From the IMG/VR virus record IMGVR_UViG_3300014835_000052: a stretch of 64,000 nt of DNA. One strand, given 5' to 3'. How positions within the stretch are numbered: the stretch's first letter is position 1; each line of letters begins with the position of its first letter. The stretch is from a virus. A model generated the notes under the pieces. That model was not told where the DNA came from, did no database searches, and saw only the letters and a program-made list of their open reading frames with translations. A program made the position numbers and the translations under genes. This document shows, in pieces, positions 1 to 64,000 of this stretch.

Positions 1-244
1 CAGTAACTATTTCATTTTGGATAAAGTTTGGTGCTGATGGGGTAGTAATATTTAGAATAGACGCAGTTATTAATTGTTTCATATGTATCTGTTCGTCGCC
101 TTCAGAGTGATAAAGTCTCCAATATTCTAAAGCATCGTCAATCCTATCTTCTATCTGATCATCTTCTACATTTATTTGTAAAATCGGACTTCCAAGTGCC
201 CGCATACAATAATCTATTAATCCTTGTCTACTATTTACTGCCAT
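1..244 (-). CDS. gp13: neck protein, T4 gp13-like (5' part, runs off window)
   Basis: Manual translation from ATG 244: MAVNSRQGLIDYCMRALGSPILQINVEDDQIEDRIDDALEYWRLYH, typical gp13 N-terminus. Confidence 0.85.
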   Translation of the reverse strand, partial: MAVNSRQGLIDYCMRALGSPILQINVEDDQIEDRIDDALEYWRLYHSEGDEQIHMKQLITASILNITTPSAPNFIQNEIVT

Positions 245-554
245 TTAATATTCCTCGTTTATGTTTTCCATCAGTTGAATATATTCTTCTTTATATTTTA
301 ATCCAGATTGATAAATTTATTCTTCTTTATTAATTTTTCCTAATTTATCAACAGCATAAAATTTATTTAGGGCTTGGTGTTTTCTAGTAAGTAATCATTC
401 ATATCTGGTTTAAATGTGGAGATTCATTTCCACTTGTAATATTTTTTATCATTTAAACACCCATTTGTATAAATTGATTTTTTTTATACAATAATCTATT
501 AACCAATATTTATTGTATTTTTAGGTTATTGTTATTATTTATAGAAAAAAGATG

Positions 555-658
555 TTGACTCCTGCCTCTAGATGAACGATAATTAGCCATACCTTGATAC
601 AGGGATGTTGGAAGAAAAGAAAAAAAGATGTTGACAACTTCTTAAATTACTGTAAAAT
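555..658 (+). promoter_or_regulatory. tandem sigma70-like early promoters
   Basis: TTGACT(555)-17-GATAAT(578) and TTGACA(631)-16-TAAAAT(653), each preceded by AAAAAAGATG. Confidence 0.8.
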
Positions 659-694
659 TAACCCATACTTTAAAAAAACAACAAGAGATAAAAA

Positions 695-1142
695 ATGTAC
701 AATTTAGAAATTAGTTTTGCAGGATTAGTAAAGAATAACAATGGGCTGTTCACATCTGTAAAACAGGCAGAGTTCTTACTATCAATGTGCGATAACAATG
801 TTTTTATCACCACTGGAAGATTTGGAAAATCATACTTTATCCTTTTTTTATCATTGTGATAAAGATGGTATTGTATCAGTGACTAAAGATACTGAAAAGA
901 AAAAAGATGTATTAACTTGGAAGCGTACCGCCGAAGGTGAATTGTCAATGGCTGACTTGGCTTACATTAAAAGGTTAAAATCGTCAATAAAAAAACATGA
1001 GAAAAGTATTCAAGAAAGAATTGAATCTAAATCTGATTATAAAGGAAAAGATATGATGGAATTATTTGAATCTTGCCAAGATAGTGATCTTATGAATATA
1101 TCAGATGCTCAACAGAAATTAATTGAACTGGGTGCTGCATAG
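695..1142 (+). pseudogene. early hypothetical gene with a +1 frameshift in a T7 run
   Basis: ATG 695 after the promoter reads MYNLEISFAGLVKNNNGLFTSVKQAEFLL; removing one T from 843-849 joins it to the 798..1142 ORF. Confidence 0.6.
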
Positions 1143-1149
1143 AAACCCA

Positions 1150-1181
1150 TAGCCAAGGATGGCTTAAACTATACCTTCTTT
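1150..1181 (+). repeat. 32-bp intergenic leader repeat with CC-AAGGAT-GG hairpin, copy 1
   Basis: 31/32 identical to 1667-1698. Confidence 0.85.
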
Positions 1182-1203
1182 CAAACAACTAGGAATTAAT
1201 ATC

Positions 1204-1659
1204 ATGACTGACTTAAAAAAATCAAATAAAATAAAATTAGGCACCTACAATAATGAAGTTATTTATTTAACCAAACACACTTGGGATTGTGATTGGTATT
1301 GGGGAATGGGTTACGTAGGCAACAGAAACTGTCATTTTCATATTGACAGCTTAATAACTGGTGAATGTGAAGTTGATAAAATTTTCAGTGAAACCTAGAT
1401 TACGCAAACCACATGGTGGGTTATTCGTGATTTATTCAAGCAAGCGTATTCGTTAAAGGTTGCGGCGGAAACTTATCGGTATGGTGCTCATCAAATATCA
1501 AAGCCTGGAATTACCGATATTCTAAAATGTCAATCTAAAGCTGATATTTTAAATGACGATTTAAAGATTTTACTAGATTCAATTTGGTTATATCTCAATA
1601 ATGAATTTGATGCTACATTAATTCAATCATTAGTTGACAGCTATGATGTAACTGCATAG
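1204..1659 (+). pseudogene. early hypothetical gene with an in-frame TAG
   Basis: Frame stays open for 86 codons after TAG 1396-1398 (ITQTTWWVIRDLFKQAYSLK...) to TAG 1657-1659. Confidence 0.6.
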
Positions 1660-1666
1660 GATAAAC

Positions 1667-1698
1667 TAGCCAAGGATGGATTAAACTATACCTTCTTT
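1667..1698 (+). repeat. 32-bp intergenic leader repeat with CC-AAGGAT-GG hairpin, copy 2
   Basis: 31/32 identical to 1150-1181. Confidence 0.85.
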
Positions 1699-1717
1699 AA
1701 ATCAAACGGGAATTAAA

Positions 1718-1837
1718 ATGAAATATAAATTAACTGATACAACTAAAATAATTTCTGGTATTGTATTATACCAAATTGAAGCACTTAGTACGTTTGGTGA
1801 TATAGTGATCGGTGACCGAGGTGGATGGTGTCTTTGA
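1718..1837 (+). pseudogene. truncated fragment of a common phage early protein
   Basis: MKYKLTDTTKIISGIVLYQIEALSTFGDIVIGDRGGW resembles the N-terminus of phage hexapeptide-repeat proteins but stops after 39 aa. Confidence 0.5.
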
Positions 1838-1872
1838 TGCAGTACAAAGTGCACTAGCTAAGTTAAAAAGGC

Positions 1873-1901
1873 TTGACACCTAGTTAAGGGTGACATATAA
1901 T
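1873..1901 (+). promoter_or_regulatory. perfect sigma70 consensus early promoter
   Basis: TTGACA(1873-1878)-17 bp-TATAAT(1896-1901), 33 bp upstream of ATG 1935. Confidence 0.9.
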
Positions 1902-1934
1902 TAACGCTTACCTTAACTCTTAAAGAGAAATATT

Positions 1935-2291
1935 ATGACTAACATTGAACAAATTCAACAACCTTATGACTGGGAAAATGCCCCAGTTATATGTGAGTTA
2001 AATGGATCTAAATGGATTCTTGGGCCAGAAGCCGATGAAGAAGAACTGGACTGGGATGCTGCAATTGAATGGTGTACATCCGTTGGTGGAGAACTACCAC
2101 CAAGAGAAGTGTTATTAATGTGCTATATGAATGAAGATATTAAAAAAGAATTTGCTGCGACCTGCTGCTGGTCTAGTACGGAGTTTACGGCTACCAGTGC
2201 TTGGTACCAGTTTTTCACCAATGGCAGCCAGAACTACGGCATTAAGGCTATTGCGACCTATGTTCGTGCGGTCAGGAGATTAGATATTTAA
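1935..2291 (+). CDS. stand-alone DUF1566/Lcl-like C-type lectin-fold protein; remote DGR target (target 2)
   Basis: WDAAIEWC...LP...WSSTE...AW...YVRAVRR motifs; the 3' end is a copy of the TR. Confidence 0.85.
   Translation: MTNIEQIQQPYDWENAPVICELNGSKWILGPEADEEELDWDAAIEWCTSVGGELPPREVLLMCYMNEDIKKEFAATCCWSSTEFTATSAWYQFFTNGSQNYGIKAIATYVRAVRRLDI
2152..2282 (+). repeat. DGR variable repeat VR2
   Basis: Ungapped 131-bp manual alignment to the TR: 21 mismatches, 18 at TR adenines. Confidence 0.9.
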
Positions 2292-2356
2292 AAATTAACT
2301 TGATCCGATGAGGACTTTATAACCAATATAAACAACTTGAAGATTAAGAATAGTCG

Positions 2357-2393
2357 AAAGGCTCTAGACTTCAATATCTAGAGCCTTTTTTTT
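2357..2393. terminator. intrinsic terminator between convergent genes
   Basis: AAAGGCTCTAGA-8 nt-TCTAGAGCCTTT followed by a T run. Confidence 0.8.
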
Positions 2394-2400
2394 AATACAG

Positions 2401-3162
2401 TTATTTCATTTCTAGAACAGAAACTCTTGTTAATAATTCTTTATTAGAAGCTAGTAAAAACCCAATAAGAGCCGAATATTCAACAGATTTAACACCTTCA
2501 TTATTAGTGTGAATCAATTCAGGCAAAATATCTTCTAGTTCTTGGGCAATAACGCCGTAAGATTTAGTTCCAGTTTTCTTCCATGTAAATTCTACTGGAT
2601 TGATTTTAGAAATAATTTCCTCACTATTAGAAATTGTTTTGATATTATTTTTTAAAGTCTTATCTGAAGTAGAGGAAAAATTAGTAGCAGATACTGTACC
2701 AGAACTAGGGTTATACTGTAGATTAGTTGAGGATGTAGATACCGCAGTAACATTTCCTGTTGTAGATCCACCAAAATATAAATATCTGGTTGCATTTGAT
2801 GTAGTATCATCAGATACTGTAATGATATTGGATTTTAAATTTAAAGTGGTTTGTGTGGCAGTACTGATGGGTTTTAATAAATCAGTAGTATTATCAACAT
2901 TACCTAATCCCACCATTACTTTATCAATACCAGAAACAGTTCCAGTGAAAGTTGGAGAAGTCAATGGTGCTTTCAGCGTTTCAGTAGCAATTGCTCTAGT
3001 AGTTTCAATGCCTATGGCAGTATCTACTTCCGATTTAGTGTAAGTTATTATTTGTGCTGCTGCTGCATCCGCAGTTGTTTTTAAATTTAATAGGTTGTTG
3101 TCCATGTCAGTGAAAGATAGACGACCGCCTTTAGATGCTCTTGTTACTATTGTTGTAGTCAT
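2401..3162 (-). CDS. short fibre protein with C-terminal intramolecular chaperone (peptidase S74) domain
   Basis: SDKTLKNNI...F.WK...YGVIAQELE motif; paralogous to 14145..14837. Confidence 0.75.
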   Translation of the reverse strand: MTTTIVTRASKGGRLSFTDMDNNLLNLKTTADAAAAQIITYTKSEVDTAIGIETTRAIATETLKAPLTSPTFTGTVSGIDKVMVGLGNVDNTTDLLKPISTATQTTLNLKSNIITVSDDTTSNATRYLYFGGSTTGNVTAVSTSSTNLQYNPSSGTVSATNFSSTSDKTLKNNIKTISNSEEIISKINPVEFTWKKTGTKSYGVIAQELEDILPELIHTNNEGVKSVEYSALIGFLLASNKELLTRVSVLEMK

Positions 3163-3218
3163 TTTTATGCTCCAAATAAGAGGTGGGTGGATAATTTTTA
3201 GTTATCCACCATGAAAAA

Positions 3219-6044
3219 TTAAACGTATAAAGACTCAGAAAATGCTGCAATGGCAGCAGCAATAGCATTATCTACTTCAGTTTTAGTATAAGTGGTCTCT
3301 TTAGTTGCTAATAATGATTCAGCAGTTATTGCTCTAGATATTTCAGATGCTAAATTTGTAGTTAAAACACTTTCACTACCTGATGCTCTAGAAGTTTCAA
3401 CAGCAATTGCCGCATTTCTTGAACTTATTTCAGTAGTAATAGCCGTAGATCTATTAGATATTTCAGAAGTTAAATTTGTAGTTAAAACATTTTCAGCAGT
3501 AGTTGCCCTAGAAGTTTCAACACCAATAGAAGAAGCGATATCTATATTAGTCATTGCATCTGTAATACCATACCCAATAAGTGTAGAGGGTTTTCCAATT
3601 ATCACTGAAAAATTAGGTGTGGCAGAAGATATAGCAGTATCTACTTGGGATTTTGTATAAGTTGTTAATTGATCAGATTTTAAGGAATTTTGTAGATCTA
3701 CATACGTTTTATCTGCTTTTAACAATAAAGAATTATTAACTTCAGAAGCATTTATTTTTAATGCTTCTGCCGCAGTTGCTCTAGTAATTTCATTAGAAAC
3801 TATAGTAGATAAAGCAGAAAGGTTTGATGCAGTTGCAGTAGCAGATAATGCAGAAGATACAAATACTTCAGTAGCAAGGGCGAATTCTTGTCCTGTTTGT
3901 CCCGCAATCCATTTACCCAATGTTTCATCAAATATTAATCGCACTCTAGCCAAATCACCACGATCAACTTCAATACCGGCATATCTTAATGATACTCCAG
4001 AACCTATCTCTCCTTTATTTACAGTGATGATATTATCTTGAACTGTGAGATTTGCTGTACTAATAGCAGTAGTAGTTCCAGATACTGTTAAATTTCCAGC
4101 AACAGTTAATGACCCAGAAACACTTTGATTGCCTTGAATATTGATAGATGGTGAAGTAATTACAACTTGAGTGCCAGAAGATATTCTAGCCAATGATCCA
4201 GAACCTATTGCTTGAAAAACTACATCCGCATTTGTACCATTTGTTTGTATAGTAGTGGATGTTTGTGAATCAAGAATTAATTGACCAGTTCCAGTAGTTG
4301 CAATTCTCATTCCTTGATTATTATCTGCAGTGATTTGAATCGTATTAGCAGAAGAACCAATAACAGGTACACCATCAATATAAAGTGTATTAGCATCTAA
4401 ATGTAATTCTTTGGTGTATATAGAATTAAATTTATCAGTTGGTGATCCAATATTAGAAATACCTGATATAGAAGGTAGAATATCACCAGCAATAGATAAT
4501 CCTTTCACATAAAAATCTTTAGTTAAAGAGCCTGATGTTGATAGTATTGATAATTCATAGTCTACATATGATTTATCTGCTTTCAATACTAAAGAATTGG
4601 CAACATCAATTGAGTTTGCTTTCAACAAGTCTTGACTATCAACATATGTTTTATCTGATTTAATATCTAGTATCGTTTGTACAGGAATTGATACTGGTTT
4701 AGAAATATCTGATGTATTATCTACATTGCCTAATCCTACCATTACCTTATCAATACCAGAAACAGTTCCAGTGAAAGTTGGTGATGCAATAGGAGATTTA
4801 GTATTTACAATTATTAAAGCGTTTGATATATCTGTTGAATGGATAACATCTAATTGGGTTTCAGCAGCAATAGCACGATTTGATTCATTGGTTACAGCAG
4901 CAATTCTGTTTGCAGTTTCTATACCAATTGCGGAAGTAGTAGCAGATATAGAAGATCCATCTGTAATACCATAGCCAGATAATGTACTTGGTTTATTCTT
5001 TAATTCCGGAAATTGTATATTTAGAATATCTCTACCATCAATATTAATTCTACTTCCAGTTCCAATTAATTGCCAATATAATGTATTTGATGTTGGGATA
5101 CTTTCATTTTCATATAATGCTTTATAGATATTGCCATTGTCATAAACGACATCATTTATCAAATAGCGAGTGCCATCAACAATAGTATGATTTATAGACC
5201 ACTGTGCTGCAGTGATAGCAATAACTGGAGTATCTATTAAATCACTATAAGATCCAGTTTTAGCAACAGTTCCTAGGGAGGAATCTAACATTGTTATAGA
5301 ATTTTCTAAAACGGATTCCGCCGTATTTGCTCTAGTAATTTCACTAGCAAGATCAGAAACAGCAGATGTAGATAATGCTGCAATAGAAGTAGATAATGAG
5401 CCTTCAGATGCTTGAAAAGCAGCAACCAATTCTGTTAAACTATTTAATGCTATTGGATCTGTATTACTAATGATATTATTAATTTTGGTATCTAATACTA
5501 AATCTGCAGAAGTTCTTGCAATACTTTCAGCAGTAACATTTGCCATAAAAGCAATATCATTATTATTGACAGAAAGAACTCCAGAATTATCTGTTAAACT
5601 AATATTGCCAATATTTAATTGTTGTGTGGCAGAAAGTGTGGTTGAATTAAGATACTGCAGAGAGAATAAAACTGCTGTACCAATCATAGCAGATGTAAAT
5701 AAAATTCTGCATGAATTAGAATCAATAATTTCTAAATTAGCAATTATAAGGTGGTGATTTTCATCATATACGAAGTATGCAAAGTCGTTGGAATTAAAAT
5801 TGTGGGTTATAACCCAAACGGTACTAGCAACCCCTTGTGTATGCAAATGAGATGCTTGTTTTACACCAATTGGCTGCCAAGAAAAAAATCCAGACCCATT
5901 GGCTATTTCTGTATATATGTATGGTACACCGTCTTTTACAACAATTGTTCTTGGGGATGGATTATCGGGGAAATCAGAAAAGTTTTTACTGAAACTTAAA
6001 GCCCCAGCTAATTCTAAATCACCCAAAACTTTAATATTTGACAT
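3219..6044 (-). CDS. long fibre-like virion protein with coiled-coil segments
   Basis: Repeated ETSRA(T/I)(T/A)AE motifs, beta-rich middle, position among fibre genes. Confidence 0.6.
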   Translation of the reverse strand: MSNIKVLGDLELAGALSFSKNFSDFPDNPSPRTIVVKDGVPYIYTEIANGSGFFSWQPIGVKQASHLHTQGVASTVWVITHNFNSNDFAYFVYDENHHLIIANLEIIDSNSCRILFTSAMIGTAVLFSLQYLNSTTLSATQQLNIGNISLTDNSGVLSVNNNDIAFMANVTAESIARTSADLVLDTKINNIISNTDPIALNSLTELVAAFQASEGSLSTSIAALSTSAVSDLASEITRANTAESVLENSITMLDSSLGTVAKTGSYSDLIDTPVIAITAAQWSINHTIVDGTRYLINDVVYDNGNIYKALYENESIPTSNTLYWQLIGTGSRINIDGRDILNIQFPELKNKPSTLSGYGITDGSSISATTSAIGIETANRIAAVTNESNRAIAAETQLDVIHSTDISNALIIVNTKSPIASPTFTGTVSGIDKVMVGLGNVDNTSDISKPVSIPVQTILDIKSDKTYVDSQDLLKANSIDVANSLVLKADKSYVDYELSILSTSGSLTKDFYVKGLSIAGDILPSISGISNIGSPTDKFNSIYTKELHLDANTLYIDGVPVIGSSANTIQITADNNQGMRIATTGTGQLILDSQTSTTIQTNGTNADVVFQAIGSGSLARISSGTQVVITSPSINIQGNQSVSGSLTVAGNLTVSGTTTAISTANLTVQDNIITVNKGEIGSGVSLRYAGIEVDRGDLARVRLIFDETLGKWIAGQTGQEFALATEVFVSSALSATATASNLSALSTIVSNEITRATAAEALKINASEVNNSLLLKADKTYVDLQNSLKSDQLTTYTKSQVDTAISSATPNFSVIIGKPSTLIGYGITDAMTNIDIASSIGVETSRATTAENVLTTNLTSEISNRSTAITTEISSRNAAIAVETSRASGSESVLTTNLASEISRAITAESLLATKETTYTKTEVDNAIAAAIAAFSESLYV

Positions 6045-6059
6045 GTATGTTTCCTTTAG

Positions 6060-6257
6060 TTATAGAATAGGTTTTGCTCCAACAAATATAACTTGTCCAT
6101 TCAAGGCTCTATATATTATCATAACGAGATGGTATTGATGGGTAATAAATTCAATCCTATCTTCGTCACTAATATCAAGTCTCTGTTTAAATTTTTCTAT
6201 ATTTGCTTGAATTTTTTCTAGCCACCCATATATTTGTAAATTATGATTTGTAGACAT
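6060..6257 (-). CDS. hypothetical protein
   Basis: ORF track; coupled to neighbours. Confidence 0.5.
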   Translation of the reverse strand: MSTNHNLQIYGWLEKIQANIEKFKQRLDISDEDRIEFITHQYHLVMIIYRALNGQVIFVGAKPIL

Positions 6258-6463
6258 TATTTACTCCTAGATAACGATTCTGCTTTTTCAAACAATTGTT
6301 TCATATAAATTATATCACTAGAATAATATGTTTTAACATTACTATCAAGGAAATCAGCATCCTTTGCATTTTCTTTTAATACATGTAAACATAATTCTAT
6401 TTGTTCTAGAGAATCATTGAAGGTGGTTAATGTGTCTAACCAAATATTAGGCATTAGTTTCAT
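6257..6463 (-). CDS. hypothetical protein
   Basis: ORF track; stop/start overlap with 6060..6257. Confidence 0.5.
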   Translation of the reverse strand: MKLMPNIWLDTLTTFNDSLEQIELCLHVLKENAKDADFLDSNVKTYYSSDIIYMKQLFEKAESLSRSK

Positions 6464-6486
6464 AATATATCATCTTAGTTGTGATT

Positions 6487-6515
6487 AAAAAAAAGAGGGC
6501 GATTACTCACCCTCT
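6487..6515 (-). terminator. intrinsic terminator
   Basis: AGAGGGTGA-GTAA-TCGCCCTCT followed by T run on the minus strand. Confidence 0.8.
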
Positions 6516-6536
6516 AAATTACATCAAATTACAATA

Positions 6537-9005
6537 TTAGATATTACCTAATGATTGTACAGCAACTTTGATGATTGAGGCCTCAGCCAAATATACTTTC
6601 AAAGTATTAGTATCAACTTCTTCTACAGAAACGATGTCATTTCTATAAGAACCATCAGCACGTTGAATTAACACAGTAAAAGTGACAAAGTTTGCAGCCA
6701 AGTTATGTGCAATAACATGAGTAGTAGCAGCAACACCTGCTTGGAATGTGAAGTTAGTAGCATTATAATCACTACGGATTGCAGTATCAGCAACAGCACG
6801 AGCAGCGGCTTCAGCACTAACAGCATTAGTCAATACCAATTCAGCAGCACGAGCAGTAGTTGCTTCAGTAGCAATAGCAGTAGTTAATACTAATTCAGCA
6901 GCAGTAGCGCGAGTTGCTTCAGCATCAATAGCAACTTGAAGTACACCATCTGCAGTAGTACGTGCAGTTGCTTCAGTAGCAACAATACCATCAGCATATA
7001 CTTGAGCAGCAGTTTGAGCAGAATCAGATTTGCTAGTAGCATCATTAGATGCAGCAGCAGCAACAGCCAATTCAGCAGCAATTGCACGAGCAACTTCTTG
7101 AGATAAAGCCAAATCAGTAGCAACATCTTTAGCAACCAATTCATCAATAGCAGAAACAATTGTTGATTTAGAGATAGTAGTTAAATCAGCAAGATTACCG
7201 ATTTTACCATTTACTTGGCCTTCAACAGTAGTTACACGACTATCTAATGCAGAATCGCCAGCAATTCTGTCAGCAACTTCAGTTGACAAATTAGTAGTTA
7301 AAACACCTTCAGCAGCAGTAGCACGAGTAACTTCAGCACTAACAGCGGCAGTTAAAACACCTTCAGCGGCACGAGCGGTGGTTGCTTCACTAGAAACAGC
7401 AGTAGTCAATACAACTTCGGCAGCACGAGCAGTAGTTGCTTCACTAGAAACAGCAGTAGTTAAAACACCTTCAGCAGCACGAGCAGTAGTTGCTTCTGCA
7501 ATAATAGCAGCACTAAGATCGGCTTCAACGCTAGTTGCACGAGTAATTTCAGCATTTAATGCAGTAGTAGAAGCACCAGTCAAAGAAGCGATTGAAGCAA
7601 GAATGTCTGTATCTGCAGTGTTGAAATGTGACAACAATTCAGAAATACTATCAAGAGCAGCAGGATCAACATTGTTCAGTACATTGTCAATACGAACACC
7701 CAATGCAGATTCTGCACCAGTTGCACGAATAACTTCACCAGCAATAGACGCAGTTAACGCACCTTCAGCATTACGTGCAGTAGTGGCTTCAGCAGCAACA
7801 GCAGTAGTCAATACACCTTCGGCAGCAGTAGCACGAGCAAGTTCTGTACTAACAGCAGTAGTCAAAACACCTTCAGCATCAGTTGCACGAGTAACTTCAG
7901 CAGAAACAGCAGTAGTTAAAACACCTTCAGCAGCAGTAGCACGAGTAACTTCAGCAGAAACCGCAGCAGTTAAAACACCTTCAGCCGCACGAGCAGTTGA
8001 TGCTTCACTAGAAACCGCCGCAGTCAGAACGCCTTCAGCAGCACGAGCAGTAGTTGCTTCAGTAGCAATAGCAGTGCTTAAAGAGGCTTCAACACCAGTT
8101 GCACGAGTTACTTCAGCAGACAATGCTTGTGAATTAGTAAGATCACCAGATACACGAGCAGCAGATTCTGAGGACAAATTGTTAGTAAGCAACAATTCAG
8201 CAGCAGTAGCACGAGCAACTTCAGCCAAAGTAGCATTAGTGCCAGCAGTTTCAGCAGCACGAGCAGTAGCGGCTTCATCCGAAATAGCATAAGACAAATC
8301 AGATTCTGCACTTTGAGCACGACTAACTTCAGTAGAAACAGCAGTAGTTAAAACGCCTTCAGCCGTAATAGCACGAGCAGTTTCAACGGTAACACGACCA
8401 CCAAGATCACTATCACCAGCAATACGATCAAGAACTTCTTGAGCCAAGCCAGATTCTAGAGTAGTAGCACGAGTTTCTAAAACTGTGTCACGACCATCAA
8501 GTACTGCTTCGGCGGCTTGAGCACGGATAGTTTCTGTACCAACAGCAGTAGTTAAAGCACCTTCAGCAGCAATAGCACGAGCAGTTTCATCAGACAACAA
8601 TCCTGTGACGACCACAACTTCAGCATCAACAACGGCTTTAGCAGCAGCAATTTGATTAGCAACTGTAGTAGCAAAATTTGCATCGCTACCGATAGCAGAA
8701 GCTAATTCTTTTAAAGTGTTGAGGAGATCAGGTGCAGCATCAACCAAGTCTGCAATTTTTTGATCTGAATAGGCTTCAGCAGATGCTAAAACATCAGAAA
8801 GATCTTGGGGAATAGCAAACGGATAAACAACAATAGCACCATTTGCATCTAAGGTTGAGAATTTTACTTTTTTATCAGTTGAGTTAAACCAAATTCTGCC
8901 TGGTTGAACTGGGATTGGATCAGAAGCCAAACGCTCTACATTTAAGTTTTCAATCCATGCATTATTTGCTAACGAAATACCGTGAAAAATTGGAAAATTA
9001 GACAT
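6537..9005 (-). CDS. Ala-rich coiled-coil fibre protein with about 18-aa repeats
   Basis: Many EVTRATAAEGVLTTAVSA-type repeats; strongly biased codons (GCT/GTT/ACT/CGT); own terminator. Confidence 0.7.
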   Translation of the reverse strand: MSNFPIFHGISLANNAWIENLNVERLASDPIPVQPGRIWFNSTDKKVKFSTLDANGAIVVYPFAIPQDLSDVLASAEAYSDQKIADLVDAAPDLLNTLKELASAIGSDANFATTVANQIAAAKAVVDAEVVVVTGLLSDETARAIAAEGALTTAVGTETIRAQAAEAVLDGRDTVLETRATTLESGLAQEVLDRIAGDSDLGGRVTVETARAITAEGVLTTAVSTEVSRAQSAESDLSYAISDEAATARAAETAGTNATLAEVARATAAELLLTNNLSSESAARVSGDLTNSQALSAEVTRATGVEASLSTAIATEATTARAAEGVLTAAVSSEASTARAAEGVLTAAVSAEVTRATAAEGVLTTAVSAEVTRATDAEGVLTTAVSTELARATAAEGVLTTAVAAEATTARNAEGALTASIAGEVIRATGAESALGVRIDNVLNNVDPAALDSISELLSHFNTADTDILASIASLTGASTTALNAEITRATSVEADLSAAIIAEATTARAAEGVLTTAVSSEATTARAAEVVLTTAVSSEATTARAAEGVLTAAVSAEVTRATAAEGVLTTNLSTEVADRIAGDSALDSRVTTVEGQVNGKIGNLADLTTISKSTIVSAIDELVAKDVATDLALSQEVARAIAAELAVAAAASNDATSKSDSAQTAAQVYADGIVATEATARTTADGVLQVAIDAEATRATAAELVLTTAIATEATTARAAELVLTNAVSAEAAARAVADTAIRSDYNATNFTFQAGVAATTHVIAHNLAANFVTFTVLIQRADGSYRNDIVSVEEVDTNTLKVYLAEASIIKVAVQSLGNI

Positions 9006-9083
9006 TTATTACTCTCTATAGTGAATTGATATATTTGTTTATCATGATATATTTTTATTAATACTCAAGTTGTGTATTAATAT

Positions 9084-9407
9084 TTAAAAAGCCACATTTA
9101 CATAACCGGATGTGGCAGATGTAAAAAATATAGTGAATGAATTCAAATCCATTATTTTCACATTACAATATAATTTATTTCCATCCTTGGACATAATAGT
9201 TTCTACAAATTTAGTTGTATTCTTATTATGAGTTATAATCCATTCTAATGCTGGGGTGTCAAATATAAATTGAATAACCCCTGATGCAAATAAAGCAGGA
9301 ACTTCTACAATTTGTGATGGAATTGTAACTTTATTTACAACAATAGAACCACCAAGTCCAAGTACTTTTGCTATAACTTTTGGAGGTCTATTGATTACTA
9401 CTTTCAT
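9084..9407 (-). CDS. small virion protein
   Basis: WIITHN...D.NS..IFF domain shared with neighbouring fibre genes. Confidence 0.5.
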   Translation of the reverse strand: MKVVINRPPKVIAKVLGLGGSIVVNKVTIPSQIVEVPALFASGVIQFIFDTPALEWIITHNKNTTKFVETIMSKDGNKLYCNVKIMDLNSFTIFFTSATSGYVNVAF

Positions 9408-9742
9408 ATAATAGTAACACCGGGTGTTACTATTAATTCACCCTCAACCACTCTTAATGTATAAGACGATGTTGGATTGTATAATACTATATCATATACA
9501 TATGATCCAGGTGTTAATAAAGATGATTCTACAGCGGAATATTCTAAACTAATAGTCCCTGTAGGTGCATCAATTTCCGTGGTTTTAAAATTATAAGACT
9601 TTTTTGAACCATAACCCTTTCTAAATTGGGCATATACTTGAAAATCTGTAATATTAATCTCATTACCTAAATCATCTAATAATCCCATTTCTATTATATA
9701 ATCACTTCCTTGATCTAGATATAGGTTAAATTTAAAAGCCAT
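9404..9742 (-). CDS. small Ig-like/BppU-N-like virion structural protein
   Basis: NLYLDQGSDY...YVYDIVL...RVVEGELIVTPGVT pattern common in T4-like phages. Confidence 0.6.
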   Translation of the reverse strand: MAFKFNLYLDQGSDYIIEMGLLDDLGNEINITDFQVYAQFRKGYGSKKSYNFKTTEIDAPTGTISLEYSAVESSLLTPGSYVYDIVLYNPTSSYTLRVVEGELIVTPGVTII

Positions 9743-9813
9743 AATGTATATTCCTATTATTTATTGAATAATAGACTCATGTTTATTATTCTACTGTTTA
9801 ATACTGATAGTAT

Positions 9814-10275
9814 TTATACAATAATTTCGTCAAGAGTAGGCCATATAATTTCAAATGGAAACCCCTCTTGTGAAGGTACATCGGCTAATGCTTGTATATA
9901 AGTATCAATTATAGCAATATCGGTATGTGGTAAACCCATTCTTTCTAATCTTAACGCTTTATTTAATTCATTTTGTGCTAAGAAAATCCTAGCATTTCTT
10001 TCATTTCTAGCATTATATGATTGCAATTCTCTTTCTGATTCCCTTTTAGTCTTAAATTCATCTTCTGTCAACGAACCAATTACACCTAATATATCTAAAT
10101 CCGCATCGTCATCACATGTGCCATAGAATAAAGGTTTATCTGTAGGCCATTCGGATTGATTCCACCAAAGAATTTTTAAACCTTTTATTTCTGGAAATGT
10201 TGGACCATTAGATAATGGTGCCATTTCTACTGGTAATTTTGTTATTGCATCTACATGTGTTACACAAATATACAT
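9814..10275 (-). CDS. tail fibre assembly chaperone-like protein
   Basis: C-terminal RNERNARI...YIQALADVPSQEGFPFEIIWP motif. Confidence 0.7.
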   Translation of the reverse strand: MYICVTHVDAITKLPVEMAPLSNGPTFPEIKGLKILWWNQSEWPTDKPLFYGTCDDDADLDILGVIGSLTEDEFKTKRESERELQSYNARNERNARIFLAQNELNKALRLERMGLPHTDIAIIDTYIQALADVPSQEGFPFEIIWPTLDEIIV

Positions 10276-10278
10276 ATT

Positions 10279-11349
10279 TTAAATTCCTATAATTTTTGTT
10301 AAATTTTTATCAAATCTTACATTTAATAATGATTTGATATGAACTCTTTCTTTAAATTGATTACAATGAATTAACATTCCAAAGTAACTATTGACAACTT
10401 GTTTAAGATTATTACTATAGAGTTTACTATGTAAATTTTCAATAGTCGTCCTTCTTATATACTTACAAAATGGCTTTATTATATATCCAACAAAATTAAT
10501 ACCCATATCTACAGTATTTATTTCTAATTTATTTGGATGGAAATCTAATCCTAATTTATTGAAAGTGTATATTTCTATTTTTCGATAAATCCCTTCAAGG
10601 TCTTTTCCTGATTCACCCATTAATAAAATATCATCTACATATCGTATGTAATATTTTACCTTCAACTCATGCTTGATATATTGGTCTAATCCATTAAGAT
10701 AAACATTGGCAAAGAATTGACTAGATAAATTCCCTATTGGCAATCCGAATCCTTTTTTAGCATTGAATAAACTTTTATGTTTTGGTACTTTATTTAATAA
10801 TTCTTCATTACTTTTAATAAAACAATTTTTAGTTGGATCATTATGGAGAATTATCTTAGTTAAATTAAACCACCAAGGATCTGTAATTTTTTTGCTTAAT
10901 ATTTCTTCTAAAATATTCTTATTAATAGATACAAAAAAATTTGCTATATCAGCCTTAAGGAATGATGCCTGTTGTGTGTGATTTTTAGTTACTGATCTAA
11001 TGTTTTTCTGAACTTTAATAGATGATTTTAATGTACCCTTTCCAGGAATACAGGCATAACTGTCATGGATGAAAGATTTATGAAATTGATCAGAATAACG
11101 ATTATATAAAATATGGTGAACTATTCTGTCTCTAAAACTAGCAGCCCAAATTTCTCTCGCTTTTGGTTTAGTAACAACAAAACATATAGACATTCCTGGT
11201 TCATATGTATTATTGATTAAATCATAATATAAATCCATCACATTTCTATTAAGATGTTCTTCAAACTTTTGAACACTTAAAGTGTTTTTCTTACCCTTTC
11301 TACAATCAAAATACGCTTGAAATACTTCAGATTCGGTTAAATCACACAA
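10279..11349 (-). CDS. DGR reverse transcriptase (ORF is open to 11439; likely start TTG 11349 or ATG 11376)
   Basis: GLPIGNLSSQFFAN (DGR-type SQ motif) and YIRYVDD; AGGAG lies 8 nt before TTG 11349. Confidence 0.95.
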   Translation of the reverse strand: MCDLTESEVFQAYFDCRKGKKNTLSVQKFEEHLNRNVMDLYYDLINNTYEPGMSICFVVTKPKAREIWAASFRDRIVHHILYNRYSDQFHKSFIHDSYACIPGKGTLKSSIKVQKNIRSVTKNHTQQASFLKADIANFFVSINKNILEEILSKKITDPWWFNLTKIILHNDPTKNCFIKSNEELLNKVPKHKSLFNAKKGFGLPIGNLSSQFFANVYLNGLDQYIKHELKVKYYIRYVDDILLMGESGKDLEGIYRKIEIYTFNKLGLDFHPNKLEINTVDMGINFVGYIIKPFCKYIRRTTIENLHSKLYSNNLKQVVNSYFGMLIHCNQFKERVHIKSLLNVRFDKNLTKIIGI

Positions 11350-11353
11350 GATA

Positions 11354-11484
11354 TAATCTCCTGACTGCACGAACATAGTTCGCATTAGTCTTATTGTTGT
11401 TGCTCTGGTTGCCATTGTTGAAATTCTGGTTCCAAGCATTGGTAGCAGTAAACTCCGTACTAGACCAGTAATTGGTCGCAGTAA
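11354..11484 (-). repeat. DGR template repeat TR
   Basis: 131 bp, 44 adenines, 12 AAY codons in the VR frame; matches 12004-12134 and 2152-2282. Confidence 0.97.
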
Positions 11485-11489
11485 CGCAA

Positions 11490-11576
11490 GACTTCACTCT
11501 CACACGACATATCAAAGAATACTCCATGATACGACTGGCTTTCGCCCTTTCGTTGACATTATCAACGGGTGAAGTC
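11490..11576 (-). ncRNA. candidate structured 5' domain of the DGR RNA (avd-TR spacer)
   Basis: 8-bp closing helix GACUUCAC/GUGAAGUC enclosing three hairpins, one with a GAAA tetraloop; pairing found by eye. Confidence 0.5.
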
Positions 11577-11607
11577 CGAGATTAATGGTTCTCTATTAAA
11601 TGACTTA

Positions 11608-11964
11608 TCACTCAACATTCTGCCCTCTTTGTGTTCCTATCCAACCCTGAACCTGCCTCCCAATTGAGTCAGTCAAGACTGCCAAATCTGAATATCCCTT
11701 TACATTAATAATATGTATATCTTTACATAATAAAAGTAACATTTCAACTACTTGTAATCTTTCAATAATCTGTAACAAATGTATCCTTTTATCGGTTACA
11801 GAATTGGCTTTGTATATAAACACTACCAATTCAATGACTTCATTGCGTATCTTATCACCTAAAGAATATTTAAAATCCTTTGGGAAATGTTTGGTCTTTT
11901 CTGTGACCAATTTAAGAAGTTCATATGTAGTCTTATAAACTGGAAGATGCTTATATTGTGCCAT
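11608..11964 (-). CDS. avd: DGR accessory variability determinant (Avd-like four-helix bundle)
   Basis: 118 aa, LPVYK...FPKDFKYSLGDKIR motif, located between target and TR. Confidence 0.9.
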   Translation of the reverse strand: MAQYKHLPVYKTTYELLKLVTEKTKHFPKDFKYSLGDKIRNEVIELVVFIYKANSVTDKRIHLLQIIERLQVVEMLLLLCKDIHIINVKGYSDLAVLTDSIGRQVQGWIGTQRGQNVE

Positions 11965-11994
11965 AATGTAGTATTCCTTTAAATAATTAAATGA

Positions 11995-14085
11995 TTAAAT
12001 AACTAATCTCCTGACTGCACGAACATAGATCGCAATAGTCTTATTGATGTAGCTCTGGTTGCCAAGGCGGAAATTCTGGTTCCAAGCATCGGTAGCAGTA
12101 AACTCCGTACTAGACCAGTAAGTGGTCGCAGTAAATGCTTCTGTTCCTGACACAGTTATGTATAAAGAAACTGCTGTTTGTGTTGGAGAGACAGCAGTAT
12201 AAGCAGCACCCGATGGAATACTGTTAGCATTTGCCCCATATCCTGTACCATCTGAACCATATCCCCCTGCCGCTTTAATTCCTATATTATTTGTGGTGGT
12301 TGTGGGTTTAAATGCTCTATAAACAACTTCCAATTCATCTCTGGCTGGCAAATACCAATCAGAGAAACCACCAATACTTAAATTATGGCAATATGTAGCA
12401 GCAGGATACAAGGTAGATCCAGCATTAAACATTGCCAAAGTAGCAGCAGGGCCATTGGTTAAAGTTTGAACACCAGTAGGACCAGCGTCATTAGTAGTTT
12501 TCCACATTACTGAAGTAATTTCGCCCGATGCTTTAGGTGCTACAATGATATAATAACCAACACCAGCATCTGTAATCTTACCTGCATAATAGCCTCCACC
12601 ATAAGATTGCCCAATAGTAGTTGGGCCAAAAGATGCAGCAGTAGTGAAAGAAGTTGGATTAGACCAGGAAGAATAAACCCCATTAGAGTCTTTATATCTA
12701 ACTCTCCAATAATAAGGTGTAGATACAACAAGAGTTGCAGTGGGGATTATATAAGAAATACTAGTTCCAGTAATATCTCCAGTACTAATTAAAGTAGTAA
12801 TGAAATTTATACTAGTAGATACTTGCCACTGGGAAGCACTCATGATATAACCTTTTGTATCTTGGAATGCATTCCCTGTAAGTGTTGGCGTTTGTCCTAA
12901 TCCGCTTGTAGCATTTGTGGGACTAATATTTGTAGGGGTAGTGACTTGTGGAGTAATAATTTCATGAATTGATACTACTTGTCCGGTAGAAGTAGAGCCT
13001 AGTGAATCCACCATATTAACTGTAAATGTAATATCTTGTACAATAGCGGATGCTGGTGCAGAAAAGGTTATAATTTCCCCAGAAGTGATATTAGATGTTT
13101 TAGAAAAGGTAAAGGCTGGTGTGCCATTTGTGATAGAATATGTAAAGGTTGCCCCATTTGTAGCAACACCTCCAGTAAAACTGATATTGTATCCCGAAGT
13201 TAATTGGATGACTTCAGATGGTGCAGTTACTATAATAGTACCTGTTGGGGCGGCATGTGTGGTAGTATTAGTTGTATGTCCAACAGGCTGAGAATAATTA
13301 CCAAAATTATCAACAGCGACAACTGATATAGAAAGTGCTTGACCTAAAGTAGCCGGGGCGGTAAAGGTTTTAGTTGCTGTATTATCGGTAGCAGATACGG
13401 AAGTAACATTACCATTCCAGTCTGTAATATTGAATGATGATATGGTACCATTAATAAGTGATGATACACCCACCATAGTAAATGTAAATGGTAGTGAAAC
13501 CACTACAGTTGGTAATGTATAAGTGACTGATGCAATATTATATACAACGGGAGGTATCCAGGCTGGGGTAGAACCATCTGTAGTTAATAGTTTATTGGCA
13601 TTTCCAGTTTGTGATGGTAATCCATTATTACTTGTGGATTGTTCTAATTTCCAGTTTTGGTTGGAACTACTATAAAGTAAAGAAATATAAGATCCAGTAA
13701 TATTTAATAATAAAGATGTAGGGTTAAATTCTACAGATTTCCCATTACTTAAGACAGTAATATTATTAACACCAAAAGTGTTAGAAATATCTATAATGCC
13801 AATTTGATCCCCATCTGTAGGGTTAATAGGCAGAGTAATATTAAAAGGATTTAAGGTAGAATCTACTCTAACTAGATCATTAATATCAGCAGTATAATTT
13901 GAAGTTTTAATAGTAGTTGGTTTTAGTCTACCTATAGCAGAATCAGACCAAGTAGGAGTAGATGTACCAACAGAAGTCAACACTTGACCTGCAGTACCGG
14001 TAGAATTATTTAGTGAAATAGTCCCACCTACAATGAAATTTTTACTATCATCTATGACGGTTACACCGCCGATTTTTAAAGCCAT
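11995..14085 (-). CDS. tail fibre/receptor-binding protein with C-terminal DUF1566-like CLec domain; DGR target 1
   Basis: Fibre-like N-terminus, Ig/FN3-like middle, WYLPARDEL...YWSSTE...YVRAVRR C-terminus containing VR1. Confidence 0.9.
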   Translation of the reverse strand: MALKIGGVTVIDDSKNFIVGGTISLNNSTGTAGQVLTSVGTSTPTWSDSAIGRLKPTTIKTSNYTADINDLVRVDSTLNPFNITLPINPTDGDQIGIIDISNTFGVNNITVLSNGKSVEFNPTSLLLNITGSYISLLYSSSNQNWKLEQSTSNNGLPSQTGNANKLLTTDGSTPAWIPPVVYNIASVTYTLPTVVVSLPFTFTMVGVSSLINGTISSFNITDWNGNVTSVSATDNTATKTFTAPATLGQALSISVVAVDNFGNYSQPVGHTTNTTTHAAPTGTIIVTAPSEVIQLTSGYNISFTGGVATNGATFTYSITNGTPAFTFSKTSNITSGEIITFSAPASAIVQDITFTVNMVDSLGSTSTGQVVSIHEIITPQVTTPTNISPTNATSGLGQTPTLTGNAFQDTKGYIMSASQWQVSTSINFITTLISTGDITGTSISYIIPTATLVVSTPYYWRVRYKDSNGVYSSWSNPTSFTTAASFGPTTIGQSYGGGYYAGKITDAGVGYYIIVAPKASGEITSVMWKTTNDAGPTGVQTLTNGPAATLAMFNAGSTLYPAATYCHNLSIGGFSDWYLPARDELEVVYRAFKPTTTTNNIGIKAAGGYGSDGTGYGANANSIPSGAAYTAVSPTQTAVSLYITVSGTEAFTATTYWSSTEFTATDAWNQNFRLGNQSYINKTIAIYVRAVRRLVI
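12004..12134 (-). repeat. DGR variable repeat VR1
   Basis: Exactly 650 bp from the TR; 10 mismatches, all at TR adenines; none at the 87 other positions. Confidence 0.97.
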
Positions 14086-14134
14086 TTTCGTTTCCTTTTT
14101 AAGTTAAACTAAGCGGTGAGGAATTCCTCATAAC

Positions 14135-14142
14135 TATTTATA
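14135..14142 (-). promoter_or_regulatory. T4-type late promoter upstream of the DGR operon
   Basis: TATAAATA on the minus strand, about 50 bp before ATG 14085. Confidence 0.75.
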
Positions 14143-14144
14143 TA

Positions 14145-14837
14145 TTATTTCAATTCTAATTTTTTAATACGAATATCTTGATCTTTAATTGCTTCTACTA
14201 GAAATGCAATTAATTGAAGATATTTTACAGACTTAATACCTTCTTCTGATGTAGAAATTATTTCAGGTAAAACTTTTTCAACTTCTTGTGCAATAAAACC
14301 ATAAGCATTTTCTTTGGAGTCTTTCCATTTAAAAGAAACACCTTGCAGTGAATTGATAACATTTAATGGGTTGGTTATAGGTTTTACATTAGATTTTAAT
14401 GATTTATCTGATATAGAATTAAAATCTGTTGCAATTACGCTATATGAACCATTAAATGTGAGATCTCCGTTTAAAAACCATGTTTGTGGGTGAGCAGAAT
14501 AAATATCACCATAATCCATATATAAGGCATAATTGGTTAATCCATTAGTTGCACTGCCGAACAACCCTACATTTGCACCACCAATATGTGTATTATTAGA
14601 TATAGCATTTATTGCAATAGAAGATGTAGTATCTGTAGATAATACAACATTTCCAGAAAACACTGGTGATGTTGCAAGATTAGTAACAGTATTATTAAGT
14701 GTAGAAATACTTGTTGTATGTCCACTAACGGTAGATTGCGTTGCAATTAAATCGGTATTTAAATTAGTGAAATTACTATCTACTTCAACAATTGATAAGG
14801 GGGTTCCTTTCACCTGTCGTAGAGTTATTGTGGCCAT
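14145..14837 (-). CDS. short fibre protein with peptidase S74 chaperone domain
   Basis: SDKSLKSNV...FKWK...YGFIAQEVE motif. Confidence 0.75.
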   Translation of the reverse strand: MATITLRQVKGTPLSIVEVDSNFTNLNTDLIATQSTVSGHTTSISTLNNTVTNLATSPVFSGNVVLSTDTTSSIAINAISNNTHIGGANVGLFGSATNGLTNYALYMDYGDIYSAHPQTWFLNGDLTFNGSYSVIATDFNSISDKSLKSNVKPITNPLNVINSLQGVSFKWKDSKENAYGFIAQEVEKVLPEIISTSEEGIKSVKYLQLIAFLVEAIKDQDIRIKKLELK

Positions 14838-15076
14838 TATATTTCCTTTTGAATTAGTTGTTGAAGTAAAGATTTAATATCATTCATATCTTGTTTAATA
14901 TTAGTAATATCAGATTCTAGATTATCTATTTTTAATGAATTCTCATACATTAATTTGGCAGAGTGTCTTTTATTTTTATGTTCTTTTAATTTATCCATAT
15001 CTATAGATAAGACAGCCTTAGAGTGGATATCTCTAATGATATCCACTTTTCCTATTATTTGCATTGTATCAATCAT
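14837..15076 (-). CDS. hypothetical protein
   Basis: ORF track; coupled to both neighbours. Confidence 0.55.
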   Translation of the reverse strand: MIDTMQIIGKVDIIRDIHSKAVLSIDMDKLKEHKNKRHSAKLMYENSLKIDNLESDITNIKQDMNDIKSLLQQLIQKEI

Positions 15077-18000
15077 CTAATGCTATTACTCTCAAATCGC
15101 GGATTTTAGGAACTGCTATAGAATTAGCAGATAACATAACAATTTTAACTATAAATTGGTTGAACTTATTCATATTGGGCAATGCAAACCTTATATTTCC
15201 ATCACCATAATCACATATATATTTATGTTCAACAAATTGTGAGGCATAATTTTTATCTCTTGTAGATAATACCATTTCATAATAAGGAGTTTCTTCTAAA
15301 GTAGAACCCCCAGAAATAAATGCTGCTTTATAATAAACCTTTACAGATGATCCATATGGAGTGAAAGCGTTGAATGTTACAGTTATATCAGTAGATTCAA
15401 AACCATCTGCCAGTATAACTTTTCTTGTGATATATTTAGATAGACTTCTTCCTTTCGATGGTAGTAATTCTGTATCACCATTATGTGTAGACCCTAAATA
15501 TCTAAATAATACACTTCCATTATAAATATCATCATATGTAAAATATGGCGGTTCAACAGAAGTTGTTCCAGTATTTAAAGCCTTATACATATTATACATC
15601 CCTTTAACAGGAACTTTGATATAATCGCCTCCAAACACTTCACTATGTGAAATAAAATCATCTGCAATAACATCATTATTTATAATATTTTCTACTAGAA
15701 CATTAGTGAATCTTGCTATGTCAATAATGGGAGATAGTTTGGAATCTTTAGTAGTTAATTCAATTTTAGATCTCAAATTTGATGAAGCAGAATCTAATAT
15801 TTTTCTAGTATCTAAATCATAATTAGTGCTTAACATAGCAGGTGTAAAATCTGCATCTAAGGTGCCATTAGTATTAGTGCCTTTATAAAAATATTTGGCT
15901 TCAGCATTTTTAAAATTTATATTTTCCCCCTGGGAGAAATAGGTGTCATATGGCACATTAATATCGACATTTCGTGTACTAGTGGAAAGAAATCTTAATA
16001 ATACTCCAGTTTCTGCAAGACCATTCATAACATCACCATTAATATGATCCGGTGCAGTGGGACCAGTTAAACCAGTATTCATTGCTTCATAAATATGATC
16101 CATATTAAATCCAGATTCAACTCTAATATAATCTCCTCTAGAATAATATGTATTAGCAATAAATGTGTTAAAAGTGTTGGTATAATTCACATAAGGTTTT
16201 TCAGATATAAATTGTGCTGATCCTGAGGATGTAAAATTACATCTATTAAGAACAAAACACATATCTTGAGATGGTGAAGGTAGCCAAGTAGAACCATTAG
16301 AACTTTTAAATAAATCCCCACAATAAGGTATATCAGAAATCCTCATGTCAGAATTATTAATTCTAAAGCCTCCCATAGTTGCTGTAAATATTTCATACTC
16401 TTTACTAGGTGATATAATAACAATGGCATACATTCCTGGCAATAAGAAAATTGGCGAATCAAATCTAAATTTAGTGTATGAATTTGGGTCACTAGCATTT
16501 GGATATGTTGAAGTTTTCACATCATTTGCAGCAAGACTAGTAGTGGCAAATGGTATAATAATATCGCTACTTGGGATGCCATTAACTGTTGGTCTTAATT
16601 GGACTGTTATATCATCTATATTTGATTTTTTAGCAAAGAATAAATCTACAGATGATACAAAATATCCATCTGGATTTTCAGAAGCATTAACATAAAATGT
16701 TTGTGCTAAAGGATCAGCGTGAATTACTACACTACCTGTAGGGACAAATTGTAATGTTGCATCATATGCAGAAGGTGATTTTGCTTCGCCTGAAGTAATG
16801 GCTGATACATTTGCTTGTACAATATGAGTATCAAAAGCAGCAATCGCAGCACTAACATTTGTTTTATATTTATCTATAAATGTTTGTCCTATACCTGTAG
16901 ATTCACTTCTAATTATCCCAACAATAGGCAACCCCCAGGCTGAATCCCAAGTATTTCCAGTATTCCAAGGGATAATATGTTTTATTTCAGACCAACTAAT
17001 TGTAGTTTTATAAAGTAAAGTTTCACCAGGTTTTACTGTATATGGAAATGTTGGTACTTTATCATTAAAATAAGAAGCAACAGTAAATGGTCCAGCCCCA
17101 AACTTTTTTATCAATGGTGAAACTATAAGATCGTCAGAGAATATATATTTTATTGATTCTATTTTACCATCAGCATTTCCTATATTTTTGATTGTCCAAG
17201 TCATGGAAGTAGAGCCAGCAGGAGCATATAAAAACCCATCACCGTTGGCAACTTGTGTTGGTGGAGTTGTAGGGATAGTTCTATACTCATCCGCAGCACC
17301 TAAACCACCTTTTGCCGATAAATCACATATAGAAGTTTTGTCTGCATCTCTCCAATGTTCCCACCCCGTTATACCTTTAATGCCAGGTAATGTATATGAA
17401 GTCACATCTTGACTGGCTGTAAATTTTGCATATTTTGGGGATGTATCAGGATTGGGTGCTGCACCAACCTCAACACATGTAGGAGTGATATTTACTTCAA
17501 CATTAGAGCAAATTTTTACATCTAATGTAGAACTATCAGCACCAGTTTTAACTCGATAAATTCTTTTTGCAGTTGAAGATTTACCCATTATAGTATAAGC
17601 ATCCGTGCCCATATAAGAAATATATGAAGGAACACTTGTTGGACTTTCACCAGAAGGTGATACAAATATATATTTGCCTCCAGAACCTGCTGCATTAGTA
17701 TTAATATTTATTCTTATAAATGCTTCCTGGTCTACTGAAGCAAATGGTATAGTAACATAATACTCTGTAGATCCTTTTAACCCTGTTATTTTTGTGTTAT
17801 GACAAATATCACCTATGGATGGATTTGGCACGAGGGGCACATAACTATCACCTACAAGAGTAAACGTCCAATTAGAAGTCCCACCCCAATATACACTGGG
17901 GGTTTCTGCATAAGAAAATGTATTTGCATTAATAGTAACACTATATACATATCCTTGTAAAAAATCACCGAGTGGTGGTGAAAGTTTAAAATAAGTACCA

Positions 18001-20168
18001 TCACTATCAGTAGAAAATAATGTAGAACTATATGCTGAACCTGGACCTGTACCTGTTATAGTTCCAACTTGAAGTGATGGAAAGTTCTGTTTCATTTTTT
18101 CTTTAAAAGTAATTCCAATCCAATTTCTATGTGTAGAAATTTTTGCTTCTGAATTGAATTCCGGCGAATATGTAGGACCGCGATTAGGTTTAGTTCCAGA
18201 TGCTGTAAAGTAAAGGGAAAGAGCATCGCCTAAGATATAACTTAAATTGTCATCTATATATGTGAGAGCAGTTATATGTTTTAGTCCAAGATCAAATTTA
18301 TACGAAACACCATTGAGTAAACCCTTAATTGGTATTGTTAATGTATTATTAGTTATTTGCATTGATGATGATGTCACAGGTATAAGAATATAATTTGAAT
18401 TTGGATCACTGGGGAGATAGGATGTTGTATAATTTGGATCAGGATGTAATTTTATAGGCTGATTAAAAACTACAATTAAATTAAAATCATTTGATACTGG
18501 TGCACCATACGCATCATATACGGGATATGTGCTTGTTATAGCAAGTTGTATAGGTACTGTAGGTACTGTGGTATCTATATTTTTACATGTAAATGTATAA
18601 TCACTAGAACCCGTATAAAGATTGTCATCTAGATCCATGACGCATCCGGCAGACAACATGACAATGTAAGAAGTTAAAGAAATTAAATTTGTTGTTGGAA
18701 TTATTGTTAATTGATTACCTTTAGCAGAAATAACTGTAGTAGATATTGTACCATTTGCTTGTTTTAATGTGATACTGCCAGAACCTATGACAATTTCTTT
18801 ATTAAAGGTTAATATAATAGGTGCAGTAACTTCAACTCCAGTTGCACCTTTTGTTGGAGAATATGTAGTTATTGTTGGATATATTATAGGTACTGATTTT
18901 ATAGTAAAACTATAAACGGTCGTTTCTTTGATATAATCATTACCTAAAGCATCTTTCACAGATCCTGTGGGTAAATTAACAATATATGTGTCTAATGATG
19001 CCAATTCTACAGTTGGAGTTATAGTTAATACTTTACCTATTATGGATACATTTGTATTTGGCATAGAAAATGATTCAACAATAGAGCCATTTGGTCTTTG
19101 TATAGTAATATCACCAGATCCGGGTATAATTGTCTCATTGAATGTGATTTCAATAGTAGTTTTAGAATCTACTCCAGTTGCTCCTATAATTGGAGAACGA
19201 CCAGTGACTAATGGGCCTGCTTTATCTATAATAAGAACTAATGGAGAAGACGCAGACACTGATGTAGGTGCTATAGATGTACCAGCTACAGCAGTAGATT
19301 TGGATTTCAATACTGGATCAATAGTAACTTGATTAATTCTAGTAACAAGAGTTTGTGCTTCTTTAGTTTGTAGAATTCCACTAGCATAATAAATAAATTC
19401 TGCAGATGTTTTTATTTGTGAAGCTGTATTATTTGGACTATCACAAAGTAAAAATGCACGAGATCCAGTATTAAATGATAAATTTGCATCATTTGGAATC
19501 ATAAATGTTCCAGCAATATATCCATTTTCATCTGTCATTAAATTGGCAGATGGTGGTTGTATTGTTAATATTTTATAAGAAATTCCATCTAATGAAATAT
19601 TTTCACCAACTACTAAAGGATTGTCATATTGTGCAATAAAAAATGTAGATCCTTTATGGAAAAGTATTTCTTTTATAGATTGTTTTGCTATTATTGAACT
19701 ACTTATTACAGGTGGGGTGGTCCATCCGCCTGTAGTACCTGAAAAATACGTTGTTTTTAAAATAGCAGGTAGCGGAGAACTTACAGTAACCCTATAACAA
19801 GATGAAATATAATGGTCTACATTAATATTATCAAAAAAAGCATATAATCTAGTTAATGGCTTTAAATGATAAGCACTAAAATGTATAGATCTTGATCTAA
19901 TTTTATGAATTAATGAAGTATCTACTACACGATCACCTAATGTCACAGAAGTTGTAGATTGTGTAGATCCAAATTGTAAACCAACTTGTGATTGAACTGT
20001 TGTAGTATTATAATTTGCTTTAACATCTACAGAAACTAAATCTGGAGTCATTGCTGCTTTTATTGCATCTTGCGTTAATTTTGCATTGGCAGCAACTGCA
20101 GTATATATTGGTGCAGTTGAAGTATCAGCAGTGCTTGTTATTGGGGAATTTTTGGGCTTATCAATCAT
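15069..20168 (-). CDS. VrlC/DUF4815-like large baseplate protein, C-terminal part, with Ig-like repeats
   Basis: DPLAQTF...YFVSSVDLFF and PKIRDLRVIAL motifs; repeated ITFNE/LTFNK Big-like units. Confidence 0.7.
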   Translation of the reverse strand: MIDKPKNSPITSTADTSTAPIYTAVAANAKLTQDAIKAAMTPDLVSVDVKANYNTTTVQSQVGLQFGSTQSTTSVTLGDRVVDTSLIHKIRSRSIHFSAYHLKPLTRLYAFFDNINVDHYISSCYRVTVSSPLPAILKTTYFSGTTGGWTTPPVISSSIIAKQSIKEILFHKGSTFFIAQYDNPLVVGENISLDGISYKILTIQPPSANLMTDENGYIAGTFMIPNDANLSFNTGSRAFLLCDSPNNTASQIKTSAEFIYYASGILQTKEAQTLVTRINQVTIDPVLKSKSTAVAGTSIAPTSVSASSPLVLIIDKAGPLVTGRSPIIGATGVDSKTTIEITFNETIIPGSGDITIQRPNGSIVESFSMPNTNVSIIGKVLTITPTVELASLDTYIVNLPTGSVKDALGNDYIKETTVYSFTIKSVPIIYPTITTYSPTKGATGVEVTAPIILTFNKEIVIGSGSITLKQANGTISTTVISAKGNQLTIIPTTNLISLTSYIVMLSAGCVMDLDDNLYTGSSDYTFTCKNIDTTVPTVPIQLAITSTYPVYDAYGAPVSNDFNLIVVFNQPIKLHPDPNYTTSYLPSDPNSNYILIPVTSSSMQITNNTLTIPIKGLLNGVSYKFDLGLKHITALTYIDDNLSYILGDALSLYFTASGTKPNRGPTYSPEFNSEAKISTHRNWIGITFKEKMKQNFPSLQVGTITGTGPGSAYSSTLFSTDSDGTYFKLSPPLGDFLQGYVYSVTINANTFSYAETPSVYWGGTSNWTFTLVGDSYVPLVPNPSIGDICHNTKITGLKGSTEYYVTIPFASVDQEAFIRININTNAAGSGGKYIFVSPSGESPTSVPSYISYMGTDAYTIMGKSSTAKRIYRVKTGADSSTLDVKICSNVEVNITPTCVEVGAAPNPDTSPKYAKFTASQDVTSYTLPGIKGITGWEHWRDADKTSICDLSAKGGLGAADEYRTIPTTPPTQVANGDGFLYAPAGSTSMTWTIKNIGNADGKIESIKYIFSDDLIVSPLIKKFGAGPFTVASYFNDKVPTFPYTVKPGETLLYKTTISWSEIKHIIPWNTGNTWDSAWGLPIVGIIRSESTGIGQTFIDKYKTNVSAAIAAFDTHIVQANVSAITSGEAKSPSAYDATLQFVPTGSVVIHADPLAQTFYVNASENPDGYFVSSVDLFFAKKSNIDDITVQLRPTVNGIPSSDIIIPFATTSLAANDVKTSTYPNASDPNSYTKFRFDSPIFLLPGMYAIVIISPSKEYEIFTATMGGFRINNSDMRISDIPYCGDLFKSSNGSTWLPSPSQDMCFVLNRCNFTSSGSAQFISEKPYVNYTNTFNTFIANTYYSRGDYIRVESGFNMDHIYEAMNTGLTGPTAPDHINGDVMNGLAETGVLLRFLSTSTRNVDINVPYDTYFSQGENINFKNAEAKYFYKGTNTNGTLDADFTPAMLSTNYDLDTRKILDSASSNLRSKIELTTKDSKLSPIIDIARFTNVLVENIINNDVIADDFISHSEVFGGDYIKVPVKGMYNMYKALNTGTTSVEPPYFTYDDIYNGSVLFRYLGSTHNGDTELLPSKGRSLSKYITRKVILADGFESTDITVTFNAFTPYGSSVKVYYKAAFISGGSTLEETPYYEMVLSTRDKNYASQFVEHKYICDYGDGNIRFALPNMNKFNQFIVKIVMLSANSIAVPKIRDLRVIALDD

Positions 20169-20182
20169 AATATTATCCTATT

Positions 20183-23100
20183 TCATGCGGTTGTGACTTG
20201 TGATTTTACAGTCACATTTGTTTGTAGTGAAAGATCAGTTACACCAACGCCCGATGTTTGCCAATCAGACCATTTTTGTCCATTCCCTTGAGCAAATACA
20301 GAATAAGCATCATTTGCACCATTCATATTTATTATTGCTACAGGTCTGCTTGATGTATCTGTCCAATTATCTGTTGGTGGATCTAAATTCATAATACCAT
20401 TCCATGAAAAGACAGCAAAAGGTTGAACAGATTCTGTTTCTGACGCTATAAGTTGTGCAATAACTGGAACTTCTGTATAACTCAATGTCACATGATTATT
20501 AGAAGATACTACGGAATTACTTCCAGACGAATCAAATTTATAACTATAAGAACTACTATTAAATGCTGGTCTTAAATATCTTTGTGTAAAATCTATAGCA
20601 CAATTATAAGCAGAATTGTAAACATCACCAACGCTATGTCCTGCAAATGGATCAACTAATATTCCATTTTTAAATTTATCTATTCCTGGAACTGAAGATG
20701 GAATAGATTCATCACCTGCTTGTTTTTCTAATAAAGATAACGCTGTATAATATTCTAATCTATTAACTCTTTTATCTATTTTGGCTATATCTTTCATGGT
20801 ATAGCCTCTATTATCTACAAATTCTGCATTAATATCATCATATGAGAAAGTATAGGCTGGTATTGATAGCGTATAAATTGTCATATTTGCACCAGAATCT
20901 GGTATAATAGGATATTTACTAGGGATACCAGATATAATAGACAATTTCAAATCTGTAGACACAACTGCTAAATCTATTCTAGATAAATAGTATTCATAAT
21001 CTGTCATGAACGTACTACCAAAATGAGGCTTTTTATATTCATCAAATAATAAAGTGGAAGAACCATCAGATCTTCTAGGTCTAAAATCAATAGCATCCGA
21101 TAGCCTTAAAACATCACCAGAAGTAAATCTATATGTTGGAATTTTATCAAATAATATTGTTGAATATGAATCTACAGTTAATGGTCCAGTTCCAATATGA
21201 TTAAAATAATCAAATGTTACTGTTAATGATGTTAATTTATCATTCTTAGATAATGGTGAATTTTTAATATCTTTCAATGATATAGAACAATGATCATAAT
21301 ATAAATCTTGTTGCCCAGTATGAAAATTATAATAAGATGAGTAATTTATAGAGTCATCACCAATAACACTTACTAATCTATATCCATCTGCATGTTGCAA
21401 TGAAATACTAGAAGAACCTAAATTTGAATTTATTAATAATATGGAATTAGATACTAATACTTTATTTCTGGTAATAGAAGATGATTCGCTAATAACAACA
21501 AATACATCCAATGTTAATACAAAATCTGATAAAATAGTAGCTGTAGCATTAATATTGTCCAAAATTTCAACTTTACTGAAATTAACAATTGATCCAACAA
21601 TTGGAGCAATACCAGAACCTTCTCCAACAGCACGTATAACACCATACCATTCCGTCACTAAAGAGGATGATGATATTTCACCGCTACCAATAAATACTTG
21701 ATTGCCAGTTAAGGAGAAATTACTATAAGTATAACCTACACCATCTCTTGAAAATGTAGTTGATATAAATGATTTATAATATTGATAAGAAATGTCATTA
21801 CTATTAGTAATTGGATTGATATGAGTTTTTATTGGTTTATTTACTAGTGTATAAATGTTTGAATACTTTAAAGCATTAAATACTTTAACATTAATAGGAC
21901 CAGCAGTACCTAATATAGTTTTTGAATCGTATGTTTCAGAACTATAATTAGCAAAAAAATCATAAGTATAATTTGTTGTTCCTGATTTAACGATAAATGA
22001 TCTTGCATCTATAAAATTCTTTCCAGATGTTATATTAATATCAGTTAAAAATAACTTATAAGTATTAGATAATCCAGTCTGAAAACTATCAAATAACACA
22101 CCAAAACACGTTGCAGTTCCTATGATAGATGCTGCATATAAACCACTTGTATTATTTGGATTCATTGTGCTATGAATATCAACATTGACTGTAGAGTATG
22201 GTGATATAAAACCAGAAATATTTTCAACTAAAACATATGGGCCTTTATCTATTTGTAGTTGACCATTGTTTAATAATGCAGTAGTTCTTGCTTTAGGCAC
22301 AGATAATAATGTTGGTGCTTCTGTTTTAAATTCATATCCATTTATAAAAGCATCTCCAATATCTAATTTCAAAAAAGTATTAGTCGGATCGGTTAAATCT
22401 GGAGTCATTTTTCCTATAAAGGCATCTACAGTATAATTTCCAGATTCTTTATAAGTTCTTTCTGCTAAATGTTTCTCTAAATCTAAGTATTGTGGGGCAT
22501 TGACATCATGGATTATTATGCCATCTCTGTACGATGCTAATAGGAAATGCTTATTATTAGTATCTAATGGTGTCCCCGGTAATGATAGTTGCAATTTAAG
22601 ATCAATGGCATATCTATCCGCCCCAGGTGCAGAATAATTAGGAGAGCCAAATACATTATCTAGTAAAGTTTCATCTGTATAAGCATTTACTATAGATTCA
22701 ATAGCGACAAGATATACATCAGATGAAACTTTACTATTAGTTGTAGATACAATAATTATTTGATCTTCTACTTGAACAAAAGACCCTTGGACAAAATAAA
22801 TACCTTTTCTGATTTGATGTAGAGTAGCCTTTCCATATACTACTCCAGCACTAGTAGGAGCAACGGTTAATGTTACAAATGTATCACCTTGAATAGATAA
22901 TACAGAATCGGCAGTAATATCTCCGGCAGTAATATCTACAGTATAGATGTAATTTGTTTTGTATGATTTATCCACATGGATTACTTTCTTTTTAATATCA
23001 CCAATATAGACAATTTTATCAAGAAAGTAATTTAGGTCTGTAGTTCCAGCAAAGTCGCTAATAATAATAGAAGACGCTTTAATACAGGAATGGTGTCCAT

Positions 23101-23308
23101 TGTGGACTACAGATCCATCAGTAAATATATGTGAGCCAAATCTATCAATTTGTGATGCAATAATAGATTGTAATTGGTTTAATTCTCTAGTTTGTACTGC
23201 ATATCCTGGTTTAAAAAGTATCTTATGAAAATGTTTTGAGGAATCAAAATCATCATAATAAGGTTCGGTAGAAAGATTTATGTTCATAAGTATATACTCG
23301 GTTATCAA
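20183..23308 (-). CDS. VrlC/DUF4815-like large baseplate protein, N-terminal part (likely start 23287)
   Basis: PYYDDFD...ILFKPG..VQTRELNQLQS and FKNGILVDPF motifs. Confidence 0.75.
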   Translation of the reverse strand: MITEYILMNINLSTEPYYDDFDSSKHFHKILFKPGYAVQTRELNQLQSIIASQIDRFGSHIFTDGSVVHNGHHSCIKASSIIISDFAGTTDLNYFLDKIVYIGDIKKKVIHVDKSYKTNYIYTVDITAGDITADSVLSIQGDTFVTLTVAPTSAGVVYGKATLHQIRKGIYFVQGSFVQVEDQIIIVSTTNSKVSSDVYLVAIESIVNAYTDETLLDNVFGSPNYSAPGADRYAIDLKLQLSLPGTPLDTNNKHFLLASYRDGIIIHDVNAPQYLDLEKHLAERTYKESGNYTVDAFIGKMTPDLTDPTNTFLKLDIGDAFINGYEFKTEAPTLLSVPKARTTALLNNGQLQIDKGPYVLVENISGFISPYSTVNVDIHSTMNPNNTSGLYAASIIGTATCFGVLFDSFQTGLSNTYKLFLTDINITSGKNFIDARSFIVKSGTTNYTYDFFANYSSETYDSKTILGTAGPINVKVFNALKYSNIYTLVNKPIKTHINPITNSNDISYQYYKSFISTTFSRDGVGYTYSNFSLTGNQVFIGSGEISSSSLVTEWYGVIRAVGEGSGIAPIVGSIVNFSKVEILDNINATATILSDFVLTLDVFVVISESSSITRNKVLVSNSILLINSNLGSSSISLQHADGYRLVSVIGDDSINYSSYYNFHTGQQDLYYDHCSISLKDIKNSPLSKNDKLTSLTVTFDYFNHIGTGPLTVDSYSTILFDKIPTYRFTSGDVLRLSDAIDFRPRRSDGSSTLLFDEYKKPHFGSTFMTDYEYYLSRIDLAVVSTDLKLSIISGIPSKYPIIPDSGANMTIYTLSIPAYTFSYDDINAEFVDNRGYTMKDIAKIDKRVNRLEYYTALSLLEKQAGDESIPSSVPGIDKFKNGILVDPFAGHSVGDVYNSAYNCAIDFTQRYLRPAFNSSSYSYKFDSSGSNSVVSSNNHVTLSYTEVPVIAQLIASETESVQPFAVFSWNGIMNLDPPTDNWTDTSSRPVAIINMNGANDAYSVFAQGNGQKWSDWQTSGVGVTDLSLQTNVTVKSQVTTA

Positions 23309-23317
23309 TAATAAACA

Positions 23318-23325
23318 TATTTATA
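23318..23325 (-). promoter_or_regulatory. T4-type late promoter
   Basis: TATAAATA on the minus strand, intergenic. Confidence 0.7.
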
Positions 23326-26049
23326 TTAAAATTGGAGTACAGTTGTTAGTGTAACAGTTTGATCTATAGTTTGATAGAAAGCTGTTCTATTGTCAATATA
23401 AAGTATATCGCCGCTAAATTTATCTATAGTTGGAGGGATCATTGTTTGTACAGTATATGAAACCATATTATGTGTTAAAATATCTCCTATATTCACAGCA
23501 ATATCATCTAAAGAATGTAAAAGTAATGAATTGTCAGAAGCAGCAACAACTATAAATCTGTTATTTTTTGAATTAGTAACTATATCATCAGAAACTAATA
23601 TGCCATTAGAAAATAATCCACTAACATTATAACAACCAGATTCTAATATATTATTAGCTTTAATTCTAGAATTAAATTTAGATGGATTTTTTATTATCCC
23701 GTATTGTCTATAATCATTACTGAATTTAAAATTCCCAATAGTATCAGAATTAATAGATGAATAAAACATTAATCTTTTAGCATTTAGATTGGATAAAACA
23801 TTAGCACCATGACCATATTTTGGGCCTATTATGGCTCTAACGACTGCTGGAGTTGGGGTAATATTGTGATAACCTACACCAGATATAGAAATATTGGCAT
23901 ATGTATAATTTACACCAGGGTGGACAATAGTAATGCTTTCAATTTTACCATTTGTAATGTTTGCTATAGCTGTGGCATTTGTACCATCGCCTGTTATTCT
24001 AATAGTGGCGGCATCGTAATTATTCCCAGAATCTAATACTTTGATGTATTCAATAGCACCATTAACAGATAATAATTCGACATTGGCCTGAACTGTATTT
24101 AAAGATCCACCAGAAGTATTTACAGAAAAAACTGCATCTGTATCAGATGGATTATTCCCTGCTGGTGCTATAAATGCTGAAGTATATCCATATCCTGGCT
24201 CATCTATAATAACGTCTACAATTTGCCCATGTTCTACAATTGCGGATACTAGAGCACCAACACCAGTGTCGCTTTGAACTGTTAGAGTAGTATAATCAAT
24301 ATTATAATTTTTTCCTGGATCAACAATTGACACATAATCAATAACACCTGAATTGATTATTGGGTTAAATTTAGCAGTTAAATTGGGTAAGAATTTTCCA
24401 CTACTCATTCTTGATCCATGAATAGTTATAGTAGTATCTAAAGGATATCCAGTGCCACCAGACACTATTTTCACTTTACTGATACTCCCATCTATATTAG
24501 ACACATGAGGTTCTAATATAGCACCATAACCCTTTACAGTACCTGTTCCAGATTCTGTGGTATACCCAGAAACTGTAGCCGTAAATATTGTACCAATATT
24601 ATTATTTGGTGAACCTAAAGTTCTAAAATCTGTAGTACCTATAGATTCAATTTCATATTTATGTCCTATTATAATATGAATAGCAGTAGATATAGTAGAT
24701 TCAAACGATGTTAATTTAACATTTCCTCTTTTTACTATAGACGTATTTGCTGTAAAAGTAGTTCCAATATTATTATCAGAGGAACCTAAAGTTGTAAAAT
24801 TAGAAGTTCCAGGTGTGACTATTGTGTATATTTTATCTAGAATAATAGACGATGTAGGTTGAACAATATTATCAATAGTTATTGCTGATACTTTTCCAGA
24901 ACCGCTAGTAACCCCAGTAGCAACAAATACTGTGCCAACAGTATTAGAAAGAGATCCTATAGATGTAAAATCTGTAGAACCTTTGACTTTTATGATATAA
25001 TTTTGACCGATCGTTATAAGAGATGGACTTATTTTTTGATTATCAATTATAATAGTTTCTGATGCAATTGTACCAATATCTACAGTATTTCCTATTGCTT
25101 GAAATAACAATCCAATAGTATTAGATTCTGCACCAATAGTAGTAAAATCTGTATTCTCTAATGTATCAATTAAATACTTATTTCCAGAAATAATATCAGA
25201 ACTAGAAGATGGTACACTAATTGTAAGTGCGGTAACAGTTCCAGATCCAGAATCAACGCCCACTTCAATCCCATCCATAATTGCTGTAAATACTTCACCT
25301 ACAGTATTAGAGGTTGCCCCGAATTGGATAAAATTTGTTGTTCCAATAAACCCTATTGAATATTTATTTCCTGTTCTAATTTTATGAGCAGGATTTGATC
25401 CTGAATTTACAGTAAGTGTGGCATCTGAATTTGGAGTATAACCAGACCCACCATTTGATATAGTTATTTCAGATAAAGCACCATTATTATAAAAACTGGT
25501 ATTAATAGAATTTGTTATAGGCATATATGATGCTGTTAAGAATTTAGATCTTAATGCTAGAGGTATATTTAATACAAATTTCCATTTATAGCCATCTGAT
25601 GTTATAAAAGAATCAGAACTATATCCTGTTGGGGCGATAATGGAGTTTGAATTATAGTTATTATCTAAGCAAATATATACATTAAACTCTGAAGTTAATA
25701 CATAAAATTTAGATTCATCTAATGATATAGACCCTGTATATGAGGGGTTGGTAGGTGAATAATTATCATCATAGTAATCATATACAGTATTAACAATCCA
25801 GTCTGTTCTTGGTATAATAAATGACACATCACCGGCAGAAATTCTTTTCAATGAGATTATATCTTTTCTAGATGATAATTCATATTTGTATGTTGGGAGT
25901 GGTGTTTCAACTAATTCAACACCATTTATTAAATCATATGGTACTGTTTTTCCTAAAAAGTAATAGAATTTAGAAGAGCCAGAAATAATACTATGGTAGA
26001 ATGAATCTGCAATAGTATTATGCATTGAAGGGCAAATTGTTGCAGTCAT
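23326..26049 (-). CDS. gp8: baseplate wedge subunit gp8-like with inserted repeats
   Basis: FYVLTSEFNVYICLDN, DGYKWKF, DYRQYGIIKNP motifs; five GTT(D/N)F..G..SNTVG..F repeats. Confidence 0.75.
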   Translation of the reverse strand: MTATICPSMHNTIADSFYHSIISGSSKFYYFLGKTVPYDLINGVELVETPLPTYKYELSSRKDIISLKRISAGDVSFIIPRTDWIVNTVYDYYDDNYSPTNPSYTGSISLDESKFYVLTSEFNVYICLDNNYNSNSIIAPTGYSSDSFITSDGYKWKFVLNIPLALRSKFLTASYMPITNSINTSFYNNGALSEITISNGGSGYTPNSDATLTVNSGSNPAHKIRTGNKYSIGFIGTTNFIQFGATSNTVGEVFTAIMDGIEVGVDSGSGTVTALTISVPSSSSDIISGNKYLIDTLENTDFTTIGAESNTIGLLFQAIGNTVDIGTIASETIIIDNQKISPSLITIGQNYIIKVKGSTDFTSIGSLSNTVGTVFVATGVTSGSGKVSAITIDNIVQPTSSIILDKIYTIVTPGTSNFTTLGSSDNNIGTTFTANTSIVKRGNVKLTSFESTISTAIHIIIGHKYEIESIGTTDFRTLGSPNNNIGTIFTATVSGYTTESGTGTVKGYGAILEPHVSNIDGSISKVKIVSGGTGYPLDTTITIHGSRMSSGKFLPNLTAKFNPIINSGVIDYVSIVDPGKNYNIDYTTLTVQSDTGVGALVSAIVEHGQIVDVIIDEPGYGYTSAFIAPAGNNPSDTDAVFSVNTSGGSLNTVQANVELLSVNGAIEYIKVLDSGNNYDAATIRITGDGTNATAIANITNGKIESITIVHPGVNYTYANISISGVGYHNITPTPAVVRAIIGPKYGHGANVLSNLNAKRLMFYSSINSDTIGNFKFSNDYRQYGIIKNPSKFNSRIKANNILESGCYNVSGLFSNGILVSDDIVTNSKNNRFIVVAASDNSLLLHSLDDIAVNIGDILTHNMVSYTVQTMIPPTIDKFSGDILYIDNRTAFYQTIDQTVTLTTVLQF

Positions 26050-26075
26050 AATAGTATTATTTCCTCATTAATAAG

Positions 26076-26519
26076 TTAAGCGATTTGTACTACCCAAGTT
26101 ATAGAAATTGAATCACCAACGGCTTTATTTACTACAGGGAATGATGTTCTACAAAGCATATCACCAGCAGATAAAGCATTAAAAATACCTGCTTCTGTGA
26201 TCGCTCCTGTGCAAATACCAGGACCAAATGTAGCAACATAAGTTACAGTATTAATGTTTTGAGTAGTAGACACTAATACTACAGGGGCGTTGATAATAGT
26301 TTCTAGAGCAGTATCTGTTAATATTGGTGTAACAATTCCAGAACCTACAGCCATGTGGCTCATTATTGCAGTAGTATTGCTAATCATTCTAGATATCATA
26401 TATGATTTTCCGGCAGTAACTACTAAGTTTGGAATTTTAGTAGTTTCAATATATCCTTTATCATCAGTTTTAACAATTGTAAGTTCACCTTTCATTGTCA
26501 CTCGTTCTTTTTCAATCAT
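26076..26519 (-). CDS. small baseplate-associated structural protein
   Basis: NLVVTAG...MAVGSG...ITEAGIFN...WVVQI pattern conserved in T4-like baseplate clusters. Confidence 0.55.
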   Translation of the reverse strand: MIEKERVTMKGELTIVKTDDKGYIETTKIPNLVVTAGKSYMISRMISNTTAIMSHMAVGSGIVTPILTDTALETIINAPVVLVSTTQNINTVTYVATFGPGICTGAITEAGIFNALSAGDMLCRTSFPVVNKAVGDSISITWVVQIA

Positions 26520-26528
26520 GTTATTTCC

Positions 26529-28652
26529 TTAATTTGTTAATGTGATATTATAAGTAGAATTCGAATAAGATATTACTGGCAATATTTCTAATTCAAAACA
26601 TAGTTCGGCATATTGTGGATCACAATATGTTTGATGTGAGATTTCAACAATATCTGATATATATTTAGTCATAATTGACTGGATTGGATTATCTATTACA
26701 GATAATGTTTCTATAATATTTTTAGTTATTATTACAGAATTAACAAAATCGCTTAAATGTACTCGTTCTTCTGGGACAATTATTCTGCTATAACTTGTAT
26801 CACTATATGACTCATCCCAATATATTTCAATATATCCTTCAACATTAATTCCTTTATTAAAATGGACACTAGGTACATCTATAATTACTACAGGATCAAT
26901 TAATGATTTTTGAATTTTACATAATATTACATCTGTGAATATATTGGAATAAGTAGAATCCCAATAATCAACATCACAATAAATTGCAGTTGAATCTACA
27001 TAACCTAAATCGCTATATGTTTCTTCCCAATAAAAACCATATACCGACATATCTATATAATCAACAATATTCTTATCTATTGTTAAAAATTCGTATTCAT
27101 TTAAATCAACAATCTCTGATGGTGTATTACTTATTGTATAATTAAAATCACTATAAACCCAATCCCAATATGGACTCACATAATCATAGTTATTATTAAG
27201 AATATATTTATTTGCATGAGATGCATTAATATCAGTGTTTTCTATAATCTCATATAATGGTTTCTGCAATGAATATATTTCTATTTCTAATAAAGGAAGT
27301 GATTCATCAACAGGTTTCATCATATTATAAACTTCAAGATCTAAAGAATACAATTCCTCTCTAGATGCTACTTGAAAATGTAGCATCAATATTTCTAAAG
27401 AGTCTACTAAAGATAATGAATTAGTTATTTGTTGCTCACTAAATAGTCTTAAACCCGCTGGGTGAATTAATTTTTTTACTATTTTACTATAGGTTTCAAT
27501 AGATTTAATAGATGATATTACGTATGAATATGTTTGATAATAATTTGCATCTTGTAAGCAATAAGCATCTGAAGTGAACCCAGATGCATCTAAATAAAAT
27601 CCTGGATATTTTCTTATTGATCCTATTTGGATATTTAATATAGATACCTTAGAATCATTAATATGTGTTCCTATTTCTGATGAACTATTAGTATAGAAAT
27701 CTTGTAATATTTCTCCACAATAAGATGAGTCACAATAAGTTATATCAGAATATGGTATAGATGAAACAAATCCATAATCAATAAATCCGCCTGTACTATC
27801 ATTGAATGCATCTGTGACTAAAACATTAGACGTAGATCCAGAAATAATACTTGCATAGAATGTGTGTTCATAACCTACTCCAAAATTTATCAATTGTATT
27901 TCTAAAATACCCCCAATTGAGTTTATTTTAGTAACCTTCACTTTAGCCGATGTGCCAGACATACTGGGCAAATCTATCAATTGTCCTACAAAAAAACCAG
28001 ACCCTGCTTTGTATATAGAAATTGTAGAAATAGTTTCTACAATAGTGGCATTAAAATCATTGAATATTAATATATCACCTATATTAATCAAATAAGATTG
28101 GAATGTTTCAAAGAATATTTCTTTATATTTTCCAGAGTCTTTTATTTTAGTAACAGTAACTAATATATCTTGATTTTTTGTTTTTATTATTATGCAATGT
28201 CCAATAATATCATCAATATTCCCAGATGTTATTTGAGTTATTACCGATAAATCTTGTTTCCAATTCCCAGCAGAAGATCTAAATATTGATTCTTTAGGGT
28301 ATTTAAGATCTATTTCAATATTAAATAAATGTCTAAATAGAATTCTAAATGATTCTTCACTACCTTTTGTAGAATAAAAATCCTTTATATGGTTTATGAA
28401 ATGTTTATCATCACCTATTGTATTCCTAGGAATATCAACACCCAATTCTTTCCATATGTAATCTATAAATTTATCCAATGTTAAATCTATATCTCGTATG
28501 GTTTCAAATCTTGATCCTACACTATGAATATTATCTTCATTTAAAAATTTATAATACAATTCAATAAATCTAATAAATTTAGGATAATCGTCTCTAATAA
28601 ATTCTGGAAATTGACTCGATATAACGGATAATGTGGGTATTTTATACTGCAT
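26529..28652 (-). CDS. gp7: baseplate wedge initiator gp7-like
   Basis: QFPEFIRDDYPKFIRFIELYY, FYSTKGSEESF, LIHPAG motifs. Confidence 0.7.
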   Translation of the reverse strand: MQYKIPTLSVISSQFPEFIRDDYPKFIRFIELYYKFLNEDNIHSVGSRFETIRDIDLTLDKFIDYIWKELGVDIPRNTIGDDKHFINHIKDFYSTKGSEESFRILFRHLFNIEIDLKYPKESIFRSSAGNWKQDLSVITQITSGNIDDIIGHCIIIKTKNQDILVTVTKIKDSGKYKEIFFETFQSYLINIGDILIFNDFNATIVETISTISIYKAGSGFFVGQLIDLPSMSGTSAKVKVTKINSIGGILEIQLINFGVGYEHTFYASIISGSTSNVLVTDAFNDSTGGFIDYGFVSSIPYSDITYCDSSYCGEILQDFYTNSSSEIGTHINDSKVSILNIQIGSIRKYPGFYLDASGFTSDAYCLQDANYYQTYSYVISSIKSIETYSKIVKKLIHPAGLRLFSEQQITNSLSLVDSLEILMLHFQVASREELYSLDLEVYNMMKPVDESLPLLEIEIYSLQKPLYEIIENTDINASHANKYILNNNYDYVSPYWDWVYSDFNYTISNTPSEIVDLNEYEFLTIDKNIVDYIDMSVYGFYWEETYSDLGYVDSTAIYCDVDYWDSTYSNIFTDVILCKIQKSLIDPVVIIDVPSVHFNKGINVEGYIEIYWDESYSDTSYSRIIVPEERVHLSDFVNSVIITKNIIETLSVIDNPIQSIMTKYISDIVEISHQTYCDPQYAELCFELEILPVISYSNSTYNITLTN

Positions 28653-28654
28653 AT

Positions 28655-30460
28655 CTATCTACTTGGTGAAAAAATATAAGAGGAATCTGTAACATTGGAT
28701 ATTGGAATAACATCAACATATAAAGTAAATGGATTAATATTGATAATATTACTTCTAATAGATATAACATCATTTGATTGCATTTTAAAAATAAATTCTA
28801 AATTGGTATTAGATAGTCTAGTTATTTGCATATTATTGATATATATTGATCCGGATTTATAATCAACTTTACCCTGATTGGAGTTGATAATTATTTTAAT
28901 ATTATTTTTATCTAGATAATATCTTTGCAATACACCATTACCATCATCTTGAATATAATTAATATTAGTATCTCCTAATACATAAAAACCATTACTATGT
29001 ACAGAATCTTCATATACGCCAGATGAATATATCGGATTATCAATGTGGAAATTGTAATTAGTTAAAATATTAAAATCAACTTCAAGAATTCTAGTTATAG
29101 TAAAGATAGAAATATTACTAGTTATAGAAGGATCTATACTATCTATAAGTGTGGATAATTTAGAAAATCTGAATACAGAATCAAATCTTCTCATATCTGT
29201 ATGATCATAATTTAAAATAACAGCCTTAACTAAAAGATTTATTTCATTTGCTGTTTTTGTAGTTGTATGTGGATTGAAATATACTACAGTGTGAAAATTA
29301 ATATTTAAATATGATGGGTTTATAAATTTTGGAGTAATAGTTACCATCTTTTTTGATTTTAATACTTCTGTGGTAATTTTAGTTTTCTCAGCAACAGTTA
29401 ATATTGAATTATATTTAGGGGCAATTGATATAAATACTTCACCATAAGCTGGAGGTATATTTTCTTCACCACCCCATACTTGTATTGAATATATATTTGA
29501 AAAATCTCCAATCAATATTGCCTTATAATCTTCGGATGTCACTGCTCGATTTCCCGCACTATAGAATCTAGGCGCATTGAATTTTATATCGTCAAGCAAT
29601 TCTGCAGGAGATCCACCATTTGAAATTATTACTGTAGATAAAACAGTATTTGGTCCAAAAATTGAATCCATTGAAAATAGTCTTGCACCGTTGGCGAAAT
29701 TCATATTGGTAGAAAAATAACTCAATGATACAATATTTCCATTATTGAGAGCCTTCCCAATCCTATTATTGCCAAATTGTACTTCATATTGTCCATTATT
29801 TATTTCACGGATAAAATAAACATTATCGTCATTTTTAACATCAAGAATATCTGATGCTATATTGAATCTGGTTTTATTGCTTGAGCTACTACTTTCAAAC
29901 ACATTGACCAATAATGTAGAAATATCACAATTCTTATTTGAAATAATATATCTCATCCCATCTGAAACAGTGTATGATTGTGTTAGCGGAGATCCTTCTG
30001 TTATAACTACATTATTGAAACTATAAACATTAGCAATATTGACTGCGGTGTATGGTTCCATGTTATAGAAAGTATATGTATAAGTACCAACATTGGTGGT
30101 GAAGGATGTATATGCAGGGAGAATTAATATGTTGGGGTTGCCAAACACATTTGAAGCTTTAATATTAAGTGTAGCAGTGGCTGCCCTTGCAGATCTTGGA
30201 AGGTATCCTAATTCAGATGCTCTTGATACAACACTATCTCTTTTAACAGCAGAATCTAAAAACGATTCATTCACTGCAAGATTAGTATATAATGCAGAAT
30301 AATGAGTATTATAGGCAAGAATGTCTATAAGTGTAGATAAAGCAGATCCTTCAAAATTGTAATCTGATAATTCAGTTTGCCCGCGAAGAAAATTCTTAAA
30401 ATTAGTTTTTATATTTGAAAAATCTAATTCTGACGTAGTAATATTTGTATTTGCAGCCAC
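28655..30460 (-). CDS. gp6: baseplate wedge subunit gp6
   Basis: LDFSNIKTNF...DYNFEGS...LAYNTHY, RAVTSEDY motifs. Confidence 0.9.
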   Translation of the reverse strand: MAANTNITTSELDFSNIKTNFKNFLRGQTELSDYNFEGSALSTLIDILAYNTHYSALYTNLAVNESFLDSAVKRDSVVSRASELGYLPRSARAATATLNIKASNVFGNPNILILPAYTSFTTNVGTYTYTFYNMEPYTAVNIANVYSFNNVVITEGSPLTQSYTVSDGMRYIISNKNCDISTLLVNVFESSSSSNKTRFNIASDILDVKNDDNVYFIREINNGQYEVQFGNNRIGKALNNGNIVSLSYFSTNMNFANGARLFSMDSIFGPNTVLSTVIISNGGSPAELLDDIKFNAPRFYSAGNRAVTSEDYKAILIGDFSNIYSIQVWGGEENIPPAYGEVFISIAPKYNSILTVAEKTKITTEVLKSKKMVTITPKFINPSYLNINFHTVVYFNPHTTTKTANEINLLVKAVILNYDHTDMRRFDSVFRFSKLSTLIDSIDPSITSNISIFTITRILEVDFNILTNYNFHIDNPIYSSGVYEDSVHSNGFYVLGDTNINYIQDDGNGVLQRYYLDKNNIKIIINSNQGKVDYKSGSIYINNMQITRLSNTNLEFIFKMQSNDVISIRSNIININPFTLYVDVIPISNVTDSSYIFSPSR

Positions 30461-30469
30461 ATCATATCC

Positions 30470-31444
30470 TTATCTGGTTCTGTCTAATAATAAAGTCATA
30501 GACAATGGAGTATTAGTATTTATAATACTAAAAATGATTGTAATTTCTACACTATCTAATACTATATTTATATCTACTTTAATAAGTTTTGCGCGAGGTT
30601 CAAAAGACTGAATACAATTAGTAATAGTCCTTTCCAATACTATTTTAGTCATAGTTGTAGCTGGTTCAAACAATACAGTATTTACTTGAGACCCTATTGA
30701 GCTGTCAAAAGGCCTTTCATAATTCATAGTTAAAATTAAATGTTTTATAGAAGCTTTAATAGCACTAGCATCATGAATTAAAGTTATATCTGCTGGAGTT
30801 GAAAATTTAAAGTTTGCATTATGAATAGAAATTGATTTTCCAATAAGTTCCAAAATCATTGTTTTATAATTATTATACTCTGGATTATATACAAAACTAA
30901 ATTGAACAGTAGCAGTATTATTTGTTATGATAAAATCTCCCTCTATATTGCCATAAAAAGAATCTGTATCATCTTTAATATATAAATCGTCTTTTTGAAT
31001 ATTATATGTTTTGTATGGTATTTTTGTACCACTAGAAAACCCTGTAGTTGTTAAAATAATATCTGTTGTTTGATTGCCATATAATGAATGTATAGAATTA
31101 GTATGAGTTTTTATTGTTTTATTGTTTTCATTAAATGTTATATTGTCTGATTTTATTTCATTATAACCTATAGTTGAAACAGATTGTGTAATCATACATA
31201 ATTTAAATAATGTCAAACTATTATCAGATTCAATAGATTTTATTTTTCCAATAAAACTATTATTGATATATAAATTATCATAGATATTCATATGAGTAAA
31301 TGATGTATTAATACCTTGAATGATATCAGAATCATTAGAGCAAGAAATGGCACCTATTCCATCATATTTAAATTGAGAAGATGGATTTGGCATAAAGTGC
31401 ATATCAATATCAGTGAAAGTATTGAAATTCATATAATTATTCAT
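30470..31444 (-). CDS. gp25: baseplate wedge subunit gp25 with a large internal insertion
   Basis: FTDIDMHF at the N-terminus; AIKASIKHLILT..YERPF...IQSFEPRA at the C-terminus. Confidence 0.8.
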   Translation of the reverse strand: MNNYMNFNTFTDIDMHFMPNPSSQFKYDGIGAISCSNDSDIIQGINTSFTHMNIYDNLYINNSFIGKIKSIESDNSLTLFKLCMITQSVSTIGYNEIKSDNITFNENNKTIKTHTNSIHSLYGNQTTDIILTTTGFSSGTKIPYKTYNIQKDDLYIKDDTDSFYGNIEGDFIITNNTATVQFSFVYNPEYNNYKTMILELIGKSISIHNANFKFSTPADITLIHDASAIKASIKHLILTMNYERPFDSSIGSQVNTVLFEPATTMTKIVLERTITNCIQSFEPRAKLIKVDINIVLDSVEITIIFSIINTNTPLSMTLLLDRTR

Positions 31445-31791
31445 CCTGCAAATACTGTTGATGAGCCAGAAATTATTTTTGCATTACAAGGTGGTGCTTC
31501 AGGGTTTTTTTCAACAAACAAATCATATATTCTACCTATTGCTTTCCCATTCACAAAAATACTAATAGAAGATGCTTTGAGTGGTGGATTATGGAGCACA
31601 CATTCAAGACCATTGTTATGTAGATCACATACATCACCATTTCTAATAACAGGTTGCCCATCTATAAATACATTATCAGAATACGTAGCAGTATGAATAA
31701 TAATATTTTTAGTATTACAATCATCACCACCTATGGCATTATGCATAGTATCTACATCATCATTTTTTCTAGCAACTTCCTTACTTGGCAT
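31441..31791 (-). CDS. PAAR-like spike tip protein (gp5.4-like)
   Basis: VFIDGQPVIRNGD, VFVNGKAIGRIYD, C...SGSSTVFAG. Confidence 0.8.
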   Translation of the reverse strand: MPSKEVARKNDDVDTMHNAIGGDDCNTKNIIIHTATYSDNVFIDGQPVIRNGDVCDLHNNGLECVLHNPPLKASSISIFVNGKAIGRIYDLFVEKNPEAPPCNAKIISGSSTVFAG

Positions 31792-31846
31792 ATTCTATCC
31801 TTGACTTTTGAGTAAAACTTAGATATAATATATCTGTAGTTGGTTA

Positions 31847-34699
31847 TTAATCTTTAGTAAAAAATTTATACAATCCCGTAGAACCTGGAGTGGAGTTCCC
31901 AGATGAATTAACTACACGATCATCCACCATAGTGAATGCTTTCTTTTGATTGCCTTCTGTTGAATATGATACATGAATCCAATTAGAAGTACCTTTGTTT
32001 CTGTATTCAAATATCAATTGATTATAAGGAAGTATTTTTTCTAATTGGACACATAATTCATACATCGTAGTTATAGATGCCTTTGGATCTAATTGAAAAT
32101 CACAAGCTCTTCCTTTATTATGATCAGACCCTGAAGTTTCATTTCTTAATCCAGAATTTATATGCCAAGTAGCATTACTACCCATACCTTGACATGGACC
32201 TAATAAATCGTATATTGGTTCCATAATATTCTCACAAAGAGCTGCTAAATTTGCCACTAATTGTTGCTTAGAATATGGTTTAGATTCTGGACCAGAAGAT
32301 TCACTTTTTCCTCTATTGAGTATAGTATCTTTTAATATACACCCCTGAGATTGAACAAACATGCCTAATGTAAAATGTTTAGAAAGAGGATAACTAGCAG
32401 GAAAATCAGTTTTCCCATTTATATCATTTAGTTTTTCATCAGATAATTGATTTCCATCCCCCAGACCACCAGTAGCTTGAGTAGATTCTTGTGATTCACC
32501 AAGCTTTCCAGCTATATTATTCTCATAATCACTAGTAGAAGTCATATTATGTGCAGCTTTTTGCCCTGCTGCTGTAGCCCAATCATCTTCAGTTTCATAT
32601 TTAAATTCAGCACTAGAATGTCTTTCTGGTGGTACTAAATTGAGTTGACCATATTGGCGAGCTGAATCTTCTGGCGGAACAACTAAACGATGTTTACTAG
32701 CACTCGATGCTGCAGATAAAGAAGTTTTTGTTTCTATGGAGGCACCTGCATATTTGGGATCATATATATTTGGAATAGAACCGCCAAAAGAACTTAATAT
32801 ATCACCAATTACTGGTACACCATCTAATACTGAATCAATTAATGTCTTAGGTAGTGCATTAGGATTATAAGGCCCAATTGGATTTAATTTAGTATCTACT
32901 AATACTTGCTCTTTTTCTCTATCTTCTAACTCATTGCCAGCAAAATCAACCGGTTTCTTAGATTCACCTAATAAAGATAATCCTTTTATATCTTCAATTT
33001 TAATTTTTTGACCATTAAGATCAATTTTTTTGGATGTCATTGATATTATATCTGGTGAATTTAAAATAGTATTTCCTTTAGATTTTAATTCTATATTGCC
33101 CGTTAAAGTTTGCGTTTTAAATGTTCCTGTTTTTATTTCAGTATTTTCAGCTATATCTAATGTAAATGTTTTAGCTTTAATCTGAAAATCTGATGATGTT
33201 TCTAATTTAAAACTACTAGACATTTTCATCAATGTTTCTGCTGTTGATGCAGTATCTCCACCCTCCATACTCATGGTTTTAGCCGTCTTTAATTTCAATG
33301 CATCTGTTGATTCAAGAGACATTGTTCCAATCGCTCTAGTATTAGAAGTTTTACCAATTTCAACATTATAATTACCCTCTACTAGAATATTATAATCACC
33401 ACCAACAGCAACATTTAAATCTTTAGCTACTCCCATATTTACATGATTATGAAAAACAGCATCTACTTGACCATTGACTTCAAGATTTGCATCACCTTGA
33501 CATAAAATATTCATAGGACCAGATGATGTCACATTGCATGCACCATTAATAAAAATATTCCCATTCTTTTCTGTAATATAAAACCCATCTCCAACAATAT
33601 AATTAATTTGAGAACCATTAGGATCTATTTCAATAAATGTGCCTTTTTGATGATAAAGATTAATCCTTTCACCATTTGGACTATCATCAAATTCTAATAC
33701 ATGTCCAGATTCGGATTCAAATACTTTATTCATCGGATAAACTGTATTATAAGCAGATTTTGGTTGATCATAAAATCCACCATTAGCTGTAGGTATATTG
33801 ACATTCCTAGAAGAATCCTTAAACTTTATATGGGTTCCTTCTGTAATACCTCGTGCTAATCTATTTGTATCTGGCTCATTCATAAAATCACGAAGTGGGT
33901 ATTTGCCATCGGGATCAGTAAATCCGTCCTGATTAAAATTATTAGTTCTATCTTCAGTATAAGCTTCTTTTTTAGATGCTGGCGATGATGCTATTTCGTG
34001 TGGAGTTTTATTTACTGTTGTTTTTACAGCATCTTTATTAGTAGGTTCTTCTGCAGATTTACCACCTAAAAAATATTCATAATATACTCGCTTCAACTTC
34101 CATCCTTTTGGATCACCTTTAATCACATGAATAAGTTGATTGAAAAAACCAGGTTTATGTTGATCTTCTTTCCAAGTTTTAATGTTCATTTTAATAAATG
34201 CTACAGCAATTTTAGCTCCCAATTCAATATCAGATGTCACTATATCTGGATTATTTACCAAATCTTTGCCAATTATCGCCCCTATAGCTTTATAATTACG
34301 TTTAGATGTTAATTGGACAAATCCTCTACCAAAATAATTACCATCTGCTGGTACACCACCGGGCTTTCTTGTCCCATGCAACCACCCAAAGAATTGCACC
34401 GCAGTATAACCTTTATTCTGTGGATTGCTCCATTTTTCTGCTTCATCTAACGGCATAGGTTTAAATGGACCATTTAATAAACCATCTTTAGAATACTTCA
34501 TATTTTCTTCTGATGAAAACATCCATTTACTTTCCACACCAGCAATACCCAATAATGCACATATTGCATATTTTGAGGTTATTTCATTCTCTATACAAGC
34601 TCTTTTGATAGCAGCAATTCCGGCCATTGAACCTTGTGTTGCACCAGATTTTGATGGTGGAGTATCCGGAATAGGGGTTTTTTCAATTTCATCAGCCAT
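31847..34699 (-). CDS. gp5: gp5 C-terminal part: GH19-like glycosidase, beta-helix spike and M15-like peptidase
   Basis: YFGRGFVQLT (GH19), ESGHVLEFDDSP (gp5), INSGLR...SDH..GRACD...WIHVSY (M15). Confidence 0.8.
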   Translation of the reverse strand: MADEIEKTPIPDTPPSKSGATQGSMAGIAAIKRACIENEITSKYAICALLGIAGVESKWMFSSEENMKYSKDGLLNGPFKPMPLDEAEKWSNPQNKGYTAVQFFGWLHGTRKPGGVPADGNYFGRGFVQLTSKRNYKAIGAIIGKDLVNNPDIVTSDIELGAKIAVAFIKMNIKTWKEDQHKPGFFNQLIHVIKGDPKGWKLKRVYYEYFLGGKSAEEPTNKDAVKTTVNKTPHEIASSPASKKEAYTEDRTNNFNQDGFTDPDGKYPLRDFMNEPDTNRLARGITEGTHIKFKDSSRNVNIPTANGGFYDQPKSAYNTVYPMNKVFESESGHVLEFDDSPNGERINLYHQKGTFIEIDPNGSQINYIVGDGFYITEKNGNIFINGACNVTSSGPMNILCQGDANLEVNGQVDAVFHNHVNMGVAKDLNVAVGGDYNILVEGNYNVEIGKTSNTRAIGTMSLESTDALKLKTAKTMSMEGGDTASTAETLMKMSSSFKLETSSDFQIKAKTFTLDIAENTEIKTGTFKTQTLTGNIELKSKGNTILNSPDIISMTSKKIDLNGQKIKIEDIKGLSLLGESKKPVDFAGNELEDREKEQVLVDTKLNPIGPYNPNALPKTLIDSVLDGVPVIGDILSSFGGSIPNIYDPKYAGASIETKTSLSAASSASKHRLVVPPEDSARQYGQLNLVPPERHSSAEFKYETEDDWATAAGQKAAHNMTSTSDYENNIAGKLGESQESTQATGGLGDGNQLSDEKLNDINGKTDFPASYPLSKHFTLGMFVQSQGCILKDTILNRGKSESSGPESKPYSKQQLVANLAALCENIMEPIYDLLGPCQGMGSNATWHINSGLRNETSGSDHNKGRACDFQLDPKASITTMYELCVQLEKILPYNQLIFEYRNKGTSNWIHVSYSTEGNQKKAFTMVDDRVVNSSGNSTPGSTGLYKFFTKD

Positions 34700-34701
34700 A
34701 A

Positions 34702-35400
34702 TTAATTCTCAAAATTATTATCAAAATACGTTGCAATCTCTTGCGTTGAAGAAAATGTTTTCCCATTTCCACTAAAGGGTGAATATTGATCTACATTATA
34801 TGTTTCTGGGTTCAATAAAATTACTAAATATAATCCAGTACTCTCATCAAAAGTCGCAGTTGCCATTGTATTAATCTCAGAAAGATCTACCACATTATAA
34901 GTAATACTAGTACCTTCAGATGATATCATATTTATTGCTTTTACTTTATATTTAGAACCTAATACAGTATCTGTACCATCACTAGAATTAGTCATATCTG
35001 CAATAGATGTAACAATACCTGTTAAAATAGTCCCAGTAGAAGAAACTAATTCCCCATCAGCATCTGTAGTAATAACACCATTGGACATATCACTTATCAA
35101 TTTGGCGGATTTAGTTTGAGAGATTCCACCAATAGTACCCAACATAATAGGTTGTTGTTGATACTCATCTAAAAATACAATAAGGACCGTACTGCCTTGC
35201 ACAACTCCTGTAGGACTCCAACCAATCCCATTCATAGATGCTGAATTAATTGGCATAATAGGATGAGCCCAAGGGAGATCTTCAGTTTTTAATAGTATCT
35301 TATCTGCCGTATGAAGACCCATAATCCTACATTGGCATCTACCAAGCATAAGTGGATCGTTTCTGTTTTCACAAATTGATGTATAAAATATTTGATCCAT
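34702..35400 (-). CDS. gp5: gp5 N-terminal OB-fold part
   Basis: ENRNDPLMLGRCQCRIMGLH...DLPWA...QQPIMLGTIGG. Confidence 0.85.
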   Translation of the reverse strand: MDQIFYTSICENRNDPLMLGRCQCRIMGLHTADKILLKTEDLPWAHPIMPINSASMNGIGWSPTGVVQGSTVLIVFLDEYQQQPIMLGTIGGISQTKSAKLISDMSNGVITTDADGELVSSTGTILTGIVTSIADMTNSSDGTDTVLGSKYKVKAINMISSEGTSITYNVVDLSEINTMATATFDESTGLYLVILLNPETYNVDQYSPFSGNGKTFSSTQEIATYFDNNFEN

Positions 35401-35450
35401 AATATATTCCTTTTTTTCTTATAAAAATCAGTGTTCAACTACATACGAGT

Positions 35451-35458
35451 TATTTATA
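35451..35458 (-). promoter_or_regulatory. T4-type late promoter
   Basis: TATAAATA on the minus strand, intergenic. Confidence 0.7.
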
Positions 35459-35470
35459 TGAGAACATTAA

Positions 35471-36751
35471 TTACGCTATTGGTTTAGGTGGTTGTAATAT
35501 CATAGAATCTTTTATCAATTCCATTTGAATAGAATGTGATGATCTTGTAATAATATGTCTAAGAGATGAAATGATATAAAATCCAGAAAAAACTTGATCT
35601 TTAATATCAGTATCTTGTTTTGCTATAGCTTTATTTTGGGTAAGATCCAATTCAACTTTTTGGCCAACCGTATAATCTACTCTACCAAATACTGTAATAT
35701 TAACTTTGCTACTATCTGCTAATGATAATAAAGATCGTCGTCTTTGAAATATGGCAGAGTTTGATATATCATTACCACCAGATAATATGGAATTGGCTTT
35801 GTGCATAGTAATTATTGCTGATGCTGGATTGTGTGTCACAGTAGGATTTAATAGTGGAGTGTTATTTAACCTTGTTTCTGAGTCGTAATTATTCAAAAAA
35901 TTAAATTCATTATAATTATAGCTTTTAGTGGTTATGTCGTAAGTTATTAATGTAGAAGCATATGTACCATTTCTTAATCTATGAATATAATCATAAGCTA
36001 CTGGTATTTTTATATCAATAATTTTGCTAAAATCTTGTTCAATTGATCTAAAAGAAGATCCATCAGCTAATACGGTTCTAACATAATTATTTTTAGAAAA
36101 TTTTCTAATTGAAGTTGTCTTGTATAAAGACTCTAATGATATAAAATTTAAACCATTTCTGTTTTCAAAAAATAGGTATGTCGGCGAATCCATTTTATTG
36201 ATAGCATTATCCGCTAAATAGTTTAAATTCTTAACAGGAGACCAAAAATTTGAAATATAAGACATTGAATTTGATGTAGGTTCTACATTATATCTAGGAT
36301 TATCGTTATTTTTTATACCATAAGTTTCTAATAAAGCTGTAGCTAATGTTCCAATATTTCCAATATAAGATTTACTAATTTTAACATTTAAATCAAATAC
36401 AGTTTCCATAGATGTAAAATATAAAATATACCCAACACATCCATTAGATATTACTTGCCTATCAGACATCTTATAAATTTTATAAGTATTATCTATAGAT
36501 GATGCATCCCCTGTGAGTCCGGGTGTGGATACTATTAAATTTAAAACCTCATCCCCTATTAATGGAAAGAAATTAGTAAAATCTACAGTGTCATATATTA
36601 ATATAGTACCAGTTATAAATGGGGCAAATATGTCTTCATAGATATTCAATGCTACAATATGATCTCGTATATCAATATAAAGACCACTAGAGCCAGATAT
36701 TTCAACTTTTTGTATTTCAACATCACCAGCAGTTCTTAATTGAGTAGTCAT
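35471..36751 (-). CDS. gp27: baseplate hub gp27-like
   Basis: IYEDIF...G, YLFFEN..G.NF.SLE, G.Y.I..LRH motifs. Confidence 0.75.
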   Translation of the reverse strand: MTTQLRTAGDVEIQKVEISGSSGLYIDIRDHIVALNIYEDIFAPFITGTILIYDTVDFTNFFPLIGDEVLNLIVSTPGLTGDASSIDNTYKIYKMSDRQVISNGCVGYILYFTSMETVFDLNVKISKSYIGNIGTLATALLETYGIKNNDNPRYNVEPTSNSMSYISNFWSPVKNLNYLADNAINKMDSPTYLFFENRNGLNFISLESLYKTTSIRKFSKNNYVRTVLADGSSFRSIEQDFSKIIDIKIPVAYDYIHRLRNGTYASTLITYDITTKSYNYNEFNFLNNYDSETRLNNTPLLNPTVTHNPASAIITMHKANSILSGGNDISNSAIFQRRRSLLSLADSSKVNITVFGRVDYTVGQKVELDLTQNKAIAKQDTDIKDQVFSGFYIISSLRHIITRSSHSIQMELIKDSMILQPPKPIA

Positions 36752-37251
36752 TATATTTTATTTAATTCTGAAACTATTTGATTTATAAAATTTGGAGATA
36801 TGATTTTAATAGTACGTTTTTCCTCATTTAAATTGTACTCATAATCTGAATTACTAATAGGAATATGACCAATAAAATCTTTATCTACTATGAAAGTTCT
36901 CCCATTAACAACCCCCTCATAATGATGTATTTTATGGATATTTAATACCCCATACTTATCTATTATAACATTATCTAATATTGCTTGTGATAAAGGAAAA
37001 TCACTCAAATAATCGTATAAATCATTAGCTAATAAAATAGTCCAATGGTATTGTGCATTGCCATATACATATTCTGCTATTAATTCTGGTGTTTCACCAT
37101 CTTTAATTATATAAGTATCAAACAATGTAACATTAGATAATATTTCTCGTCTTAATCTTACATTTTTAGTAATATCCATCACTGTTCTAAATTCTGTCTT
37201 ACCATTAATAGTAAATGGATAAGACATTTTAGGGAAATTATTAAAGTACAT
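36751..37251 (-). CDS. gp53: baseplate wedge gp53
   Basis: MYFNNFP...GETPELIA..VYG...HWTILLAN. Confidence 0.85.
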   Translation of the reverse strand: MYFNNFPKMSYPFTINGKTEFRTVMDITKNVRLRREILSNVTLFDTYIIKDGETPELIAEYVYGNAQYHWTILLANDLYDYLSDFPLSQAILDNVIIDKYGVLNIHKIHHYEGVVNGRTFIVDKDFIGHIPISNSDYEYNLNEEKRTIKIISPNFINQIVSELNKI

Positions 37252-38357
37252 TAGAAATTACCTTTATCTATTAATTCTTTAGTCAATTTAGCAAGCTCTT
37301 TAAATTGCAATGACATTGCTATTTGAGTTGGCATACCATTGGCAAATGATGTAAATCCAGTATTTGCTGGAGCGTAATCTAAATTCATTGCAACCAATAC
37401 TGCAGAAGTATGACCATGTAAATTAGTATTTTCTATACCATTGTGTAAATAACTAATATCAAATTCTGATGGGTAAATGTATAAAAAATTAGTATCATCT
37501 TTAAATTCAGGGTGCATATGGAATTTAAATTTTTGAATAATATTTAATACATTTTGTGCTTCTGTTTCATTTGTTGGTGCAAATAAGAAATTAAATGAAA
37601 ATGATCTTGTATCAACATCTTTAAATACTTGCTCTTTTGATGGATTAGGTGCAACTTTAGCTAATTTAGACAATCCTGGTAATGCAGATAATGCGAAATT
37701 GGCAATAGAATGTCTAACATCATTTGCAGCCACAGCACGATATGGCACTGGCATATTTTCCTCTTCATAATTTGTACTATATGATATTTGTAAATTTGGG
37801 GGCATATGCATCATGATAGTAGTATCTAATCTTTTTACCGGCTTTGAATATTCACCAACTACACCTCCTGCAGCAAAGGCAAGCGGTAAAGGTGTGACAT
37901 TGCCTGCTGCCATAAGAATTGTTCGCACATTACTAAAGAACGCAACCCTTTCAGCAGCCCTTGCAGCAATGGGGTCTATAACCCACGCACGAGCACCAGT
38001 GGGGTCTGTAACCCACGCACCACTATATTGTGGCTGTCTCCACCCAGAAAATGCATCAGAAACGGCTTTAAGACCACCTAATACCCCTAATGCTAATTCT
38101 ACATCTCCAGCACTAATAGGGCCACTATTGGTATTTATTCCGCCTGAATCTGTAGTAGCACCATTTGTAAATTTGGAATCGTTTTGTATATTAATATGAA
38201 ATACTACACAGTTATTGCCATATTGATTCCCCCTAGTATGGTCTGCACTATCTGATTCATTAAGATCAATGGGATACATTAAATTAGTTGTAGTATATAT
38301 GTTGGTATATGGCATACCTACAGTATGTTCTATGGGTATACCGGTATTTGTTGCCAT
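37251..38357 (-). CDS. gp48: baseplate tail tube cap gp48
   Basis: RSFSFNFLFAP.N..EA...I...FKFHMHP. Confidence 0.8.
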   Translation of the reverse strand: MATNTGIPIEHTVGMPYTNIYTTTNLMYPIDLNESDSADHTRGNQYGNNCVVFHINIQNDSKFTNGATTDSGGINTNSGPISAGDVELALGVLGGLKAVSDAFSGWRQPQYSGAWVTDPTGARAWVIDPIAARAAERVAFFSNVRTILMAAGNVTPLPLAFAAGGVVGEYSKPVKRLDTTIMMHMPPNLQISYSTNYEEENMPVPYRAVAANDVRHSIANFALSALPGLSKLAKVAPNPSKEQVFKDVDTRSFSFNFLFAPTNETEAQNVLNIIQKFKFHMHPEFKDDTNFLYIYPSEFDISYLHNGIENTNLHGHTSAVLVAMNLDYAPANTGFTSFANGMPTQIAMSLQFKELAKLTKELIDKGNF

Positions 38358-38388
38358 AAATTCCTCTTTTATTTAACTATATAATGTT

Positions 38389-38396
38389 TATTTATA
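38389..38396 (-). promoter_or_regulatory. T4-type late promoter
   Basis: TATAAATA on the minus strand upstream of gp48. Confidence 0.65.
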
Positions 38397-38407
38397 TAGA
38401 TATTATC

Positions 38408-38875
38408 ATGAAAAAACAAAAGTATCCAAAGCCAAAAAAATGGACACCTAAATATCCAGAAAAGTATGAAGGTGATTTTAATAATATAATAACAAGAAGT
38501 TCTTGGGAGGTAAGGTTCTTAGACTGGTGTGATAATAATTCTAATGTATTATCATATTCCTCCGAGGAAGTTATAGTTCCATATAGATCACCGATTGATA
38601 ATAAACCGCATCGTTATTTTGTAGATGGAAAGATTAAAATAAAAGATAAACTAGGAAATATTAAAATTTATTTGGTAGAGATTAAACCTGTTATTCAATG
38701 TCATCCTCCAAAAAAACCAAAAAGACAAACTAAAGGTTATTTAAACGAGTGTGCCACATTTATGGTAAATCAAACAAAATGGAGTTATGCCAAAGCATAT
38801 GCTAAAGATCGGGGGTGGGAATTTATAGTTCTTACTGAGTATGATCTTGGAATTGCTAAGAGAAAATCTACATAA
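38408..38875 (+). CDS. gp4: head completion nuclease gp4
   Basis: PEKYEGD...RSSWE...SSEEVIVPY.SP.D...HRYF.D, VEIKP, NQTKW. Confidence 0.9.
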   Translation: MKKQKYPKPKKWTPKYPEKYEGDFNNIITRSSWEVRFLDWCDNNSNVLSYSSEEVIVPYRSPIDNKPHRYFVDGKIKIKDKLGNIKIYLVEIKPVIQCHPPKKPKRQTKGYLNECATFMVNQTKWSYAKAYAKDRGWEFIVLTEYDLGIAKRKST

Positions 38876-38901
38876 ATAACTATAAACTATTACGGGATTA
38901 C

Positions 38902-39465
38902 ATGATGAAAGGAGATTTTTTTAAAGAACTTAAAAGCACTGCAAGTGAGAGAATGAAATCTTTTAATTGGTATAGTGAAAAGATCAATCAAATGAAACAA
39001 AAGGGTATGTTATCTATAAAAAATGTTATAGATGCATTTGAAGATTTGCCCACATCTAACATAGAAGTCGGTTCTATGTATATGTTTATGTACAACCCAA
39101 AGTATCGTAAGATTCTTCCCGTTTGGGATGCTTTTCCTATAGTTATACCATTTAGTGTATCTAATGAAACATTCACAGGATTTAATTTCCATTACTTATC
39201 TACACCCCTTAGATGGAGAATGTTACAAGTGCTCATGAATAATCAAGATATAGCAACAAGAAGAAATCTCACACATTATAGTAGAATACAAATGGATTAT
39301 GCTGTTTTAAAAAATTCATCACATATTCCTATATTGAAACCGACTATCCATAGTTATAGATATGACCATGTTATTCCAGTCGCAAAAGGTAAATATATGA
39401 AAGTACACCCTTCTAGTTGGAAATTTACAGTTTTATTGCCTACTCAAGATTTTAGGAGTTATTGA
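38902..39465 (+). CDS. gp2: DNA end protector gp2
   Basis: GSMYMFMYNPK...LP.WD.FP...GFNFHYL. Confidence 0.85.
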   Translation: MMKGDFFKELKSTASERMKSFNWYSEKINQMKQKGMLSIKNVIDAFEDLPTSNIEVGSMYMFMYNPKYRKILPVWDAFPIVIPFSVSNETFTGFNFHYLSTPLRWRMLQVLMNNQDIATRRNLTHYSRIQMDYAVLKNSSHIPILKPTIHSYRYDHVIPVAKGKYMKVHPSSWKFTVLLPTQDFRSY

Positions 39466-40754
39466 TGAGTGAGAAGTCAAAAACATTAGGAAATTTTATA
39501 TCACAGATTAAAAATGTTGGGTTATCAAAATCATCAAGATACGAAGTAACATTTGCATCACCTAAAAGTTTAGCTAATAATAAATTCTTTGCCAATTCAA
39601 AATTGTCTGATTATGTATTACTATGTGACAGAGCAGAATTGCCGGGTACGTCATTTTCTACTGTTGATGTAACACCATATGGAGAAAGCCGAGAAATTGC
39701 AACAAATAGAATATATGACCCTTTAGATCTCACATTCTATGCAGATATTGGTTTGAATATAAAAAAGTTCTTTGACTATTGGATTAATTCTATAATCAAC
39801 CCCATTTCAAATAACCATAGTTATTACGATGACTATGTTACTGACATAACTATTATAGTTTTTGATATACAAGGAAATCCTAGATATAAAGTAGAGCTAT
39901 TAGAAGTATTCCCAAAAAACATCGGATCTATTTCATTGAGTTATGATGACCCAAATATAATGAGAATACCTGTAACAATAATTTACCGTGATTATAGAAT
40001 ATATGACTATTTGCTAGATATGCCAATTGAAACTATTGATCCATCATTGCCTGCATTATCACCATCTACCCATGAGGTGAGCGGTCAGAATTCAATAGAT
40101 CCAAATTCTGGTCCAACAGGATTGCCAAAAGTTGTACCGATTGGAGCAACACCTGGAACACCAGAAATCCCATATAGTCCAGCAACACCTGGAACACCAG
40201 AAATCCCATATAGTCCAGCAACACCTGCTACTCCAACAATTATGAATACACCGACTTATTCTGGTACAAAACCAACACCAATTCTTTCTCATGTTTCGGA
40301 TATTGGTGCTATTGATGTGCATCAATTGTTAGTGGATAATTTTTGGAATATCCGACCTACTACTGGATTGGGTAATACTTTCCCAGAAAATCCAACAGTA
40401 GCAGGTTATAAAGTAATTCCCGGAAGATTATTATTGCCTATACAAATTAAATTGTTACAAACATATCAAAAACAAGGAATATTATTAAGTGACAATTTAA
40501 ATGCAGCTCTTAATAATTCTATCATAGCTGGCGTTCCATCAAAAGGTGATGTATATATAAATATTAAAACATATACAGATGCAATTAATATGTTTAAAGG
40601 TGACCCAGTAGCTAGAGTTTCTAGAGTACCATATCATTATACATTATCCTTGGGTGTTATACCCGGAAGTCTTATCAATCATACAATTCCAAATATTAAA
40701 GTATCAGCAAATCCAGATCCTTCGGACATTATACCACCAGAATATGTATTATGA
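39462..40754 (+). CDS. gp54: tail tube initiator gp54-like with Pro/Thr-rich C-terminal extension
   Basis: RYEV...LCDRAELPG...FFDYW gp19/54 fold; 36-bp tandem repeat at 40145-40227. Confidence 0.7.
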   Translation: MMSEKSKTLGNFISQIKNVGLSKSSRYEVTFASPKSLANNKFFANSKLSDYVLLCDRAELPGTSFSTVDVTPYGESREIATNRIYDPLDLTFYADIGLNIKKFFDYWINSIINPISNNHSYYDDYVTDITIIVFDIQGNPRYKVELLEVFPKNIGSISLSYDDPNIMRIPVTIIYRDYRIYDYLLDMPIETIDPSLPALSPSTHEVSGQNSIDPNSGPTGLPKVVPIGATPGTPEIPYSPATPGTPEIPYSPATPATPTIMNTPTYSGTKPTPILSHVSDIGAIDVHQLLVDNFWNIRPTTGLGNTFPENPTVAGYKVIPGRLLLPIQIKLLQTYQKQGILLSDNLNAALNNSIIAGVPSKGDVYINIKTYTDAINMFKGDPVARVSRVPYHYTLSLGVIPGSLINHTIPNIKVSANPDPSDIIPPEYVL

Positions 40755-41155
40755 ATAATATAGATAAAACATTAAATAATTTATTCAATCTCCCTGTGAT
40801 TGAAGGTGAATTTATGACTGAAAATCAAACGATTATACCTATAAATAATTCATTAGAATCGGATTGTGATAACACTAGAGATAATTTATATCAGTTATTA
40901 CAAACAGGACAAGATGCTTTAGAATCCGCATTGGAAATAGCCAAAGATTCGGAAAATCCAAGAGCGTTTGAGGTGGTAGGAAATCTAATAAAACAATTAT
41001 CAGACATAAACCATCAAATAATAGATATACACGCTAAAAGGCAAAAACTAGAACCAAAAGAAGGAATGACGAATATTACCAATAATAATGCCATTTTTTG
41101 TGGTTCAACTGCGGAATTGAATACTATGATAACTAAATTAACTAAAGGCGAATAA
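40751..41155 (+). CDS. gp16: terminase small subunit-like protein
   Basis: A..SENPRAFEVVG.LIK...NNA.F.GSTAEL motif. Confidence 0.65.
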   Translation: MNNIDKTLNNLFNLPVIEGEFMTENQTIIPINNSLESDCDNTRDNLYQLLQTGQDALESALEIAKDSENPRAFEVVGNLIKQLSDINHQIIDIHAKRQKLEPKEGMTNITNNNAIFCGSTAELNTMITKLTKGE

Positions 41156-41158
41156 ATT

Positions 41159-41872
41159 ATGGCTTTACCAAAACAATCTACTCCAATATATTCTGTTATT
41201 ATTCCATCCACAGATGAAAGAATTAGATTTACACCATTTCTAGTTAAGCAAGAAAAATCATTATTAATTGCTCAACAATCAGAAGATACTATTATAATGT
41301 TAGACACTTTAAAATCTATTATTGAAGAATGTGTAATTGATAAAATTGATATTTCATCATTAGCAATGTTCGATATTGAATATTTAATGCTTCAATTACG
41401 TGCTAGATCAATGGGTGAAATTGTAGAACTATTATTCTCGTGTGATGTATGTGATGACCCCAAAGCGAAGGTGCAAATATCTTTTGATCTTACTAATATA
41501 CAAGTAAAGAAAGACCCTATCCATTCTAAATTAATAAAATTATTTGATAATGTTGGGGTTATGATGAAATATCCAGGAATTAATGATATAAAGAAATACG
41601 AAACATTGGATTTAGAAAATATTGACAATATTTTCACATTAATAATTAATTCTATAGATTATATATACGATGATAAAGAGGTTTTTCATTCTAAAGATCA
41701 AACTAAAGAGGAATTACATGATTTTATTAATAATCTAACACAATTACAATTCCAAAAACTGAGAGAATTCTTTGAAACGATGCCAAAATTAAGGCAAGAT
41801 GTAAGATATACATGCCCAGTATGTAAATTAGATCATAATAAATATTTAGAAGGTATAGACACTTTTTTTTAG
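41159..41872 (+). CDS. gp26: baseplate hub subunit gp26
   Basis: MALPK...PFLVKQEK.LL, DIEYL.L.LRARS.GE, FFETMPKL. Confidence 0.85.
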   Translation: MALPKQSTPIYSVIIPSTDERIRFTPFLVKQEKSLLIAQQSEDTIIMLDTLKSIIEECVIDKIDISSLAMFDIEYLMLQLRARSMGEIVELLFSCDVCDDPKAKVQISFDLTNIQVKKDPIHSKLIKLFDNVGVMMKYPGINDIKKYETLDLENIDNIFTLIINSIDYIYDDKEVFHSKDQTKEELHDFINNLTQLQFQKLREFFETMPKLRQDVRYTCPVCKLDHNKYLEGIDTFF

Positions 41873-41910
41873 TATGCCTTTGTTCTGATACTTTAGCTAA
41901 TTTCTATAGG

Positions 41911-42048
41911 ATGAATTTCGCATTAATGCAATATCACAAATATTCACTAGTTGATATTGAGAATATGATACCATTTGAAAGAGAGATTTATGTCGCTATG
42001 CTGGCTGCATATTTAGATGAAGAGAAACAAAGGCAAGAAACAAAATAA
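41911..42048 (+). CDS. gp51: baseplate hub assembly protein gp51 (frame open from 41863)
   Basis: Manual translation: (CSDTLANFYR)MNFALMQYHKYSLVDIENMIPFEREIY. Confidence 0.8.
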   Translation: MNFALMQYHKYSLVDIENMIPFEREIYVAMLAAYLDEEKQRQETK

Positions 42049-42068
42049 CTTTTTATTAAGGAAAGATA

Positions 42069-45000
42069 ATGCAAGATTTACTTCAAAAACAGGCCAATGC
42101 AATAACGGATACCCGTATAAACCCAACATTTGAAGATAAATCTAACCCTTCAAATAAAATAACAAATTTGGGTAGTATTTCATCAAATATTAGTATTATA
42201 TCCGATAGTATTAAAGAAATACCAAAATTAATAAGAGATGATACTAATTCCACACAAATAGAGTCTGATAAATTAGATAAGTTTAATAATCAGCATATAG
42301 CCGAATTAAAAAAAATATTGATTGCTGTTGAAAAAATATCATTACAACCACACTATATATCTGATACTAAAGAAAGCAATATATCATTACAACCAAAAGT
42401 TTTATCAGTAAAAGACAAATTCAAAAGTATAATAGGTATCAGTAAAAAAATTAATAGATATGATAATACTATTATCAAAAATATCGTTCCTAATATATCT
42501 CCAAAATATAAAGACAGATTGACAGAAAACACCAATCTAGCAGTTAACCCAGTAGCAGTTAACCCAGTAGCAGTTAATCCCACTGTTAATCCAGTAGCAG
42601 TTAATCCCACTGTTAACCCAGTAGCAGTTAATCCCGTAGCAGTTAATCTAGTAGCAGTTAACCCAGTAGCAGTTAACCCAGTAGCAGTTAATCATACTGT
42701 TAACCCAGTAGCAGTTAATCATACAGTTAATCCAGTAGCAGTTAACCCAGTAGCAGTTAACCCAGTAGCAGTTAACCCAGTAGCAGTTAATCCAGTAGCA
42801 GTTAATCCAGTAGCAGTTAATCCAGTAGCAGTTAATCATACTGTTAATCCAGTAGCAACTAATTTATCATCTGTTAAAGAAATAACTCCAAATGTTGATG
42901 CAATGGATAGATCTACAATGTCTATAAAATCAGTCGCTAAATCTCTTATTAAAGATATAAAACCTGCTATCGATAGCAATTTAAATAATTCTCTTGAAAA
43001 TAAATTAGAAGCTGAATCAACCCAACGCAAATTTGAATCTAATGAAATATCATTAATGGAGAATCAAAATAAAATATTAACAGATAGTTTAATTATTCAA
43101 AAGAAGATATTAGAGAAAATGGATTTGTTAAAAAGTGACAATTCACAACAACAGGCAGTATGTTGCTGCGGGGATAATAATACCCCAAAAGGTCTTTTTA
43201 ATAGAGAACCAGTAGAAAAGAAGAAACCTGGTGTTAGTGATAACAAATCAGATAAATTGAGTAAAGATTCTGTAGATAAGGTAAAAAAGAAAAGAATGTC
43301 ATCGGGAAAATTTGGAGCAGCGTTAGATGTTGTATCCACTGCCGCTGATGTTACTTCTATAGCTACAAATAATTCAGGCCAATCTAATGTTATAGAAAAC
43401 ATATCAACTGCGGCAGATCTTGCTTCTACTGCGGCAGATATGATTCCAAATCGCACCCCATCTACAACTGGTACTGGTATATTGGAAAGGGGTACAAAAT
43501 TCTTAAATAAAATTCCCGGAGCTAGTATTGCAAAAAATGCCTTTAGTATGGTTTCAAAAGTGGCAGCCCCACTTGCTATAGCATCTGGAGCTATAGCATC
43601 CGCAGATGTATATAATTCATCATTTGGTGCTGGGGAAAAGGAAGTATTATTAAAATTAGTTAAAGAAAAGGCTATTGATTATAACTTTTCAGATTCGGAA
43701 GTATTAAATTGGAATAAAATAGAATCACTACCCAAAGAAGATTTAGAGAAATTAATTAGTGTAGATAAATTTAATAACATAGATACCAATAGATTTAGAG
43801 AAATAATAAAACAAAAAGATATTAAATCTATAGAAGATCACAAAGTTAAAGATGTCAAAAAAGATAATAACCTCAATTCTACAAGAGAATTGACCCAAGA
43901 AGTAGTTAAGCCAGAAACAACTAAACTAACAAAATCTGATACAATTAAACCAGAAGCGTTAAAAAAACTATCTGAAGAATCTGATGTTAATAGAATAAAA
44001 GATAGATTAGTTACAGAACACATTAAAAAGGGAGACAATGTTGCAGTAATGGATGCAAAATCTATATCAGATACATCATTGTTGAAACCCAAGTCTAATG
44101 AAAATAATGTGCCACATATTTCAGAATTATCTAGGAAAACGTCGATAGCACAACCCGAAGATATTAAGTCTAATAAAGAAAATATAAATGATACTTTCAA
44201 ATATACAGCATATACTCATACAGTAAACTTAAATAGTTCAAATACTGAGGATAGTATTAGACCTTTTGAAGCATCTATAGACATATCAAAACTAGATCAA
44301 AAAATTAAAACTAAATTAGAGAGTATGGTAAATAATACAGCGCCTATGTATTATAATAAACTAGAAAAAAGCTCAATTACAAGTGGTGATTTTGAAAAAT
44401 CAGATAATCATAAAATGGCAATCGCACATGCTGAATCCGATGCTATAAAACAATTATATAAAGACAATAACAACCACCCTATATCTGGGATAAAAATAAA
44501 TAGTAATGTGAGTTCTCATATCATATCTACTCCAGAAGGCATTAAACCAATAGGTATTAAATCAGAAGCTGTTACTCCAGAAGGTATTAAATCAGAAGCT
44601 GTTACTCCAGAAGGTATTAAACCAATAGATATTAAACCAATAGGTATTAAATCAGAAGCTGTTACTCCAGAAGGTATTAAACCAATAGATATTAAACCAG
44701 AAGCTGCTAATGCAAAATTAGAATCATCTTTTGTAGCAGGAATTCATGTTGTAGATGGAAAATCATTAAATCCAGAACAAGTTATGATTACCGATGTTGC
44801 TAAACAGATGGGAAATAAAACTAATCCAAAAATTCAAAAAGGATACGATTTAGCAAAGGGTGTTAATCCTATAAGCATCTTGCCTGAAATAACTCCACAA
44901 TCTATTGAGCCTAAGATTACTCAAGTAAAAAGTGATAACATTTCTAAAATAGATCCAAATGTTGCTAATATTATATATGGGAAATCCGCAGAAAATATAC

Positions 45001-45161
45001 CAAATGGAAAAAATACTGGAGATACTATAATCAATAATAACAATGTAACTACACCTATTAATAATGTGTCCAGTGTGTCGGACAATAGTATGCCATATAG
45101 CATTAGAAATGAAGAATCCTCTATTAATAAATTATTTGCATCAAGATTACAATTCTATTAA
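42069..45161 (+). CDS. gp29-like baseplate hub/tail length determinant
   Basis: Position after gp26/gp51; low-complexity long protein; C-terminal RNEESS motif. Confidence 0.55.
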   Translation: MQDLLQKQANAITDTRINPTFEDKSNPSNKITNLGSISSNISIISDSIKEIPKLIRDDTNSTQIESDKLDKFNNQHIAELKKILIAVEKISLQPHYISDTKESNISLQPKVLSVKDKFKSIIGISKKINRYDNTIIKNIVPNISPKYKDRLTENTNLAVNPVAVNPVAVNPTVNPVAVNPTVNPVAVNPVAVNLVAVNPVAVNPVAVNHTVNPVAVNHTVNPVAVNPVAVNPVAVNPVAVNPVAVNPVAVNPVAVNHTVNPVATNLSSVKEITPNVDAMDRSTMSIKSVAKSLIKDIKPAIDSNLNNSLENKLEAESTQRKFESNEISLMENQNKILTDSLIIQKKILEKMDLLKSDNSQQQAVCCCGDNNTPKGLFNREPVEKKKPGVSDNKSDKLSKDSVDKVKKKRMSSGKFGAALDVVSTAADVTSIATNNSGQSNVIENISTAADLASTAADMIPNRTPSTTGTGILERGTKFLNKIPGASIAKNAFSMVSKVAAPLAIASGAIASADVYNSSFGAGEKEVLLKLVKEKAIDYNFSDSEVLNWNKIESLPKEDLEKLISVDKFNNIDTNRFREIIKQKDIKSIEDHKVKDVKKDNNLNSTRELTQEVVKPETTKLTKSDTIKPEALKKLSEESDVNRIKDRLVTEHIKKGDNVAVMDAKSISDTSLLKPKSNENNVPHISELSRKTSIAQPEDIKSNKENINDTFKYTAYTHTVNLNSSNTEDSIRPFEASIDISKLDQKIKTKLESMVNNTAPMYYNKLEKSSITSGDFEKSDNHKMAIAHAESDAIKQLYKDNNNHPISGIKINSNVSSHIISTPEGIKPIGIKSEAVTPEGIKSEAVTPEGIKPIDIKPIGIKSEAVTPEGIKPIDIKPEAANAKLESSFVAGIHVVDGKSLNPEQVMITDVAKQMGNKTNPKIQKGYDLAKGVNPISILPEITPQSIEPKITQVKSDNISKIDPNVANIIYGKSAENIPNGKNTGDTIINNNNVTTPINNVSSVSDNSMPYSIRNEESSINKLFASRLQFY
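42534..42860 (+). repeat. coding tandem repeat (15/12-bp units, NPVAV/NPTV/NHTV)
   Basis: About 22 units of AA(C/T)CCAGTAGCAGTT and variants. Confidence 0.9.
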
Positions 45162-45163
45162 AC

Positions 45164-45197
45164 AAAAAAAAGGGCATATATTTCTATATACCCTTTT
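45164..45197. terminator. terminator between convergent genes
   Basis: Minus strand AAAAGGGTATATA-GAAA-TATATGCCCTTTTTTTT. Confidence 0.8.
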
Positions 45198-45210
45198 GTA
45201 TTATTTTACA

Positions 45211-46125
45211 TCAATCTGCTTCTGAAATACTTTGAAAATAGGCTAGGATATCTAAATTCTCATCAACCTTTTCAACTGATTTTGGTGAAGGTGCTGGTGA
45301 AGATTTGGGTTCTTCAAAATTAACAGTAGATGCTCGTGATGATAATGCTGAAGCATTAGGAACACTTTGAGTATCTGTATTAAGCACATCTGCTAATTTG
45401 CGACTAAGCTCCTCATAAGTTTTAAATTGTTTACGGGAAATCAATTCTTCTAAATCGTGTCTTTTATTAGCACAAGATATTAATTTATCTTCATCACCAT
45501 CAAATAGTTCTGATTGAGAGTCCCATGTTGATTTGTCATAACTTGGCCATCCATCTACTTGTCTAATTTTGAGTCTGAAATTACAACCTTCCCACCAGTC
45601 AAAAGCATTAATAGGTTTTTCATCTGCAAATGTAGGCTTTGCTAGATCAGTCAAACTGTCAAAGATTTTTTTACCAAATGTAAACAATTTCACTTGGCCA
45701 TCATTTTCTGGATGAGCTGGATCACTAATAACTAGAATATTACAAGTATATTGGAGTCGTCTCTTTTGTTTACGAGCAATTTCTTTATCACTTTCAACAC
45801 CAGAGTTCCAGAGTTTTGCGTTCAATTCGGATAATGGATCAGCTTCCTGAATAGTTGTAAGACTGTTTTCAATATACCAACGACCTGTTGGGCCTTGAAA
45901 TCCATGGTTGTACATTTTAATCCAAGGGATATTATCATCATTAATAGCTGGCAGGAACCTAATAACAGCAGACCCATTTCCAATTTTATCGCGAGTCAAT
46001 TTCCAAAATCTGTCGTCTTTAAAATCTTTAGACGATGTAGGATTAGTTGCTTTTTCAAATTCTGCTGCGATGTTGCTGAAATCAGATTTTCTATTTCTAC
46101 TTGCTCTTAAGCTTTGAATATCCAT
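45211..46125 (-). CDS. gp32: single-stranded DNA-binding protein gp32
   Basis: DDRFWK...GSAVIRFLP...HGFQGPTGRWYIENSL...FGKKIFD; acidic tail. Confidence 0.95.
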   Translation of the reverse strand: MDIQSLRASRNRKSDFSNIAAEFEKATNPTSSKDFKDDRFWKLTRDKIGNGSAVIRFLPAINDDNIPWIKMYNHGFQGPTGRWYIENSLTTIQEADPLSELNAKLWNSGVESDKEIARKQKRRLQYTCNILVISDPAHPENDGQVKLFTFGKKIFDSLTDLAKPTFADEKPINAFDWWEGCNFRLKIRQVDGWPSYDKSTWDSQSELFDGDEDKLISCANKRHDLEELISRKQFKTYEELSRKLADVLNTDTQSVPNASALSSRASTVNFEEPKSSPAPSPKSVEKVDENLDILAYFQSISEAD

Positions 46126-46286
46126 TTATAACTCCAATTGTTTACGATTAATTTACGATTGTACTAACGATTTTTTACTACTTTAAAACTTAGATTTAGT
46201 AATTATATATGCACGATAATACCCTCAGTTTGGCTTATATTGTTGATGATATCATCAACAACTTGAAATCATGTACTACAAAACAC

Positions 46287-46315
46287 ATTATACAGTAAGA
46301 TGTCCTATATGTCAA
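46287..46315 (-). promoter_or_regulatory. perfect sigma70 consensus promoter upstream of gp32
   Basis: TTGACA-17-TATAAT on the minus strand. Confidence 0.85.
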
Positions 46316-46502
46316 GTAATGATATATATATATTTTCACTTTCTCCATATTAAATTTCTTTAATTTAACTATTATCAATAGATTCCTACAGTTTTCTATT
46401 CTTATAAACAGCAATATGTGTAGGAGCATACTAACTCTAGTAATTCTACTATCAATTACAAGGAATCGATGAGACCAAATTCTATGGATGTCACTAAAGC
46501 AT

Positions 46503-47114
46503 CTAATCTATTATTTCGTCGACAAATGGTGATTGTTCAAGAATCAATCGTATCTTATCTTGAGGGTATTTAACAAACCTATCTAGTTTTTTAATTATCA
46601 ACAAATCTTGACCCCATATCATTTTAAGAGTTGTTTCCCACTTTTCAAGGAACGGTATAAACTTGTGTAGAATATATAATGATTCAATACTAATTGCATC
46701 ACCCAAATACATCTTAAATATTTCAGGAATATCTTTGCTGTTATCCAACATATCAAAACAAGAAATATCTTTTTTTTCCATAACTAATAATACTTTGTCT
46801 ATATCATTCTTAAAAGTATTGGTTATACTATGTCTTCTGCGATTCCAAAGAATAAAGTTAGATTCAGAAGATGCTATATTAAATATAGGATCGTTCTTAT
46901 ATGCTCTATTAGACACAAGGAACTGGATTGATTCAGCATCAGTTTCAAACTTTCTAGCAATAGCATTATAGATGTTATAATCTCTTCTTGCTAAAAAGTT
47001 CTCAAGAGATACTCCATTAGTCTTGCCGTTATAGTCAAACAGATTATACTTTTCAGTTGTAAAATGCAATTTTACTGCTCTTTCATATTTAAAAAATGTA
47101 TATCCAGTAATCAT
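46503..47114 (-). CDS. gp59: helicase loader gp59
   Basis: KLHF...KYNLF.YNGK...F..RRD motif; gp33-gp59-gp32 synteny. Confidence 0.8.
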   Translation of the reverse strand: MITGYTFFKYERAVKLHFTTEKYNLFDYNGKTNGVSLENFLARRDYNIYNAIARKFETDAESIQFLVSNRAYKNDPIFNIASSESNFILWNRRRHSITNTFKNDIDKVLLVMEKKDISCFDMLDNSKDIPEIFKMYLGDAISIESLYILHKFIPFLEKWETTLKMIWGQDLLIIKKLDRFVKYPQDKIRLILEQSPFVDEIID

Positions 47115-47380
47115 ATTACATCAGAAGTTGTAAATCTGGGTAGCTTACCTTCTTCTTGTAATTCAATTTCTATTTTATCTTTTAAACATTGACTAATTTG
47201 TGGAACTACTTCTATAGGATCAATAAAATTATCCTTGCAGAATTCAAGAATGGCATCTAATCTAGTAATACGTTTTTGTACTGATAAATTTTCAATAAAG
47301 AATGAAAATTCTAATACATCATCTGCCTTATTGGAATTATTAGGTGTTATTAATTTGTTGATCATATTTGCAATATTCAT
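47111..47380 (-). CDS. gp33: late transcription co-activator gp33
   Basis: FSFFIE...LDAIL.FC..N.I.P...LK.KIE. Confidence 0.8.
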   Translation of the reverse strand: MNIANMINKLITPNNSNKADDVLEFSFFIENLSVQKRITRLDAILEFCKDNFIDPIEVVPQISQCLKDKIEIELQEEGKLPRFTTSDVI

Positions 47381-47393
47381 AAAATCTCCAATG

Positions 47394-47654
47394 TTAAGAC
47401 AATCTGTTGATATAGTAAGTACATGCCCTATAATTATCCATTACAGATATATATTCCTCATATTTATCATTATAAGGTTTTCTTATATCACTATAATAAG
47501 ATGATTTATTTAAAATAGAATTACTGTATGTTAAATTAAAATCTGTAAACCATTTATCTAAAATGTATTTAGATACTTCAATTGAAGATAATATCTTTAT
47601 CAATTTATGTTTTTCTTTTAGAGCATAAAGTATAGATAATTCCTTTATAGTCAT
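47394..47654 (-). CDS. hypothetical protein
   Basis: ORF track, downstream of early promoters. Confidence 0.5.
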   Translation of the reverse strand: MTIKELSILYALKEKHKLIKILSSIEVSKYILDKWFTDFNLTYSNSILNKSSYYSDIRKPYNDKYEEYISVMDNYRACTYYINRLS

Positions 47655-47772
47655 TTTTTAATCCCCTTTAGTGAAAAAACATATTATACACGAATTAGAA
47701 TATTAAACAAGCTTTATTGGAAAATGTTTTAAGAAGAGAAAGCAACTGATCTACTTAACCCACTACAGATAT

Positions 47773-47801
47773 ATTATAAGCTCATTTTGAACAAAAGTCA
47801 A
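47773..47801 (-). promoter_or_regulatory. sigma70-like promoter
   Basis: TTGACT-17-TATAAT on the minus strand. Confidence 0.8.
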
Positions 47802-48315
47802 CCCCAAAAACAAATAAATATTATTTAACATGGATGACAATGAAAACATTTTCAAAAGAGATTTATCCAACGAAGGCCAATAATCCAGAACATACAGATT
47901 TAATTGATGCTTATAATATCGGACATTCTGCTAATGATCAAGCTGCTTCTAAATCATGATGTACTGATTAACCAACACCATTACAATTCGGGAGTGAATC
48001 GTTCATTTATATCCCAAAGGGATTAGAACCTAAAAACTATTAATGCGTATATTGTATTTAAAAATGTTGTCACTAGGCTTAAAAGCAGCTAAAGAAATGA
48101 TAATAACATTAAAGGGATAAAAAATACAACCTATTGATACTTATGGATTAAACAGAGATAAAGGCATTTAAATTACATTTTATAAAAACTGACCCATACA
48201 TTTGTACTGATTATACAATTTAAAGTGATTTATGGCTTATAAGTTGTTGATAGTAAAGGGGTTAAAAAGTAGTTTTTTGGTGAGTTGGGGCTTTTTTTGA
48301 GGTAGAATTATAGGC

Positions 48316-48350
48316 AATAAAAACCCCCGTTTACCTAGATATTCGGGGGT
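48316..48350 (-). terminator. intrinsic terminator
   Basis: ACCCCCG-14 nt-CGGGGGT stem followed by T run. Confidence 0.7.
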
Positions 48351-48357
48351 AATTACT

Positions 48358-48852
48358 TTAGCTAGATTGTTTTTTTAATGATTGATAAAACCAATGGTGT
48401 CCCAAATGTATACCTTTCTTATGTCTTTTATTCAAATGACTATCAAATGAATCAAGAATTCCAATTGGGTTTCTAACATTACCATTTAAAATATCCGACG
48501 CTAGATGATAGAATTCATCTTTATCGTCTGATGGGACTTTTTTAGAGGTATATTGCCCCCTTATTACTTTGCAAACAGGTTTATTAAATATTTGTTTAGA
48601 TCTAGTTATAATAGTTTGACCTACAGCAATTTGTCCGAGTCTAGATTCCCCTCTAGATTCCGAATAAATTGTTTCTGCTATACATTTAATATCGTTGTTA
48701 GTATTAGGTATATATTTTTTGATATTATTACTCACTACAGCATGGTTATCTTTAGCAGTATTATTGTGATTGTTTTTCTTAACATGAGTTCCATTCTGAG
48801 CATACGATGCAGAATTGAAAGCCATACACAAGATCAATAAAAGTGATCGCAT
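48358..48852 (-). CDS. SleB-like cell wall hydrolase with signal peptide
   Basis: CIAETIYSESRGE...GQ.AV...VC.VI..QY; hydrophobic N-terminus. Confidence 0.75.
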   Translation of the reverse strand: MRSLLLILCMAFNSASYAQNGTHVKKNNHNNTAKDNHAVVSNNIKKYIPNTNNDIKCIAETIYSESRGESRLGQIAVGQTIITRSKQIFNKPVCKVIRGQYTSKKVPSDDKDEFYHLASDILNGNVRNPIGILDSFDSHLNKRHKKGIHLGHHWFYQSLKKQSS

Positions 48853-49086
48853 GTAAAATACTCCTTTATTTCAGTTACATTATATAAAAAAGTCATATAA
48901 CGCTTCCCTTATATCGGTATATATCCATTGCTAATTGGTTGATATATTTGGGACGGCACTTCAGTTGTCTTATAGGCATTCTCCGGTAATTAATAATTAT
49001 ACCACTTGATTCTATATAATCCATTTACCCATACTGCTTATCCTGAAGCATTCCTTATGGTAAAATATAAAACCAAGTAATATAGT

Positions 49087-49094
49087 TATTTATA
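49087..49094 (-). promoter_or_regulatory. T4-type late promoter
   Basis: TATAAATA on the minus strand, intergenic. Confidence 0.65.
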
Positions 49095-49101
49095 TAAAAA
49101 T

Positions 49102-49761
49102 TTAATATCCTTTCACTTTCCTAAATTCAGATCGTGCTTCAATAGCGGGTAACATCCAATCCTTAGTTTTTTCAACAAAAATTTGAGGATTTTCATCATC
49201 TACAGCAATTAAAATAACAATTTGCTCGGGCATAGTAGTTTTAGTCATCTCTGAATACATCATTGAATAGAAGGCTCCTTGTAAAAAATAGGAAGAAATC
49301 CACTCCTTCTTTTTTAACTTCCCAGATGTCTTAAAATCAATAACAGACAATACACCTTTATAGTTTGCTATGCAATCAGTTGTTCCCGCGATTTCAAGTT
49401 TGTGTGAAAATAACATTGATTCTAAACAAAATATATTATCAATGTCATCTAAAATGGGTTTAAATCCCGTCCACATTTCAGCATCATACATACCAAGCTT
49501 GACTTCTTCATTATTTAAATAGACTTCACATAATGTATGTATTCTAGTCCCCCGAGAAGATGCTCTATTGGAAATCCTATTAGCTTCTTCTTCTCCAACT
49601 TTAGCTCTCCAAGCTTTTATTGATTCAATAGAACCTAACGATGTTACAGTAGTTACAGATGGATACTTCTTCCCATTGGGGGTTACATATAACCTTTTAC
49701 CATCTTCATTGATTCTAGACATCGTTGGGAGGTCTAATTCCATATGATTAAACATTATCAT
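49102..49761 (-). CDS. PD-(D/E)XK exonuclease
   Basis: YPSVTTV, RGT.IH, AGTTDCI, IDFKTS, YFLQ...Y. Confidence 0.8.
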   Translation of the reverse strand: MIMFNHMELDLPTMSRINEDGKRLYVTPNGKKYPSVTTVTSLGSIESIKAWRAKVGEEEANRISNRASSRGTRIHTLCEVYLNNEEVKLGMYDAEMWTGFKPILDDIDNIFCLESMLFSHKLEIAGTTDCIANYKGVLSVIDFKTSGKLKKKEWISSYFLQGAFYSMMYSEMTKTTMPEQIVILIAVDDENPQIFVEKTKDWMLPAIEARSEFRKVKGY

Positions 49762-49952
49762 TGTACCTCAATAATTCATCTTCAGATAAAGGCAATCTTA
49801 ATCCTGATTCTAAAACCTCTAATTGGATGTCTGTTAAATTAAGATCCGTTAAAAGCTCATATAATTCACCTTTATCAATTTTATCAAAGATTTCAATAAA
49901 ATATTCAAACAATTCTTGCTCATTCATATAAAGTTCCTTAAATTGATGATAG

Positions 49953-50336
49953 TTATTTACTTAGAATTGGATAATAAGATTCAATAGCATGTTTAAAAAA
50001 TGTAATCATTGTATCGTCGGTCTTCATAACCATAGCATACCGATCCCCATATGCTAAAATGCCGGTATATTCATAGCCCGACATAAGAGTAATAGTCACT
50101 GGAATTTTATTATCAATAAACTCCTGGATATGTTGATCATGGCCATTCATCTGAAGCGCATATGGGATTTTAGGTTGCTTTGGTGGTTGAGGAGACTTAA
50201 TCTTTTTTTCTTGCTTAGGTCTAGGTGATCCTTGCTTAGGTCTGGATCCATTTTCAGATTTAAGGATATTTCCTGTTACCTGGGTGGTTTGTCTGGGAGT
50301 TTTTAATGACAGAATGGGTCTATTTGTAGTTTCCAT
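49953..50336 (-). CDS. hfq: Hfq-like Sm-fold RNA-binding protein with basic N-terminal extension
   Basis: IPVTITLMSG....G.....DRY...K...FFKHAI...P aligns by eye with the E. coli Hfq Sm1/Sm2 motifs. Confidence 0.7.
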   Translation of the reverse strand: METTNRPILSLKTPRQTTQVTGNILKSENGSRPKQGSPRPKQEKKIKSPQPPKQPKIPYALQMNGHDQHIQEFIDNKIPVTITLMSGYEYTGILAYGDRYAMVMKTDDTMITFFKHAIESYYPILSK

Positions 50337-50349
50337 GATATAATTCCTA

Positions 50350-50721
50350 TTAATTTTCAGGTAAATCGGATAAAAATAATGCCAATCTTTTTTTATACTC
50401 TTTTTCTAACTTGCGTTCTTTAATAATTTCAAGCATAGCTTCCCGATGAACTATTGCTGTATCTGTAACAAGAAATAGTTTAAAAATATCAAAAACACCA
50501 TGTTCATCAGTAAGGCTATGGATAATATGTTGATTCTGTAGATTTAACATATATGTCATAACATGATCCATTTGCTCTTTTAGCCAAGTATGTGAATCCA
50601 TTAATTCTTCCAACACCTCATCTAAAGATCTAACACCATCAATATTTAGATATCCATCTAGCATCATTTCATCTTTGTATAGTAGTATTTTTTCATATGC
50701 TGATTTATTGCGATCTTTCAT
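50350..50721 (-). CDS. hypothetical protein
   Basis: ORF track. Confidence 0.5.
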   Translation of the reverse strand: MKDRNKSAYEKILLYKDEMMLDGYLNIDGVRSLDEVLEELMDSHTWLKEQMDHVMTYMLNLQNQHIIHSLTDEHGVFDIFKLFLVTDTAIVHREAMLEIIKERKLEKEYKKRLALFLSDLPEN

Positions 50722-51001
50722 TAAATACCCCAGACCATTTTTTAAGTTTCCAAATTTTAGCGGCCTTTGCTAAATTTACTTCACGTTCACTTACAACATC
50801 ACAATTCATTAATATTTCAATCATCGCCAAAAGATCCCCCAATTCTTCTTCTAAGTGTGCTTTATTGGATAGATTATTCCATTTAGTATCCATGCCAAAT
50901 CTAAATACCTTTGAGATCGCTTGGCTAACTTCTGCACATTCTTCTTGTGTAATTAACAATGCTTCATTTATATTCATAACATTCATAATATATATTTTCA
51001 C
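50705..51001 (-). CDS. MazG-like nucleotide pyrophosphohydrolase
   Basis: EECAEV.QAISK..RFG...LEEELGDL. Confidence 0.75.
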   Translation of the reverse strand: MKIYIMNVMNINEALLITQEECAEVSQAISKVFRFGMDTKWNNLSNKAHLEEELGDLLAMIEILMNCDVVSEREVNLAKAAKIWKLKKWSGVFNERSQ

Positions 51002-51053
51002 TTAATTGTTGATGAAGTGTATATTTTACATTATTTAAAGCAATTGTCAAGAT

Positions 51054-51320
51054 CTAAATTGCAGTGATTGCTAAATTGGCTGTGTAAATGGCAGCATCAA
51101 TATACACTCTTAATTTCTCCTTATCCTGTAATTCTTTGGCACTGTTTGTAATTAAAGCATCTAATTGAATATCACTAATCAATTCATTAAATTCTGATAT
51201 ATCAATTTTATGAGTATTATATAATTCAGTTATTCTAATTGTCTCAGATATTGCATTAGTCACTTCAATAGATGTGGGTTTTAATCCAGACAAGGTTGTC
51301 AATATGTCTTGTAATATCAT
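51054..51320 (-). CDS. hypothetical helical protein
   Basis: ORF track; overlaps the stop codon of the lipoprotein gene. Confidence 0.55.
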   Translation of the reverse strand: MILQDILTTLSGLKPTSIEVTNAISETIRITELYNTHKIDISEFNELISDIQLDALITNSAKELQDKEKLRVYIDAAIYTANLAITAI

Positions 51321-51724
51321 TTAGATTTAGCTCCTAATACTGTTTGAATGTTTTTTGCAGAATGCTCAATCAATGTAATTTTTTCCTTGCAATATGTTGC
51401 TGATACTGGAATGTCTGAATTATATCTTAATGATAGACCTTTAATCTCAGACAATAAGTTTGTAGACATTTGGACGGCATCTGTATTGTTGGGATATATT
51501 GCTGTATAGTTCTTAAATTCAGTAGCTTTTAGTAAAAGATCATCACTGAATTTTTTAATGTTATTTGGATTATTGCATTGACTAATACTAATTTCAGCTA
51601 ACGCGCTTATACTCGTGATGATTTGATACTCCATTGGGTCATATTTTGGTATTAAATATGCATCTAATACAGCACAGCTAGAAATAGATATTGCTGCTAT
51701 TGCTATTATCATTTTTTTTTTCAT
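51317..51724 (-). CDS. putative lipoprotein
   Basis: MKKKMIIAIAAISISS-C lipobox. Confidence 0.65.
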   Translation of the reverse strand: MKKKMIIAIAAISISSCAVLDAYLIPKYDPMEYQIITSISALAEISISQCNNPNNIKKFSDDLLLKATEFKNYTAIYPNNTDAVQMSTNLLSEIKGLSLRYNSDIPVSATYCKEKITLIEHSAKNIQTVLGAKSK

Positions 51725-51733
51725 TTATATACC

Positions 51734-51979
51734 TTAAAGATTTGTTGTTTTATCTAAACAAGATCCCGGAGTTCTCTCATGGATGCGATTTAATACTTCT
51801 TTGAAATTTCCACCTTTATTAAGACCACCTTCCATCCTAATTGCGCTACAGACTACACCACCCGATATTACTAATTCTAGTAGAGGGTTATTTAATTTAA
51901 ATTCCGTCAATTCAGACATTTTCATTACTTTTTCAGTAATGTCATTTGTGATAATATTTTTAAAATCATATGTTGGCAA
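51734..51979 (-). CDS. FmdB-like small protein conserved in T4-like phages
   Basis: MPTYDFKN..T...E..M.MSE. Confidence 0.6.
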   Translation of the reverse strand: MPTYDFKNIITNDITEKVMKMSELTEFKLNNPLLELVISGGVVCSAIRMEGGLNKGGNFKEVLNRIHERTPGSCLDKTTNL

Positions 51980-52468
51980 ATTATACTCCCAGATAAGAAT
52001 TAGATTTAGGGTTTAGAAATTTACCTTTAGTCACATCATAATATAATACTATACCAGATTTCCTAAATGGCCCAATCAAATTGAGGTTTTCTTTTTGCAT
52101 ATATCCATCTAAGCTAATACAATTATTGTTTGTTTCTGCTTTCATCGGTTGATAATGGTAGTTCATATAAATCCTCACAATCAGTAGGTGTTTTCTTTCC
52201 AAAGATAATATCCCAGTTGTCATCATATTTCTTTTTATCTGTAGGTCTCTGTGCAGACCCCTTTCCATTCTGTGCAGTATTTTGTTTCATTATCCCTCTT
52301 GTGTGATTATTGCTACATTAATATCATCAATTTTATTGTCACGATCTGTATAAAATTTATACAGTTGTACACATCTTGCAAATTGGATTGGGTGATGGAT
52401 GTGACTGGGTAATGTCCCAAACATTTCTAACAACTTTGTATAATTATTCTTAATATCTTCTTCCGACA

Positions 52469-52720
52469 TTATGAGTGCGCATATAATAAGATGGATGTGC
52501 CCTCTTCTTCTAAATATTTGATTCTTGGGATATATTTAGCATACTCTGAAATTCTTCCCATGTATAGCTCTTCTTCAGTCCAATTTAAAAGTTTGGCTTT
52601 GATTGGGTGGTGGATGTGGCTTTCTGGAGTGGCAGTTGAACTTGTTTTATATACAATCAATGTCTCACCATCAATCGGGCAATCGGTCCCAGTGTGTTTC
52701 ATAAATAAATATTTTCTCAT
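52469..52720 (-). CDS. hypothetical protein
   Basis: ORF track. Confidence 0.45.
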   Translation of the reverse strand: MRKYLFMKHTGTDCPIDGETLIVYKTSSTATPESHIHHPIKAKLLNWTEEELYMGRISEYAKYIPRIKYLEEEGTSILLYAHS

Positions 52721-52750
52721 TTTAGTTCCTATGTTTATTAAATAAAGTGT

Positions 52751-52758
52751 TATAAATA
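52751..52758 (+). promoter_or_regulatory. T4-type late promoter
   Basis: TATAAATA upstream of 52832. Confidence 0.65.
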
Positions 52759-52831
52759 TGTATGTGTGAATATATAGATGATTGCTGTTGGAATGTATAT
52801 TATAAAAATATTTTTATGATGGAATGAATAT

Positions 52832-53065
52832 ATGTCAAAAAGCAATATGGAAACACCACATGATTATTCATATAATATGGAGGTTCATACTACGCATTTT
52901 GACAATGAAGTGCATACAAAACACCACCAATGGATTTGTGAAAAAATTAAATGTGAGCGTGATAAACGTAGGATGTATCGTGAAATTACTAAAATCGTCA
53001 TGCAATGGTCAATTCCTGCTATATCTGGAGCTGTTTGGTATTGGCTAAAAAGCCACTGGAATTGA
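52832..53065 (+). CDS. small late protein with C-terminal membrane anchor
   Basis: Late promoter; hydrophobic WSIPAISGAVWYWL C-terminus. Confidence 0.55.
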   Translation: MSKSNMETPHDYSYNMEVHTTHFDNEVHTKHHQWICEKIKCERDKRRMYREITKIVMQWSIPAISGAVWYWLKSHWN

Positions 53066-53071
53066 GTATTA

Positions 53072-53105
53072 AAAGGTGAGATGGTCTTAAGACCATCTCA
53101 CCTTT
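53072..53105. terminator. perfect 34-bp palindrome, bidirectional terminator
   Basis: AAAGGTGAGATGGTCTT|AAGACCATCTCACCTTT followed by T-rich tail. Confidence 0.8.
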
Positions 53106-53172
53106 CTTTTTTACATATCATACTTATCATCTGAGGTAATATGACATGTTGCATTTGCTTGTAGCATAGCCA

Positions 53173-53490
53173 TTAGAATTCATCCCAAGTAATGTTATTA
53201 GCTTCTAAGAAATCTGTTAATCGAGGATAGAGTGATGCCCCTGTATTGGCTCTTACTAGAGCATCGTTGTCTATTACGTCTACATTGAAGAACTCCGTAT
53301 AGTCTGGGATGTTACCCAGTAGTTGTTCAGCAGTGAGCCAATCAAGATAGTGCTTGTTTTCTTCACAAGGATCTTCTACGTAGTCCAGTTCAGCACTTTT
53401 AATCTCATCAGTAGTACCTACTGCTTCTTTACGCATTGCCATACCAGCTACTACAGCAGCAGATAGATTAAATTTAAGATCTAAGCCCAT
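53173..53490 (-). CDS. hypothetical early protein
   Basis: ORF with GGAG RBS. Confidence 0.6.
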   Translation of the reverse strand: MGLDLKFNLSAAVVAGMAMRKEAVGTTDEIKSAELDYVEDPCEENKHYLDWLTAEQLLGNIPDYTEFFNVDVIDNDALVRANTGASLYPRLTDFLEANNITWDEF

Positions 53491-53535
53491 GTTATTACTC
53501 CAATTAGTTGTAGCACCATCCTTGGTACTGGTTGA

Positions 53536-54042
53536 TTACTCTAATATTTCTGATAGTCTCTGAAGAGCATCAGCATTATGTAAGTTGAAGACTGGTATGC
53601 TGTTGGCTATTGCCAGTCGTATTGCTTGACCTGTGCCGCCTGTACTATAGGAAGTACTGGTTTCAGCACCATCCGGAGTCCAGCATAGAACAAAATCTAC
53701 TGGAGTTTTTAGGTCATCTCCTAGTATCTGGTGCATGTTACGAGCCATAAGTTTCTTAGCACCTTGGCTTAACTTGCCCCAGGCAGGATGGTATTTGCTG
53801 GCTAGTTCTAATGCTTCATAACTACACGCAACAACACCATCTATACTGTCATTGAAGCCTAACCACGGTATGTAAACGACTTTGTTGGTACAACCTTTAG
53901 CGAAGGCTTGATCTGCACCTTCAGCTCCACCAGAGTTTAATCTGTATCCATTATTTTCTAGCCTTGCTGCAACACGTTGCATAAGAGTCATTATGTTCTC
54001 TGGAGTCTTACGACTACCAATTCCAGCATAAGATTTAGACAT
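53536..54042 (-). CDS. SLOG-family (DprA/YspA-like) nucleotide-binding protein
   Basis: YAGIGSR, SGGAEGAD, GGTGQAIRLA; start ATG 54042 has an AAGGA RBS. Confidence 0.75.
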   Translation of the reverse strand: MSKSYAGIGSRKTPENIMTLMQRVAARLENNGYRLNSGGAEGADQAFAKGCTNKVVYIPWLGFNDSIDGVVACSYEALELASKYHPAWGKLSQGAKKLMARNMHQILGDDLKTPVDFVLCWTPDGAETSTSYSTGGTGQAIRLAIANSIPVFNLHNADALQRLSEILE

Positions 54043-54065
54043 GGTAAATTCCTTAATGATAGTGA

Positions 54066-54326
54066 CTAAGCAGATAAGAAGGTTCGTAGTACATAAGCTA
54101 ATATTTGGCACATAGTACCTTGGAGTGTTATATTATCGTGGGTTACTGTCCAAGTACCGTCGATGTTTGATATAGCACAATAGCCTAGATTACCGTTAGG
54201 TGAAGTGCTGAATAGGTTGCCTAGTTCTAAAGTATCTATAAAGCGACTGTTGCAGTATAATCTGCTGTCTTCTGAGTTACTAAGGACTGAATCTTTTGCA
54301 GCTAATTTTGAATCGAGGAAGGTCAT
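54066..54326 (-). CDS. hypothetical protein
   Basis: ORF with GGAG RBS. Confidence 0.5.
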   Translation of the reverse strand: MTFLDSKLAAKDSVLSNSEDSRLYCNSRFIDTLELGNLFSTSPNGNLGYCAISNIDGTWTVTHDNITLQGTMCQILAYVLRTFLSA

Positions 54327-54343
54327 GTTATTACTCCAGTAAG

Positions 54344-54649
54344 TTAAGGAAATAAACCTAAATAACCATCTAAAAATCTTTTTATAGTTTCACCATGACA
54401 CCTCTTTGGAGCACAGAAACATTGTAATAATAAATCTCCATTTATTGCTATTTGATATAATCGTCGAAGTTCAACCATTACTACCTGATCTCTTGATCTT
54501 ATCTTATCAGAGAACCATATATTATATTCTTCACAAACTCTATTACGCTCTTTATTAGATGTATCTAACATTTTATATGGATTACCTAAAGGAGAACCAC
54601 GCCCAATATATTGAGAATTTTCTTTTAAACCATTGATTATTTCAATCAT
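54344..54649 (-). CDS. DUF4326-like protein
   Basis: YIGRGS..GNPY...L.C.CAP..CHG. Confidence 0.75.
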   Translation of the reverse strand: MIEIINGLKENSQYIGRGSPLGNPYKMLDTSNKERNRVCEEYNIWFSDKIRSRDQVVMVELRRLYQIAINGDLLLQCFCAPKRCHGETIKRFLDGYLGLFP

Positions 54650-54818
54650 TCATTTTGATTCCTTTTTTGCTGGGGTGTATAGTCCAGAAATGATGATCGG
54701 TGTCAATAAAGACGTTTCAAATAATGGTGTTTTATTTCTTTGTTGATTTCTCATAGCATTTGCTCTCATAATTCTTCTAGTCATTTTTAAAATCTCTTAA
54801 AGTTTCAAGGTATGGCTA

Positions 54819-54847
54819 ATTATCCTATAAATCGGAGGAACCGTCAA
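54819..54847 (-). promoter_or_regulatory. early promoter (GATAAT family)
   Basis: TTGACG-17-GATAAT followed by TAGCCATACCTT. Confidence 0.75.
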
Positions 54848-54931
54848 GATTTATTTTTACTAAATATAAGAATTGATTATGATAAGAGGCGACACCTCTA
54901 TTGAAAATATCAATTTGACTGGAGAAAGCAT

Positions 54932-55255
54932 ATGGATAAGGGCGTTGTAAAATCGACACCTATTAAAAGGACTAAAAAAGTTGCCCCTAGAACTGGATTT
55001 AAGTATTTCATAGCGACATCATGGAGGCCACTGGTAGCATTCACTTATATCATCATATGTTTATATGATTTTATAATAGGACCAACATTATTTAATGTAT
55101 TACAATATATGAATCCAGGACAAAGTATATCTGCTTATACATCTATCACTTTGCAGGGATCTGGGTTATTTCATTTGAGTTTTGGTGCAATTATTGGAGT
55201 GTCTGCTCATGGGAGGACTAAAGAGAAATTAAATGTTGTAGACATAGAAAAATGA
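54932..55255 (+). CDS. holin-like membrane protein
   Basis: WRP...two hydrophobic segments...GRT.EK; convergent with the endolysin gene. Confidence 0.6.
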   Translation: MDKGVVKSTPIKRTKKVAPRTGFKYFIATSWRPLVAFTYIIICLYDFIIGPTLFNVLQYMNPGQSISAYTSITLQGSGLFHLSFGAIIGVSAHGRTKEKLNVVDIEK

Positions 55256-55263
55256 TATTGCAT

Positions 55264-55300
55264 ATATAAGACCTTTAGTTGCTATTTAAAGGTCTTATAT
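55264..55300. terminator. 14-bp stem hairpin between holin and endolysin genes
   Basis: ATATAAGACCTTTA-9 nt-TAAAGGTCTTATAT. Confidence 0.7.
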
Positions 55301-55314
55301 TGTAATTGTTAGGG

Positions 55315-55929
55315 TTATTTTAGGGAAATAGTTTTCAATGCAAGATTGTAATATTTTCGTCTTTCATCTAGACCTAACGTTCCACCATTAATTTTTTTGG
55401 TGAGGGTGATAAAATCTTTAGAATCAGCATATTGATTTAGTTTATTAATATCCCAAAAATGGCACGCTGATGTTATTGCCCCTTCTAGGGTTTCGCAATA
55501 ATTGACCACTTCTTGTAAAGTCATATCAATACTTTCTGCTAATGATTGATAATTACTCTTTCCAGTGGTTTGAATAAATCCTCTACCCCGATATGTGTAA
55601 CCATCGCCAGAATCCTCATCTCCATTGCCTAATCTATCACAATATACTTTATTAGCAATCATTTCTGGATTTCTGTTATATGGGGCAGCAACAGATTCAG
55701 ACTTAAATCTTGACGGCCATGTACAACACAACCCTTTAGTAGAATAGTTTAAATTTTCTTTCATTACAGTAAATTGATTTGACTCGTGCGAACATTGTGA
55801 TAACCAAGCTGCAACCCTATTTTTAGTGTTAATATTATATTTTGGTAATACTTTATTGAGAGTATCAACCATTTCTTTAGGTTGTTTATTATTGGGACAG
55901 ATTATTTTAAATTCTTCTAGAGTAATCAT
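55315..55929 (-). CDS. GH19 endolysin
   Basis: AWLSQCSHES, ENLNYS, YRGRGFIQTTG..NY, TKKINGG..GL..R. Confidence 0.9.
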   Translation of the reverse strand: MITLEEFKIICPNNKQPKEMVDTLNKVLPKYNINTKNRVAAWLSQCSHESNQFTVMKENLNYSTKGLCCTWPSRFKSESVAAPYNRNPEMIANKVYCDRLGNGDEDSGDGYTYRGRGFIQTTGKSNYQSLAESIDMTLQEVVNYCETLEGAITSACHFWDINKLNQYADSKDFITLTKKINGGTLGLDERRKYYNLALKTISLK

Positions 55930-56095
55930 GATTATCCTATTTAATAGATTGAGTATTCTTATGTTTTAATGACTTTTTTAATGATTTCAACCATAATTCT
56001 TTTTCTAATTCTTTATCGCCATCAATACATGCTTTATTTAATTTTTTGACTAATTTTTTGACTTTCATTTTCTTTTTCCTAATCGTTTGAGTATA

Positions 56096-56103
56096 TATTT
56101 ATA
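56096..56103 (-). promoter_or_regulatory. T4-type late promoter
   Basis: TATAAATA on the minus strand upstream of the endolysin unit. Confidence 0.65.
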
Positions 56104-56227
56104 GATATAAATCCTTTCTGTCCACAATTTAATAAAACACAATATAGCAAAATAAATAGGTAATACAATAATAATTACAAATATTTTTAATAATATGACA
56201 AATAAATCAATTAACAATTCCATAAGA

Positions 56228-56440
56228 TCACCAATGGTGTATTACACCTAAAATGACTGTAAAACAAGTTAATAAATGAGCGAATACCCACCCTGTTCTA
56301 ATTACTAAACTCAATCTGGCTTCAATCAATGTCAGAATGGGTGTTGATGGTTCATCCATATCGTTTTCACCTACAAGATGGCCTAATGATCTTGCCCATA
56401 TTCTCTCTAAACTACAGATTAATTCTTTATCTTTTAACAA
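56228..56440 (-). CDS. small membrane protein
   Basis: Hydrophobic C-terminus. Confidence 0.5.
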   Translation of the reverse strand: MLKDKELICSLERIWARSLGHLVGENDMDEPSTPILTLIEARLSLVIRTGWVFAHLLTCFTVILGVIHHW

Positions 56441-56612
56441 TATATTTCCTTTATTTAATAGTTGAATGCTTTTAATTCACTGATGATGGATTCTTTATCA
56501 CCCATACGTTCTTTACGAGTTGCAATTCTTCTATCAATTGCAGATAAAGATTTTTTATTGAAAGGACTTTCTTGCTGAATGTTTTTTTGATTTCTATGGT
56601 GGTTAGTTCTGC

Positions 56613-57383
56613 TCATAATAATTTATCCTGGCTAATATATACGGGGATTTCTATTTTTCCAATATTAATAATATACTTCTCTATAAAATGATTTACAAAA
56701 TAATTTAATTTTCCCTTTTTAATTCCAGTAATAAGACCTCTAATTCTATCCGTTAAAGTTTGCATTGTTGTTAAATCGGCAATATTGCCATCATGGTCAA
56801 AATAACACAAATCTCCGTGGTGCGTATAACTAAATCTTGGAAATGATGTCACAATATCAATATTATTTACCCACCTGAAATGTTTTATTTTCAATGAATC
56901 TGTGTATTCTTTATTTCCAACTTTAGGGCTGCCAAATGTGTATAATATAGGATTTGCACCCATTAAATTACAACGATTAGCAGCTATAGTAGACATTGCA
57001 GCACCCAATGAATGACCAGTAAACCAAATATCTCTAGAACTATATTCAAACAGATAATTTTGGATGGGTTTCCATACATTATCCACACTATTCAAAAACC
57101 CCTTATGTACTTTACCTTTACAAAAATTGGTGGCTGGAACTAATTGTCTCTTTAAATCTGTAATAATATCTTCTAATTCATTAGGTTGTGTTCCTCTACA
57201 TACAATTATTACATCTGTATCATCATATAAAAAGTATGCTTGACTCCCTTTATTATCAATAAAAAATGAATTATATCCAAATGAACCAAAATCTTGATTG
57301 TCTGTATAAGAAAGATTGCTAAGGTTTGCCATTAATAATGTAATTTCTTTTTGTGATTTTAATTTAAGCATCGTAGTCCTCAT
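56613..57383 (-). CDS. class 3 lipase-like alpha/beta hydrolase
   Basis: RGT, VHKGF, GHSLG nucleophile elbow, TFGSPKVG, D.V, terminal H. Confidence 0.85.
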   Translation of the reverse strand: MRTTMLKLKSQKEITLLMANLSNLSYTDNQDFGSFGYNSFFIDNKGSQAYFLYDDTDVIIVCRGTQPNELEDIITDLKRQLVPATNFCKGKVHKGFLNSVDNVWKPIQNYLFEYSSRDIWFTGHSLGAAMSTIAANRCNLMGANPILYTFGSPKVGNKEYTDSLKIKHFRWVNNIDIVTSFPRFSYTHHGDLCYFDHDGNIADLTTMQTLTDRIRGLITGIKKGKLNYFVNHFIEKYIINIGKIEIPVYISQDKLL

Positions 57384-57396
57384 AATAATTTTTTAA

Positions 57397-58020
57397 TTAA
57401 TCCCAAAGATTTCTAAAATATACGCCCATGAGTCTAAATCCATTATCAATTCGCTCTGAATGTTTTCTATAACCATCCCAATCGTATACTCTAGTATCAT
57501 TTGGACCTTTAATCATCTCAGACATTCCATTTTCTAATTTCTTCCATTGAATATCACTAACGCCTGTTCTATATTGCTCCTCCCAATCATCATGATTAAT
57601 ATTTTCAAACGCCCAAATAATTTCATCTAAAATGTAATCCCACCGGGCAAAATGGAAATCATCAGTATCCCATTCATTTTCCACCCTTGGAGCATTCATA
57701 CTTTTTAGATAATCCGGGACATCTTCATCACGTGTGTAAGGTGCACCGTGTTTAGTATCTTTCAATTGCTTTAACATTGGTAAAATGATTAATCCTAATG
57801 AATTGTCCATAGACCAAGTATCCCACTTATCGATTTTCACACTCTCAATACGAGGGTGCAATGTATCAAGAATTTTCTTATTCCATTCACATAACGTTTC
57901 TAGCCATTTGGGTGGCTCAGTTTTATACGCATCATAATCCTTCATCCAAAAGAAAAATTTCTCTAAAATGGTATAAGGCGAAACCCAATGATTCCGGTAG
58001 CCTGATAAATATATTTTCAT
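57397..58020 (-). CDS. conserved hypothetical phage protein
   Basis: Long ORF with DTWSMD..L..II.PML..LK..KHG.P pattern. Confidence 0.65.
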   Translation of the reverse strand: MKIYLSGYRNHWVSPYTILEKFFFWMKDYDAYKTEPPKWLETLCEWNKKILDTLHPRIESVKIDKWDTWSMDNSLGLIILPMLKQLKDTKHGAPYTRDEDVPDYLKSMNAPRVENEWDTDDFHFARWDYILDEIIWAFENINHDDWEEQYRTGVSDIQWKKLENGMSEMIKGPNDTRVYDWDGYRKHSERIDNGFRLMGVYFRNLWD

Positions 58021-58022
58021 AA

Positions 58023-59150
58023 TTAATCCTCTATCCCAAATTCACAACCACACGCTGTTGATAACATTTCATATAAACTGCTATCAATATTAATAGATAA
58101 TGATTTGAAAATCAGATCATCTTCATATTCGTCTTCGTATCCTTCTTTACAATCTTTACATATCCAACTATAAAGTTCTGCTTTTAACTCTTCTTCCATT
58201 TGGAATTCCCTTTCCCAACCAGGGGATGACATTTTAATTAATTTCATAACAAAATCTCTTCTAATTTAAATTATTTAATATGTGATAATCTTTCTTTAGT
58301 GGCTTTGATGGTATCATAAGCACCATGGTCCCAATCAAGATTACCTTCATAAATCATGTACCTACAATTATCAGTTTTAAATCCAAAATAAAGTTCGTCT
58401 ACATCTAACTCAATTTGAAATGAGGAATCTAAATATACTCCATTTTCCATGATAATATAATTTCCAGTATCATAGAAATCTTTTAACTTCTTAGCAAATT
58501 TATAAACACTATTCCAGCGTTTTTCATAAATATTCACAGTAATAACCCTTTAGGAGATAAAAATCAATCTTTATTTTTTAAAAGACTTCTAGATAACCAC
58601 CCAAATACGAATGGGATTATTATAAGAATGGATACTAATATAATTTCTTCTGCATTCATAAATTCTTTTTATATTCTTGATATGCAGTTTCAAATTCCTT
58701 AAAGAATTTTATAGCAGATTTTTCTTTGTCATTGTCTGTTTCAAATTCAACTAATAATTCTAGTGGGAATACAAAAGTCACTTCTACTTCTGGTATATAA
58801 GTGACTTCGTTAATTGTTAATTTATGATTTTCTATTCGCATAATTCCTCAAGTTCCAGCGTATCCCCAAGAAGGCATTTCAAAGGTGTCTAAATTGTTAA
58901 GATTGACTTCATTCTTCCAAAAAGTTTTATTTTTGATTTGCTTTTCAGATTCAGAAGCACAGGATTGATCCCAATAAAATGATGCCAAAATTGGATCAGT
59001 TTCAATTAGGTCGTTTTTAATAAAACTACAAGGTGACATCATCCAAGATTTAACGTTAGAATTGATGTATTTTTCTTGAAGGCTAATGAATAATGAATCA
59101 ACTTCTTGGTTGGTCATTGGTAGGTTTTTTTTATTATAAGTATATGACAT
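58023..59150 (-). other. run of small hypothetical early genes (58023-58247, 58271-58537, 58656-58841, 58848-59150)
   Basis: ORF track; co-oriented downstream of a tandem promoter. Confidence 0.55.
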
Positions 59151-59171
59151 TTCAATTTCTCTCTAAGAGTT

Positions 59172-59287
59172 AAGGTATGGTTTATTATCTTACATTTTCA
59201 ACAGGGAGTCAAGTCTTTATTCATCAACCCCTGTCTCAAGGTATGGTTTATTATCTTACATTTTCAACAGGGAGTCAAGTCTTTATT
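59172..59287 (-). promoter_or_regulatory. tandemly duplicated early promoter (50-bp exact direct repeat)
   Basis: 59172-59221 = 59238-59287; each copy TTGACT-17-GATAAT. Confidence 0.9.
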
Positions 59288-59733
59288 TAAATATATTCAT
59301 CCATGAATGTGACACAGGAGGACATTTTTTGTTCAAGGGATAATGTTTGTAATTCTTCATTATCATTATCACATAGATCAATGATCTCTGCCACGCTTAG
59401 TGATCTATGCGAAATGATAGATTCGCCAATATCCACCTGGGAAAATTCTGATGCTTCTCCATAAACAACAACATCAAGTGCCATTGCGTGATTGCCTTTT
59501 GGAACTTCAACAACATATTTAACTAACTGTTGTTGGATGCATTCTACAAGTACAAATTCAGTTTCAATATGTTCATCTTTTTCTACTTTAGATAAAATGA
59601 ACGAGCCATCTTCTCTGGTAGTCCATTCTAACTCATCTTCGATGGTGAATCCTGCAGATATTAAAAACTCCTCTGGTATTTCAATAAAAAGGTCTTTATT
59701 TGTATCTTGTTGTACAGTAGATTTAATTTTCAT
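59287..59733 (-). CDS. AbrB/MraZ-like N-terminal domain protein
   Basis: LFIEIPEE......G....DELEW.....G.F.L.K. Confidence 0.45.
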   Translation of the reverse strand: MKIKSTVQQDTNKDLFIEIPEEFLISAGFTIEDELEWTTREDGSFILSKVEKDEHIETEFVLVECIQQQLVKYVVEVPKGNHAMALDVVVYGEASEFSQVDIGESIISHRSLSVAEIIDLCDNDNEELQTLSLEQKMSSCVTFMDEYI

Positions 59734-59919
59734 AATATTTCCTATAGGTGATTATCAGAATTGCAAGAACTTGGTAAATTTGAAAAGGTTGAGCATGGAT
59801 CTTTTTTCATAATTTCTATATTAAAAATAGTAATTAATATAAAAGCGAGGATAATAAATAATATGATTTTCGTAATATCCTTTGTGTACTATATACTTAT
59901 ATGATTAATAGGAGCACTG

Positions 59920-60246
59920 ATGCAAATTCCATATAAATTAGTTCCACCAGAATCTAGGGTTATATATAACCATTTAAAGCAATCTGCCAAAAAAAGAGGT
60001 ATTGCATTTACATTAACAATATCTGATATTTATAATCTTGATTATCCTATATCATGTCCAATTTTGGGAATACCTTTACATTGGTATTATGGTAAAGCCC
60101 AGGATGGGTCTTATTCTTTTGATAGAATAGATTCCACACAAGGATATAATATTGATAATATACAAATACTATCCTTTAAAGCGAATAGGTCAAAAAATAA
60201 TTTATCTGATATAGAATTAAAAAAGTTTAGTCAATTTTATCAATAA
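59920..60246 (+). CDS. HNH-like endonuclease (possible homing endonuclease)
   Basis: CPILGIPL...SFDRIDS..GY...NI..LS..AN..K; opposite strand to neighbours. Confidence 0.7.
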   Translation: MQIPYKLVPPESRVIYNHLKQSAKKRGIAFTLTISDIYNLDYPISCPILGIPLHWYYGKAQDGSYSFDRIDSTQGYNIDNIQILSFKANRSKNNLSDIELKKFSQFYQ

Positions 60247-61152
60247 TCTTTACAATAGCAACAGATTCTATTTCAATCTCTGCTATCTGTAATACTATTG
60301 CGTCATTCTTATCGATTAAAATATTAGCAAATTTTGTGAATGGTACAAGGTGTTCCGAGATAATATTATATTGGGTTTCTTCATTAAAAGTTGCCCAATA
60401 TATTTTGTCTTTATAATTAATTTTATAACCAATCATTTAATATTTCACAATCATCGCAATCTATGTATTTGGTTGAAGTATTGACAGATGATATGTTGAT
60501 TATTTTATAGGTATTACGAGTTTGGTAAATATCTGGCTCAGTTATAAGCTCAACTATATATTCTTCGTTGATATGTCCAGCATACCAATAAGTATCTTGT
60601 TTTGATTTAATGATTTTAACTTTCATGATAACCTCAAATATAAATGTTTATCTATACACTGGAGAATGTATGAGTATGGGTGTTTATCTATGTTCCCTAT
60701 AAACTGGATCATAATACATATCTCTCCTATCATATAATCTAGGTTGTTGGCGTTCTCTATAATCTTCTACATAATACCTATCTTGCGAATTTGATATGGC
60801 ATTACCAACAATTATGCCGCCAACAATCACTCTAACTAAATCGTCTGCGTGGAATACATCGATAGAAACTAATAATATTGCTGCAATGATTATTTTTTCA
60901 TAAATCACCTTTATCTTGAAGAAATTTCTTTTCTTTTAACGTTATAAGGTTCCACATTTTTCTAGGATTAGAACAAAATATACAATTTGAATTACCACAA
61001 TCCATGACATTCCTTTTATGGAATTTATGTGGAGTTGATACAGGAATATTGTTTTCTTTGGCAATTCTTATCTGTTTTTCTAGATGATTATTTTTATATC
61101 TAATACGTTTTTCATGTAAAGATTCTTCTATTACACCGTCTACATTTACCAT
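60227..61152 (-). other. run of small hypothetical early genes
   Basis: ORF track 60227-60436, 60423-60626, 60684-60908, 60898-61152. Confidence 0.5.
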
Positions 61153-61364
61153 AATATAACCCTAATCAATTTACTTATAGAGAACTAACATAAGAGACAA
61201 GAATTCCTTCGATTGTCTCACAAGTAGTTTGATAATATTCTTTCAAATAGGATTTCAATTCTTTATTTTCCTCACGATCAAGAGTCAAGCGAGCATTTAT
61301 ATAAAGTTCTTTTAATTGTTGTTTCATATCGTTTTAAAGTTCTGTGTGTTTAAAGTATGTGTAT

Positions 61365-61471
61365 ATTATACATCAATTATTGATGGAGTCAATCCTTTTT
61401 TTTTTCTTTCTTCCTAACCTTCCTGTCTCAAGGTAAGGGGTAATCATCGTTCATCTAGAGGCAGAAGTCAA
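61365..61471 (-). promoter_or_regulatory. tandem early promoters homologous to 555-658
   Basis: TTGACT-17-GATGAT (spacer 16/17 identical to that at 561-577) then TTGACT-16-TATAAT. Confidence 0.8.
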
Positions 61472-61768
61472 GTCCTGAAGGTGCTTTACCCGACATTTCA
61501 GATTCTGATTTTTTGATAGGATTGTCTAAAAATTTGACATAATCATGCATGTCTATACCAGATTTTTTTACTACTGAATCTTGTTGTGTCGCTATATGGT
61601 ATGCTTCTTGGATCATTGAGGTATAAAGATAAGGCGTATGGTTATTATAGTAAATGTATTGAATGTTCTACATTATTCTATGTCAATTTAATCAGTGATT
61701 GAATAGAACAATCTCTGATTGAACCAATAGAAGATATTATGTTTCAGACGATCTTCTGATTTCCAAAA

Positions 61769-62632
61769 TTAATCTTCTGGATGAAATAACCAATAAGGGT
61801 TATTAATAATATTTTCCTTATCGGGTAAAGAATTAGTATCTATATATTGTAAATTGAAGGTGGATACAGAATCTTCTATAGTATTATATCCTCTAGCATT
61901 ATTCGTTATTAGTGTATTGCCAATATAATATTGGTGCCTTTCATGAGTATGACCAGAAAACCACAACCTTATTTGTGGTCTATTTAGAATGAATTCATCC
62001 AACGAACTAACAAAAGCACCATTTGATATAATACAGTCTTTAAATTTGGGAGAAATGGATCTGTGGCTAACGCCATGATGACCAACGACAATAAATTTAG
62101 TATTTGGTTTATCATCTACCTTAGATTTAATAAACTCCAGCATTTTATTGTGTTCTATTACATAATCTTTGGGCATAAATTTAGGAGGATTATCTATATT
62201 GGATGGTGTACTATTAGTGGCATATTTAAAATCACCTAACATGTATCTAATATCTGATATAGTTTTAGGATCACTCCTATTCATATCAGACCATAATGTC
62301 CCACCTATGAAAGTAATATCCTCTAAAGTAAATACTTCATTATCTAAAATGTGTAAATTTTTGATATAGGATAAATGTTTTTTTAATAATGGAATCGTAT
62401 TATGATAATCTCCATTATACATTTCATGATTTCCTGAGATATAAATAACATCTTTGAATTCTTTAGAGCAGTTATTGAAAAAATTATGGATGCGTTTTGC
62501 TTTTCCAGTAAATTCTAGATCTGTCGCCACACAAATATCTCCAGCAAGTATCAATATATCTGCAGAATCCGTATTTGTTAAATTTATATTTCCCCAATCT
62601 ATATGTAAATCCGATCCAATTGCTATTTTCAT
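61769..62632 (-). CDS. calcineurin-like metallophosphoesterase
   Basis: SDLH, AGD, GNHE, GHH, GHTH motifs. Confidence 0.85.
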   Translation of the reverse strand: MKIAIGSDLHIDWGNINLTNTDSADILILAGDICVATDLEFTGKAKRIHNFFNNCSKEFKDVIYISGNHEMYNGDYHNTIPLLKKHLSYIKNLHILDNEVFTLEDITFIGGTLWSDMNRSDPKTISDIRYMLGDFKYATNSTPSNIDNPPKFMPKDYVIEHNKMLEFIKSKVDDKPNTKFIVVGHHGVSHRSISPKFKDCIISNGAFVSSLDEFILNRPQIRLWFSGHTHERHQYYIGNTLITNNARGYNTIEDSVSTFNLQYIDTNSLPDKENIINNPYWLFHPED

Positions 62633-62811
62633 AATGTAAATAATTTAAAAATTTCAAGTTTATTATTCTTCCTATTTAATTTATTCAAGAATGTCTTGTT
62701 TGTCTTATTAGAATTATTTTTTCCTCTAGGAATAACATTACAGCAGTAACATTTAATACCACCATGGCCAGTAATAAGATTCTTTTTATATAGACCTTTC
62801 ATGATATATCC

Positions 62812-63138
62812 TTAAGTATTTTCAGTAATGCAGGTGCCATCTGCATCATATACACACGCATAGATAGCAGAACTATCTGTCAATTTTTGTTGGAATATGT
62901 TGTAGAATACGTCTCTTTCATATTCATTATCAAAAAAGAATAATCCACCATGAATAAGATCTCCCATTATTGCTGGGTATTGGTTATGTGGGTATAAAAT
63001 TTCAATTTCATCCATAACAAATTTCCAAATGTGTTCATCATCTTTATCAAAATTCAATGAATTACTAATATAGACTGCAGGTGTTTCCATTTTAGATACT
63101 GCTAAAGAGTTTGTTTCTGCCCAATCAAAATATTTCAT
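62812..63138 (-). CDS. hypothetical protein
   Basis: ORF track. Confidence 0.55.
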   Translation of the reverse strand: MKYFDWAETNSLAVSKMETPAVYISNSLNFDKDDEHIWKFVMDEIEILYPHNQYPAIMGDLIHGGLFFFDNEYERDVFYNIFQQKLTDSSAIYACVYDADGTCITENT

Positions 63139-63365
63139 AATATAATCTCTATAGGTTTAAAAATCAATCGCAAATTGTAACTAACACTTCATTTAATTGG
63201 CGTTTATTTAAATCATAAATGTCAAATGTAGTAAGAGATTTAGCAAAATCTAAATTTATATTTTCTAAAGGATCAATGTTATCTGTGTCAATTCTATGTG
63301 CTATAATTTTCATTATATTTTCAATCAATTCATTCATAATATATTTCTCTAATTAAAGTTTACTT

Positions 63366-63394
63366 ATTATCTTACATTTTCAACAGGGAGTCAA
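63366..63394 (-). promoter_or_regulatory. early promoter (GATAAT family)
   Basis: TTGACTCCCTGTTGAAAATGTAAGATAAT, identical to the 59184-59212 and 59250-59278 copies. Confidence 0.85.
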
Positions 63395-63397
63395 GAT

Positions 63398-64000
63398 TTA
63401 TCTAAACAGTGACAACACACCTTGCGAAGCAGTATTCATTTGGCTAATCAAATAAAAGTCAACGGTTGCCTGATTATTCAATTGCGTCAGCTGAATTTGT
63501 AAAGCCGCCTGATCCGGTTTTTGGATAGAATCTATAGTGTTTTGTAAATTCACCCCCAGATTGTCAGCCATTGCTGATTGAGAAGTCAAACCCACATTAC
63601 TAGCAGAAAGCGTTGATTGACCTGCAGACACTGTTGCAAGATCGGAGGTTAACTGATCCAACGCTCTTTGGGCGCCGGCGGCAGTGGTTATGTCAATAGG
63701 AGCTGCCGCAGCAGAAAGATCGGCAGCAACCGCAGTAGATGCAATAGCTGCAGCAGTCGCTGGTGTTGCACCAGAATAGGCCGTGATAGCGGCAGCGGCT
63801 GCATCAAACTCAGCTTCACCAGCAGCTTGTGCGACACCACCACCAGCAATACTAATAGCATCGGCCCTAGCAAGAGCAACTGCCGTAGAGGCAATTAACG
63901 CTGCTTCAGGGGCTGTACCTCCATCTGTGACACCCGCAGTAACAGCCGTCGCCGCCGCAGTGGCATCGGTATCAGCAGTAGCAGAAAGAGCAGCATTAGC
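63398..64000 (-). CDS. flagellin-like protein (C-terminal 200 aa, runs off window)
   Basis: Frame open to the window edge; IDITTAAGAQRALDQL motif and ...SQMNTASQGVLSLFR terminus of the flagellin D1/D0 region. Confidence 0.75.
   Translation of the reverse strand, partial: ANAALSATADTDATAAATAVTAGVTDGGTAPEAALIASTAVALARADAISIAGGGVAQAAGEAEFDAAAAAITAYSGATPATAAAIASTAVAADLSAAAAPIDITTAAGAQRALDQLTSDLATVSAGQSTLSASNVGLTSQSAMADNLGVNLQNTIDSIQKPDQAALQIQLTQLNNQATVDFYLISQMNTASQGVLSLFR

What the first reader, a model, noticed from the sequence alone, without database searches (positions are those of the whole stretch)
1873..2291. Second, remote DGR target is a small early gene, not a virion protein
Seen: 2152-2282 aligns without gaps to the TR (11354-11484, opposite strand, about 9 kb away) with 18 of 21 mismatches at TR adenines. 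The gene is a 118-aa stand-alone DUF1566/CLec-like domain with no fibre, signal peptide or membrane anchor. It sits behind a perfect TTGACA-17-TATAAT promoter, and its leader (ACCTTAACTCTTA.AGAGAAAT) is nearly identical to that of the early gene at 59150. Known: characterised phage DGRs such as Bordetella BPP-1 (mtd) diversify receptor-binding fibres, and remote targets are known in bacteria. Inference: one retroelement hypervaries both a late host-recognition fibre and an early cytoplasmic binder, possibly for host takeover, anti-defence or exclusion of competing phages. This is the strongest candidate for an undescribed system here.
Basis: partly seen in the sequence, partly recalled or inferred. 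Interest (0 to 1): 0.92.

Follow-up and report, generated by a model that had tools for sequence, protein, structure and literature searches.

The report
Second DGR target: small early lectin
A freshwater T4-like phage uses one mutagenic reverse-transcriptase cassette (a DGR) to rewrite both its tail-fibre tip and a 118-residue stand-alone lectin-fold protein with an early-type promoter; this is real and recently active, but the same two-target layout is already published for gut phages and the small protein's job is still unknown.

Summary
Observation confirmed in full. VR2 (2152-2282, +) aligns without gaps to the TR (11354-11484, -). It has 21 mismatches, 18 at TR adenines (Fisher p = 1e-7).

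The target is active. In a relative with about 98% nucleotide identity, 23 of the 25 differences across 1.1 kb fall inside VR2, and 20 of those 23 are at TR-adenine positions. That relative's VR2 also carries all four substitutions of its own TR.

The 118-aa protein is a complete DUF1566/Lcl-type C-lectin domain (AF2 pLDDT 91.5) with no hydrophobic segment. It sits in its own unit: an extended sigma70-like promoter shared with six other small-gene promoters, the ORF, and an intrinsic terminator. T4-type late promoters (TATAAATA) precede the structural genes, including target 1, but not this gene.

It belongs to a family of about 116 small proteins. The same phage has paralogs beside dCMP deaminase and DNA ligase. 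A probable sibling contig has one behind DNA polymerase that is also diversified.

The early, non-virion reading is supported by sequence only. The claim that this is undescribed is not supported: Quimbyvirus (Benler 2021), Shimadzu, Bacuni and the Wu 2018 survey report distal second targets. This scan has also found the layout on other genomes. What is new is the T4-like host phage, the readable promoter class and the paralog family.

The parts
1873..1914 (+). Extended sigma70-like (early-type) promoter: TTGACA, 17 nt, TATAAT, then the TTACCTT start-region motif.
   Evidence: Exact consensus. It is one of 7 copies of an extended pattern found only in the small-gene regions of the window, against 0.1 expected in shuffles.
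1910..1934 (+). Shared 5' leader and ribosome-binding region.
   Evidence: 21 of 22 bases identical to 59176-59155(-). The 32 nt before the ATG are identical to the leader of paralog P0008 in L036. No significant RNA structure.
1935..2291 (+). 118-aa stand-alone DUF1566/Lcl-type C-lectin-fold protein (P0001), the second DGR target.
   Evidence: No hydrophobic segment.
2152..2282 (+). VR2, the variable repeat.
   Evidence: 21 mismatches to the TR, 18 at A. 23 of the 25 differences from relative L008 fall here.
2259..2291 (+). Invariant 3' end of VR2 plus a VR-specific tail (GATTAG-N-TATTTAA), read as the IMH-like element. The TR diverges after GATTA.
   Evidence: Three-way alignment of TR, VR1 and VR2. 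The same tail follows the VRs of paralogs P0008 and P0003.
2356..2397 (+). Intrinsic terminator (13-bp stem and a T-run) that closes the one-gene unit.
11354..11484 (-). Template repeat (TR).
10279..11439 (-). DGR reverse transcriptase (YVDD and LSSQ motifs). Its 5' end overlaps the TR.
   Evidence: PF00078 1.9e-17 and phrog_1423 5.5e-94. Translation.
11608..11964 (-). Avd accessory protein.
   Evidence: PF22296 bAvd 2e-13 and phrog_3206 3.4e-26.
11995..14085 (-). Target 1: a 696-aa tail-fibre-like protein with an Ig domain and Lcl_C. VR1 lies at 12004-12134.
   Evidence: VR1 has 10 mismatches to the TR, all at A.
14135..14142 (-). T4-type late promoter TATAAATA upstream of target 1.
   Evidence: The same motif lies upstream of other structural genes: 9811, 23318, 35451 and 38389 (-).
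555..671 (+). Two further promoters of the same extended class, at the head of the + strand small-gene island.
59172..59278 (-). Tandem pair of the same promoter class. The proximal copy carries the near-identical leader before the gene that starts at 59150.
   Evidence: (D15).

Best explanation
Shown:
- The window is part of a T4-like freshwater myovirus.
- Its tail-fibre module carries a complete DGR on the minus strand: target 1, avd, TR, RT.
- The 118-aa gene at 1935-2291 is a genuine second target of that same TR, 9 kb away on the other strand, and has been rewritten recently.
- The gene is one whole DUF1566/Lcl-type C-lectin domain. The adenine-templated codons form its variable surface.

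Inferred mechanism:
- TR RNA is copied by the RT-Avd complex with misincorporation opposite adenines.
- The cDNA replaces VR1 or VR2, guided by the shared invariant 3' end and a VR-specific tail (GATTAG-N-TATTTAA) that the TR lacks.

Inferred from promoter grammar and gene context:
- The small gene is a self-contained unit of sigma70-like promoter, leader, ORF and terminator, of the phage's early or middle class. It is not a late virion gene.
- It is one of several dispersed paralogs sitting among replication and nucleotide-metabolism genes.

Most likely role:
- A soluble binder made in the infected cell. Its specificity is kept diverse in the phage population for some phage-host or phage-phage conflict, such as counter-defence, takeover or receptor masking.
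- Its ligand is unknown.

My odds:
- real and recently active DGR target: 0.93
- not expressed from a late promoter: 0.7
- non-virion intracellular binder: 0.55
- specifically counter-defence: 0.25
For: A-specific mismatches:
- VR2 18/44 A against 3/87 non-A, p = 1e-7. VR1 10/10 at A.

Complete DGR:
- RT, Avd and TR are all present.

Recent activity:
- Relative L008 is about 98% identical over 10 kb.
- In the 1.1 kb around the gene, 23 of 25 differences lie in VR2 (23/131 against 2/972, p = 2e-20), and 20 of the 23 are at TR-A positions.
- L008's TR differs from the window's TR at 4 positions, and L008's VR2 carries all 4.
- Two of the window's three non-A mismatches in VR2 (2165 C, 2233 A) equal the L008-type TR alleles.

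Family signature:
- About 116 small homologs exist.
- Column entropy is 3.1-3.6 bits at AAY-templated positions and below 0.3 at the positions between them.
- 17 of 18 pairs with at least 95% identical scaffolds share only 46-67% VR identity.

Fold:
- AF2 pLDDT 91.5; top PDB match Lcl C-terminal domain, TMq 0.70.

Expression class:
- The promoter class has 7 copies, all before small non-structural genes.
- The gene has its own terminator.
- TATAAATA lies before structural genes, including target 1, and none lies on the + strand upstream of 1935.

Gene context:
- L005 overlaps the window end at 99.95%, so it is the same phage.
- L005 carries paralog P0054 8 nt after the dCMP deaminase gene. L003 links P0054 to P0026, which lies after the DNA ligase gene.
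- P0008 lies behind the DNA polymerase gene. It has 14 of 15 mismatches at A against this window's TR, and 30 of 31 differences from its ortholog lie inside the VR.
- In more distant phages the neighbours are RecT/YqaJ, RNR/ligase and a helicase.

No signal peptide or membrane segment in any of the 116 members.
Against: - No transcript, proteome or localisation data exist. The only RNA runs listed hold none of the sequence.
- The gene lies directly beside the tail-fibre module, convergent with a tail-fibre gene.
- C20 and C47 are nearly invariant and could form a disulfide, which would be more typical of a protein working outside the cytoplasm. I could not measure their distance in the model.
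- Relatives of this fold are adhesins or fibre tips (Lcl, Bd2740).
- Many family members have a short helical N-terminal extension that could trimerise like a fibre neck.
- TATAATTA inside the -10 region is one base from the late consensus.
- The window's VR2 keeps L008-type TR alleles while VR1 matches the present TR. Either VR2 is rewritten less often than VR1, or the contig is a recombinant or an assembly chimera.
- P0008 is not proven to lie on the same genome as the window: the contig ends do not overlap.
Confidence: 0.6

Rival explanations
1. The 118-aa protein is a virion component. It would be a small adhesin or decoration subunit that docks onto a tail fibre or the capsid, in the manner of Mtd on BPP-1 fibres or gp38 on T2 fibres, so the DGR diversifies two host-recognition surfaces.
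For: - The gene abuts the tail-fibre genes.
- It shares its VR sequence space with the fibre-like target 1.
- The closest solved folds are adhesin or fibre-tip domains.
- The Cys pair is conserved.
- Homologs have N-terminal helical extensions.
- Authors of two-target gut phages favour an adhesion role for such proteins (PMC8143477, PMC10743442).
Against: - The gene has a sigma70-type promoter of the class used by the small early genes, its own terminator, and no TATAAATA. Structural genes, including target 1, do have TATAAATA.
- It is transcribed opposite to the fibre genes.
- Paralogs are embedded in and co-oriented with polymerase, ligase, dCMP deaminase and denV/frd genes. One lies 8 nt behind the deaminase gene.
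- It has no domain other than the lectin fold that could dock it to a virion.
Confidence: 0.27
2. VR2 is a relic. It was once a target, or is a duplicated fibre tip, and is no longer rewritten. Its A-biased differences are fossils and the three non-A mismatches show decay.
For: - There are three non-A mismatches.
- The same phage carries diverged paralogs with little or no A bias: P0026 p = 0.68 and P0054 p = 0.015. A frameshifted copy also exists.
- The exact P0001 allele recurs in three assemblies.
Against: - Two genomes that are 98% identical differ at 23 VR2 positions and at only 2 in the flanking 970 nt.
- L008's VR2 tracks all four substitutions of its own TR.
- Two of the three non-A mismatches are explained by TR polymorphism.
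- Logan contigs of several freshwater runs break at 2113 and carry alternative letters at 2167, 2189, 2197 and 2202. This is weak evidence: they are contigs only, and paralogs or the TR may have been laid there.
Confidence: 0.06
3. The small protein masks the phage's receptor or excludes superinfection. It would be a soluble copy of the fibre's binding site, made early, that occupies the receptor or its precursor. That would keep progeny and competitors from being lost on infected cells or debris, a role like that of T5 Llp, which is encoded beside the T5 receptor-binding protein gene. The Llp comparison is from my own knowledge and was not tested.
For: - VR2 and the fibre's VR1 are drawn from one TR.
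- The gene is adjacent to and convergent with fibre genes and has an early-type promoter.
Against: - No signal peptide or lipobox, so it has no route to the cell surface before lysis.
- The VR1 and VR2 alleles differ from each other.
- The other paralogs are not near fibre genes.
Confidence: 0.07

Closest known systems
Quimbyvirus ('Quimbyviridae') DGR with two targets (Benler et al. 2021, Microbiome, PMC8008677; read)
   Same: - One TR serves a C-lectin target next to the tail-fibre genes.
- It also serves a second C-lectin target that is distal to the structural module and on the opposite strand. [quoted passage not shown]
- Activity was shown, as here, by adenine-specific differences between near-identical genomes.
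   Different: - Quimbyvirus is a temperate Bacteroides gut phage, not a T4-like freshwater phage.
- Its distal target sits in a methyltransferase and nuclease island.
- No promoter-class argument and no dispersed paralog family were reported.
- Its RT is frameshifted; the RT here is a single ORF.
Roseburia phage Shimadzu VR2 in orf43 (Cornuault et al., bioRxiv 10.1101/575076; read), and Bacteroides 'Bacuni' phages' distant target ORF43 (Hedzet et al. 2021, PMC8143477; read)
   Same: - An adjacent tail target plus a distant second target of unknown function.
- Both VRs were shown to vary at adenine positions.
- In Shimadzu, VR2 appeared less strongly selected than VR1. That fits the window's VR2 lagging behind its TR.
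   Different: - These are cultured gut phages of about 40 kb.
- Their second targets are larger and were interpreted as adhesins.
- Here the target is a minimal 118-aa domain with its own early-type promoter and terminator, in a large T4-like genome.
Non-adjacent targets and short DUF1566-only targets in the DGR survey of Wu et al. 2018 (NAR, PMC5758913)
   Same: - 'Many examples' of phage-associated DGRs with one adjacent and one non-adjacent target within 50 kb.
- About half of the DUF1566-class targets are short and domain-only.
- The 5' boundaries of mutagenesis vary.
   Different: This is catalogue-level description only. It gives no expression class, no gene context and no T4-like example.
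Bordetella phage BPP-1 DGR (mtd-avd-TR-brt). Established knowledge, also described in PMC10743442 and PMC8144416.
   Same: RT, Avd and TR are present, mutagenesis is adenine-specific, the VR lies at the C-terminus of a C-lectin fold, and an IMH-like 3' element differs between VR and TR.
   Different: - BPP-1 has a single adjacent target that is a trimeric fibre-tip protein.
- It has a GC-rich IMH with a downstream hairpin. No stable hairpin follows the VRs here.
- BPP-1 is temperate.
Legionella Lcl C-terminal domain (PDB 8q4e), and LdtA, the DUF1566-class DGR target
   Same: Best structural match (TMq 0.70) and best sequence match among solved structures (E = 7e-6). The same DUF1566 C-lectin subtype.
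   Different: Those are surface-exposed bacterial proteins with export signals, or with a collagen-like stalk. This protein has neither.

Membership tests
DGR target gene (variable repeat) | The VR is homologous to a TR and the differences are concentrated at TR adenines. | tested here: met
   18 of 21 mismatches at A; 18/44 A against 3/87 non-A, p = 1.1e-7.
DGR target gene (variable repeat) | A cognate DGR-type reverse transcriptase and an accessory protein (Avd) lie in the same genome, next to the TR. | tested here: met
   RT: PF00078 and phrog_1423, with YVDD and LSSQ motifs. Avd: PF22296 and phrog_3206. The TR lies between them.
DGR target gene (variable repeat) | The VR lies at the C-terminus of a C-type-lectin-fold domain, and the variable codons form a surface patch. 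| tested here: met
   AF2 pLDDT 91.5. Foldseek top hits are the Lcl C-terminal domain, Bd2740 and animal CTLDs. The VR covers residues 73-116 of 118. Surface exposure of the variable residues was not measured.
DGR target gene (variable repeat) | An IMH-type element at the 3' end of the VR that differs from the TR's IMH*. | tested here: met
   VR1, VR2 and the paralog VRs share GATTAG-N-TATTTAA after the common invariant stretch. The TR continues differently. Function is inferred. No BPP-1-like hairpin follows the VRs.
DGR target gene (variable repeat) | Evidence of ongoing diversification between close relatives or within a population. | tested here: met
   Window against L008: 23 of 25 differences inside VR2, and the VR tracks its own TR's alleles. 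Population reads are inconclusive because only contigs were available.
DGR target gene (variable repeat) | Mutagenic retrohoming demonstrated experimentally. | not testable with these tools
   The phage is known only from metagenomes.
Pfam PF07603 (Lcl_C / DUF1566) | Score above Pfam's gathering threshold. | tested here: not met
   24.4 bits against a cut-off of 34.9 for this sequence. Many family members carry a precomputed PF07603 hit and the fold matches 8q4e. Membership is therefore supported by relatives and by structure, not by this sequence's own score.
T4-type early or middle (pre-late) gene | A host sigma70-type promoter (-35 and -10 boxes) directly upstream. | tested here: met
   Exact TTGACA-17-TATAAT. 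It belongs to a 7-copy extended promoter class restricted to small-gene regions.
T4-type early or middle (pre-late) gene | No late promoter (TATAAATA) upstream. | tested here: met
   No + strand TATAAATA occurs between 1 and 2776. The motif does precede structural genes. Caveat: TATAATTA in the -10 region is one mismatch from the late consensus.
T4-type early or middle (pre-late) gene | Transcript appears before DNA replication and late genes. | not testable with these tools
   No RNA run holds the sequence.
Virion structural protein | Late promoter, similarity to a known structural family beyond the lectin domain, or detection in virions. | tested here: not met
   No late promoter. PHROG and Pfam hits cover only the lectin and VR part. 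Virion proteomics is not available, so this remains open.

The most novel reading that the evidence does not exclude
A lytic T4-like phage keeps a dispersed multigene family of minimal lectin-fold binders. They are expressed before late genes from their own sigma70-type promoters and are continually re-randomised by the tail-fibre DGR. That would give the phage population a standing, antibody-like repertoire of intracellular binders against variable host or competitor proteins, for counter-defence or takeover. Paralogs drift in and out of coupling to the TR.
Probability: 0.25. Interest if true: 0.8.

Novelty: new member of a known kind. Interest (0 to 1): 0.47.

Why it matters
What phage DGRs do beyond host recognition is an open question. 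Distal second targets have been reported since 2018-2021, but no function or expression class is known for any of them.

T4-like phages are useful here because promoter classes can be read from the sequence. This case gives the clearest sequence-level argument so far that such a target is not a late virion gene.

It also shows that the small targets form a large family in freshwater phages. About 116 proteins were found, and many lineages have identical scaffolds with divergent VRs. Within one phage, the copies range from coupled to the TR, through decayed, to broken.

I found no paper in the held library describing a DGR in a T4-like phage.

The 118-aa domain is small, soluble-looking and confidently modelled. 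That makes it a practical object for binding and pull-down experiments.

Tried and rejected
- Near-identical phages in INPHARED: none. The protein search there gave only C-terminal hits of 34-40% identity to DGR targets of temperate phages.
- Whole genome of the window: none is held.
- RT search in five longer relative contigs: the only hit was the VR/TR overlap artefact. The contigs are 22-56% complete, so this says nothing about whether they lack a DGR.
- Read-level variation: only Logan contigs were available, not raw reads. At 80% likeness, paralogs, VR1 and the TR can be laid on VR2. I therefore count the alternative letters and the contig breaks at 2113 only as weak support.
- Exact-pattern scan of metagenome contigs with the 31 nt just 5' of VR2: no match. 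In viral contigs only the L008 contig matched.
- Conserved partner gene next to the paralogs: none found.
- Leader RNA structure: not significant (z = -0.87).
- Hairpin downstream of the VRs: none.
- Linking the polymerase-side contig (P0008) to the window by overlap: no overlap found.
- A search for 'HbP1' led nowhere. The PDB entry is the Lcl C-terminal domain.
- Chance repeat or plain duplication without a DGR: rejected because of the adenine bias and because the VR co-varies with its own TR.

Full report
**What is there**

The window is part of a T4-like myovirus.
- It encodes a gp32-type SSB, a gp59-type helicase loader, baseplate wedge and hub proteins, a tail tube protein and tail-fibre proteins.
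- Contigs that extend it carry gp13, gp14, gp15 and the terminase.
- Sequencing runs that hold it are freshwater or lake metagenomes.
- No whole genome is held, and no near relative exists among deposited phages.

A complete DGR lies on the minus strand at 10.3-14.1 kb.
- A T4-type late promoter, TATAAATA, sits at 14135-14142.
- Target 1 (11995-14085) is a 696-aa fibre-like protein with an Ig domain and Lcl_C. VR1 lies at 12004-12134.
- Avd lies at 11608-11964, the TR at 11354-11484 and the RT at 10279-11439. The RT has YVDD and LSSQ motifs.

**Checking the observation**

- VR2 (2152-2282, + strand) aligns without gaps to the TR over 131 nt with 21 mismatches. 18 are at TR adenines: 18/44 A positions against 3/87 others, Fisher p = 1.1e-7.
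- VR1 has 10 mismatches, all at adenines.
- The promoter TTGACA-17-TATAAT at 1873-1901 is exact, one of two in 64 kb.
- The leader 1910-1931 matches the leader before the gene at 59150 at 21 of 22 bases.
- The ORF has no hydrophobic stretch.

**Is VR2 a live target?**

A metagenomic relative (L008/L009) is about 98% identical over 10 kb.
- In the 1103-nt block that holds the gene there are 25 differences. 23 of them lie inside the 131-nt VR2 (23/131 against 2/972, p = 2e-20).
- 20 of those 23 lie at positions where the TR has A.
- The proteins are identical over residues 1-74 and differ only in the VR.

The relative's TR differs from the window's TR at four positions, and the relative's VR2 carries all four. 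So VR2 there was copied from its own TR.

Two of the window's three non-A mismatches (2165 C and 2233 A) are exactly the relative's TR alleles. The window's VR1 matches the window's present TR.
- So the window's VR2 was last written from an older or sibling TR.
- That implies homing into the remote site is less frequent than into VR1, or that the contig is a recombinant or an assembly chimera.
- This agrees with the scan note e1-5326644.

Only 2189 (T to G) remains unexplained. Contigs from other runs carry T there.

Laying Logan contigs shows breaks at 2113 and at the TR and VR1, and alternative letters at several VR2 positions. These are contigs laid at 80% likeness, so I count this only as weak support.

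**The protein**

- AlphaFold2 with an 82-sequence alignment gives pLDDT 91.5 for one compact domain.
- The best solved matches are the Legionella Lcl C-terminal domain (8q4e, TMq 0.70), the Bdellovibrio Bd2740 C-terminal domain, and then animal C-type lectin domains.
- The best sequence match among solved structures is also 8q4e.
- The Pfam Lcl_C hit is below the gathering threshold for this sequence (24.4 against 34.9 bits). Many relatives carry the precomputed hit.
- The VR covers residues 73-116 of 118.

**A family, not a single gene**

A search of about 5.8 billion proteins found 116 relatives of 108-195 aa, all metagenomic.
- In the alignment, columns templated by AAY codons of the TR have 3.1-3.6 bits of entropy. 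The interleaved W, S, A, Q, F, G and K columns are nearly invariant.
- 18 pairs have scaffolds at least 95% identical, and 17 of those pairs share only 46-67% identity in the VR. Diversification is therefore ongoing in about ten lineages.
- None of the 116 has a hydrophobic segment.

Locus L005 overlaps the window's end at 99.95%, so it is the same phage.
- It carries paralog P0054 about 8 kb beyond the window, starting 8 nt after the dCMP deaminase gene.
- L003 links P0054 to paralog P0026, which lies after the DNA ligase gene.
- A twice-frameshifted copy lies between the ligase gene and P0026.

Further paralogs come from the same samples.
- P0008 lies directly behind the DNA polymerase gene, and P0003 lies between the denV and HD/frd genes.
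- P0008 has 15 mismatches to the window's TR, 14 at A (p = 5e-7).
- P0008 differs from its ortholog P0023 at 31 positions, 30 of them inside the VR, while the flanks are 99% identical.

The other paralogs show weaker coupling to the TR.
- P0003 shows a weaker adenine bias: 17 mismatches at A and 12 at non-A.
- P0054 is weaker still, and P0026 shows none.
- So copies range from coupled to the TR to decayed.

I could not prove by overlap that P0008 lies on the window's genome. Three things point to the same genome or a sibling.
- Its GC content is similar.
- The 32 nt before its ATG are identical to those before P0001's.
- Its VR fits this window's TR better than L008's TR (15 against 17 mismatches; 1 against 3 at non-A positions).

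**Expression class**

- Seven promoters in the window fit an extended pattern: TTGAC[ACT], 16-18 nt, a -10 box, then TAC[CT]TT. Shuffled sequence gives 0.1.
- All seven lie before small genes in the two non-structural regions, 0.5-1.9 kb (+) and 59-63.4 kb (-). None lies before a structural gene.
- The VR2 gene has one of these promoters and ends at an intrinsic terminator at 2356-2397. It is therefore a one-gene unit, convergent with the fibre gene at 2401-3162.
- TATAAATA precedes target 1 and several baseplate and tail genes, but does not occur on the + strand upstream of 1935.
- No TATAAATA occurs within 130 nt upstream of any of the six paralogs examined.
- In more distant phages, family members are co-oriented with RecT/YqaJ, RNR/ligase and helicase genes.
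- A temperate siphovirus whose RT is 61% identical has a 163-aa Lcl_C gene in its lysogeny-control region.

All of this favours expression before late genes and a non-virion role. It is inference from sequence only.

**Points against the non-virion reading**

- The gene sits next to the fibre module.
- C20 and C47 are nearly invariant and might form a disulfide.
- Structural relatives are adhesins or fibre tips.
- Many homologs have short helical N-terminal extensions that could act as trimerising necks.

**Mechanism**

Shown: the parts of a DGR, the adenine bias and recent rewriting.

Inferred from established DGR biology (BPP-1):
- RT-Avd copies TR RNA with errors opposite adenines, and the cDNA replaces a VR.
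- Here all VRs share the invariant 3' stretch and then a VR-specific tail (GATTAG-N-TATTTAA) that spans the last two codons and the stop. The TR diverges after GATTA. I read this as the IMH/IMH* distinction.
- No hairpin follows the VRs.

**Comparison with what is known**

It is not.
- Wu et al. 2018 list many phage-associated DGRs with a non-adjacent target within 50 kb. They note that half of DUF1566-class targets are short and domain-only.
- Benler et al. [quoted passage not shown]
- Shimadzu orf43 and Bacuni ORF43 are further cases with demonstrated variation.
- Baykov et al. 2023 discuss two-target cassettes.

This scan's earlier reports found the same layout in at least seven other genomes. 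Those notes gave me the leads to the papers above, which I then read myself.

What is new here:
- The host phage is a large, apparently lytic T4-like freshwater phage. I found no paper on a DGR in such a phage.
- The promoter grammar allows a timing argument from sequence.
- The small targets form a dispersed paralog family in different states of coupling to the TR.

**Verdict**

- I file it as a new member of a known kind, with some variant features.
- Interest is moderate at 0.47.

Noticed in passing
L001:4661-4981 (also L002:2481-2801): A twice-frameshifted copy of the small lectin gene lies between the DNA ligase gene and paralog P0026. Its VR-like part still shows many differences from the TR at adenine positions (24 of 43). 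It is a likely pseudogene of the family.
   Followed up: partly
window 1135-1234 and 1652-1751: A 100-nt direct repeat (74% identical) with the core AGCCAAGGATGG and TAAACTATACCTT sits just upstream of two small + strand ORFs. The same core lies in the promoter spacers of paralogs P0008 and P0026 and downstream of P0003. It may mark a second promoter class, perhaps middle.
   Followed up: partly
window 2165, 2233 versus L008:17988-18118: The window's VR2 carries the relative's TR alleles at two non-adenine positions, while VR1 matches the window's own TR. Either the remote site is rewritten less often, or the contig is a recombinant or a strain chimera.
   Followed up: partly
window 6537-9005 (-): An 822-aa fibre-like protein is built from many 54-nt (18-aa) Ala/Thr-rich repeats. 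Related repeats occur in the 941-aa protein at 3219-6044. Contigs of other runs show repeat-number joints here.
   Followed up: no
window 42498-42867 and 44526-44712 (+): Two arrays of 15-nt (pentapeptide) tandem repeats lie inside a 1030-aa ORF (42069-45161) that has no PHROG match.
   Followed up: no
L005:3162-4509; L033:2393-4000: The phage, or a close sibling, encodes two-component signalling parts: two GerE-type proteins, one with a receiver domain, and a PAS-HisKA-HATPase-receiver hybrid kinase. They lie among early genes.
   Followed up: no
L001:5308-6009: A 233-aa protein made of MORN-like repeats (YW.T.EY.DGLVIRTD) lies directly upstream of paralog P0026.
   Followed up: no
L008:179-2635; L036:11408-12340: Faint or weak intein-splicing Pfam hits occur in the large terminase and in a 310-aa gene near uvsX in related contigs.
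   Followed up: no
contig of P0145 (no DNA available): A temperate siphovirus whose DGR RT is 61% identical has a 163-aa Lcl_C gene among its HTH and integrase (lysogeny-control) genes, about 4.3 kb past the RT. This is another small non-structural candidate target.
   Followed up: no
window 10279-11439 / 11354-11484: The longest RT reading frame starts inside the TR. As a result, tblastn with the RT N-terminus 'hits' every VR of the family, an artefact to keep in mind when searching for RTs. In L008 the gene was called 23 residues shorter.
   Followed up: partly

Follow-up and report, generated by a model that had tools for sequence, protein, structure and literature searches.

In many bacteria, regulation by small RNAs centers on Hfq. 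In this protein, Gln8, Phe/Tyr42, Lys56, and His57 make up the pocket for uridine and the RNA 3'-OH, Tyr25, Ile30, and Lys31 form the A-R-N site, and a patch of Arg16, Arg17, and Arg19 predicts annealing activity. T-even phages exploit the Hfq of their host, both as a neck plug (PMC12929587) and via the sRNA ArcZ (bioRxiv 10.64898/2026.06.19.733364). T4 borrows the host hexamer to serve temporarily as a second gate for the genome beneath gp14; E. coli Hfq is bound to the gp14 hexamer through contacts that involve Lys31, Gln33, Thr49, Ser65, and Arg19, an arrangement proposed to be specific to the T4 lineage (PMC12929587). It is also already known that databases recognize Hfq domains in some phage proteins. 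Entries named "Hfq-like domain-containing protein" exist for mycobacteriophages in UniProt, and BFVD contains the protein of phage nickie together with many other uncharacterized viral Sm-like folds. Our literature searches on phage-encoded or viral Hfq returned nothing specific.

The gene analyzed here lies in a 64,000-nucleotide stretch of viral DNA (IMG/VR record IMGVR_UViG_3300014835_000052), referred to as the window, which has a GC content of ~31%. The window belongs to a T4-type myophage, as it encodes gp32 (136 bits), a gp59-like loader, baseplate wedge and hub proteins, gp2-like and gp4-like proteins, a tail tube protein, and the terminase small subunit; gp13 and gp14 of this phage lie outside the window. 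These T4-type genes confirm the original view that the Hfq-like gene is carried by a phage. The best gp32 matches were from cyanophage-type T4-like phages with 43 to 53% identity, and the public runs listed as matching were all DNA data sets, contributed by five studies of freshwater or lake metagenomes. A megablast search of 50,697 phage records with the 10-kb region surrounding the gene found no match, and neither did an Rfam search of the window. A reverse transcriptase that had been noticed earlier was recovered within the tail-fiber region (positions 10279-11439, minus strand; phrog_1423, 317 bits), as would fit a diversity-generating retroelement carried by a T4-like phage.

The Hfq-like protein, P0001, is encoded on the minus strand at positions 49953-50336, stop codon included, by an ATG-to-TAA frame of 127 codons (127 aa). 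Direct reading of the sequence reveals a ribosome-binding site, AGGA, at 50345-50348, 8 nt ahead of the start codon, and the preceding gene ends only 13 nt ahead of it, a spacing that represents tight phage-operon packing. Identical copies of P0001 are present on at least five metagenome contigs. An ortholog, P0002 (contig L004), shares 75% identity with P0001 and the same gene order, and P0003, from a third related phage, shares 52% identity. Between the P0001 and P0002 genes, dN/dS was 0.087 overall and 0.28 for tail residues 1-57; in the core, dN was 0.068 and dS was saturated. Because of these contig copies, the syntenic ortholog, and the dN/dS values, the gene is real and under purifying selection, its tail included. 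An internal start at Met63 was considered and rejected, as Met63 lacks a preceding Shine-Dalgarno sequence and the orthologs retain the tail.

The gene is embedded in a minus-strand block that reads, in order, promoter, MazG-like gene, 123-aa gene, Hfq-like gene, 59-aa gene, and PD-(D/E)XK-like gene. The first gene of the operon (50705-51001) encodes a MazG-like pyrophosphohydrolase (PF03819, 28.2 bits). The 123-aa gene directly upstream of the Hfq-like gene (50350-50721), to which no family was assigned, and the 59-aa gene directly downstream (49748-49927) are both syntenic in orthologous contigs. The PD-(D/E)XK-type nuclease-like gene (49102-49761) scored 21.7 bits with PF12705, just missing the cut-off of 22. 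With the 123-aa and 59-aa genes as its immediate neighbors, the Hfq-like gene of the window has no DnaB-type helicase gene beside it.

At the head of the operon, a sigma70-like sequence, TTGACA-16-TAAAAT (51023-51050, minus strand), matches the consensus at 11 of 12 positions and is a candidate early promoter. The pattern TTGACW-N15-18-TAWAAT occurs seven times in the window, compared with 1.27 expected, and none of 100 shuffled sequences reached seven. The near-consensus sites are found at 631-658, 1873-1901, and 31801-31829 on the plus strand and at 46287-46315, 47773-47801, 51023-51050, and 61365-61392 on the minus strand, and they are probably phage early promoters. Given this enrichment, the Hfq-like gene is likely part of an early operon driven by the host polymerase. 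The orientation of the seven sites agrees with that of the gene blocks. Elsewhere in the early region, unusual genes were observed on the minus strand at 56613-57383, 55315-55929, 53536-54111, and 54344-54649; the region includes a class 3 lipase (PF01764, 89 bits), a weak chitinase/lysozyme-like match, a weak DprA-like match, and a DUF4326 gene. At 53072-53105, a T run follows a perfect palindromic hairpin of 15 bp; the element resembles a strong terminator, possibly working in both directions, between blocks of early genes.

Profile searches support the Hfq-like identity that had been assigned by manual alignment. The Pfam Hfq profile (PF17209) matched residues 67-123 of P0001 at profile positions 3-59 of 64 with 34.3 bits (gathering score 27, E = 1.9e-8). 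With the NCBIfam equivalog TIGR02383, P0001 reached 37.6 bits, which is under the cut-off of 61.7, so by this measure it is not an ortholog-grade Hfq. Sequence matches in the PDB were essentially only Hfq chains. The AlphaFold2 model, for which 27 relatives were used, reveals an Sm/Hfq core at residues 66-123 (49968-50141, minus strand), in which a helix (residues 65-75) is followed by five strands (residues 79-84, 89-97, 101-105, 110-114, and 118-123), all with pLDDT above 90. The top Foldseek matches of this model were the Hfq structures of Caulobacter (6gwk), Thermotoga (4y91), Staphylococcus aureus (1kq2), and E. coli (3rer), with an RMSD of 0.8 to 1.0 Å over ~60 residues, 22 to 27% identity, and target-normalized TM scores of 0.8 to 0.94. 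Likewise, the structural look-alikes in the ESM Atlas were Hfq clusters. The Sm2 motif Phe114-Lys115-His116-Ala117-Ile118 (49983-49997, minus strand) fits [YF]-K-H-A-[IV] and supplies Lys115 and His116, two residues of the proximal nucleotide pocket. The model thus bears out the Sm/Hfq fold anticipated in the original prediction, and P0001 is predicted to have the fold of Hfq, the bacterial Sm protein. When residues 58-127, which comprise the core, were modeled as four copies, the oligomer prediction scored 0.12 against a mark of 0.42, which speaks neither for a ring nor against one.

To map the binding surfaces residue by residue, P0001 was aligned with E. coli Hfq (from NC_000913) using HMMER and MAFFT, and both alignments reproduced the kept and changed positions that had been read by eye. 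Among the kept positions, Asp9, Pro21, Val22, Gly29, and Gly34 correspond to Asp67, Pro79, Val80, Gly87, and Gly92 of P0001, and Asp40, Phe42, Lys47, and the KHAI motif (Lys56-Ile59) correspond to Asp98, Tyr100, Lys105, and Lys115-Ile118. In the proximal pocket, Asp67, Arg99, Tyr100, Lys115, and His116 are kept, and Gln8 is replaced by His66. On the distal face, the canonical A-R-N residues Tyr25, Ile30, and Lys31 have no match and are occupied by Thr83, Tyr88, and Glu89, respectively. Similarly, the arginine patch of the rim is absent, as Arg16, Arg17, and Arg19 become Ile74, Asp75, and Lys77. Position 39 (Phe39 in Hfq) is a glycine in the clade of P0001 and an arginine in the remaining family.

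The residue calls of the original prediction are thus confirmed, with two qualifications to its view that only the proximal face survives. The conserved Tyr100, Lys115, and His116 and the loss of the canonical distal and rim residues agree with that view; the pocket, however, has histidine in place of Gln8, and the distal hairpin holds two aromatic residues, Tyr88 and Tyr90. Tyr88 occupies the position of Phe30 in S. aureus Hfq, and Tyr88 and Tyr90 could form a residual distal purine site. His66 is likely a functional variant of the pocket, since histidine is nearly invariant at this position in the phage family described below (132 of 135 members). In Hfq, Lys56 and His57, as well as Tyr55, contribute to the structure of the ring, too, and the invariance of Lys56 and His57 is for this reason no proof of ligand binding.

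The remainder of P0001 is an N-terminal tail (residues 1-65; 50142-50336, minus strand), which is basic, proline-rich, and predicted to be coil. The 65 residues before His66 include 13 Lys/Arg, three Asp/Glu, and 10 Pro, giving a net charge of +10 and matching the basic, Pro-rich extension described previously. No secondary structure was predicted by AlphaFold2 before residue 59. At the other end, only three to four residues follow the last strand, leaving P0001 without a C-terminal tail of the Hfq type. The tail, which had been suggested as a replacement for the rim, is more than a basic substitute of this kind: it contains a conserved R-x-T-L-S-L motif. The P0001 variant of this motif, RPILSLKTPR (residues 6-15; 50292-50321, minus strand), with RPILSLK at residues 6-12, is invariant between P0001 and P0002, and 60 of the 134 tails in the family carry the pattern R-x(0-2)-(T/S)-(L/I)-(S/T...). 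Short motifs that are conserved within disordered tails typically mediate protein docking, and the conservation seen here suggests that the tail has a specific docking function.

A short RPKQ repeat was also observed in tail residues 30-49 (50190-50250, minus strand), in the forms SRPKQG and SPRPKQE. P0002 is missing one seven-residue copy of this repeat, which indicates that tail length varies by repeat slippage. In P0026 (residues 1-33) and P0018 (residues 1-20), N-terminal extensions beginning with G-R-T-L-(T/S)-x-R-P precede cores of the canonical alphaproteobacterial Hfq type; this is the short motif also seen in the tails of the phage family, and its presence could reflect docking that is shared or could result from a mis-called start.

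When 1.8 billion representatives were searched exhaustively with phmmer, 28 matches to P0001 were returned, and a profile search extended the family to at least 374 proteins (E ≤ 1e-5), almost all of them metagenomic and many encoded on contigs of 50 to 110 kb. One candidate, P0005 (653 aa, seven stretches matched via "MVLKTDGTLWTFG" repeats), proved to be a repeat protein of the RCC1 type and was discarded as a false positive. The hallmarks of the family are G-H-D (L-Q-D in Hfq), S-G (N-G in Hfq), R-D-K-Y-T-I, and (F/Y)-K-H-A-I-E-S-F. Conservation was counted over 135 aligned members in E. coli Hfq numbering. Lys56 and His57 are invariant (135/135), as is an acidic residue, Asp or Glu, at position 9 (135/135), and position 41 is Lys or Arg in 132 members and position 42 Tyr or Phe in 133. 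On the distal face, Thr is the most common residue at position 25 (62/135), position 30 is Glu, Asp, Ser, or Thr in 95 of the 135, and position 31 is Thr, Glu, or Val. At the rim, position 16 is Gln in 112 members, position 17 is Asp in 72, and position 19 is Lys or Gly. A kept proximal pocket combined with changed distal and rim positions is thus a trait of the family and not a peculiarity of a single gene. The family tails are basic as well, with a median length of 39 aa and a median net charge of +5, whereas the median C-terminal tail is 4 aa.

A family HMM built without P0001, P0002, and P0003 gave 72.7 bits for P0001 (E = 1.5e-24) and 38.5 bits for E. coli Hfq. In a FastTree phylogeny of the cores, P0001-P0003 grouped with P0007 and P0012 inside the family with a support of 0.98, and deeper nodes were weak. 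By these comparisons, P0001 belongs to a phage-specific Hfq-like family and is not a recently captured host hfq. Among isolated phages, the Nickievirus phages hairong (hairong_042), nickie, phiK7B1, ZY21, and Nican01 carry a family gene, and Nican01_00034 is the only record annotated as "hfq." A tblastn search of isolated phages with the distant member P0059 found no match, and PHROGs contains no family for P0001 or its relatives. Judging from the sequences, what is new is a large, phage-only Hfq-like family with a distinctive conserved architecture.

In the main lineage of the family, the Hfq-like gene occupies a fixed position in the order PhoH-like gene, ~225-aa gene, Hfq-like gene, DnaB-type helicase, primase, and ligase. 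This order was observed in seven of seven contexts examined, namely six metagenomic loci (L007, L008, L009, L012, L013, and L014), which encode the distant family members P0009, P0062, P0059, P0006, P0066, and P0085, and Pseudomonas phage hairong, and in all seven the stop codon of the Hfq-like gene lies 0 to 16 nt from the helicase start or overlaps it. The close spacing of the Hfq-like gene and the helicase gene was noted at 10001-11679 in L007, 10001-11716 in L008, 10001-11734 in L009, 7001-8695 in L012, 7001-8685 in L013, 7001-8751 in L014, and 5929-7691 in L010. Phage Nican01 has the same helicase-adjacent order. The Nickievirus-like replication module was seen to be a conserved arrangement without a recognized helicase loader. 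We also considered an exonuclease plus annealing-protein pair and asked whether the PD-(D/E)XK nuclease beside the window gene is a homolog of the ~225-aa gene that precedes the Hfq-like gene in Nickievirus-like phages; this was rejected, as BLASTP gave E values of 0.024 and 94 and no Pfam family is shared.

We propose that P0001 is a phage-owned protein of the Hfq family that would be made early from a host-type promoter and would assemble into a ring, as Hfq does. Its proximal pocket, consisting of His66, Asp67, Arg99, Tyr100, Lys115, and His116, would bind U-rich single-stranded RNA, typically the 3' tails left by terminators. Since the canonical A-R-N site for A-rich RNA and the arginine rim are absent, poor matchmaking is expected, and P0001 would not act as a classical sRNA-mRNA matchmaker. 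The N termini of Hfq are located on the proximal side, so six basic, disordered tails could project from that side of the ring, provide a second nucleic-acid contact, and add non-specific affinity, and the R-x-(T/I)-L-S-L motif within them would allow a partner to dock. Overall, U-tailed RNAs, be they host sRNAs, phage transcripts, or primers, would be captured, protected, or withheld to the advantage of the phage. An Sm ring acting on U-rich single strands is the most likely reading of the combined analysis. We regard the chance that P0001 captures RNA in this way as about even, with sequestration of host sRNAs, as conjectured in the original prediction, or protection of phage RNA as possible outcomes.

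The helicase adjacency in the main lineage fits a role in DNA replication at least as well as a role with RNA. In this alternative, which goes beyond the original prediction, the ring works with the phage replisome, either in helicase docking and loading or in the handling of RNA primers and single-stranded DNA; the tail motif is a docking peptide, and the T4-like copy keeps that role or derives its own from it. The seven helicase-adjacent contexts and Nican01 favor such an accessory, as do the short motif conserved in a disordered tail and the surroundings of the window gene, which lies amid MazG-like and PD-(D/E)XK-like genes with the gp59-like and gp32 genes ~3 kb away. However, the helicase-adjacent cases represent one phage lineage with a conserved genome order and amount to approximately one evolutionary observation. 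Moreover, in the T4-like clade the gene is not beside a helicase gene and occupies a different position in the phage of P0003, the window phage already possesses a gp59-type loader and gp32, and the ~225-aa neighbor is not homologous to the nuclease of the window. We therefore consider a replication accessory credible but doubtful. In bacteria, small KH-like DciA proteins act as helicase loaders. The bolder version, in which the entire family is a replisome factor and no RNA chaperone, with the tail docking an Sm ring on the helicase or primase via R-x-T-L-S-L for helicase loading or RNA-primer handover, is rather unlikely, and the same applies to its corollary that the T4-like copy is an offshoot of a helicase-linked system.

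As the window phage is a T4-type myophage, P0001 might instead supply a ring of the phage's own for the gate beneath gp14. Of the residues that contact gp14 in the host protein, however, Lys31, Gln33, Thr49, Ser65, and Arg19 become Glu89, Thr91, Asp107, Ile124, and Lys77, so that the positive surface is lost; the gene resides in an early-type operon and not among late structural genes, and most family members occur in siphophages beside replication genes. A neck plug of this kind appears very unlikely. The original prediction also proposed that P0001 subunits could poison host Hfq by joining it in defective mixed hexamers, for which the shared fold and the Sm2 motif kept at the subunit interface would be suitable. 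Subunit exchange does not readily occur between Hfq hexamers, which are highly stable. This stability, the identity of only 22 to 27% to cellular Hfq cores, and the membership of P0001 in an old, separate phage family make mixed hexamers unlikely and dominant-negative poisoning highly improbable. That P0001 is a recently captured host hfq, a passenger without adapted function, would be compatible with its score above the Pfam Hfq threshold. Such an origin is extremely improbable, considering that P0001 falls below the NCBIfam equivalog cut-off (37.6 versus 61.7), scores twice as high with the phage-family HMM as with the Pfam Hfq profile, and is conserved under purifying selection in three diverged T4-like phage lineages.

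With hundreds of clusters, the Hfq-like family would represent a natural separation-of-function variant of Hfq. It could reveal phage interference with, or replacement of, host riboregulation; alternatively, it could expose an unsuspected link between an Sm ring and DNA replication. Cultivable members are available in the Nickievirus phages of Pseudomonas syringae.

Comparing P0001 with bacterial Hfq (PF17209; 6gwk, 1kq1/1kq2, and 3rer), the two share the Sm fold, the [YF]KHAI motif, Asp9, Asp40, an aromatic residue at position 42, Lys56, and His57. S. aureus Hfq additionally resembles P0001 in having a basic residue at position 41 followed by Tyr42. P0001 differs from the bacterial proteins in the replacement of Gln8 by His, the loss of Tyr25, Lys31, and Arg16/17/19, and the lack of a C-terminal tail, as well as in being phage-encoded, having a core identity of 22 to 27%, and carrying a 65-aa basic N-terminal tail with a motif. 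The Gram-positive Hfq proteins of Bacillus subtilis and S. aureus likewise combine a conserved proximal pocket with a poor rim, for which weak annealing is predicted, whereas they possess aromatic distal purine sites (Phe25 and Phe30) and no basic N-terminal tail. The neck gate of T4 also brings together a T4-type phage and an Hfq ring, the ring being predicted in the case of P0001. However, T4 uses the host protein through positively charged distal and rim residues (PMC12929587), which are changed in P0001, and the P0001 gene is apparently early. The Nickievirus Hfq-like proteins and their ~370 metagenomic relatives share with P0001 the G-H-D, S-G, D-(K/R)-Y, and (F/Y)KHAIES(F/Y) signatures, a basic N-terminal tail that carries R-x-T-L-S-L, and the lack of a C-terminal tail. 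Whereas the Nickievirus genes directly precede a DnaB-type helicase in siphophages of ~70 to 110 kb, P0001 is encoded by a T4-like myophage without an adjacent helicase, has Gly instead of Arg at position 39, and carries the longest tail seen in the family, at 65 aa.

Follow-up and report, generated by a model that had tools for sequence, protein, structure and literature searches.

Among described systems, the closest to the locus reported here is FliC_P of the FR-phi prophage of Enterobacter sp. BIDMC93, a phage-encoded flagellin that replaces the host flagellin in the filament (PMC13418256, doi 10.1038/s41564-026-02355-x). The replacement depends on the RNA-guided repressor TldR and a guide RNA silencing the host gene; FliC_P and the host flagellin are highly divergent in sequence, and the phage is temperate and lambda-like (PMC13418256). 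A screen of more than 1,100 phages turned up none that was flagellotropic, and its authors considered exclusion an unlikely main driver of that system (PMC13418256). As far as we found in the literature, phage-borne flagellin has been published only for such temperate TldR prophages of Enterobacteriaceae. Two further systems serve here for comparison: the promoter-early stem-loop (PeSL) cassettes that mediate gene shuffling in T4-type phages (PMC2839356, PMC4122927), and the pmoC phages, large phages of freshwater methanotrophs with host-derived auxiliary genes, whose description does not mention flagella (PMC7674155). Here we describe a flagellin gene that a T4-like phage captured recently from a methanotroph.

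The window analysed is a 64,000-nt stretch of IMG/VR virus record IMGVR_UViG_3300014835_000052, from a T4-like myovirus of about 30% GC with genes for baseplate wedge, hub-lysozyme, tube cap and tail tube. Positions 63398-64000 on the minus strand hold the last 200 codons and the TAA (63398-63400) of a 375-residue flagellin gene, whose frame is open upstream to the window edge at 64000. The preliminary description had noticed an open frame here with an Ala-rich region and a flagellin-like C-terminus, and reading and translation bore this out: an Ala-rich stretch is followed by ...PIDITTAAGAQRALDQL... and then by the C-terminal end ...SQMNTASQGVLSLFR, that is, the Ala-rich variable centre and the C-terminal D1/D0 helices. 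Its contrast in base composition was reproduced exactly on recounting, with 35/60 G+C at 63661-63720 versus 15/60 at 63181-63240; the part of the ORF in the window has 50% GC, and the preceding 2 kb have 28.9%. The N-terminal half was read from L001, an independent assembly of the same phage found through a neighbouring gene. This 17.4-kb ENA contig is 99.85% identical to window positions 56011-64000 and extends 8.6 kb beyond them. It contains the complete gene (L001:8108-9235, 375 residues, protein P0001) behind a GGAG ribosome site, and differs from the window at one of the 603 nucleotides of the flagellin part.

The gene product is a flagellin, as the preliminary description had proposed; the call is supported by a Flagellin_N match, by a profile match to flagellin filaments from end to end, and by a D0/D1 fold with TM scores of 0.81-0.88. 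Against Pfam, the full-length protein matched Flagellin_N (PF00669) over residues 11-134 with 55.3 bits, above the cut-off of 26.6. The suggested Flagellin_C (PF00700) search came out divided: essentially the whole model was aligned (positions 2-86 of 86), and the score of 18.4-20.1 bits stayed under the curated cut-off of 23 (20.1 bits and E 7.9e-4 for the 200-residue fragment). This sub-threshold score is a sensitivity limit of the Pfam model for the short-flagellin clade described below. The best NCBIfam matches of the full-length protein were likewise flagellins, all weak, and no PHROGs family matched the 200-residue fragment. We then used a family profile of 266 positions, built from 34 members. 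It matched solved flagellin filaments from end to end, and every top match was a flagellin: positions 28-264 aligned to the Roseburia flagellin 9hpz (E 1e-25) and positions 13-266 of 266 to Caulobacter FljK/L/M/N (FljK = 6xky; E about 1e-21). The AlphaFold model (mean pLDDT 80.7, both termini above 90) shows the D0/D1 helical hairpin and a helical Ala-rich centre of low confidence (residues about 160-280). In Foldseek, the top 30 or so hits were flagellin filaments, and against flagellins of about 270-300 residues the TM score on the target was mostly 0.74-0.88. The protein thus has in common with bacterial flagellins (FliC/Hag) the D0/D1 hairpin around a variable centre, and it ends in ...LSLFR, where Salmonella FliC ends in ...LSLLR; the short bacterial flagellins to compare it with, Caulobacter FljK (6xky) and the Roseburia protein (9hpz), have about 270 residues.

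Other identities were considered. The hook-filament junction protein FlgL came into question since JGI names relatives of the phage protein 'FlgL-like'; it was ruled out because flagellins make up the best NCBIfam matches and every top PDB match, by profile as well as by fold, with no FlgL among the top profile matches, and further because the host metagenome-assembled genome (MAG) has a separate flgK-flgL pair. A structural role in the virion was ruled out by the location in the early region and by termini identical to the host gene's. On the same strand, the roughly 1.4 kb upstream of the flagellin contain no TATAAATA late promoter, the nearest being at L001:6639 on the opposite strand. A dominant-negative variant was also rejected, since all family-invariant residues are kept (20 of 20 columns) and both substitutions in D0/D1 are present in relatives with host context.

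A sharp GC step at the ORF borders would also be expected if a phage contig and a host contig had been joined in assembly, and the preliminary description had raised this concern for a join at about 63400. However, the same 3' junction was found in four assemblies: the window, L001 from ENA, and contigs L002 and L004 from two JGI samples (3300047277 and 3300021422). The backbone of L002 is 98.7% identical, and its 127 nt of flagellin carry two phage-type SNPs; L001 spans both flagellin junctions. The flanks have no repeat in common with host DNA that could cause a false join, and the phage copy differs from every host copy found. Given the recurrence of the junction, a chimera is very unlikely. 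An IMG/VR scan with the neighbouring metallophosphoesterase gave no related phage. L001 also supplied the N-terminus and the flanking phage genes that were to be looked for beyond the window. Going upstream from the flagellin, one meets a 52-residue ORF, then a pair of early-type promoters (L001:7757 and 7824), and beyond these a phrog_858 regulator, a pair of GerE-type regulators and a dCMP deaminase, all at phage GC. These genes form a phage early region, so the flagellin does not continue into a host flagellar operon.

The donor can be named with some precision. The phage gene (L001:8108-9235) aligns over 1128 nt with 94.9% identity to positions 10001-11128 of L008, a contig of a Methylococcaceae MAG, and the homology is bounded exactly by ATG and TAA, with unrelated flanks; the part in the window is 96.7% identical to L008:10526-11128. 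L008 is bacterial chromosome of 45-50% GC, with a DEAD helicase, cysG and argG upstream of the flagellin and fliR, fliP and fliM downstream. The homologue in Methylobacter psychrophilus (L009) follows flgB-flgJ and is the sole Flagellin_N match in that draft genome. In L008 and L009 alike, a conserved 129-aa ORF without Pfam match follows the flagellin. Consistently, GC3 of the phage flagellin is 0.343, higher than in any of 33 phage ORFs (median 0.17, maximum 0.31), and the host copy in L008 has 0.362 (host ORFs 0.35 to 0.59). Phylogenetic analysis of 47 family members and outgroups placed the phage copy and L008 as sisters (SH-aLRT 99), and the clade around this pair includes M. psychrophilus. 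The shared DNA is restricted to this gene: window positions 44001-63397 and L001:1-8107 had no further DNA in common with five Methylococcales genomes, and when the whole window and L001:1-8200 were compared in translation with six host loci, of which four are flagellar, the flagellin was the only match. Taken together, the ORF-limited identity, the host-like GC3 and the nested position identify the gene, at the level of sequence, as a recent capture from host to phage with a Methylococcaceae (Methylobacter-like) methanotroph as donor. The preliminary description had proposed a recent host capture and, from the divergent C-terminus, an unverified link to Methylococcales; the first is supported by these data, and the second by the nearest relatives, whose genes stand beside flagellar genes, as well as by the phylogeny it had recommended. 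The sequence data thereby assign an uncultured T4-like freshwater phage firmly to its host. The donor-type MAG has, besides, a canonical locus in which an 868-residue fliC is accompanied by flaG, fliD and fliS; the captured type is a second, short flagellin there and may thus be a minor or specialised one.

Relatives of the captured gene form a distinct group. A protein search returned 73 relatives with E values from 1e-37 to 1e-102, then a gap, with ordinary flagellins at about 1e-6. A scan of species genomes found the family in Methylococcaceae (including Methylobacter psychrophilus and Crenothrix), Polynucleobacter, Jezberella and Nitrosomonadales. By sequence, then, the phage gene falls in a divergent clade of short flagellins from freshwater Methylococcales and Burkholderiales, which is separate from ordinary bacterial flagellins, mostly sub-threshold for Flagellin_C and labelled 'FlgL-like' at JGI. 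A poorly annotated clade of freshwater methanotrophs and Polynucleobacter is thus brought out. Its flagellins in bacterial genomes (L008-L037) have about 260-490 aa and all end in FR. Jezberella montanilacus has at least five clade copies, several at contig ends, and the relatives P0007, P0012, P0021 and P0074 sit on large contigs (158-280 kb), some of which may be further phages. A metagenome scan with P0001 found two host-type loci only.

Comparison of the phage and L008 copies showed 58 differing nucleotides; of the codons concerned, 41 are synonymous and 11 non-synonymous. The latter replace 11 of the 375 residues, nine in the exposed variable centre and two in D0/D1. Overall dN/dS is 0.079, with 0.01-0.04 in D0/D1 against 0.32 in the centre. 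The copies diverge as a mosaic, by 12% over nt 1-240, not at all over 241-434 and by 4.2% beyond (P about 1e-5 for each extreme), a pattern that indicates recombination among alleles, which may have taken place within host populations or between phage and host. With changes polarised by three outgroups, the phage branch has 10 (9 synonymous) and the host branch 9 (8 synonymous). The low dN/dS could be a legacy of host lineages from the time before capture; part of the 'phage branch' may likewise predate it, so purifying selection inside the phage is at most a possibility. So is long retention in this phage, since the ORF has no drift towards phage composition. The 58 SNPs between phage and host are diagnostic for the alleles and make direct testing in lake metatranscriptomes possible.

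The capture appears to have included a host promoter. In 4 of 4 clade host genes, TAAAGTTT (GGCTAAAGTTT)-N11/12-..CGTTA. is found at -158 to -166; a conserved leader of about 135 nt and a AAAAGGAATAC ribosome site come after it. The enterobacterial sigma-28 consensus is TAAAGTTT-N11-GCCGATAA, and this likeness, together with the conservation among the four host genes, marks the element as a predicted promoter resembling the sigma-28 type. Folding of the host leader gave 0 compensatory pairs and no covariation support, and what we claim for it is conservation of sequence, not of structure. The phage has TAAAGTTA-N11-TACGTTAA at L001:8042-8068, -66 from the flagellin (in full GCTAAAGTTA-TTACAATTTAT-TACGTTAA). 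The motif occurs once in L001, where 0.01 would be expected, and is absent from the 64-kb window with one mismatch allowed; its spacer word TTACAAT is common to the phage and L008 only. The -35 box overlaps the stop codon of the 52-residue phage ORF. The phage leader is 39 nt long and without notable structure, about 100 nt of the conserved host leader being gone. A host-type promoter before a short leader indicates that the captured DNA ran from promoter to stop and later lost about 100 nt of leader. The promoter remnant differs from L008 by seven substitutions, all of which leave A or T in the phage (5 GC to AT, 2 A/T swaps). The ORF shows no such drift: in the terminal D0/D1 regions, over which changes were polarised, the phage branch has 4 of the GC-to-AT kind and 4 of the AT-to-GC kind. 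A host-to-phage capture is thus seen near the event, and both junctions can be read: upstream the host promoter remains and the leader has been deleted, and downstream the stop abuts a phage cassette.

The promoter of that cassette, a predicted early sigma-70-type promoter at 63366-63394 on the minus strand (TTGACT, N17, GATAAT; 10/12 in a consensus scan), starts 3 nt (ATC) past the flagellin stop and would drive the next small gene. The same 29-mer recurs as a tandem pair on the minus strand at 59250-59278 and 59184-59212; these are its three identical matches in the window, and there were none in 100 shuffles. The promoter is part of a longer repeated cassette, diverged copies of which have flanking blocks in common. 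The tandem copies lie 66 nt apart (window 59184-59278), and L001, 99.85% identical, has a single copy there (L001:13421), a cassette indel between the two phages. A simple consensus scan of the coding strand over L001:7000-10100 found no terminator-like site on either side of the flagellin. The preliminary description was therefore accurate on the 3-nt spacing between stop and -35 box, on the identity with the copies at 59184 and 59250 and on the lack of a terminator between; its notion of a flagellin gene joined directly to an early promoter holds for the 3' junction, but the joining was not a simple one, as a host-type sigma-28 promoter is kept upstream. The first gene downstream of the flagellin is a 57-residue phage ORF (63164-63337, minus strand) in a 29% GC background, with no Pfam or PHROG match.

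Several other features of this phage were recorded. The two regulators of GerE/LuxR type lie at L001:2354-3701, about 5-6 kb past the window end, in the part of the early region that precedes the flagellin; one of them has a receiver domain and is thus a complete response regulator, and they may reprogramme host transcription. An ORF of 111 residues at L001:305-616, about 8 kb past the window end, has 78% DNA identity to window 1989-2300 and may be a paralogue of the small gene there. The highest GC3 among phage genes, 0.31 each against the median of 0.17, belongs to the minus-strand ORFs at 53536-54042 (43% GC overall) and 57397-58020 (a match to phrog_11543, of unknown function), which may be other fairly recent acquisitions. 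At 59920-60246, an HNH/endonuclease VII-like gene (phrog_3322) on the plus strand, opposite to the minus-strand early genes around it, is a probable homing endonuclease.

We suggest that the phage most likely feeds export-competent subunits into the filament of its host. The N- and C-terminal D0/D1 helices are almost unchanged, with two substitutions relative to the nearest host copy, so export and polymerisation are to be expected. The flagellin would be transcribed early, by read-through from the phage promoters, and additionally by host RNA polymerase with sigma-28; its product would pass through the flagellar type III export apparatus of the host and join the filament of the infected cell by polymerisation. 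Filament supply could in this way be kept up, or shifted, during the takeover of host transcription, and the methanotroph could stay motile in the methane-oxygen gradient that powers phage production. Filaments are stable, so that a lytic phage may gain little from extra subunits. As a whole, recent capture of a host flagellin followed by its transcription, export and contribution to the filament in the infected cell is the explanation we favour, with confidence only modestly above even.

The same transfer might have had no consequence. A neutral passenger, brought by illegitimate recombination into a hyperplastic early region and due to be lost again, would look very recent and show an ORF without compositional amelioration, as observed. 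The gene is known only from phage variants that differ by 0-1.3% (98.7-100% identity), and it lies in a region of small ORFans between repeated promoter cassettes, the kind of site at which T4-type phages gain and lose genes (PMC4122927). A tblastn search with the fragment and the full protein against 50,697 GenBank phage records found no homologue, megablast of window 60000-64000 against GenBank phages gave no match, and IMG/VR contained one phage homologue only. That homologue, however, speaks for a role. It is on L007 (UViG_3300042400_000887), a different T4-like phage with gp45 clamp and gp44 loader genes and an endolysin 58% identical to that of the window. The L007 flagellin (265 residues, 42-46% identity to P0001, Flagellin_N 68.3 bits) belongs to another clade of the family and so represents an independent capture, and the gene has been kept intact. 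The locus reported here is also neatly trimmed: it still has the promoter, its leader is shorter, its GGAG ribosome site is a good one, and 3 nt separate its stop from the promoter that follows. Its AT-enriched promoter remnant hints at a longer residence than the identity of the ORF suggests. A passenger without selected role is in our judgement a possibility to be taken seriously, though not a probable one. Beside the L007 flagellin (L007:5850-16038) we observed several genes with cell-surface or signalling functions: they encode a CHASE2-adenylate/guanylate cyclase of 690 aa, proteins of FecR-like and curlin-repeat type, and CsgG and CsgF for curli secretion.

The discrepancy in apparent age between promoter remnant and ORF would be accounted for by a more specific form of the supply hypothesis. 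The flagellin could be a 'motility auxiliary gene' of a virulent T4-like phage of lake methanotrophs, controlled by a host sigma-28 checkpoint plus phage early promoters, with an ORF continually rewritten to the current host allele by recombination with the resident host gene during infection, so that infected cells keep swimming within the methane-oxygen gradient. Such rewriting would explain an ORF of 95% identity with mosaic divergence (12%, 0% and 4%) beside an older, AT-enriched promoter and a truncated leader. We put this forward tentatively, as a conjecture with a minority share of our confidence.

Incorporation into the filament could also serve to alter the cell surface. A changed filament face, or a shifted balance between the 868-residue and 375-residue flagellins, might exclude flagellotropic competitors or prevent progeny from sticking. 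The concentration of 9 of 11 amino-acid differences in the exposed central domain, with its dN/dS of 0.32, the two very different flagellin types in the host MAG, and the remodelling of Enterobacter filaments by the prophage FliC_P would all suit such a function. On the other hand, the phage allele is nearly identical to the host's own, and exclusion was judged an unlikely main driver in the FliC_P system (PMC13418256). We consider surface remodelling unlikely. Still less probable, and in our estimate quite doubtful, is that excess flagellin acts in the cytoplasm as a decoy that titrates FliS or a flagellin-sensing regulator and thereby reprogrammes or shuts down the flagellar regulon, with no filament made. 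With about 100 nt of leader lost, the phage gene may escape translational control by the host and be over-expressed from the early promoters. However, the 72 kb examined contain no partner gene, no residue change marks a non-polymerising variant, and the kept sigma-28-type promoter would couple expression to a working export apparatus, which fits supply of subunits better than blockade.

In the favoured reading, as a source of filament subunits, the gene resembles the TldR-FliC_P system in being a full-length flagellin carried by a phage, with a conserved D0/D1 core; FliC_P is exported by the host apparatus, as the product described here would be. The FliC_P phage is temperate; for the T4-like myovirus studied here, the part of the genome covered gave no sign of lysogeny, though an integrase may lie outside it. 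The flagellin of this myovirus is not highly divergent from the host gene but about 95% identical to it in nucleotides, with 11 differences in 375 amino acids. No TnpB-type Pfam family was found on any L001 gene, over 8.1 kb upstream and 7.4 kb downstream of the flagellin, and the only large unassigned ORF nearby (384 residues) had no Pfam or PHROG match. Control appears to lie instead with the kept sigma-28-type promoter and the phage early promoters; since a T4-like phage takes over host transcription, it may not need a TldR-like repressor. In bacterial relatives, the flagellin gene is placed beside flagellar genes behind a sigma-28-like promoter, and in the phage it stands in an early region. 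There, as in PeSL shuffling, near-identical early-promoter modules separate small variable genes of a hyperplastic region, and the captured flagellin abuts one promoter cassette directly. The locus differs from PeSL in that a simple consensus scan detected no stem-loop or terminator part beside the promoter copies; the promoter cassette may have had a role in the capture. Like the pmoC phages, this phage has a recently host-derived gene for a host function relevant to energy supply, but the gene encodes a structural protein of motility and not a metabolic enzyme. New relative to all of these are the kept sigma-28-type promoter with the loss of about 100 nt of leader, the membership in the short-flagellin clade and the second, independent capture in L007. 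A phage flagellin without a repressor, in an environmental phage of virulent type, suggests that phages interfere with host filaments more widely, and by a greater variety of mechanisms, than the TldR prophages indicate.
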